A DNA stretch of 32,000 nucleotides from assembly GCF_000400465.1 (NCBI RefSeq), contig NW_008806283.1, positions 180,001 through 212,000 of the forward strand, given 5' to 3'. The number at the start of each line of letters is the position of its first letter. Positions within the stretch are counted from its first letter, which is position 1. Below the pieces are notes generated by a model, which was not told where the DNA came from, made no database searches, and saw only the letters and a list, made by a program, of their open reading frames with translations. Of this stretch, positions 1 through 32,000 are shown piece after piece. Source of the stretch: Wallemia ichthyophaga EXF-994. Lineage: Eukaryota; Fungi; Basidiomycota. The position numbers and the translations under genes were made by a program.

Positions 1-60
1 TAGAGCACCGTACGTTGAGAATAGTTGCCAGCAGCGCGAACGAGTCCGACTGGAATCCCG

Positions 61-2195
61 TATTACTAACTTTAAATTAAAAGCAGCATTCTTCCAGTAA
101 CGGCAATAGAGTTCCGCATCTTAAACCAATCCTCCACTGGAATTTATAGAAACCGGTTTAAGGAGAAGTCCACAAATGTTTCTTTTTGTAAATAATCTCC
201 CTTTTGGTAGCGGAAGAATATTTCATCACATCTATTGTGAGATCAACATTTGCCTTTTATTAAGTTTATGTGCATTGAGATAGGCTTGAAACGAAAATTG
301 GCCTTTAGAGCAGGAAGACTAAGTTATCAATATTCTGTATAATCTTTATAAATTGCGACCAAACCTGGATTATATTGTACCCACTTTTCAATAGTGCTGT
401 CCCTTTAGCTACGCTAAAAGCTTGAAACCACAATTCCTTGGGTGTGTCTTCTCCTTATATTTTGTCATGTAGATGACAAAGTTCGGAAAAGTAAGTATCA
501 GCAACGATATTTCGGTGCAAAACCAAAATGTTATGCAAAATGCCAAAATTTCCGTTTTCTCGACTAGAGATCCTTTGTGGCTAGAACAAAAAATCAGAAC
601 AGCTGCCCATTAATACAATCTAGGATCGTAAATCCTTCTGTAGCATTTGAAGAAAAAATATCGTATGATAATTGAGTTATGATTTATTTTTTTCGTACGG
701 AGACAACGTTAAACCGTGTACCATATTACACGACATTATTAGAACTCAATTTAAAAATGCAATAGACTCGATACGGGTTTCATGCTCACGTAAGGAATGA
801 AAAGAAAAGCTTGACGACTATCTATTGATGTACTTATAAGGCGTACAAATCAGAAAAGAAATCATAATGATAAGCGAAAAGGCTTAAAATAACAAATTTG
901 GCGCATGAGCTTCTGCCCACTCTTGCAGCCAAAGACGAGCACGAAAACTGCCTTTTTCAATAAAGTTCGTTATTGGATATCCTCAGCTTTTAAAAAACAT
1001 TCGTTTTCCACTTGGTGAAGAAAATTGTTTCAGTGAGGCGGTGCTTCCTTTTCAAGTTTTGAGTTAACCTTAACTGTCATTAAATGTAATTCAAATTCCT
1101 GTCACTACGTTCCGAACTTTTTTGAGACGAGTTATTTCAGTTTACTTTTACTGTTTTTATTAGTGCGTCATGTCTTGTTATAAAGCGGTTTTCTCTATTT
1201 CATCAGTTTGCTTTCTTTGAACTCTAGTCGCGCTTCAAGCTTTAATTACATGTCTCGATAGAATTTTGTCCGCTTTCTGCATCTTTCACTGATGTATGAC
1301 TTGAGGACAAATATCTTAAATTGAGATATAATTCTCACTTTCTAAATTTCGTGACTAAAGAACGTCTTCAATTTCGATAGGCTTATTTTACAACTGTTAG
1401 CTCGGAACGTTTTAGTAGAACGCATTTGTCTTTCGGCAAGAAACGGATCTCAAGAGTAAATTCGGGGCGTCGCTCGTTGACTTAAGGTGACTTGTAGCAG
1501 TTTAGAAATGAAATTTACTTGAAAATTCCGTCTCATTTAATGATTTTCTAAGAAGCTTTTAATTATCATCATGTTTTCGACATCTTGTTTTTTTATATAG
1601 GATTGATTACGTCAATGTAAATTTAGTATGATTGAACTTTTTTAATTATGCGATTTCCATTAATTCATATTTTCACGTTAACGGTAACTCTAATAAACAT
1701 TCAGATAGGAATAAGTTTTGTTTTAAACATTTTAACCGTTTTAAAACCTACATTGAATTCCTCGACAGTCTCTTATTGTAAATATAATGTAACGTTAAGT
1801 TCTAACCTGAAGTTAAGTGACTAAAGAATATAGGTCACTTTTACATGATCATACTGCGATTTCATACTTCAATAATATTTTGCCTGAAACATATGCTTTG
1901 ATGTATTACAATCAAGTTGAGAATATTAACGTTAAACCATGCGGAGTATAGGGAGGAATGAAAGACCGTTAATAGTATTATTAGGGAACGCGAAAGTCGA
2001 CGATAAATACAGAATTAGGATACGATCGTCTCCCAATGGTACTACCTTGTTATTAAATTGTTTCAGTTAACTTCTCCAGAAATGAATGTCACATTTACGA
2101 CCATGGATTTATAGTACTTATTTAAAAAGGAGCTTTTTTTTTTTTTCGGGCTCATGGGAAATATCTGACCTCACTTTTGTACCATCTGTCACACA
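61..2195. other. AT-rich, ORF-free block (candidate centromere/GC trough or decayed element)
   Basis: No ORF >=60 aa in any frame over ~2.2 kb. Hand count for 1561-1920 is 97/360 G+C (~27%), versus >=40% in sampled coding lines. Function is inference only. Confidence 0.55.
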
Positions 2196-2423
2196 TTAAC
2201 CAAATACAGATTCGATTTTTTGAATAATTCTACTAACTTGGTCGTGTATTTCGTTACATTCAAATTTAAAAACATACACATCTTCTCTGCGCCCTAGACC
2301 TTCATCAATCATTCCAACGCTCTTTAAATCACTTTTTTTAAGGTCGCCAACTTGAAATAAATTAAAGGTATCTTTGTTTGTACAATCAATCTCTATTTCA
2401 TGCACCATGCAAACATTAAACAT
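2196..2423 (-). CDS. Hypothetical 75-aa ORF, no family recognised
   Basis: ATG-to-stop ORF in the ORF track, starting 28 bp after the exportin-like stop; protein-like composition, AT-rich codons; no homology recognised. Confidence 0.25.
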   Translation of the reverse strand: MFNVCMVHEIEIDCTNKDTFNLFQVGDLKKSDLKSVGMIDEGLGRREDVYVFKFECNEIHDQVSRIIQKIESVFG

Positions 2424-2451
2424 AAATTAGCTCGATGCGCTGCAAACTATA

Positions 2452-5400
2452 TTACACCCGCCGCATGTTTGCGATGTGTGTACTCAGTTCGTTGAGAATG
2501 TTTCTGTAAGTGGCCAAATCAAGCCCAGTCATCAGGGCCGATTGAAGTGAGGCTTGAAGTGCAGCTTTGCTGCCTTCTGGACATCTTAGATTCTGAATGA
2601 TAGTCGATAGTATCAAGTCTCTGTTCAACCAAAGGTTCGTATCTTCGTAGTTGAGCATAGTTGAAATGAACTTAATTAGTCGTTGCTTCAGGGTTCGCGA
2701 AAAGGTCAATCTCATTAGTATAGCGTTGAGAGGTATTGCCAAAATCTGCGATAATACGTTTGCGCCATGTTTTCCTATGAACAGACGTCAGTATGACTTC
2801 TGTCGTAGTAATCCCAACTAACTATCAGCTGAGTGCTTGATGAAGCTTTCCATTCCATCAAGAAGAGTATATGAAGCGTTCCAATGCGAAGTGATTGCTT
2901 GGTTAAGAATATTGAGTAGAGTAGTGTTGAAGAAGTTTTCTTCAGACGAACTAATGCGTAAATTTATTGACCGCGGAAAGCTTCTCAATACCGTGCATGC
3001 AAGATCAATTGAGTCACTTTGCAAGGTAAGGTTCGACTGTATGATTGTTCGTGAAATTTTGAAGACAGGGTCTAAGTAAGAGAGAACAAATAAAGAGAAG
3101 TTTTTCTCATTATTAACATCACTGGCACTTCCATCCACAGCAGCCAGCTCTCTCAAAATCTTAGTTGTGGTCTCAACACCTTCACTAAACTCGTCGCTAT
3201 CGTCCATGCCCGTCTCGTATTTGATAGATAGATAGTTTTCAAACCACATATTCAATATAGGCGCTACGTAAGTTTGTGGTAATGCTCTCAACGTACTTTC
3301 ATCGTAATCCAAACCAAGGTCCATATTTTGTATTATTGAATAGAAAATAGACAGAACATCCATTTGTATATCGATGCGTGCTTTGTAGTGCTGCTGAACT
3401 ACTCCTATCAACTGCGACAAGACATCTTTAATGAAACTGACAGTCTCTATATATGTATAGGGATCTAACGTTTCACTTAATCCAACTAGAGCATTCAAGC
3501 CCATTTTAACATTAGTAATGTATGGATGCCTCTGTGAATTGGCTCCAAATTCTGGATTTTCAATTACGTTGAGCATAACGCTTATGAAATAGAAGATACG
3601 AGACTTGTACTGGCTGGTCTGTTCAGCTTTCCTATCCATCTTACTGATGTACGTTCCACAACTCTTAACTAGCTTTTTGTCCAGCTTGTACGGCCAATCG
3701 TGCATGTTCGATAAGACAATATCAATTATGCTGCCAAAATTGATTAATGCAGGTAATGTGGGAAGACTTTCAATCGTATCAGCTAATCCTTCTACCACTT
3801 CCTCTTCAGATTTCCATTTTAGTAAAGAATGTTCGATAACCTTTTGAAATTCAACGTAAAACCCTACATTATTCAACGCTTGTAGTGGCGGAAGCGACAA
3901 GCAATCTATCAGTCCATAGGTTCGCAGATATCTTGCCCAGAAACACTTCCAAATGATGCCAGACACGTTAGGTGAGAGACCCATATCACTTGAAAATAAG
4001 GTAGTCAATTTTGCCAAACTTCTCACAAGCATTGACAAAGCAGAAACTGTTTGTTCACTGGATATGATTTGAGTTGGAATCAATGGTGTTTCTCCGATGC
4101 CCTCGTCAGCTATTATCGATCCGGCAAATAAAACTAGCGTTTGTAATCTATCGTAGTTGCAGTCTGACAGAAAGCCTGACGTTTCGATAAGCATATTGTA
4201 CATGTTCAGCTTTTCAGTGACGTTATCCAAAATTGGCAGTGATTCCATTCTGCTCAGTTGAGCTAAAGGATCCAAGATGACTTTCATTTCTGTTTCAATG
4301 TCATCTAATTCTTCTTCGAAAACTTCCTGTGAATTATCCAAGGGTGATGCTTTATTTTCCAGCCATCCTTTGGCTATCAGGGTGCACATTTCTATTGGTA
4401 TGATGATCCTGTTACTTTCCAAACTGGCTAAGATGGATAGCCAGCACGCCAAAAAATCTGCAAACGCTTCAGCTCCTTGTGATAGAGAAGCACTTCCAAG
4501 TTGGAACAACTTCTGTACATATTCCTCGCCTTTCTGTTCGAGAATAACGTTTAGATTGCGAGATTGGAGCAGAGACTTATGGCATGAGAGCTTCGTACAA
4601 ATGTCCATACATTCGGCATTTTCAAGGTAATGCACAAGGCTGAGAGACCATCCATCTTTGTCTTGTGGGTGACTGCTGCTGAAGATGGCGTTCAAAACTT
4701 TCTTCATCATAAAACCAAGTGTTTCGTTGTCAAAAGTGTTTACAGACAGGATCAGATGAAGCACTTGAGGACTGGCTAGTTGAATAAGGACGCTGATGTG
4801 CATTGAGTCAGTCGCAGTGTTGTAAATGAAATCTTTTTGGTCGTTTCGATAAAGTAAAAGCGCCTCTAATGCTGGTATGGTATACTTGATGACATTGTGG
4901 TCGTGACTGTAGGTGAGGCTGTGTAATACGATGTTTGAGAGGACGGGAAGAACGTTGTCCTAAAAGCTGGATAAGCGTTGTAAGCCCAACAAAGACGAAG
5001 CATACCTCAAATGACTTAGTTTGAAGCTCATTGTCTTCATCAAGATTAATATTTTGCTCTTCCAGGATCGCGCGGGATATACCGACAGCTGCTGAAGGTG
5101 AAGATTGTCTGATGTTATTGAGAATGACGACCAAGTTTTCTAGGCTGGTAGCTTTAACGAGGGCTAAATGCGCCTTTACTGAAACGTATACTGGTACTGC
5201 TCTATCGCTGAGAATGTAACTGAGAAGACATTGACTGATCTCGGGACTTGAATTTGGGCTGATAGTGGTTATGAGCAGCGTAAGGAGATGAAAGTGTGCG
5301 TAATATTCCTGCGAGTTCTCTGGAGTTTCTATAAATCTCTGTATATCCACTCCCACGTAACTCACCAAGTACTGCAATCGTCAACAAAGGTATCTCATTT

Positions 5401-5510
5401 GGGGACAGTGCCTCATTCATAGCCAATAATTCATTCTCGCCTTGCTGCCTAGTCCCTGGATGTGTAAATTGCTGACACGCTTGCTCAATTCTTCCAATCG
5501 CAGCATCCAT
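2452..5510 (-). CDS. Importin-beta-family karyopherin, exportin-4-like HEAT-repeat protein (~972 aa)
   Basis: Exons 5510-5366, 5319-5006, 4959-2823, 2774-2452; GT-AG introns of 46, 46 and 48 nt give one frame. The spliced N-terminus (RIEQACQQF...RQQGENELL...VLENSQEYYAHFHLL...CLLSYIL) resembles the importin-beta N-terminal domain pattern of exportin-4. Subfamily call is from memory of the family. Confidence 0.6.
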
Positions 5511-5601
5511 CGCGATTGCTATCTTGGTGGATCAGGTTTAACGGTTAAATATAATATACAAATTACTAAAATACATTATTTACATTACTTGTTTTGACTG
5601 C

Positions 5602-7706
5602 TTATACTTCTTCACTCTCCGTCTCAACTCCTGTCATTCGCCTTTCACGTCCTTCCATAGCAGTTCGCTCTTCAAGTCTTTGCACACTTTCCTCGACATT
5701 GCCATTGTCTTCCCGTGTCATCTCTCTTAAACGTCGAGCCCTTGCTTCACGCTTTTTCAGCTCCTTTTCAGCTTCTTCTTTGTTTGCTTTGCCATACCGT
5801 ATCTGGGTGTTTGAATCTCTTGGACGCTGCGTCTTAATCATACCTGCTTTGTTTTTTTCATCGGTCTCCTTCCTACTCTCTTGCTCTGCATCAGCTTCTT
5901 CAGACTCGGCACCCGTAGGCTCTGCAGTGAGCTCTGCGACATCTTGACCGTCCGTTTGCTTTTCAGTTGCCCCAGCTGCCTTAGATTTCTTCTCTGTGTA
6001 GCCGCCTTCAATATCGCGCTCTCTTTCAGCATCCTCAAGTACCTTCTGAGAGTCTTCACCCTTAGACTCAACGCCCTCCTTGTCTTCATGTTCAACTTCC
6101 TGTCCATCCGCTAATTCTGCTTCCTTCCCTCGAATTTGACTCTTCTCCGCAATCCTTTGCGCCCGGGCACCTTTATCAATTTTTGGTCGCTTGAACGCTG
6201 GTCTATCCTTAGCACCCGGTACATGCTTAACAACTCTAGGACGCTTTTTGAAGCTAACGTTAGTCTCTCTCCTCGACAAGGATCTTTCAACAGCAGCGGT
6301 ATTAGACCTTTGGTCAAACGCAGCAACAAGCCACCTTAGGAAGTTAGCCAGTCTGAATTCTTCAAGTGCTTCTTTATCGTTATTCCACTCGTAATCCTTG
6401 CTGAGATGCGCCGTTGGATTCACTCTGATTCTCTTCTTCTGTGAAAGATCTATGGTAATTCCACAGAGGGTGGCTTTGACTGGAATCCACCTATCTAACT
6501 GCAAACCGGTATTTCTTATAAGAACCTCCTTAATCCGTGGTAGAAGCCTCGGAATATTGTCTTCACGAGCGCCTGACTTGGCCAACTTGCTTACTTGGGT
6601 ATGAGATATTGTTATGTCGACGACGTCAATATTTTTCCCGACTTGCAGAGGCAAAGCCCATCCAACAGAAAACTCATTTTGTCTCTTAGGAAGCACGTTG
6701 TAGTACTCAGAATACCACCATGTGTTTTCGATAAAGCTGTCGATTATTTCATGACCTGTATGCAAGTTGGACTGCGACCAGACACCATTTAGCCTCCAGC
6801 CCATCCATTCTCTAAACAGCTGAACAACTTGCGAGTCCATTGCACCTTCTAGCAAGATGGGCCACTTTGCTATAGTTGGGTCATCCCTCGGGTCGTTTTC
6901 AAAGGGATCAGAACGAGGAAGAATGACAAATACGCTTGTTTTGGAAGGGTATTTTTCTTCAAGGGTTGGTACGTCGGGAAGAAGCGCCTCCTTTTTAGAG
7001 CTGACGACGCGGTCATATTGCTTATTCCTCATTTTCCTATGGTCATCGGTTTCATTTCTGTTGCGCTTATCCTCTGCGAGTTTCTTCCTATTGCATTCAT
7101 CAAGAAATTTGTCATACTCTTCGGAAGCTTGAGCTCTAGCAGCATTGGTCCATGTTTTAGGTGGTGGATCGGTGTTGTAAGAGACTTCCAAGTCGCCAGT
7201 TGTGAGGACATTAGTACCGTCGGCCGCAGTAATAGAAGGGCAAACGATATAGAACATGATAGTTCCAGGCAAAGCCATATCCAAACCTTTATTTATCTGC
7301 ACATCAATCAACTCGATTGGTACGTAATGACGTGATGAAACGAAGCTTCTAAGTGAGTGTTCCAAGTCGGAGTAGTTTATAAGGGGTGTTATATTTGCTG
7401 GGCCATAACGCTCGCTCATTTCTGATGAATCTACTCGATATTTGAATTTAGAGAGAGGCGAGAGATTGTAGATGTTGTATGCACGTGAGAGGTACGTCTC
7501 TGTGGAACGTCATTAGCGTTTATTCAGCCCACCCATATTCACGCACCTGGTGGCATCCAATTGTAGGTCGCGCGAAGCCTAGCGCGATAAGCCTTGTCGT
7601 ACGCAACCTTGGCCTCTTGATTGTCGTGATCGACGGGATCTGGGGAGTCGTACTTTTCGATAAGATGCTCGTCGTCGACGCCGCGACTAAAGTTTAAAGC
7701 TGGCAT
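5602..7706 (-). CDS. CENP-L/Fta1-like kinetochore protein with long charged C-terminal tail (~685 aa)
   Basis: Exons 7706-7547 and 7499-5602; the 47-nt intron GTGCGT...GCTAAT...CCACAG joins an upstream exon in frame to the 605-aa ORF. Spliced YNIYNLSPLSKFKY resembles the CENP-L N-terminal motif (human WTLYSLTPLYKFSY). The later segment VVDITISH...LLPRIKEVLIRNTGLQLDRWIPVKATLCG...KKRIRV fits the CENP-L C-terminal pattern. CDS is secure; family is tentative. Confidence 0.55.
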
Positions 7707-8310
7707 CGTCGCGTATTTCCAATTTCAGCAGATCCTGATGATTGTCGGTGATGAAGATAAAAATGTGCATGAAGTGTGCTTCTGTAAATTTATTTTTGTT
7801 TGTGGGTGCTTAACTAGACATTTTAGTGTTTACTGCGTATCCCAGTATATTCAGATCAGCGCGTCGTGACGAAATGGGCTTGCAGTGGCAGCGGCAGAGC
7901 TTTAGATAAATGAATTTCCTGCTCCATACTTTCTTAGTGGTTACTGCTTCGCGTTCCTCGATTTTGAATCCTTAAAATATCGAGTAAATTCTGAGACCAA
8001 TGGCAGACACCAGCTCTGAAAATATTTCCAATAAGCTAGAATAAACCATCTTTTGGTGATTATCAGAAGCAAAATTCAAAACAAAACACCTCCTTTGCTC
8101 TGAAGAAGACACCGGCATGAGGTGCAGTGAACGTTCAACATCCCTCAACGTAGCGCATAATTTATTTAAGCGATGATTATGAAACATATTCTATGCATGA
8201 AACCTGAATAAGTGGGGCGTTTGACAGCGCCAAATTTGCACTGCGGCGCTCGACCCTGTTCGGAGAAGCTAATAATAAATAAGACAGCTACCGCCACAAC
8301 TACCATCATC

Positions 8311-9632
8311 ATGTTAGTAAAGCTTCTGTGTTTAGCGCTTCTGTCGATCGCAGCAGCCGGACCGTTGCAGCGTCGTCACGGAGAGCAAATTAGAGGCGTG
8401 AGCGATGCTGGTAGCATTGAGAATGTTAGCTAACGCAAAAAAAGGTAAACATCGGTGGTTTTCTTGTCCTCGAAGCTTGGATCACTCCTTCTATCTTTGA
8501 CAACACGGGCAATCCAGACATCGTCGACGAGTGGACATTCGGCGAGTACCAGGATAGCGATCAGGCAGAGGCTGTTATTAACAGTCATCTCGACACATTC
8601 TATACCTATAGCGATTTCCAAGATATCAAAAACGCTGGTTTGACTCACGTCAGAATCCCAATTGGCTTCTGGGCATTCGAAACTCTGGACACACCATACA
8701 TCAAGGGCAACAGATATGCAAAATTACAGGAAGTCGTCGGATGGTGCCGCGATATTGGTCTCAAAGTGTGGATTGACTTACACGGTGAGTGTCTTATCTT
8801 GTCTTACTCACATGACTAAAATATAAAAGGTGCACCTGGATCCCAGAATGGTCAAGACAACTCAGGACATCTTATGGACTACTTCTTATGGCCTACGGAT
8901 CAAAGCAATATCGAAAAATCCTATTACTATATCCAGATTCTCACTGATGAATTCACCAAGCCTGAATATGGTGGCATCGTGGATGCAATAGAGCTTATGA
9001 ACGAGCCACAAGTAGCAGCACGTCCATCAATGTACGATACTGTCAAAACATACTTTCAGAACGGATATAACATAGTGTCACCTAAAACAGCTACAGCAAT
9101 TGCCGGTGGCTTTATTGAACTTGATTCTTGGAATGATTTCTTAACATATCCTGGCGCAGAAAATGTCTACATGGACACTCACAAATACCAAATTTTCTCA
9201 AACCAGCAGATCCATCAGACTGATCAACAGCGTTTAGATTCAATATGCGCGTTCAAGCAAACGTTTGCAGAGCACACGGCTAATCAACATTGGGTGATTT
9301 GCGGAGAATGGACTTTGGCTTTCACAGACTGCGCAAAATATATCAACGGTAGAGGCAACGGATCTCGATACGACGGCAGCCAACCTGGATCAACTGCCGT
9401 CGGCAGCTGTGAAGGAAAGTCAGGCAATGGAGACAACTGGAGTGAGGATTATAAAAATAGATTGCGCTACATGTGGTACACACAGATCGACACATTCGAA
9501 AATGGTGGTCGTGGCTACTTCTTCTGGACATGGAAGAACGAAGACGCTGCAGATTGGTCTTACAAGCGTCTCCTCGAACTTGGCGTCATCTCCTATGATC
9601 CAAACGATTACCAACACGGTATCTGCGGATGA
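8311..9632 (+). CDS. EXG1: Secreted GH5 exo-beta-1,3-glucanase (~409 aa)
   Basis: Exons 8311-8397, 8445-8784, 8830-9632. Signal peptide plus RR site; RGVNIGGFLVLEAWITPSIF; IDLHGAPGSQNGQDNSG; catalytic IELMNEP and GEWTLAFTDC; FFWTWK. Confidence 0.93.
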
Positions 9633-9742
9633 ACAATAGATATATTTACACAGTCTCGCTGGGATAGTGTTGACTGATAAAAATATTTGTATCTCGGATC
9701 TTATATATTCTTAATAAAAAAATGTGTATCTAATATTACAAT

Positions 9743-10827
9743 CTAGGTAGCAAGGTTGACGTCGTTGAGTGCGATGGCTATTGCTGCCTTATGATGGCCG
9801 TTGTACTGCCTCACAGTGTCACCGCTAGCGAGTTCCCATAACCTCGCGGAGTGGTCTGAGGATGCAGAGACGAGATAGGCTGAGTCAGCGGAGAAAGCAG
9901 CATCCCATACCCATCTCTGATGGCCGGTGAGCACCTTTTCCAACCTGAAGTCGTAATTATGGGTCGACCAAATCTTAATCGTTGTATCGGCAGAACAAGT
10001 AGCAAGATGCCTAATGGCAATTGTCAGATTATGAGCAATTGAAAGGTATCAGCTCACTTGGTATCGGGGGAGAGTATACATTTTGTGATATACCTACTGT
10101 GAGCAGGCAGCTTCGTTATTGGAGTGAATTCTGAGGCTTCGTATTCCTGATCGGCGCGTATCTTCCAGACAAAGCAATTACCTTTGTTGTTTCCAGCGAC
10201 GAGCGAGCTGCCGTCAGAAGCAATAGTGACTGAGCGAATGGGCACGTCTTCTTCGGGTACAAGTTCATGGCTGCAGGTGTTCTCACCCAAATCCCAGACT
10301 TTAACGCTTCCAGCTTGGTCGCAGGAGATGATCTCTCCTTGGTTTGGGTGTATGACAACGTCGTTGACTGGCGATGGATGATCGAAAGCCCGCTGTACAT
10401 GAGATGTTCTGTGGATTGAGCAATGAGAAACTAAAGCTACTATTATGACTGATAAGCTCACCTCGTGTCCCAAATCTTGACTGTACCATCCTCACTACCA
10501 GTCGCAATCCACTTCCCCTCAGCCTGGAAAACGACTGCAGTAACGTTTGCAGTGTGTCCGTTAAATGATTGTATCTAAGCCAAGTAAGAAAAGCGCCGTA
10601 ATCAGATTAGAGCAGAGCCATACCGGGTTTGGGTCGCTGCTATTGATATCGTAAAGTTTTACAGAGGTATAGCCTGCGGAGGCTAGAAATTTTTTGTCTG
10701 GGCTGATAGCGAGCCTATTGACGGAATCTGAGTGGTGAATTGTCCGTGAGCATCCACCGCTCCAGGCCTCCCAGAAGCGTATCGTGCGATCGTAGCCCGC
10801 GGAGGTGAGAATAACGTCGGCGCTCAT
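9743..10827 (-). CDS. LST8: TOR complex subunit Lst8, WD40 (~311 aa)
   Basis: Exons 10827-10624, 10574-10462, 10408-10058, 10010-9743. VILTSAGYDRTIRFWEAWSG, GSEDGTVKIWD, GHQRWVWDAAFSADSAYLVSASSDHSARLW, GHHKAAIAIALND are diagnostic. Confidence 0.97.
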
Positions 10828-11280
10828 TTCTAGTTAAATGCTAGTAAATCTGAAATGCACTGTACGTGCGAGTGATGTCAGCGGTGGAAGCGGTGAAAGT
10901 GGAGAATTGAGTGAGGGATACAAATTAATTCCTGTCAGGCTTAAGGAGGGAATTAAATAACTCAATTATCCTGTGAAATGCTTTCTCTCCACGCTGTTCG
11001 CCACCAGCCAGATACAGACTCGCAACCACACTCATGCAAGAACTTTGAGGTGGTAGTAATATGTGAAATATGCATAATGTATCGGAGAATATCCCAGAAA
11101 CTTCTCGCGCCACCTACTCACGCGTTATTACTTCTCACGCAAGTAATGATTTGGGCCTGATGCAATCGTCAGCGGATTGATAGCGGAAACCGTGCAACTC
11201 AATGGGAGACATAGAGCAAGCGTTCCCAATCGTCTGCATTACCCACATCCACCTTTAAAATTTACCCGTGGAACTACATC

Positions 11281-11302
11281 GGATGAACTAATTGCATGTT
11301 TT
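11281..11302 (+). promoter_or_regulatory. Conserved upstream element of ferritin-like copy A (GGATGAACTAATTGCATGTTTT)
   Basis: 20/22 identical to the reverse complement of 22769-22790 upstream of copy B, within otherwise diverged promoters. Confidence 0.5.
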
Positions 11303-11352
11303 AGCGGATTCCAGGTATAAATGACGCAAATCAATTGCCGCTTTTGCTTCTC

Positions 11353-12569
11353 TTACTATTACCACAATGATCTCCAAACTTCTCAGTTCAGCAATCATAG
11401 CCTCTTCTGCACTTGCATACCCAGCGCCCCCAGACGGTGGCGTGGGCGTTTCAGGTGACGAACTCCCTGAGTACACCCCAATGTCCGACTTTGACACCGC
11501 CAGCTTTGTCGTTGGTGTTAACCAGGAGTTCCTGGAGTTAGACCTCTTTCACAACATCCTCGCATCATTTCCAGACGAGGATTTCGAAGCTGTTGGCATT
11601 GACGCATCACAGAGATATTACATCCAAGAAATGGCTGAGCAAGAGGTTGGTCATGCAGAGATGATCAACAACATTCTCGCGTCGGTTGGACAGACCTCCC
11701 AACAGTGCTCATACAAGTACCCTTACACTACTGTGAGAGAGGCACTTGCGTTCGCAGAATACATCACTAGATTCGGTGAAGCAGGTGTCTATGGTTTCCT
11801 TCCTCATTTGGACTCTCGCCCAATCGCTCAACTTGTGAGTAGACATTGTCTTGCTAATGATTTTTCTGATGAAACATAGCTTCTCCAAAGTATCACCACT
11901 GAGGCCAAGCAAGAAGTCTCTATGGCAATGATGGCGGGTGAATTCCCACAACCATACTGGTTTAACATGGGTAGGAAAATTCTCATCCAAGGATTTTTAA
12001 GCTGATTAATTCAATACAGGTCTCACTCAAGCTATGGCTTGGAGCTTGTTGGTTCCTTACCTCGACAGCTGCCCAGAAAGCAACCCAAGAGTCGAGTTCC
12101 CAGTCTTCCCAGCTTTGAATGTCACCAACGCCAACGCGACGCTCGACACATCTATCGAATCCGCTGTCAGTAATAACTACACACACGTAGCTCAACCTGG
12201 CAGACAGCTCGAGCTGCAATGGGAGGCACCAGGTATGGCTGTTGGACCATCAGAGCAAAACTACACCACCGATAAGAACCCAGATCTTGGTGACCCATCG
12301 CACGTCGCCTTCATTCACCAACTTAATGTCACATATGCTCCACTCGAAAACATCGACACTGAGGCCATGACAGCTACCACTATCCACCCAGACTTTATGA
12401 TGTACGGCAAGGGTATGGGCGTTAATGGAACTGTCTTCATCGCAATCACCGACGAAGAAGTTCCAGTCACACCATACAACTTTAGCTTACTCAACGATCA
12501 CGTCCATGCATTTGGACCATACTTTGCAGGTATCTGAGCGATTTAAGCAATTGCTGCTAGAAATCTTGA
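11353..12569 (+). repeat. Left arm of 1217-bp inverted repeat (partner 21517-22733)
   Basis: Base-by-base comparison with the reverse complement (position p pairs with 34086-p): no indels; mismatches only at 11359, 11387, 11612, 11678, 11885, 12432, 12564. Confidence 0.98.
11367..12537 (+). CDS. rds1: Secreted Rds1-type ferritin-like (Ferritin_2) protein, copy A (358 aa)
   Basis: Exons 11367-11834, 11880-11970, 12020-12537. Signal peptide; YPAPPDGGVG, SDFD, NQEFLELDLFH, MAEQEVGHAEM (ExxH), TRFGEAGVYGFLPHLDSR, QSITTEAKQ match the fungal Rds1/ferritin-like family. Confidence 0.88.
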
Positions 12570-12795
12570 TTTTATAAATCTTAAAGACACAAACTATGCT
12601 TGTATGAATTGATGAATTATTGATGGTCTCTGCGTATCTTTTTATTGGAATTAGTGAAACTTTTCTCATCTTTAACACTCATCGGGAACACCAGAGAGAG
12701 CTATTTCAGCAACTGAATAAACAACAAAGAAAGGTAATTTATAATAAAAGGTTTACAACGGCAGAATGCACGTAACTTTTTATCTAATTTGTACA

Positions 12796-14294
12796 TTATT
12801 GCTTTGGTAAATCGTTCAAGGATGTCAAAGGAGAAGGAGGATCGTGGATGTTGATCATTGGAGGCATTTGTTGAGGGAAATGAGCTTGGGCTTGGGCTTG
12901 AGCTTGAGCCTGCAATGATTGAACTAATTGAACAGAAGCAGTGGCTGAGATATTCGACATCCAAATTCGAGTTTTAAAACCTCTAAAAAGTTCTCTAACT
13001 AATTCTCTAAAGTCTATCCTTTGTTCGGAAATGAAATAAAAGGTTAATTTGCGTCTATCCCATTGGTATTCAGCGTCAATAACTTCCATTGGCAAGTTCC
13101 TTTGTTTAACTTTTGAGATACAGATTTGCAGGGCCTTTGATTCATCTTGGCGCTTAGTAATCAACAACTGAGTATCAGAAGTGGAAGCCTTGGCAAATAT
13201 TTTCTTTGGTTGGAGGTCTTTAGAGACGGTCTTGAGAGCTTCAAAAGCAGGGTTGTGATTGTTGTGGGTAGCAGAAGCAGCGGGTAATTGATGAACGGAG
13301 GATGTTGGTGAGGGAGCATCATCCAAAGGAGAAACAGATATAGAAGGTCTTGAAGTGGGCATAGAAAAGTCTGAGTGGATGGGATGAACAGACTGCCCAG
13401 ATTGAGAAAATTGGAATTGGTTCAAGTCTTCGATAGTGAGGGAGTCATTTGTAACTTTACCAAGATCCTTGCCCCTGTCAGCTTCAACAATGACGAGGTC
13501 ACCAAAGTGTATATTCGAAGAGAGGGAAGTGTCTAGAGAGTAAAATAAGTCGGACCTTTAAAGTGGGGTTAGTGACGACATAGAAAAAAGGAAAGAACGA
13601 ACCTCGCAGCCTTGAATTCAACGATGAAGAGGGTAGTAAGGGGAGGAATGCTAGACGTGGGAGTGCCTTTGCCGAGATCATTGAGACTTGACTGCGGTTG
13701 CTGGGTCTGAGACTGAGACTGGGATTGAACGTCAAAAGGGAAAAATCTTGGCTGTGTGGGAGAAGAGAGAGGAAGAGGAGGCAAGTTGAAAAAGTGCGCA
13801 GGAGGATGGTTTTGAATTGGGGAGAGTTTGGGGAGGATTTGGTTGAAAGGATTTCTTTGGTTGAGCTCGAGACCAAGCGCGCTGTTGTCTAAAGGTTGTA
13901 GACTTGGGGGGAATTGAGAAGAGAGGGGGGAAGACTGAGAAGCAAAGTCAAATCTGGAGCCCCGCCTTTCGTTGTTCAAGTTGAAGTTGTCGGAGGATGA
14001 TTTGTGGGTGATCGTTGGGGATGACGAGTGGGGGTCTGGAGCTGCAACTTGACCTGGACCTGGACCTGGACCTGGAGCCACGTAAGAAGATCTATGCTTG
14101 TTTATTGGCTCGTCATTCAAATTCAAATTAAAAAAGTCGAGCTCAGTCGTGTTGGCCAGCGTGGGTCTTCTGTACGAATCTTGAGAAGGCTGCGTCGGGC
14201 TATCGATCATAGAATGCCTCCTCAAAGAAATATCATCGATTAATAAATTTTTATTATTAAATGGAGATTTGTTTGAAATATCATTCTCAGCCAT
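12796..14294 (-). CDS. PSP1: PSP1 C-terminal-domain protein (~483 aa)
   Basis: Exons 14294-13603 and 13555-12796. FIVEFKAARSDLFY, GDLVIVEADRGKDLG, MEVIDAEYQWDRRKLTFYF...RIDFRELVRELF...TRIWM; low-complexity N-terminus. Confidence 0.9.
12884..12907. repeat. (GCTTGR)4 coding hexamer repeat, Gln-Ala tract of PSP1
   Basis: Seen directly; translates to QAQAQAQA on the minus strand. Confidence 0.85.
14051..14074. repeat. (GACCTG)4 coding hexamer repeat, Pro-Gly tract of PSP1
   Basis: Seen directly; PGPGPGPG on the minus strand. Confidence 0.9.
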
Positions 14295-14325
14295 ACTCGT
14301 TTGTTACCAACGATAGCTGCTGTCA

Positions 14326-17264
14326 ATGTCAGCGTAAGTATATTAATAAATAAAATTTAATTTTTATAATTAATTATTACAGCTACTCGAGACACGCCCC
14401 TACAAAGGCTTTTGGTTTAATATTTAATTCCCCTTCCAACGTACACTATCAAACATCTACAAAGCTAGCATATCTCCCTGCACTTGAAGATGTACTCGTT
14501 TGGGATATTAAATCTGCTACTCTTCAATCTGAGTGGCATGAGACTGGCTGTACAGCTCAAGTTACCCAATTATCCCCAAATCCTGCCAATAACTCCTTCG
14601 CTGTCGGTTATAGTGATGGCTCTATTAGAATTTGGCAGAATAACGCTGCAAACATCACTTTCAACGGCCACAAATCTCCTATCACCTCTCTTGAATGGGA
14701 CTTTGAGGGTATACGCCTTATTTCTGGCTCAAAAGACACAAATATCATCGTTTGGGATACTTTGGCTGAACAAGGTCTTACTCGTTTAAAAGGTCACAAA
14801 GATGCTATAAACACACTCCATTTCATCTCTCAAAATCATTTAATCTCCACTTCAAACGATACTTTCATCAAGCTATGGGATCTTAACACTCAACATTGCT
14901 TACAAACTCTAATTGGTCACAGATCCCCTGTCACCACCTCTACCTTAACAAGTGACCTCTCTTTACTCGCTTCTGGCTCTTCCGATGGTGAAATTAGACT
15001 TTGGTCTATTAACCACGAAAATCTTCATGAGGGCTTGTCTCAAGATGATAATGGCGATTTCATCAAATTCATCAACCATATCTCCACCCTTCCAACTCAC
15101 ACTATTAATAGAAAACGCATCTCTCAACTCGCTTTTCACGATTCCTTACCCTTCTTAGCCATTTTATCTTCTGATAGATCTCTCGAAGTTCTCAGATTGC
15201 GTACTGAAGAAGAAATCAAGTCAAAGATGGCTAGACGTAGACGTCGCAATAAAGATAAAGGAAAAGCTACTCATGATGATTCTTCTGTCATTAACGTCAC
15301 CATGAACGATAGGCTAACTCCATACTTGGTCGTCCATTCTCACTCCAAGATCAAGTCTTTCTCTTTTCCCCCACTTCCTTCTAATTTTGATCCTAAAGCT
15401 CCTGCACAGGTCCTTTTAGCATTAGCCAATAATGCTGTTGAATTGCATGCCATACCAGCACCAACCAAGAAGACCGCTGATGAAAGGGAGCCTGAAGCTT
15501 ACCGCCTTCACTCTTTAGATCTTCCCGGCCATAGAGCTGATATACGCGCACTTGCTCTCTCCTCTGATGATCAGTTGTTAGCCAGTGCATCCAATGGCCA
15601 ACTCAAGGTGTGGAATATGAAAACTCAAGCCTGTCTGAGAACCATAGACTGTGGCTATGCCATCTCTGTTGCTTTCCTCCCAGGCAACAGGTCTATTGTC
15701 ATTGGTACAAAGAGTGGTAACCTTCAACTTTATGATTTAATTTCGTCAACTCAAATTGCAGATGTTGATGCCCACGACAATACTATCTACGCCATTGACA
15801 TCGCACCATCAAAAACTTCACTCGTCACTGCCTCTGGCGATAAAGATGTCAAATTCTGGGATATCACTGAAGTTGAACGTGACTCTGATGTTGTCGAAAA
15901 TCAAAAAGTCAAGTCTGTTGGCATTGTGCACACCCGCACACTCAAAATGACCGATGAAGTGTTGGCTGTTAAGCATTCACCTGATAACCGCTACATAGCA
16001 GTATCACTCTTAGACTCAACTGTCAAGATCTTCTTCAATGATTCACTGAAATTTTATCTATCACTCTACGGACATAAATTGCCCGTATTATCCATGGATA
16101 TCTCACACGACTCGAAACTCATCATCACCTCATCGGCTGACAAGAATATTAAAATTTGGGGTTTGGACTTTGGTGACTGTAGGAAATCTCTTTTTGGTCA
16201 TGATAGCAGTGTGATGCAGGTTCAATTCGAAGCCGATTCTCATAGATTTTGGTCCACATCCAAGGACGCAACCGTTGCTTATTGGGATGGTGACAAATTT
16301 GAACAAATTCAGAAATTGTATGGACATCAAGGTGAAATCTGGGCATTGGTTACATCCAAAGACGGTCAATTCTTGGTAACAGGCTCACACGATAAGAGTT
16401 TGAGAGTCTGGGAAAAGCTCGACGAGCCTTTATTCTTAGAAGAAGAGCGTGAAAAGGCTTTGGAAGAGTTATATGAAGCGGATCTTGCTGATGAGGATGT
16501 TGGCAAGGACCAGAATGATCAGGTTGAAGCTGACAACGTACACAAAGCAACAAGCGAGACGTTGATGGCTGGTGAAAAGATTATTGAAGCCATCGAAATA
16601 TCTGACGAGGATATTAATGCATTGAATGACTACAATAATCTTTCTCAAGTAGATAAGGATAAGGTTGGTGGACCACCCACCCGCCATGCACAGTTTGTCG
16701 CACTGGGTAATCCAACTCCTGACGAATACTTGCTCAAGTTTGTACTTGAGAAGATTTCTCCACCTGATCTTCACGATGCTCTACTCGTTTTGCCTTTTAG
16801 CCATGTCATTTCACTGTTGCGTTATCTCGAAACATGGTCCGAAAAGGTGTGTTATGTTTGAGAAGTATCAAGAGTAAGCTGACAAGAAAACATAGGGATG
16901 GAATATCGGATTAGTCGCGCGTATACTTTTCTTCCTACTCAAGACCCATCACCACCAAATTGTAGCAAACAGAGTGATGAGAAACACAATGATAGGGCTA
17001 AAAAAGTCACTTAGGAAACGCTTGAATGAGCAGAAAGTGAGTTGCTGTCTACGATTAAGGAAATACTTTACTTACACATAACAGTCTGTTGTTGGATTCA
17101 ATCTTGCAGCTCTCAAAGTGATCAGACGTGCACACGACGCTGATCGCATTTCCAAATACTTAGAGGAGGAGGATATGGATGAAGAAAGAGCGAACCAACG
17201 TCTCAAAGCTGAGGAAGAAGCCTTGATGAATGCAGGTAAAAAGAGAAAGAGGATAATATTATAG
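14326..17264 (+). CDS. DIP2: SSU processome WD40 protein Dip2/Utp12 (WDR3) (~930 aa)
   Basis: Exons 14326-14333, 14383-16846, 16896-17036, 17085-17264. Spliced start MSAYSRHAPTKAFGLI; LPGHRADIRALALSSDD; LSLYGHKLPVLSMDIS; DLHDALLVLPFS; C-terminal Utp12 domain GFNLAALK. Confidence 0.95.
14361..14368 (-). promoter_or_regulatory. Candidate TATA box (TATAAAAA) for PSP1, inside DIP2 intron 1
   Basis: Minus-strand TATAAAAA ~67 nt upstream of the PSP1 ATG, within a 49-nt intron containing only 4 G/C. Confidence 0.4.
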
Positions 17265-17326
17265 ACTAATTGTACAAAACGTAGACTTCTAATTTATATT
17301 ATCATTGCAATTTTAGATCTAACGTA

Positions 17327-17757
17327 TCAGACTAGTCGCTGTGGTTGCGATTCCTCAATCTGTGCTGAATCAGATGACGTCTTGCGCTTTGATTTGAGTT
17401 GTTGGAGCTGAGACTTAAGGCTCTCTGGATCCTTTGCAGGTTTCTTAAAATATTTGTGAGTGATTTTGCTTGTAAACAGCAGTCAGCCTACATTTGTATC
17501 TTCTTCCTTAGGCCAGAATGTCGTTTTTGCCTGCATTTAAAGATCAGAGTGAGTAACTAGGTGTGTGTGTGTATAATCAATCTCACAGGCTCAATGTGCT
17601 TGTCATACCACTCAGGATCTCCAAAATGGTACATGAATGCTATTGGGAAGCTGCCAATACCATCAGCTTAAGCTGGGCGTATAGTGTCACGTCGATAAAT
17701 TAACACTCACAAGAGATAAGCAGCGAATTTGAATATTTCCAAGTTGGGTCCACCCAT
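17327..17757 (-). CDS. PET100: Cytochrome c oxidase assembly factor Pet100 (88 aa); missed by the ORF track
   Basis: Exons 17757-17711, 17650-17587, 17530-17492, 17443-17327 give MGGPNLEIFKFAAYLFFPIAFMYHFGDPEWYDKHIEPAKTTFWP...QRLV*. Confidence 0.92.
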
Positions 17758-17806
17758 CCTACAGCGTATTCTTCCTAATCGACGGCCAAGTCCAAGGGGC
17801 TAGATA

Positions 17807-19500
17807 ATGACAGACATTGATACAGACTTTAATAGTATTTCACTGCTATCCAATCATAACAAGGAAAATGCCATGACTTCAATTGCTATACCCAAATCAT
17901 CCACTTCTCTAAAAGATAACGATATCGATGATAGCAACCATAATGAGAGGAATGAGAGTTCGCCAAGAGGCAGGCATACAAAAATGCGTTCCTTGAGCAA
18001 TCCCGCATCTGATTTGGATACGGATACTGGCTTGTTGTTACGCAGAGTTGATGAGACTGCCTCTACATCAAGGAGGCATTCATTACATAAAGGGAAACAT
18101 AATATTATACACGCTATCGAAGAAAACGATAAGGGCTCTTCTGATATCGACTGGCAGTTCTGGGGCGAAGTGATGGCTAGTAAGTCTGAGACATTTCGGT
18201 GAGATATGCCTGACAGGTGTGCGTTATAGACTACGAGGACGTAGCTCATAACCAACCGCATGCGCTCTCCAAGGCTATTCAGAAGGGTATACCCAAGGAA
18301 TTACGCGGAATGTTGTGGCAGCTCATGTGAGTAACGTCATTGATGTGATTATCGTTGTTGACTATTATGCTCTAAAGGAGTAGCTCCAAGAACCCAGATC
18401 TAGAAGCATTATACCAAGAATACCTAAAGTTGTCATCAGTAAATGACAAAGCGATACATAAAGATCTTTCACGCACATTCCCGGCGTTGGAGTACTTCCA
18501 GGACCCAGATTCAGTAAATTGGCTTTTCAACGTGGCCAAAGCTTACTCACTTTATGATGTGGAGTGTGGATATACCCAGGGAATCCTATTCGTTATAGGT
18601 CCTCTTCTGTTAAATGCGCCAGATGAAGAGGCCTTTGGACTGCTAATCAGATTAATGCAATCTTATGATCTGCGTGGTCACTATCTACCTGAAATGCCTG
18701 GTTTACATTTGAGACTTTTCCAGTTTGATAGACTATTGGAAGAGTTTTTACCCATGGTGTACACGCACCTCACTAAACAAGGTGTCAAATCTTCGATGTA
18801 TGCTTCTCAATGGTTTATGACACTTTTTTCGTATCGCTTTCCACTCGACATTGTCTACAGGATATTCGACAACATATTCGCTGAAGGTATAGAGGCTATT
18901 TTTAGGTTTGGCATAGGATTGATGAAAAAGAATGAAGACAAATTACTGTCTCTGCAATTTGAAAATATAGTCGACTTTCTCAAAGAGGGAATGTTGGAAG
19001 CATACAGAATACCACGAGATACCACAACTAGGGCAGGATCAGTGTCACTGCAGGCACCTCTACTCAGAGGGACATCACACAGCTCACCACACTCGAGTAT
19101 AAGCGGAAGCGTCTCCCCCAGACTAGCTACTTCAGCGGATAGCGGTGAATGGGACTGTGATTCATTAGTCTCAGATGCTTATGATGTCAAGATAACACCA
19201 TTCCAACTAGATTCTTATGCTTCTGAATGGGCTGAGACTTGTTACAATGTCAACAAACACGCGCATGAAGTCGATGAATTGAGACTGGCAAATAGAGGTC
19301 TGTCTTCGCAGATAAAAAAACTGGAGGCTAGTCTTACGCAGATCAACGGAGAGCATTGCGAGCTGGTTAAAACTCTCGTCAATATAAGAATCGAGAAAGA
19401 TGAGATGGAGGAATCTCTAATCAACAAGCTAGTCAGGGCACAGATGGAGAAGGCAGCAGCAGAGGAGGAGCTTCAACGCATGAGAGAGCACATCAGGTGA
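17807..19500 (+). CDS. GYP5: TBC-domain Rab GTPase-activating protein, Gyp5-like
   Basis: Exons 17807-18179, 18230-18326, 18378-19500. IDWQFWGEV, GIPKELRGMLWQ, IHKDLSRTFP, GYTQG, YASQWFMTLFSYRFP, then a coiled coil. A further intron 19497-19548 is possible, moving the stop to 19558. Confidence 0.9.
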
Positions 19501-19761
19501 TAAACAAGAAAATCAAAATAGCAGTTTCTAATTTGTTTCAATTTCAAGGTCTCACTGATATGGTAAGTGGTAAAATGAAAATTTAAAAAATTGTATGAAA
19601 GTGGAAATGGAGAGAACGATTGTAATAACGCAGTTTAAATTAAAAGCCTTACGATTTTTGCTTAAATTAAAAATATAAAATCTCACGGCGTTCACTCGCT
19701 AAGACGAATCCATCGATCTTTCCTAAACTTAATTTATCGTTCAAAAAATAAGATTGTTTAG

Positions 19762-21203
19762 ATGACGGCAGCTGGCACATCTAGCGGCGAGACACCAGCC
19801 GCATTAGCTGAATTAGTAACTCAAGTGTCTCCAAATTCCCAACCGCAGAGGAATACGCGTCAACCTGTTCGCAAGACTAAGAAAAAGAAACAGCCTGCTC
19901 CCAGTGAAACTGAGAAGAACATCGGCAGTCACGAGAATACCAATAAACAGCCCCAACAATCGTTATCGACTTCAGAAAATGACGCTCAATCACCCCATAC
20001 TGAACAGCCTCCACAAAGACCCGAGCAGATTCCTACAACAGCGACAAACAATGGTTAGTGTTTATCTTACATAATTATAGACTCAAATTTACCAAATACT
20101 CACTAGTAAAAGAAGAAACTCAGCCAACGAAAGAACCTTCCAAACCAGTACCCAAACAGCGCAAAAAGAAGTCAAAATTATCTTCATTCTTCTCTTCCAT
20201 CGTTCCATGCGTTGGAGAATCATCAAGAAATCCAGCGCACGACATTTCATCGAGTGAGGCACCACACAAAACACAAAATCAACCGTCAGCATCAACATCA
20301 CGGCGGAAGTCTAATAATAACATAAATAACTCAAGTACAGTAGACCTTAGTCAGAATAATGAAGATGATATACCACCTGCTACGCCAGTCATACCTTCTC
20401 AAGGAGTTGATATGCCTCTATCAGATACAGCTGGATTGACCTCAGGAGCTGTTATGCCCCCCGGAAAAGAATTAAATCCACCAACACCATCTCGTCAACC
20501 ATCCACTCACCAACACCACGAAAGCGAATCTTCTGAGGAAGAGGAAGAAGAGGAAGTTGATGAATTTGAGAGTGAGCTGGCAGATGAGGAGCGCATAATC
20601 GCAAAAGGTGGAATGGGTATACCAGTTGGTGAGGATGGTCAACCTAACCCTCTTTTACCTCCTTTAATCACATCAGACAATGGCAAAAAGTGCTTAGTTT
20701 TGGATTTGGATGAGACTTTAGTGCACAGTTCATTTAAATTAATTCAGCATGCTGATTACGTGGTACCTGTTGAAATTGAGTCGCAAACTCACAACGTATA
20801 CGTGATAAAGCGCCCAGGAGTTGATGCTTTCCTTAAGAGAATGGGTGATTTGTTTGAAATTGTCGTATTCACAGCTTCACTATCTAAATACGCCGACCCA
20901 GTATTAGATATGTTGGATATCAACAGAGTAGTCAGGCACCGATTATTCAGAGAAAGTTGTTACAATCATAAAGGAAATTATGTCAAGGATCTCTCACAAT
21001 TAGGTAGACTGATCAACGATAGTATAATCATCGATAATAGCCCTGCATCTTACGTATTTCATCCAAACAATGCAGTACCAGTTTCAAGTTGGTTCAATGA
21101 TCCTCATGATACTGAATTGACCGATTTGTGTCCTTTCTTGACAGATTTGACAGCGGTTGATGATGTTAGAGGCATATTAAATGGTACTTTATTAGCTTCA
21201 TAG
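19762..21203 (+). CDS. PSR1: Psr1-like FCP1/SCP (NIF) HAD phosphatase (~462 aa)
   Basis: Exons 19762-20053 and 20107-21203. [17 protein letters not shown] (DxDxT), [39 protein letters not shown]. Confidence 0.93.
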
Positions 21204-21516
21204 TCTTTCAGTTCCCTACCTTGACACAGTTCATATTCAATATTTTTCAATTTACATTCAATTAGATTTGCATTCATAATACTTGGTCAATCAACACATT
21301 CCACAGCTCTCAAAATGTTATAACTTTAGTTAAACACAATCGAATCATTTGAAACACCGAAACCAGTCATTGCTACTCCTTTCACTTCTACAATTTGTAA
21401 TTCTTTAATTCCAATTACATTAAAACTTCATCCAAATTCTAAAGCGATTTCAAATGCGTAATCATTCATGAAAGTACAAGCATAGTCATTGCTCCCCAAA
21501 GACGTGTCATTTTCAT

Positions 21517-22733
21517 TCAAGTTTTCTAGCAGCAATTGCTTAAATCGCTCAGATACCTGCAAAGTATGGTCCAAATGCATGGACGTGATCGTTGAGTAAG
21601 CTAAAGTTGTATGGTGTGACTGGAACTTCTTCGTCGGTGATTGCGATGAAGACGGTTCCATTAACGCCCATACCCTTGCCGTACATCATAAAGTCTGGGT
21701 GGATAGTGGTAGCTGTCATGGCCTCAGTGTCGATGTTTTCGAGTGGAGCATATGTGACATTAAGTTGGTGAATGAAGGCGACGTGCGATGGGTCACCAAG
21801 ATCTGGGTTCTTATCGGTGGTGTAGTTTTGCTCTGATGGTCCAACAGCCATACCTGGTGCCTCCCATTGCAGCTCGAGCTGTCTGCCAGGTTGAGCTACG
21901 TGTGTGTAGTTATTACTGACAGCGGATTCGATAGATGTGTCGAGCGTCGCGTTGGCGTTGGTGACATTCAAAGCTGGGAAGACTGGGAACTCGACTCTTG
22001 GGTTGCTTTCTGGGCAGCTGTCGAGGTAAGGAACCAACAAGCTCCAAGCCATAGCTTGAGTGAGACCTGTATTGAATTAATCAGCTTAAAAATCCTTGGA
22101 TGAGAATTTTCCTACCCATGTTAAACCAGTATGGTTGTGGGAATTCACCCGCCATCATTGCCATAGAGACTTCTTGCTTGGCCTCAGTGGTGATACTTTG
22201 AAGAAGCTATGTTTCATCAGAAAAATCATTAGCAAGACAATGTCTACTCACAAGTTGAGCGATTGGGCGAGAGTCCAAATGAGGAAGGAAACCATAGACA
22301 CCTGCTTCACCGAATCTAGTGATGTATTCTGCGAACGCAAGTGCCTCTCTCACAGTAGTGTAAGGGTACTTGTATGAGCACTGTTGGGAGGTCTGTCCAA
22401 CCGACGCAAGAATGTTGTTGATCATCTCTGCATGACCAACCTCTTGCTCAGCCATTTCTTGGATGTAATATCTTTGTGATGCGTCAATGCCAACAGCTTC
22501 GAAATCCTCGTCTGGAAATGATGCGAGGATGTTGTGAAAGAGGTCTAACTCCAGGAACTCCTGGTTAACACCAACGACAAAGCTGGCGGTGTCAAAGTCG
22601 GACATTGGGGTGTACTCAGGGAGTTCGTCACCTGAAACGCCCACGCCACCGTCTGGGGGCGCTGGGTATGCAAGTGCAGAAGAGGCTATGATTGCTGAGC
22701 TGAGAAGTTTGGAGATCATTGTGGTAGTAGTAA
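21517..22733 (-). repeat. Right arm of 1217-bp inverted repeat (partner 11353-12569)
   Basis: Reverse complement of 11353-12569 with 7 substitutions and no indels. Confidence 0.98.
21549..22719 (-). CDS. rds1: Secreted Rds1-type ferritin-like protein, copy B (358 aa, identical to copy A)
   Basis: Exons 22719-22252, 22206-22116, 22066-21549. Five synonymous differences from copy A. The ATG at 22719 is preferred over the ORF-track start 22746 because homology begins just upstream of it. Confidence 0.88.
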
Positions 22734-22768
22734 AAGAAAAATGCATTACTTCTTAAAGGGGTCTCGGC

Positions 22769-22790
22769 AAAACATGCAATAAGTTCACCC
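22769..22790 (-). promoter_or_regulatory. Conserved upstream element of ferritin-like copy B (GGGTGAACTTATTGCATGTTTT)
   Basis: Counterpart of 11281-11302. Confidence 0.5.
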
Positions 22791-23325
22791 ACTCAGACAT
22801 CAGTCCGGGTAAAAGTTGGTAAAAGCTTTCCGGATGAAAGGATGTCTGTGATTGCTGTATCGAGTAGCGACGTTATTTAATAATGATCCCCTGATCAGTT
22901 ACGTCACATATATCACGTTTCGAATTCAATTGTTAATGTCACCCTTCGAATTCGATTGTGATAGCCAAGAAATCCTGTTCTATTCCGAGACACATCTCTG
23001 TCACAGTCGGATGTGTATCGTATATTAGCACGAGTAGCAATCGAGTAAAAGTAGCTTTTAGCTCTTCAGAAGGCCGTAGAAGGGCAGTAGCCTAGACTCT
23101 GTTGCCATCCAATCCTTTCCAAGATTATTCATCAGCCACGCTCAATCATTAACGAATAGGAAGACAATTAATTAAAAAAAATCTTACTATTCGTGGATCT
23201 AGTTAGTGTCTAGTTTTATTCTGATTATCTAGATGTAAGCTGTTGTTCTGTTCAACGTAGTAAGCTTGTTTTTGTTATAAATCAAAACATTCCAATGTAA
23301 ATTTCAATCAATTATTAAACCAAGC

Positions 23326-24707
23326 TCATTGTTCACGCGCTAATGGATTTACAAGCATTTCACCGAATTTTATTAAACTGGATGTACCACGTGGTTCGTT
23401 CAGAAGGAGTGGAATCTTTGGAAAGTCAATTAGTGCTGATTGCGTAAAAATACGCTTACTTTAACAATGTGGAAGTCTTCTCCATATCTAATACACTCAT
23501 CAGCATTTGACGTTACACTCATCAAACACTCACAAGTCATCAGCTTCTGCAAGATATTTCTTTTGGGTGCCATCTCTTGCTAGACATCTATCGCAATTTG
23601 ATCGAGAGTTACCTTGATCGTCTTGTGGTAGCAAGAGGAGGTTGTTTATAACTATGTTGCTGGTATCTATGCCACTGATTGAGTGTTAGTAGCTTCAAGC
23701 ATAGTTGAAAGCACTCACTAAGTCGAAAGTTCTTGTATCAGACGCTCAGTTTCGTATATAGACAAGAACTCAGCAATACAGACACAAACAACTGGAGATG
23801 GTGCGATTAGAGTTAGTGAGGCATTAATTACCAATACTACTCACAAGTTGTCAAGTCAGCGTTCTCAGAAATAATCAGCTGTGAACGCGATCATAGCTCA
23901 ACTGACTCACCTTGAATTGGGTGTTGACTTCATCGATGGTAGTGCGCATACTCTCTAATTTAGCAAAAATATCCTCTTGGGCATTAGCTCCCCCTCCCAT
24001 CATACCGGTGAAGTTGTTGATCAGACCACCAAATCGACCAGACAAAGAGCTAATTTTCTCCAAAGCCTTGGACAGAACGGTTGGGAAAGATAAGAAACGT
24101 AAAGTGTGACCAGTAGGAGCAGTATCAAAAACGATACAGCTATATTGTTGAGAATTGACGTATTTCATAATCTCAGCGAATCCCATAGCCTCATCAACAC
24201 CTGGGATAGCGAATGCCAAATCTTGGACAAAGCTGTTCAAGCCATTTGAATCACTGTCTTCATTGCTCTGGACCATTTCAGTTAAGGCTGCAGAAGGATC
24301 GATTTCCATTGCGGATAAGTTGTCGAAACCGTTGACATTAGTTGCCTCTTTTGAGAATTTCTGATTAAAAGCATCTGAAAGGTTGTGTGCGGGGTCTGTT
24401 GACTGTAAATGCGTAAAGGTGCTTAGAAACTTGTTACGTTTGAGTGAAATATATAACTCACTATCAGCAAAACGCTTTCACGGGACTTTGCGAGCTGAAT
24501 AGCTAAAGAGCAAGACGTTGTAGTCTTACCGACACCACCTTTACCACCTAATTCAAAGATATAGACATTCACCGTCCTGATGCAAGTACTAACCACAGAA
24601 GATCCATTTGAGCGTCTAAGCTTGTTTAGTAAAGCGTCTTTAGAAAACTCAAATCTCACTTTGTTATTGACTACATTCTCAAGCGTTGGTGCAAACTCGT
24701 CTGCCAT
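23326..24707 (-). CDS. GET3: Get3/ArsA ATPase for tail-anchored protein targeting (~332 aa, 9 exons)
   Basis: Exons 24707-24660, 24615-24594, 24547-24462, 24402-23911, 23863-23845, 23791-23719, 23674-23534, 23487-23460, 23415-23326. [67 protein letters not shown]. Confidence 0.96.
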
Positions 24708-24737
24708 TTTGATATTGCTGGTCAAGAATCAACTTCC

Positions 24738-26335
24738 ATGTCGCTTGTATTTCAGACTTTGAATTTATTGAGTGTGGAGAGGAACAGTTACGGCGTTAGA
24801 ACGGGCGATTACTTGAGATACAGGTGGGTATGTTTATATGCATGAAATGCCTTGTAACAGCGCATAGGAAACACTGTACTAGAAAGATCAATAAGCTGCG
24901 TAGAAATCTCAAGCTGACGAATGGAAAAGGCAAGAGATTCAATAAATGTACAGCAGAATCCATTCTCAGACAATCTGATATCAGAGTATTGGAATTGCTG
25001 CTCCTCTCTGCCGATAAATATTGGGCTGAGTCTCAAGAGAATAAAGACGCAACGAGCAAATTGAGAAGATCAGATCAATTTGCAAATGTCTTAATTGAGG
25101 CTTCTTCCAAGTTCGGTCTTCACTCCAGTGACACTGTTCAGTTGGAAATATATCACAAATTCATCCAAGGAAGCTACAATTTGAGTAAAAATAAGTTCCA
25201 CGACGCACTCAACTTATTGTCAATCTCTTACGTTTACCTCAAAAACCTTATTAACGCTGCACCTAATGATAAGATTAGGGCTTTGGGTGAAGGGTGGTTA
25301 GATGAGTTATCACCCAAAATTCGTTACTGCTCTTATCAAAGCGGGAACAAATCTACATCACATGAGATTGATAGAATAGCAAACGAGCATTCATCTTCTC
25401 ACTCGTTTGTTCAACTCGAGTACAGCCAAGAAGATAAGCCAACTAAAGTAAAGAACTTGACATGGCGTGGCAAGGAATTACGACTCACATCTGTTGACGT
25501 CGTTGAAGCCATACACAAGTTACAGTCTGTCATTGACAAGAAGTCTGGTAAATCAACCCAATCACTATCAAACTATGACGAAATTCTCAACACTTACACC
25601 AACGCGATAGAGATATCGCCTCAAGGTCTATTGAAGCAGGTCCTCACGTACAAAATGCTCGCTTTGAGATTAGAAAGAGATCTCAAAATCAACAACCAAC
25701 TCGAGTCAAACGAACCTGCAAAAAATAGATCAAAAGTTAAAGTTATCGATGGAATTATCTTCACATTAGAGCAATTACGTAATTTGCACATTGTTGAATC
25801 TGACGACTCGGATTTGAGTGGTTATGTTGAGACTAAAATCAGCTACCATCAAGCACTTAAGAATTACACCCTCGGTTTATCGCACTTGATGGCTCACAGC
25901 TATGGACCTTCTATCAGATTACTGGAGTCTTGCAAGTTCTACAACAGATCAGGATTAGAATTGTTGATGAGCCTTGATGAAAGCACCTTAAACCATTCTG
26001 AAGCATTCGAGCCAGTCGTTGACATCGCTCTAATTGAAGACTTGAATAAGATGGTAGACACAGCTCTGGTTAACTCCAAGAAGGCTTGGTTCGCTCAGCA
26101 GTTCAAGCGTCCACTCTTCTTCGATATTGCCAACACCTACGTTGAACCACCACTTGACTACATACTTGACAAATCTCAATCCAAAGATACAAAACCTTCT
26201 AAAAAGGAAGCTCAGAAACCGCCCACTGGCCACGTCATCTCTAGTGAAGATTCTAAACAAACTCAAGACTCTGCTGAGAAGAATGCCAACAAGACTGCCT
26301 CTTCAGGGTGGTTTGGTAGTTTATGGAAGCGTTGA
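24738..26335 (+). CDS. SRP68: Signal recognition particle subunit SRP68 (~517 aa)
   Basis: Exons 24738-24823 and 24868-26335. ERNSYGVRTGDYLRYRKHCTRKINKLRR, LLSADKYWA, ELSPKIRYCSY, RPLFFDIANTYV, GWFGSLWKR. Confidence 0.92.
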
Positions 26336-28186
26336 TTGTGTTCAAAGTATAAAACATATCTTGAAATTATAGATAGAAATGAATCAAAGGATCTTTGAGT
26401 ACCTGTGTTTTGATTACTGTAGATGCTTTCACCCATGTAGAAGACCTTGTAAGTATCAATAAAGCCAGAAGCCAAAGCACATTTTTGTGTCAGCCGCCCA
26501 AATCGACGTATCTAAGTACGCGATGAACCAAACAACTATATCATTAAGCAACAAGATTTTGTCTCAATGGATCAAGACCAAATGTAGAAATATATGATAA
26601 GTGATGTGCTAACACTTATAATATCTGACAAAATACTTGACAACCTACGAAGCATCCAACTGACAAAATACTAAGACTTGCTTGAGTCATCTCTCACTTA
26701 TTCAATTGAAGTCCAACTAATCATTAATCTGGTTTCCCTCAAGGCGTTTATCAATGATGTCAACAGAGTCGTGTTATCAGAGTGAAAGTGTGATGAATTG
26801 TGTTATACGAGAGTTAAATAATAATAACAATTTAAGTGACAACACCTAAATACATTCAACGTCATCATGTTTCATGACTCCTAATTTTTCTCATTTTACA
26901 GCATTATAGTTGATCCTCGCAGAGCAGCAACAGCTCGAAAACAGTCAAACACTAGCAAACTTCAACAGCCAGTACTATTATAAAGCTAAATAGATCAATG
27001 AAATTACTCTTTTATATCTGATTATACCCTGATTCTTACCACATCACCAAAATAAAGCTCGTCATCTCCAAATCAAGAACGACACGCTCAGTAACGTCTT
27101 CTTCATATTGCTGTAATTACTACAAATATTAATATCATTCTATAGCTGTTGATTTGGCGACTAATTCAAAAGCATCTTTATCGGTATTAGCGCCGTGCAA
27201 TGCTCTGCTCGTCCAGTTATGTGGTATGTCGCAAGGAGAGTTTTGATATTTCGAAATGCAACTTCATACTATCCTGCCTTCTGTGATTTCAACGCAGACT
27301 TGATTGCCTTTTACAAGTCTATTATTCGAAATATCAAAATGCACTTGGTCTATCCAAAACCCCCCGATTCAAAGTTGGATTGAACTCCACTTGTCTTTGC
27401 ATGAATCGATTGTTCAAAGTCGAAGATGATCCAGAATGGTAAAACATTTCCCCTGTAGACACTGTTTGTCGGAAAACGTTAATCGCGTCTAGAAGTGTGA
27501 GCATTTGTAATTTTGGGTTCTTGCGCTCTTCATCAGCAAAAATTGATTGTATCGATCACTTAATCGCGTCAAATCCTCCACTTTTATCCCATAGCGCGCT
27601 AAAGAGTGTTGTCGGATTGTAATTTCCGAGCATCTTATAGGACGCAATTGGAGGCTCAGGGACATAATTGTGGTAAAAAATTTTAGAGCTTATTCAGGGC
27701 TACCTATGAAATTCTTTTATTTGAGATCATTCAAACTCGTAAAATGAGATGGGTGGTGGTAGTCGAGAATCCAACTCAGTGGATATCGAGAGGAGAGTTA
27801 ATCTGGAAACATATTTAGATTGCTGGAGATGCCATGAGATCTATTGTCCTGCTAAACTGTTCAAATTGTTAGTATTATCTCAGCATTCGTCTTCTGACAT
27901 ACTTGGTCAATTGCGGGGTGAACTAAGTTTGTTTCGTTCATTGGAGTGAGGGGCTATTCAATCCTATTAAACATGTTATCATACTCAGTCTAGCCCTTAA
28001 AAACATGCAGACAACAAAGGTAAAATAATTGTGCAAAGTGTTTGAAATGTTAATATAAGATTTTGAATACATTGGAGAAGTTGATACAGAAAGAACATAA
28101 GCGTGAAACGGAAAGCAAGAGTTAAGAATACAAGGGAGCGTATAAACCGAAATGAGATAAGCTCCAAATAAATACCTTTAGTCAGC

Positions 28187-29395
28187 TCATTTTGCTGACT
28201 TGTTTTGCTGTTGAGCTAACACACTCAAGAATTTGGCTTGACATTCCGTACTGCTAACGCCACAGGTAGCTTTAGCGGTGAGCTGAGAACACAAGTCGTC
28301 GAGATCGAAAGTCTGCTCGGGGATGTCCTTTCCAAGATCCTTCCACGTCCTTCTCACAACGGCATCGACGGGTTCATTGTTTTCGTTGGCAATCATCTCT
28401 ACCATCCTCTTAATCTCTTGGATAAGGTATGGGCTTATCTTGGACACATCCTCGTGGTGGGATTGAACGATACCCATTTGCTCCATCTTGGACTTGACCT
28501 GTGGACATTTGAGTCTCTCCTCTGGATCAGAAAGAGCTTGAGCAAGTTCAAGGATGGTAGGTGGAGGGCCGATAATGGATTCAGATGGGGGCTTTTTGTT
28601 AGCAGACAAAGATGCGGAGGCGGAGGGAGACGGTATAGAAGGGTTCGATTGGTTTTGGTCGAACATGAAGTCATTCTGGAGACCGAAGTCGTTGAGGAAG
28701 TCATCAAGTACGCCTGCGCCAGTGTTATTAAGATTAGAAGAATTATCCCTGTATTCAGCAGCGCTATTCAGGTTTGGAAGAGGGGAAGGAGATTTGTGGA
28801 AAGACCTAGAGTTTGAGTTGGATTGAGGTGGAGGGAATTGGAAAGTGAATGCCGAGTGTTTAAGAGTCATGTTCTCCTGTTGAAGTCTACTGAGGAGGTC
28901 TTTGAGGTTGGTGTTCTCTTCAGCCTGTGCAGCGACCTTGTCCTCAAGGACCTTAACGTGCTTCTCTTTTCTCTCTCTAAAAGCACGCTGAGCAGCTCTA
29001 TTCTGTTCCTTACGCTTACTGGTGCTGTTAGGTTTTGAATTGCGAGTAAGTTCACTGGAAGAGTCAGAAGAGCGTCTGTTGTTTGTGCTCTTGGAGGTGT
29101 GCTGTTCATTATCAAGTAGCTCATCACTCGCCTTACGCTTATCGCTGTCTTTATCTTTATCCTGAGTTTGGCTGTGTGAAGATTCAGGACTAGAAGTGTC
29201 GTTGTTTGTTAAGGGAGGAGTTGGATTCTCGTTGTATTCGGATTTAAAGTCAGGGAATTGGCTTGTGGCTACCAAATTGGGTAAGTCTGTCAAATGATTT
29301 GGATTAATTCCAGAATCAAATAATTTGTTGTGGCCATTGTTATTCCCATAATTCCCAACTTGCTGCTTAAGCATTTCTAAGAAATCTAAATCCAT
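28187..29395 (-). CDS. YAP1: Yap1/Pap1-like AP-1 bZIP transcription factor (402 aa)
   Basis: Basic region KRKEQNRAAQRAFRERKEKH plus zipper; C-terminal cysteine-rich domain FDLDDLCSQLTAKATC. Confidence 0.9.
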   Translation of the reverse strand: MDLDFLEMLKQQVGNYGNNNGHNKLFDSGINPNHLTDLPNLVATSQFPDFKSEYNENPTPPLTNNDTSSPESSHSQTQDKDKDSDKRKASDELLDNEQHTSKSTNNRRSSDSSSELTRNSKPNSTSKRKEQNRAAQRAFRERKEKHVKVLEDKVAAQAEENTNLKDLLSRLQQENMTLKHSAFTFQFPPPQSNSNSRSFHKSPSPLPNLNSAAEYRDNSSNLNNTGAGVLDDFLNDFGLQNDFMFDQNQSNPSIPSPSASASLSANKKPPSESIIGPPPTILELAQALSDPEERLKCPQVKSKMEQMGIVQSHHEDVSKISPYLIQEIKRMVEMIANENNEPVDAVVRRTWKDLGKDIPEQTFDLDDLCSQLTAKATCGVSSTECQAKFLSVLAQQQNKSAK

Positions 29396-29865
29396 TTGTC
29401 CTTATTGCTGGTCGTGGGATGAACAGGGCAACGTGTGAGTTGAGATAGCTGGTAGATCAACGGGAATATTTTTTATTTTAATTTTAAAAAGAGGGAATTG
29501 GTGTTTGGTTGGTTGTACATCTCTCATATTCATTATCGACGCACTTAAGTTTACTGGGTACCTCCACCCAGCTTTGTAAGCAACTGAATTTTGGGTTTTC
29601 GGGCCTTATTTTAGTATGTGTGAATTTCTGGTAGCTGAATTAGTATATTTATGTGGTCAAATGACTTTAAATCAACTTATTTCAGGTAACATCCCTAGAC
29701 AAAATTACATCACAGCTTTGATATTTGATAGTGGATTGAATTCATTTTGAATATACACGCATACACGCTTATTCTACATACAATTCAATTTAATAATCTC
29801 TTCTACTCTTCTTTTCACTTCTCTTCTTCTTCTGCGCTCAGACGCTGTCACTTTAAGTCACATCC

Positions 29866-30895
29866 ATGGAAATATCGTTAGTTGCGGGTATTCAACACTC
29901 ACTCACAATTCACAATCTTCAGATCTTGCTTACAAGGTGGCTATCATAAGCCATTATCCCGGCAGTGGCAGAATCAGGGCAAGTCACTCGACAAATCCAT
30001 GTTCATGTACCCAATTTTCATCACGGATGATCCACAAGCAAGTGATGAGATTACTTCTCTCCCCAATCAGCGTAGATGGGGTGTCAACAGGCTCGAAGAG
30101 TTTCTACGCCCTTTGATTAGCAAAGGACTCAGCAGCGTTATTCTATTTGGTGTTCCTTTCAACATGAACAAGGATGGCAGGGGAAGTGCAGCAGATGATC
30201 CCAACACTCCCGTCATACAAGCCATCCACACTCTCAAACGTCTCTTTCCAGACTTATACATAGCTTGCGATGTCTGTTTGTGTGAGTACACAGACCACGG
30301 CCACTGCGGACTGCTGCGTGAAGATGGCACTCTCTTCTCTCACGAGTCTGCTCAGCGTATTGGCGAGGTGGCGCTAGCATATGCTCGAGCAGGCGCTGAC
30401 TGCGTCGCCCCTTCTGACATGATGGATGGGCGTATATCACAAATCAAGCGTCGTCTCATAGACTCTGGTTATGGTAACAGAGTGATGCTAATGTCCTACT
30501 CTGCAAAGTTCTCCACTTCTCTCTACGGTCCATTCAGAGAAGCTGCAGGATCAGCTCCTTCATTCGGTGATAGGAAATGCTACCAATTACCCCCACACGG
30601 TAGAGGTTTAGCAAGACGTGCTGTTCAACGTGACTTAAACGAGGGCGCCGATTGCGTCATGGTTAAACCATCTCTCCCTTACCTCGATGTGATATCAGAT
30701 ACTGCTCAGCTCGCTCGTGATTACCCAGTCGCGTGTTATGTTGTCTCGGGTGAGTTTGCAATGATGCACGCCGGTGCTAAGGCGGGTATATACGATTTAA
30801 AAAAGATAGCCTTTGAAACGCATGAGAGTTTTCTGCGCGCAGGTGCTAACATATTCCTCACATACTTTACACCGGAGTTTCTCGAGTGGTTGTAG
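29866..30895 (+). CDS. HEM2: Delta-aminolevulinate dehydratase / porphobilinogen synthase (~327 aa)
   Basis: Exons 29866-29876 and 29923-30895. Zn-binding CDVCLCEYTDHGHC, APSDMMDGR, MSYSAKF...YGPFREAA, MVKP, VSGEFAM. Confidence 0.97.
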
Positions 30896-30933
30896 TAGTT
30901 TACAATATAAGATACAAGACAAAGACATATAAA

Positions 30934-31685
30934 TTAAATTCGTTGATTCTGCGTTGGACGCGTGTCTATGTCAGTAGTTTCCAAGCTATCAACATCTTCT
31001 AGACTGCGCTTGGATTGAGAAAACAAGTTGGAATTTGGCTGATTTGCCATGGCCAGAGAGGCCTTGTAGATGGATTCAAATTCCTGCGCAAGATCAGTAT
31101 TAAGGTGTTCAAATGAGCTGCAACGCACCTTCAACTGTGATTGGAAACCGAGGTTAGGTGAAATGCAGTATCTCTTGTTCTGCACGTAATGAGTTGCTTC
31201 TTCGAAAGACAACTGAGCAGCTTCCATGACATACATAATCGTAATGGCAGGGCCTCTGCTAATACCGCCATTACAAACAATAAGAACTTTACCGTTCAAT
31301 TCCAATGCGTTGTAGATAAAGGAGCGTGCTTGTGGGTAGATTCTGATTAGATTCTGCTCCTCACTATCACGGACATCCAAGACCAGATATTTGAACTGAT
31401 CTGGGAACCTCGGTCGAACGAAAACAGCCTCAGCCTCACCACGAATGCAGATGATGTGGGTGATGTTGGTGGATCTGAGGTATTCTGTATCTTTGCTGCA
31501 TTGATATGGTCCTAATATTAAGCCTGGGATTATTTCCTGGCATTCTCTTCTCATTTCGTAGCTGTATGTGGTCTTAGTGGTGTTTGTTTGTTCGTTAATG
31601 GATGCACTCACCGCCAGTCAGTGACGCCATCAAACAGATAAGCGTTTGGTGCGCTGGTTGCGCTCGATGGCTTATCAATGTCCAT
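30934..31685 (-). CDS. STYX-like dual-specificity phosphatase-fold protein (~218 aa)
   Basis: Exons 31685-31612, 31561-31129, 31083-30934. [22 protein letters not shown] matches the STYX N-terminus; active-site loop VCNGGISR; [11 protein letters not shown]. Confidence 0.85.
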
Positions 31686-31724
31686 GTATTTGATGCTGGT
31701 GGTTACTCTCCAACGCCCACTCTA

Positions 31725-32000
31725 ATGGCTCAGCTCGACGATGAAATTCCACAGCTAATTACTCACGATAAGCGCGTACCCTTGACCATTCTCACTGGAT
31801 ACCTCGGTGCGGGTAAATCCACGCTTATCAAACACATTCTCACTCAACAACATGGCCACAGAATTGCCGTTATTGTGAATGAATTCGGTGATACTGCTGA
31901 TATTGAGCGTGGGTTGGTCTACTCGCGCTATTCCTTCCTTCTCACTCTACTGTTCGCTTCCAGGCCGTTCCGTATCCGTCGACGACGAAGAACAGCTCCT
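31725..32000 (+). CDS. ZNG1: COG0523/CobW-family zinc-chaperone GTPase, ZNG1-like (5' part only, runs off the window)
   Basis: Exon 31725-31908, intron 31909-31963, exon from 31964. [39 protein letters not shown]. Confidence 0.88.

Follow-up and report, generated by a model that had tools for sequence, protein, structure and literature searches.

In Wallemia ichthyophaga, to our knowledge the most halophilic fungus known, an inverted pair of rds1 genes very probably derives from an old, species-specific duplication, followed by recurrent gene conversion that has held the gene bodies nearly identical while their promoters drifted. The pair lies in a window of 32,000 nt, the whole stretch of DNA analysed here, from strain EXF-994 (scaffold KE007233.1:180001-212000). 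A repeat search found a single long inverted pair in this window, 11348-12569 (arm A, plus strand) and 21517-22738 (arm B, minus strand), of 1222 nt and 99% complementary. Arm A begins 19 nt 5' of the ATG of rds1 copy A and ends 32 nt beyond its stop codon, and the limits of arm B were set by the repeat search and base-by-base comparison. The arms, which we regard as a conversion tract, are separated by a spacer of 8947 nt (12570-21516) holding PSP1 (−), WDR3-like (+), Pet100 (−), TBC RabGAP (+) and NIF phosphatase (+) genes. Copy A, in the ancestral position (11367-12537, plus strand; exons 11367-11834, 11880-11970 and 12020-12537), contains introns of 45 nt (11835-11879) and 49 nt (11971-12019) in its gene model and is probably EOR00712. 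Copy B, derived and specific to W. ichthyophaga (21549-22719, minus strand; exons 22719-22252, 22206-22116 and 22066-21549), is probably EOR00718. The two encode identical proteins of 358 aa, corresponding to EOR00712.1 and EOR00718.1, both annotated as "Protein rds1" of W. ichthyophaga EXF-994.

Base-by-base comparison of 11353-12569 with 21517-22733 returned exactly the 7 differences in 1217 positions counted in an earlier, sequence-only reading of this DNA (11359, 11387, 11612, 11678, 11885, 12432 and 12564); a further mismatch, at 11352, lies beyond this span. The other measurements of that reading were likewise reproduced. The same five sites within the gene are all synonymous third-position transitions (A/B codons AGT/AGC, CAG/CAA, CTC/CTT, CTC/CTT and ACT/ACC), both introns (94 nt) match fully between copies, and the longest of the perfect tracts (6, 27, 224, 65, 206, 546, 131 and 5 nt) measures 546 nt. 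Identity, which had been placed as ending about 14 bp before the ATG and 30 bp after the stop codon, stops 19 nt (14 nt without the 11352 mismatch) 5' of the ATG and 32 nt 3' of the stop. The differences at 11612, 11678, 11885, 12432 and 12564 are known solely from the 2013 reference assembly (SOAPdenovo K=21, 500-bp and 2-kb libraries), and the B-type alleles confirmed in other strains are the three 5' ones only. Both ends of the tract are abrupt: at 11347/11348 and at 12569/12570, mismatches rise over the space of a few bases from 7 per 1222 nt to roughly every second position. Both also adjoin indels, namely a 16-nt insertion in A on the 5' side and an indel of 5 nt on the 3' side. The 5' end lies ~26 nt downstream of the TATA box of copy A, and the 3' end is probably inside the 3' UTR.

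The rds1 protein matches Pfam PF13668 (Ferritin_2) with 61 bits against a gathering cut-off of 24.7 (residues 49-171), and its AF2 model (pLDDT 84.3, pTM 0.83) predicts a ferritin-like bundle of four helices with an Ig-like beta-sandwich C-terminal to it. The best PDB matches of this model in Foldseek were chains of 8wai, 8w9k and 8kce (E 5e-12 to 7e-10; TM 0.74-0.76 on the target, 319-326 aligned columns). Both domains of tardigrade RvFeMP-1 (PDB 8KCE) match the model (E 5e-12, TM 0.75 on the target), although sequence identity is just ~18%, and the rds1 proteins are predicted to be two-domain, ferritin-like proteins resembling RvFeMP-1. The putative ligands E54, E93, H96 and E164 align with RvFeMP-1 E51, E90, H93 and D162, and are invariant across 34 fungal homologues; in the phmmer alignment, the M2 ligands of RvFeMP-1, E132/D135, fall on T134/G137, with the invariant E138 one residue off. 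Tar-fer-related PF13668 proteins include S. pombe Rds1, RvFeMP-1, Craterostigma PCC13-62 and Deinococcus DRB0118, and metabolite phosphatase activity in the group is known solely for RvFeMP-1/2 and DRB0118 (PMC11616004). Like its Rds1/FeMP relatives, rds1 of W. ichthyophaga is tied to low-water stress: published RNA-seq, assigned to one copy, shows 10.8-fold induction at 30% NaCl. The earlier proposal of a secreted stress protein fits the Pfam match, the fold and the literature, secretion itself being putative, from reading the N-terminus by eye.

Copy A is preceded by a GH5 glucan 1,3-beta-glucosidase gene (+) and a highly conserved WD40 gene (−), at 8323-10827. The order GH5 glucanase-WD40-rds1 is conserved in W. 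hederae, W. mellicola, the species sampled in SRR25399871 and the KERN metagenome fungus. In the SRR25399871 species, the closest relative, one 65.7-kb contig carries the glucanase, WD40, rds1, and PSP1 through NIF, ArsA and SRP68, and no second rds1 copy was found on this contig, which spans both sites. Since the glucanase-WD40-rds1(-PSP1) order is kept in other lineages, we take copy A as the ancestral copy.

Copy B is a lineage-specific insertion in W. ichthyophaga. The stop codon of NIF and that of the GET3/ArsA ATPase gene (23326-24790, minus strand; stop codon 23326-23328) are 2122 nt apart in W. ichthyophaga, as compared with 233, 266, 188 and 530 nt in four other lineages, because copy B was inserted between them. 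Comparison with four other Wallemia lineages delimits an inserted block of ~1.85 kb in the NIF-GET3/ArsA intergenic region (21422-23267, minus strand; right end ~23265-23290), made up of the 1222-nt arm with 95 nt of 3' flank on one side and ~530 nt of 5' flank on the other, and this block is absent from its site in all four, closest relative included. Positions 21247-21421 align with nearly the whole sister intergenic region, fixing the insertion point to ~6 nt, and the distal ~290 nt of the block had no match to any sequence tested. From PSP1 through NIF, the spacer keeps the gene order of all four outgroup lineages and also, with respect to ArsA-SRP68, their orientation. We considered and rejected an inverted duplication through inversion with staggered breaks, as the spacer is not inverted relative to the four outgroups, although an even number of flips would fit. 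A retrocopy origin of copy B was also rejected, because it keeps both introns, identical to those of A, together with 240 nt or more of rds1 promoter.

Outside the tract, the two copies are much less alike. The proximal promoter of copy B (22739-22979, minus strand) is homologous to the single-copy rds1 promoter of the closest relative (L024 13392-13653), B's 240-nt upstream flank scoring 73 against the sister promoter versus a null of 32.7 ± 4.3 (z ~9). A 22-nt motif, GGATGAACTAATTGCATGTTTT, stands ~65-85 nt 5' of the ATG in copy A (11281-11302, plus strand) and is common to copy B and the sister species; its counterpart in copy B, GGGTGAACTTATTGCATGTTTT (22769-22790, minus strand), matches at 20 of 22 positions, a score reached in 0 of 300 shuffles, with 0.01 chance matches expected. 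A gapped A-B upstream alignment of ~150 nt had a score reached in 1 of 200 shuffles. These two alignments support the earlier description of the upstream DNA as homologous yet heavily diverged, with indels, and the three-way alignment including the sister makes the homology plain. A-B identity in the flanks is 49.5% (5') and 43.2% (3'), in alignments that are short and gappy and whose level (45-50%) is close to that given by MAFFT for unrelated DNA; the homology of the A and B flanks is borne mainly by the motif region and the three-way alignment.

The flanks of B are closer to the sister than those of A on both sides, with identities of 59% versus 50% for the 5' flank and 66% versus 50% for the 3' flank (that of B, at 21422-21516 on the minus strand within the inserted block, being 43% identical to A's). 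Site patterns in the three-way comparison (L, sister) were B=L 73, A=B 35 and A=L 39, requiring either a roughly twofold faster A flank or another origin of B. The proximal promoter of copy A (11098-11347, plus strand), on the long branch of this comparison, contains a TATAAAT consensus at 11316-11322 and the A-specific 16-nt insertion (~11329-11344, plus strand), 4 nt from the identity boundary, and the WD40-rds1 interval is ~1.1 kb longer in the sister species than in W. ichthyophaga. As judged from these alignments, the promoter of B is ancestral-like and that of A is remodelled and TATA-bearing.

Core identity between A and B is 99.4%, versus ~70% nucleotide identity between W. ichthyophaga and the SRR25399871 species, and dS is 0.021 between the copies (dN = 0) versus 1.33 between the two species, so that the paralogues within the genome are far closer than the orthologues of the nearest species. 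The 1222-nt identity tract is narrower than the ~1.85-kb duplicated block, within which flank and core differ strongly in divergence (Fisher P ~1e-118, taking the core as 7 differences in 1222 nt). Homologous flanks at 43-50% identity beside a core at 99.4%, together with a dS of 0.021 versus 1.33, point to an old duplication with a homogenised core, and we infer gene conversion as the homogenising process. The coding differences, 0 nonsynonymous and 5 synonymous (chance ~5e-4; S=239, N=835), suggest that both copies are under purifying selection. The flank-core contrast, the width of the block and the dS values thus support the idea, put forward in the sequence-only reading, that conversion homogenises the gene body and keeps one protein under two promoters. 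Its wording that the "transcribed part" is homogenised is supported for the gene body but not for transcript limits as the limits of the tract, whose boundaries coincide with indels. Likewise, the duplication is old in that its flanks have diverged about as much as between species, but it does not go far back within the genus, copy B being missing in four other lineages. The same reading had held that a single copy in a sister species would speak for a recent duplication; the sister does have a single copy, but this does not imply a recent event, given a flank divergence comparable to that between species.

The two-copy arrangement is present in other strains. Contigs from at least eight further strains start 131-179 nt within arm B and continue through the B flank to ArsA and SRP68. 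Short-read assemblies have the gene body on isolated contigs of 1075-1210 bp; the one such contig inspected, from strain SPOI, spans exactly 11360-12569, which is what the collapse of a two-copy repeat would yield. The allele at 22699 in B is A-type in SPNZ and B-type in seven other strains, and in one Logan contig the 3' flank of B is continuous with an arm that has A-type alleles throughout. The B copy of SPNZ and the collapsed SPOI contig both carry the variants 11381A and 11397T (I11L); the copies are unphased, and I11L would be common to both copies within one strain. These alleles, unphased and drawn from collapsed contigs and different strains, fit conversion tracts that differ in extent by strain.

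We weighed these observations against four other explanations. A very recent duplication of the 1.2-kb gene segment alone, without conversion, whose sharp ends would be the ends of the duplicated piece, would account for the absence of copy B from all four other lineages, closest relative included, and for a core divergence (0.57%) that is about that between strains (0.2-0.57% in this analysis; 0.13-0.40% in PMC6738226). We nevertheless consider it very unlikely. The inserted block is ~1.85 kb, not 1.22 kb, and its parts beyond the tract are homologous to the rds1 promoter and 3' flank (z ~9) yet only 43-50% identical to those of A, whereas a recent duplication would leave flanks and core equally similar; in addition, the 5' B-type alleles are common to at least eight strains and internal sites vary among strains. 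It is rather improbable that copy B and its flanks came by introgression or horizontal transfer from a lineage nearer the SRR25399871 species, with the gene body later converted by A. Such an origin would explain why both B flanks are nearer the sister than A's and why A-B flank identity is about that between A and the sister, as expected for flanks from the sister clade. However, faster evolution or remodelling of the A promoter yields the same pattern (the 16-nt insertion, the new TATA box and the ~1.1-kb difference), we saw no other signs of foreign DNA, with GC content unremarkable, and the core would still require conversion, so that the origin of B would be altered but not the mechanism.

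The 2013 short-read assembly, with its K=21 and its 500-bp and 2-kb libraries, is error-prone for near-identical 1.2-kb repeats, and one arm might in principle be misplaced or duplicated. The chance of this is slight indeed, since the junction of the B 5' flank with the arm is found in independent assemblies of at least eight strains, the junction from the arm through the B 3' flank to NIF occurs in a Logan contig from another run, many strains have the gene body on a ~1.2-kb contig of its own, as a real two-copy repeat would give, and synteny in four other taxa bears out the position of A. Purifying selection and codon-usage constraint holding old copies identical without any exchange of DNA would agree with the 0 nonsynonymous and 5 synonymous differences. 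Synonymous sites are, however, near-saturated between species (dS 1.33) but at 0.021 between copies, and the 94 nt of intron do not differ at all; selection at the protein level cannot explain this likeness, and we give this explanation practically no weight.

Under duplication followed by conversion, an ancestral rds1 unit (the gene together with 240 nt or more of promoter and ~95 nt of 3' flank) would have been duplicated on the W. ichthyophaga lineage, after its split from the nearest sequenced relative, and inserted in inverted orientation ~9 kb downstream, into the convergent NIF phosphatase-GET3/ArsA intergenic region. Recurrent non-allelic (interlocus) conversion between the inverted copies, one gene body overwriting the other, would then keep the 1.22-kb core, introns and synonymous sites included, ~99.4-100% identical, while the unconverted promoters and 3' flanks would diverge through substitutions and indels to 43-50% identity. 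The tract would end where indels break homology, at the 16-nt insertion of A (5') and the 5-nt indel (3'), and, since heteroduplex needs continuous homology, such boundary indels may be self-reinforcing. The outcome would be two doses of one salt-induced, predicted secreted, ferritin-like protein (RvFeMP-1-like, Rds1 family) under two unlike promoters, which may confer a dosage or regulatory benefit.

As a case of concerted evolution, the rds1 pair is clear though unexceptional. In Drosophila melanogaster, Hsp70Aa and Hsp70Ab at 87A form an inverted, stress-inducible pair a few kb apart and under concerted evolution, in which interlocus conversion holds the coding regions close to identity but the outer flanks drift apart, paralogues within a species being closer than orthologues; the arms of human Y-chromosome palindromes are further converted inverted duplicates. 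The rds1 pair shares with Hsp70Aa/Hsp70Ab the inverted arrangement, stress inducibility, alike core and diverged flanks, but its tract takes in two introns and halts ~20-30 nt beyond the CDS, four related lineages allow its duplication to be dated, an ancestral-like promoter is paired with a remodelled one, and it resides in a compact-genome basidiomycete in which the evidence on conversion comes from sequence, not experiment. A second duplication, independent of that in W. ichthyophaga, occurs in the distant, Wallemia-like KERN20-1 metagenome fungus, with two rds1 paralogues (P0132/P0133, loci L002 and L008) that agree fully (100%) for 910 bp and at 87% in the 126 nt ahead of this tract, upstream of which they cannot be aligned. 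There too the parental locus is glucanase-WD40-rds1, with a nearby second copy and a long perfect tract ending abruptly, but the copies are in direct orientation, 24 kb apart and without introns, and the second lies between DUF3140 and ATG4, which adjoin each other in W. mellicola. Because homology begins 63 nt inside the CDS, the two KERN proteins differ at the N-terminus.

The pair thus offers a clean, datable natural example of concerted evolution, in which parent, daughter, insertion point, block extent and tract limits are readable because a single-copy sister and three further outgroups are available. In practical terms, the repeat collapses in short-read Wallemia assemblies, may break that of W. 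hederae, and makes the assignment of published RNA-seq to a single rds1 copy unreliable. The assembly of W. hederae breaks 135 nt into the rds1 CDS, and this species may therefore be a third case of rds1 duplication. We advance only tentatively, and with more doubt than confidence, the idea that rds1 is a hotspot of recurrent, independent duplication and conversion in xerophilic and halophilic Wallemia. If it is, selection for an extra dose and for a second, differently regulated promoter would be part of adaptation to very low water activity, and the 8.9-kb PSP1-NIF segment could change orientation within populations by way of the inverted arms. The Rds1/FeMP family is linked to desiccation tolerance in tardigrades, resurrection plants and Deinococcus, and this, together with the strong salt induction of rds1, makes Rds1 dosage and promoter diversification a candidate haloadaptation.

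A repeat search of the window returned a single long inverted pair, 11348-12569 and 21517-22738 (arms A and B), with 1222 nt per arm, 99% complementarity and a spacer of 8947 nt. Each arm holds a copy of rds1: copy A, at 11367..12537 (+), runs from its ATG at 11367 to the last base of its stop codon at 12537, with introns at 11835-11879 and 11971-12019, and copy B lies at 21549..22719 (-). In a base-by-base comparison, the arms mismatched at 11352, 11359, 11387, 11612, 11678, 11885, 12432 and 12564, and beyond 11348-12569 about one in two bases differed between the copies. All five differences within the coding sequence are synonymous third-position transitions, the copies share both introns and the 358-aa protein without a change, and 546 nt is the longest stretch free of mismatches; all figures that the sequence-only reading had given were right on this recheck. 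A second inverted pair, I2 (651-680 and 10957-10986; 30 nt, 80% identity, 10 kb apart), was set aside as a probable chance match, and scans of the window for bacterial promoters and terminators, tRNAs and Rfam families found nothing relevant.

Copy A follows a GH5 glucanase gene (+) and a very conserved WD40 gene (-), and the order glucanase-WD40-rds1 is common to KERN20-1 (KERN), a distant Wallemia-like fungus known from ENA metagenome assemblies, W. mellicola, W. hederae and the species of run SRR25399871. By SRP68 identity to W. ichthyophaga (82%, as compared with 75% in W. hederae, 58% in W. mellicola and 41% in KERN) and flanking-gene nucleotide identity (76% versus 73% and 70.5%), the SRR25399871 species is the closest relative among the lineages compared. 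One of its contigs, of 65.7 kb, carries glucanase, WD40, one rds1, PSP1, WDR3, TBC, NIF, ArsA and SRP68; this single-copy contig, together with the shared synteny, indicates that copy A occupies the ancestral position and that its adjacency to PSP1 is older than the species split. The distance between WD40 and rds1 is 1665 nt in this sister species (L024, region 12004-13600) and 533 nt in W. ichthyophaga, and the additional ~1.1 kb implies that a large segment was either lost from the promoter of copy A or gained in that of the relative.

Copy B sits in DNA that the other lineages do not have. In all four of them NIF (+) is directly followed by GET3/ArsA (-) and SRP68 (+), and the stop-to-stop distance between NIF and ArsA is 233, 266, 188 and 530 nt, versus 2122 nt in the window. 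Positions 21247-21421 align with almost all of the sister's 233-nt intergenic region and similarity returns near 23270, delimiting an inserted block of ~1.85 kb (21422 to ~23267) in which 95 nt and ~530 nt flank the 1222-nt arm. The 8.9-kb spacer is oriented just as it is in the outgroups, on which ground an inversion with staggered breaks was rejected as the origin of the pair. A second lineage-variable insertion lies further along, in the SRP68-bZIP intergenic region: W. mellicola and the SRR25399871 species have ~0.2-0.3 kb there, W. hederae has ~3.4 kb and the window has ~1.77 kb (26400-28150), in which there is no ORF of at least 70 aa, tRNA or Rfam match.

The inserted block extends beyond the identity tract into sequence that is itself rds1 flank: the 240 nt upstream of arm B align with the sister rds1 promoter with a score of 73 (null 32.7 ± 4.3), the 95-nt 3' flank is 66% identical to that of the sister, and a 22-nt motif ~65-85 nt upstream of the ATG is common to A, B and the sister. 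A recent duplication cannot account for the near-identical core, because these homologous flanks have diverged, with indels, to 49.5% (5') and 43.2% (3') identity between A and B as compared with 99.4% for the core (Fisher P ~1e-118). Nor can purifying selection alone keep the copies alike, since it offers no account of the identical introns or of the identity at synonymous sites, where divergence is 0.021 for A versus B and 1.33 for W. ichthyophaga versus the sister. Diverged flanks around a near-identical core fit a duplication that is old and whose core was homogenised afterwards, and the proposal of the sequence-only reading, an old duplication whose gene body undergoes conversion, thus agrees with the extent of the inserted block, the state of its flanks and the synonymous divergence.

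Three-way flank alignments assigned ~73 changes to the A branch, ~39 to the B branch and ~35 to the sister branch, so that, by the clock of B, the duplication would be roughly as old as the species split. The flank of A evolved about twice as fast; it also acquired a TATA box of consensus sequence, TATAAAT (11316-11322), and, 4 nt short of the tract boundary, an insertion of 16 nt. Polarisation of the five synonymous differences with outgroups was uninformative (dS > 1), and comparison of the promoters of A and B with those of the two KERN paralogues, P0132 and P0133, gave nothing above shuffles, at a distance too great to decide orthology.

In at least eight further W. ichthyophaga assemblies, contigs start 131-179 nt inside arm B and run on into its flank, ArsA and SRP68, so the B insertion cannot be put down to an error in the 2013 assembly. 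Short-read assemblies place the gene body on its own contig of 1075-1210 bp; that of strain SPOI corresponds exactly to 11360-12569, between the outermost copy-specific sites. Alleles of B type (the base of reference copy B) occur at 22727 and 22734 in all of the at least eight strains, and at 22699 in most of them. In copy B of strain SPNZ, 22699 is A-type and both 11381A and 11397T (I11L) are present, which is the haplotype of the collapsed SPOI contig. A Logan contig from another run (L021) joins NIF and the 3' flank of B to an arm that is A-type at five of five sites from 11612 to 12564, the last of them 5 nt from the tract boundary. Inversion of the spacer can be discarded as the source of this contig, because a crossover within the arms leaves the alleles 3' of it with their own flank, yet 12564 is A-type. 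Divergence between strains in this region is 0.2-0.57%, and a SNP density of 0.13-0.40% was reported for a recombining population (PMC6738226). Drawn from unphased copies, these patterns are together suggestive of conversion tracts that differ in extent from strain to strain.

The KERN fungus contains two intronless paralogues in direct orientation, 24 kb apart (P0132, L002 10064-11105; P0133, L008 10064-11106). They show 100% identity over 910 bp and 87% over the preceding 126 nt, are unalignable before CDS nt 64, and no flank homology was found outside 10064-11105. P0133 starts MISHYLTLGLNFLTRL..., unlike the signal-peptide-like start of P0132. P0132 occupies the ancestral locus. P0133 has DUF3140 on one side and ATG4 on the other, two genes that adjoin each other in W. 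mellicola, where the site is empty, pointing to independent duplications in W. ichthyophaga and KERN. There was no flank synteny between the window and the P0133 locus that would make B its orthologue, and the KERN pair appears to have arisen separately, with a conversion-like tract of its own. In W. hederae, contig SPNW01000087.1 breaks off after 135 nt of rds1 coding sequence (L025 13222-13356) and SPNW01000006.1 (L014) starts ~618 nt from the end of PSP1, a break that may reflect a further collapsed repeat of rds1; the homologue matches listed included no rds1 protein from W. hederae. The W. mellicola annotation (L026/L027 13169-16180) fuses rds1 to the downstream PAP2 as one 731-aa product, which may explain its absence from the same matches.

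Intron positions of rds1 turn over fast across Wallemia: W. ichthyophaga has two, the SRR25399871 species two (L024 14094-14144 and 14203-14257; one position shared with W. ichthyophaga), W. mellicola three at other positions (L026 13484-13533, 13723-13771 and 13816-13861) and KERN none (L002 10001-11098). The 3' neighbour differs among three lineages (a 905-aa gene, PAP2 or PSP1), so rearrangements have repeatedly had a breakpoint at the 3' end of rds1. The gene 3' of KERN rds1 (L002 11262-14223, +) corresponds to 2461-5498 (-) of the window, on the opposite side and inverted in both W. ichthyophaga and the SRR25399871 species.

Two EXF-994 entries, EOR00712.1 and EOR00718.1, both named "Protein rds1", match the 358-aa protein exactly (the window is KE007233.1:180001-212000). 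The protein contains Pfam domain PF13668 (Ferritin_2; 61 bits, cut-off 24.7), and its AlphaFold model, built with 34 homologues as input (pLDDT 84, pTM 0.83), has a beta-sandwich C-terminal to a four-helix bundle. The only strong PDB matches to the model were chains of tardigrade RvY_06210 (RvFeMP-1; ~325 columns, TM 0.75 on target, E 5e-12), also recovered by phmmer (E 1.4e-8). Ligands E51, E90, H93 and D162 of RvFeMP-1 align with E54, E93, H96 and E164, which are invariant across the 34 fungal homologues; its second metal site has no clean alignment in Rds1. S. pombe Rds1, resurrection-plant PCC13-62 and Deinococcus DRB0118 belong to the RvFeMP-1 family, which is tied to desiccation tolerance (PMC11616004). 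Expression of W. ichthyophaga Rds1 (EOR00712, GME2762_g) rises from 29 RPKM at 10% NaCl to 317 at 30% NaCl in a table listing one rds1 copy only; up to five mismatches were allowed in read mapping, making assignment to a single copy unreliable (PMC3849046). Among strain proteins P0001, P0122, P0125 and P0127, all four combinations of V94A (11647, codon 94, within the metal-binding motif E93-x-x-H96) and I11L (11397, codon 11) occur, which could reflect recombination or conversion, or else chimeric collapsed assemblies.

Our literature search found no published account of the rds1 pair as a converted repeat. The phenomenon is well established, as in the inverted Hsp70 pair of Drosophila and in Y-chromosome palindromes, and the rds1 pair would be a further instance of it. 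Most likely, the whole rds1 unit would have been duplicated at the DNA level, in inverted orientation, into the NIF-GET3 intergenic region; repeated non-allelic gene conversion would then have been limited to the 1.22-kb core, while the flanks diverged and indels fixed the tract ends. The most likely outcome would be two doses of one protein, with copy B retaining an ancestral-like promoter and copy A a remodelled one.

Follow-up and report, generated by a model that had tools for sequence, protein, structure and literature searches.

Genes and features of the locus

The window analyzed here, meaning the whole stretch of DNA under study, comprises 32,000 nucleotides of the Wallemia ichthyophaga EXF-994 genome (contig NW_008806283.1); it contains no N and is 100% identical to positions 180001-212000 of KE007233.1 in assembly GCA_000400465.1. 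A repeat search across the whole window found one inverted pair, with arms of 1222 nt that are 99% complementary and lie 8947 nt apart. No other repeat of at least 40 nt was found in the window, and a chance origin of this single pair is therefore excluded. The repeat corresponds to a gene: each arm holds one complete three-exon copy of Rds1 (Table 1), and both copies point inward, the left on the forward strand and the right on the reverse strand. The spacer returned by the search is exactly the five-gene segment that an earlier, sequence-only reading had placed between two nearly identical, inward-pointing, ferritin-like genes.

The Rds1 product matches the Pfam family Ferritin_2 (PF13668; E value of 1.7e-16, with a score of 61 bits and a cut-off of 24.7), as the ferritin-like label had implied, and its homologs (n = 754, many of them named Rds1) are 42 to 56% identical to it across more than 90% of the length. 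By homology, the twin genes are members of the Rds1/Ferritin_2 group of fungal stress-response proteins. Induction at high salinity has been reported for the left copy, EOR00712 (PMC3849046).

Each of the five genes in the interior block has its own promoter within the block, and Pfam annotation bears out the names PSP1, DIP2, PET100, GYP5, and PSR1 that they had been given from sequence. The same annotation places no recombinase, MAT, HMG, homeodomain, or alpha-box gene among the window genes, in line with the earlier statement that neither a recombinase nor a mating-type gene is visible. No tRNA genes or known RNA families that might mark a site of insertion or recombination were found in the window, and no centromere or telomere context is evident for the block.

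Table 1. Features of the Rds1 inverted repeat and its surroundings in W. ichthyophaga EXF-994 (window coordinates)
Feature	Position	Strand	Details
WD40 gene (LST8 in the sequence-only reading)	9743-10827	-	Divergent from Rds1-L
22-nt promoter motif, GGATGAACTAATTGCATGTTTT	11281-11302	+	65-86 nt upstream of Rds1-L ATG
Left arm of inverted repeat	11348-12569	+	1222 nt; repeat search and arm alignment
Rds1-L (EOR00712), CDS	11367-12537	+	358 aa; spliced model equals annotated protein
Rds1-L, exons	11367-11834, 11880-11970, 12020-12537	+	Introns of 45 and 49 nt
Arm mismatch sites	11352, 11359, 11387, 11612, 11678, 11885, 12432, 12564		Left-arm numbering; arm alignment
Interior block, five genes	12570-21516	.	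8947 nt; a 3′ end at either block end
PSP1-domain gene	12796-14210	-	Pfam PF04468; coordinates from EXF-994 annotation
DIP2/WDR3 (U3 snoRNP WD40 protein)	14261-17264	+	Domain annotation
PET100	17327-17634	-	PF09803
RabGAP-TBC gene (GYP5-like)	17807-19500	+	PF00566 and PF23436
NIF-type phosphatase (PSR1-like)	19762-21203	+	PF03031
W. ichthyophaga-specific insertion between PSR1 and GET3	21422-23325	-	~1.9 kb; outgroup spacing and alignment
Right arm of inverted repeat	21517-22738	-	1222 nt; repeat search and arm alignment
Rds1-R (EOR00718), CDS	21549-22719	-	358 aa
Rds1-R, exons	22252-22719, 22116-22206, 21549-22066	-	Spliced model
Matching 22-nt promoter motif, GGGTGAACTTATTGCATGTTTT	22769-22790	-	50-71 nt upstream of Rds1-R ATG
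GET3/ArsA ATPase	23326-24707	-	3′ end faces Rds1-R promoter

Sequence of the arms and their flanks

Alignment of the two arms gave 8 mismatches in 1222 positions, three of them no more than 40 nt from the outer edge and one at a distance of 6 nt from the inner edge. Identity starts 19 nt 5′ of the ATG and stops 32 nt 3′ of the stop codon, with sharp edges. The introns of the two copies do not differ at all, the five differences between the coding sequences are all synonymous, and the proteins predicted from the spliced models are identical over their 358 amino acids.

Past the edges, the only significant likeness between the two upstream regions is a 22-nt motif (local score of 34, compared with 21.2 ± 2.3 for shuffled sequences; z of ~5.6), and the downstream flanks share a weak 30-nt match. 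The core of the motif, ATTGCATG, was not found at the Rds1 loci of a second Wallemia-like species. The arms have a GC content of 47.6%, compared with 35 to 37% for the remainder of the insertion that carries the right copy, and third-position GC (GC3) is 0.52 in Rds1, compared with 0.31 to 0.42 in neighboring genes. The high GC3 and arm GC fit GC-biased conversion or, alternatively, expression-linked codon bias.

Gene order in related species and the origin of the right copy

In W. hederae and W. mellicola, the genes PSP1-DIP2-PET100-RabGAP-PSR1-GET3-SRP68 are arranged and oriented as they are in the window, and the block and W. hederae are joined by one blastn match of 74% identity. The block orientation read in one W. 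ichthyophaga assembly, that of EXF-994, is ancestral and not inverted. Staggered-break inversions leave inverted duplications at both breakpoints, and the sequence-only reading had raised the possibility that the arms are the scar of such an inversion of the five-gene block. That origin would need the block to be inverted with respect to the outgroups, whereas PSR1 faces GET3 in both of them and PSP1 faces a remnant of Rds1 in W. hederae, as in the window. The collinearity leaves this explanation with almost no probability, and we reject it for this block.

PSR1 directly adjoins GET3 in both outgroups (spacing: W. hederae, 267 nt; W. mellicola, 185 nt), and Rds1 is absent between the two genes; the right copy is thus a derived, lineage-specific insertion in W. 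ichthyophaga. The W. hederae spacer aligns only to window positions 21129-21421, and the stop codon of GET3 was placed at 23326-23328 by homology. The inserted DNA consists of the right arm, ~95 nt downstream of it, and ~590 nt upstream, which holds the promoter of Rds1-R itself. The repeat makes up 1222 nt of the ~1.9 kb, and the other ~680 nt does not align with the flanks of the left copy except at the 22-nt motif and the weak downstream match. A very recent duplication of exactly gene size, accompanied by unrelated filler DNA, would also yield nearly identical arms and unrelated flanks, and the promoter match is short, a consideration that weighs against gene conversion (discussed below).

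At the other end of the block, a W. hederae contig starts in a remnant of Rds1 exon 1 (amino acids 76 to 157, 80% identity) that has the same orientation as the left copy and lies directly before PSP1. Judging from this remnant, the left Rds1-PSP1 junction is old and was already in place in the common ancestor with W. hederae. The adjacency of cellulase (+), WD40 (-), and Rds1 (+) is also kept in the second Wallemia-like species. The right copy may have arisen by duplication of the left copy or may be an older paralog that has moved; comparison of its flanks with the paralog B locus of the second species gave no homology signal beyond the gene. Polarization of the arm-differing sites with the outgroups gave mixed answers at this divergence.

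The repeat in other strains

Contigs from other strains were found via exact-protein look-ups of the Rds1 proteins and of the exon-1 and exon-3 open reading frames. The look-ups gave three kinds of contig: collapsed arms of ~1.2 kb, the 9.2-kb interior, and three low-coverage contigs that each contain a single arm edge. The arm thus assembles as a separate contig, and the interior assembles as a contig of 9185 bp, the two ends of which are 119-nt inverted copies of each other. A repeat with the same edges is present in every strain assembly examined. An assembly artifact was considered and rejected, as both inner junctions and the right outer junction recur in independent contigs from other strains. 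Among the strain contigs recovered, none spans a whole arm plus both flanks. Because the four junctions between arms and flanks are alike in either orientation, the contigs from other strains say nothing on orientation.

The arm data from these strains consist of short-read or k-mer contigs, and alleles are linked directly to a flank in four contigs only. In these four, right arms bear left-type alleles, although the two arms are in part collapsed there and mutation private to EXF-994 is possible. For example, the GET3-linked arm of SRR25393945 is of the right type at the two outermost sites and of the left type from 11387 inward (two contigs of this sample share an overlap of only 13 nt, which does not allow them to be joined). 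The PSR1-linked arm of SRR25393958 differs from the EXF-994 left arm at 0 of 1172 positions and from the EXF-994 right arm at 5 of 1172. The bases of the EXF-994 right arm at 11678, 11885, 12432, and 12564 are absent wherever the examined contigs cover those sites; the contigs examined represent ~20 samples or assemblies, some possibly of the same strains.

Four to six substitutions private to the EXF-994 right arm would be unlikely to arise without conversion, given the ~1.2 expected by our own estimate from the 0.27% divergence between strains, but they would not be impossible, which is a further reservation about conversion.

Probable gene conversion between the arms

The arms are probably paralogous Rds1 stress genes that are kept nearly identical by interlocus gene conversion, on either side of a block in its ancestral orientation, and this is the explanation in which we place good confidence. 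We strongly infer conversion between the arms from their near-identity, which includes silent and intron sites and ends abruptly against diverged flanks, as is found under concerted evolution. A homogenized core within flanks that cannot be aligned is, in terms of sequence, the pattern of an old duplicate.

Under this explanation, the left copy would occupy the ancestral place, adjoining the WD40 (LST8) gene, and the right copy would be a later arrival confined to the W. ichthyophaga lineage, an inverted insertion of ~1.9 kb into the short PSR1-GET3 spacer that brought its own promoter and terminator. The flanks of the insertion would then have diverged past alignment, and the coding sequence and introns would have been repeatedly overwritten by the partner copy, which would have given the 1222-nt arms their sharp edges. 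The block of five genes would be whatever lay between the two Rds1 sites.

A young inverted duplication, in which the arms are alike through recency alone and gene conversion plays no part, is improbable. The arm divergence (0.65% overall and 0.34% in the core) is near the block divergence between strains (0.27%), as recency would predict, but the repeat is present with identical edges in every strain assembly examined, and similarity is limited to 1222 nt of the ~1.9 kb inserted and ends abruptly along with the gene. In addition, the residual promoter motif suggests diverged homology past the arms, and arm alleles vary between strains in such a way as to turn one arm into the other. Recency also cannot explain the paralogs of the second Wallemia-like fungus, which is represented by metagenome scaffolds from ENA and has two Rds1 genes as direct repeats 25 kb apart. 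These differ at 49 of the first 110 positions of the coding sequence and are then 100% identical over 909 nt, to 7 nt past the stop codon, and the conversion process seen in W. ichthyophaga appears to have acted on them as well.

Orientation of the block

If the arms pair and recombine as gene conversion implies, the block would be inverted by an occasional crossover. The flip would then be a passive event, carried out by the general homologous-recombination machinery and not a regulated switch, and it would have no functional consequence, since each gene moves together with its promoter. We only infer that inversion of the block occurs. The earlier idea of a flip by crossover therefore stands in part: recombination of the arms is very probable from the evidence for gene conversion and a flip is mechanistically plausible, but there is no evidence of a second orientation.

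A natural flip/flop region, with both orientations present among strains or within cultures and recreated by arm crossovers, is possible but doubtful. The arms are 99.3 to 100% identical along 1.2 kb, with signs of ongoing exchange. As the sequence-only reading had proposed, an inversion would disrupt nothing, since the block has a 3′ end at each side and the Rds1 promoters are located beyond the arms; only the DNA downstream of the Rds1 stop codons would be swapped. W. ichthyophaga also has population-level recombination and a polymorphic inversion at MAT (PMC6738226), and there is a precedent on Saccharomyces cerevisiae chromosome XIV (PMC9731477). However, the single orientation seen is the ancestral one, and the arms of the yeast region are three to four times as long. 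The EXF-994 reference was scaffolded with a 2-kb library, which is long enough to span an arm (PMC3849046), and the reference orientation is thus the majority state of that culture. The sequence-only reading had held that one orientation in all strains and long reads, together with gene order collinear with outgroups, would speak against a flip; the collinear half of this is what W. hederae and W. mellicola show.

A programmed, regulated inversion switch, like that of Ogataea and Komagataella or a recombinase-driven inverton, resembles the locus in geometry only, namely, in the inverted repeats around a multigene segment, and we consider it very improbable. MAT, HMG, homeodomain, and recombinase genes are absent in and near the block, either orientation leaves the same genes with their promoters, and the chromosomal context is not evidently centromeric or telomeric. 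Neither W. hederae nor W. mellicola has the repeat, which is therefore not a conserved device, and the putative MAT locus of W. ichthyophaga (SXI1/HMG/STE3) is a different locus (PMC6738226). Invertons of the site-specific-recombinase type (Hin/Gin, Fim, and 2-micron FLP) were also considered and rejected: the window genes encode no recombinase domain, and the arms are whole genes and not short sites.

Comparison with known systems

Gene conversion between loci is known from the arms of the human Y palindromes and from the gamma-globin genes, which are examples of concerted evolution. The Rds1 arms share with this class the near-identity within a sharp-edged tract, the diverged flanks, the homogenized synonymous and intron sites, and the polymorphism among individuals, and there is no difference in principle. 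They appear to be a new example of concerted evolution, in a halophilic basidiomycete; an earlier description of the Rds1 inverted repeat was not found in the literature searched.

By analogy, the closest counterpart of the locus as a whole is the 24-kb flip/flop region of S. cerevisiae chromosome XIV, which is bounded by a homogenized 4-kb inverted repeat of paralogous sporulation genes (Salzberg et al. 2022, PMC9731477). Both loci have an inverted repeat of homogenized paralogous protein-coding genes around ordinary genes, both lack a dedicated recombinase, and in both the genes inside the repeat are not obviously affected by a flip. In yeast, however, the repeat is conserved throughout the genus and each orientation has been documented, both within species and between them, whereas here one orientation is known, and the 1.2-kb repeat, with one gene per arm and an 8.9-kb block of five genes, occurs in W. 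ichthyophaga only. We suggest, as a tentative proposal that may well prove wrong, that the block is a recurrent neutral flip/flop polymorphism sustained by homogenization of the arms and thus a basidiomycete counterpart of the yeast region.

The sequence-only reading had likened the locus to mating-type switching in methylotrophic yeasts, a budding-yeast setting that does not apply to W. ichthyophaga, which is a basidiomycete. Flip/flop mating-type switching is described, in outline, for Ogataea polymorpha and Komagataella (PMC5720833; Maekawa and Kaneko 2014, cited in PMC6738226). There, too, inverted repeats flank a multigene segment, which is inverted by homologous recombination; the process is induced by starvation and places one of two MAT loci under centromeric or telomeric silencing. 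In contrast, the Rds1 locus has no MAT genes and no evident position-dependent silencing, and no consequence for expression is expected. In Candida albicans, long inverted repeats are found at inversion breakpoints (Todd et al. 2019, PMC6591007). The likeness is that of dispersed long repeats, often gene copies, which serve as passive substrates for inversion in a fungus, but inversions have been observed between isolates of C. albicans, whereas here inversion is only a possibility.

Significance of the repeat

The Rds1 repeat has no bearing on mating-type switching. It is the spot at which short-read assemblies of W. ichthyophaga always break, and reads map to both copies; orientation, copy-specific expression, and single-nucleotide polymorphism calls at the repeat are trustworthy only with long reads. 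Should both orientations exist, the locus would be a second, independent case of a homogenized inverted repeat with a flip/flop block, so far described in Saccharomyces. Between species, synteny breaks at the 3′ end of Rds1, and Rds1 paralogs may therefore also be substrates for recombination through which the order of genes in Wallemia is reshuffled.

Inverted Rds1 pair flanking the five-gene block

A repeat search of the 32-kb window, which contains no N, returned one inverted pair (11348-12569 and 21517-22738) with arms of 1222 nt each that lie 8947 nt apart. The spacer matches 12570-21516 exactly, confirming the repeat-bounded interval noticed in the sequence-only reading. Each arm holds a single intact gene interrupted by short introns of 45 and 49 nt (donors GTGAGT and GTAGG), and both copies encode an identical protein with a Ferritin_2 domain (PF13668; E of 1.7e-16 in Pfam), a member of the fungal Rds1 stress-response family. 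The left gene is among those with higher expression at high salinity (Zajc et al. 2013). The arms differ by eight mismatches, three of which are ≤40 nt from the outer edge and one of which is 6 nt from the inner edge, leaving four in the 1176-nt core. Five differences fall within the CDS, all of them synonymous, and none fall in the introns.

The locus consists of an inverted Rds1 duplicate, specific to this lineage and most likely undergoing concerted evolution, around an ancestral gene block that has not been inverted. The yeast gene names proposed earlier describe the domain content correctly, while the methylotrophic-yeast context offered with them does not suit Wallemia ichthyophaga EXF-994, an obligately halophilic basidiomycete and not a budding yeast. 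Within the PSP1 gene, a strong GC skew (+0.37 at 13001-14000) matches a low-complexity coding stretch on the minus strand that is rich in Q, A, S, and P.

Features of the Rds1 locus and its neighbors, with the Rds1 paralogs of the Wallemia-like species
Feature	Position	Strand	Remark
22-nt motif, left copy	11281-11302	+	
Left Rds1 (EOR00712)	CDS 11367-12537	+	358 aa
Right Rds1 (EOR00718)	CDS 21549-22719	-	358 aa
22-nt motif, right copy	22769-22790	-	
WD40 gene (LST8 in the sequence-only reading)		-	Outside left arm
PSP1	Stop at 12796	-	Inside block (Pfam annotation)
DIP2/WDR3		+	Inside block
PET100		-	Inside block
RabGAP-TBC gene		+	Inside block
NIF phosphatase (PSR1)	Stop at 21203	+	Inside block
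GET3	Stop codon 23326-23328	-	Outside right arm; stop by homology
bZIP transcription-factor gene	28187-29395	-	
Rds1 paralogs, Wallemia-like species	L001:10001-11105; L009:10001-11105		ENA metagenome scaffolds

Outgroup gene order and age of the two copies

W. hederae is the most similar of the species compared (DIP2 is 88% identical, versus 78% in W. mellicola). Its gene order is PSP1(-) DIP2(+) PET100(-) RabGAP(+) PSR1(+) GET3(-) SRP68(+), with a PSR1-GET3 spacer of 267 nt that lacks Rds1, and the block gives one collinear match at 74% identity. W. mellicola shares this order and, like the window, extends it through bZIP, ALAD, and DSPc; its PSR1-GET3 spacer is 185 nt, and a methyltransferase gene occupies the PSP1 side. 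Because the W. hederae spacer aligns only to 21129-21421 of the window and GET3 ends at its homology-based stop codon, W. ichthyophaga has ~1.9 kb of extra DNA (roughly 21422-23325), comprising the right arm with ~95 nt downstream and ~590 nt upstream. The start of a W. hederae contig (SPNW01000006.1; L013:1-550) retains an Rds1 exon-1 remnant (aa 76 to 157, 80% identical) in left-arm orientation directly before PSP1; it stops at the splice donor of exon 1, with exons 2 and 3 gone. No Rds1 protein from W. hederae or W. mellicola is among the 120 best homologues, and the gene may have been lost in both.

The gene order in these two species, together with the remnant, shows that the left junction is older than the split from W. 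hederae, that the right copy was gained later, and that the EXF-994 block orientation is ancestral. A staggered-break inversion, a process cited in the sequence-only reading as leaving inverted duplications at both breakpoints, is excluded for this block, since gene order and orientation match W. hederae and W. mellicola and the block is collinear with them, not inverted.

The 324-aa GET3 model of EXF-994, which ends at 23530, seems to stop within an intron; two short 3' exons beyond it (23326-23529), the last of which holds the stop codon, have conserved counterparts in both W. hederae and W. mellicola.

Probable gene conversion between the arms

Similarity between the arms starts 19 nt before the ATG and stops 32 nt after the stop codon. 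The rest of the inserted DNA is unalignable with the flanks of the left copy, except for a 22-nt upstream motif and a weak 30-nt downstream match. The motif (GGrTGAACTwATTGCATGTTTT) lies upstream of both ATGs at a comparable distance and scores 34, against 21.2 ± 2.3 for shuffles; its core, ATTGCATG, is absent from the Rds1 loci of a Wallemia-like species represented by ENA metagenome scaffolds. The motif could have a regulatory role or be what is left of the duplicated promoter. The left copy also has TATAAAT ~45 nt before the ATG.

Homogenized silent sites and introns, abrupt edges, and a diverged promoter and terminator are the signature of an older duplicate with a core that gene conversion overwrites again and again. 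GC3 is 0.52 in Rds1 and 0.31 to 0.42 in its neighbors, and the arms have 47.6% GC versus 35 to 37% for the remaining insertion; this excess is compatible with GC-biased conversion or expression-linked codon bias.

The Wallemia-like species shows, independently, gene conversion within this gene family. It has the cellulase(+)-WD40(-)-Rds1(+) order of the window, with Rds1 73% identical, and carries two Rds1 paralogs, both intronless, in direct orientation ~25 kb apart on a single scaffold. Their CDSs are unrelated over the first 110 positions, with 49 differences, and three further differences follow by position 189; the next 909 nt are 100% identical, ending 7 nt past the stop codon. This pattern is explained only if an old duplicate was converted over its 3' nine-tenths, and Rds1 paralogs in this group are evidently prone to gene conversion.

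Synteny between the window and this species breaks at the 3' end of Rds1. In the Wallemia-like species, a 972-aa-type gene (L001:11262-14223, +) starts ~150 nt beyond the Rds1-A stop. The counterpart in the window (2452-5510, -) is on the opposite strand, 5.9 kb to the left, beyond a 685-aa gene, the cellulase gene, and the WD40 gene; PSP1 adjoins Rds1 instead. Positions 1-2450 are AT rich (GC, 33 to 36%) and lack ORFs of ≥100 aa; coding sequence reportedly makes up ~74% of the genome.

Arms in other W. ichthyophaga strains

In the population assemblies, made from PE150 short reads (PMC6738226), Rds1 stands alone on contigs of 1162 to 1210 bp. The interior contig (9185 bp) corresponds to 12451-21635, with 119-nt ends that are mutually inverted copies, and has 24 mismatches to EXF-994 (0.26%). 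This is the picture expected when a short-read assembler collapses an inverted repeat; other strains thus carry the repeat, which is real.

Bases at the mismatch sites are called left type or right type after the EXF-994 arms, in left-arm numbering. In SRR25393945 (L019 and L020), the arm physically linked to the GET3 flank is right type at 11352 and 11359 and left type at 11387, 11612, 11678, and 11885, and a piece of arm linked to the PSR1 flank is left type at 12432 and 12564. In SRR25393958 (L016), the PSR1-linked arm differs from the EXF-994 left arm at 0 of 1172 nt and from the right arm at five sites, and six NCBI strains (L015) are left type at 12564 in the right inner end. The contigs L017/L022, L021, and L018, in which the arms are collapsed, are left type without interruption at 11678, 11885, and 12432; L021 carries a different cluster of variants (11570-11647), among them the right-type base at 11612. 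Which sites differ between the arms therefore varies within the species, and these alleles, called from collapsed or low-coverage contigs, point the same way, favoring gene conversion. Allelic recombination also creates mosaic arms, and W. ichthyophaga is a recombining species with an LD half-decay of ~1.3 kb (PMC6738226). Outgroup polarization of the arm differences is mixed.

All four combinations of two amino acid polymorphisms, I11L (11397, codon 11) and V94A (11647, codon 94), are seen in the collapsed Rds1 contigs of the strains, which fits recombination or conversion and could also reflect a chimeric consensus of the two arms.

Possible inversion of the block

Since the 1.2-kb arms have >99% identity and evidently interact, a crossover between them could invert the block. 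Both block ends are 3' ends of genes, the promoters of all five block genes lie inside, and both Rds1 promoters lie outside the arms, as the sequence-only reading held, so that a flip would be harmless, swapping only the sequence past +32 of each Rds1. The earlier interpretation is supported in part: its geometry and plausibility stand, and its organism and origin do not. The four arm/flank junctions are the same in both orientations, and no contig among those available for the strains extends across a whole arm and both flanks. Only the EXF-994 assembly resolves the arms; its 2-kb library was long enough to span them, and its orientation is the ancestral one. We consider a passive orientation polymorphism possible, if rather unlikely. 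A regulated inversion switch is unsupported: the window contains neither a recombinase nor a MAT gene, and no tRNA or known RNA family, the annotation agreeing with the earlier reading on the first two, and the putative MAT locus (SXI1, HMG, STE3, BAP31, and CAF1) is a separate locus, inverted in 4 of 21 strains (PMC6738226).

The closest analogue is a 24-kb flip/flop region on Saccharomyces cerevisiae chromosome XIV, between 4-kb inverted repeats of continually homogenized paralogous genes, which is stable at laboratory timescales yet has undergone many re-inversions in evolution (PMC9731477). The two share architecture and homogenization, whereas the Rds1 locus is smaller, is confined to one species, and lacks two observed orientations. 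The locus does not belong with the Ogataea-type mating switch or with recombinase invertons, having neither MAT genes nor a recombinase.

Farther right, 1.85 kb between SRP68 and the start of the bZIP gene (26336-28186; GC, 36.5%) has no ORF of ≥100 aa and could represent a promoter or 5' leader of unusual length.
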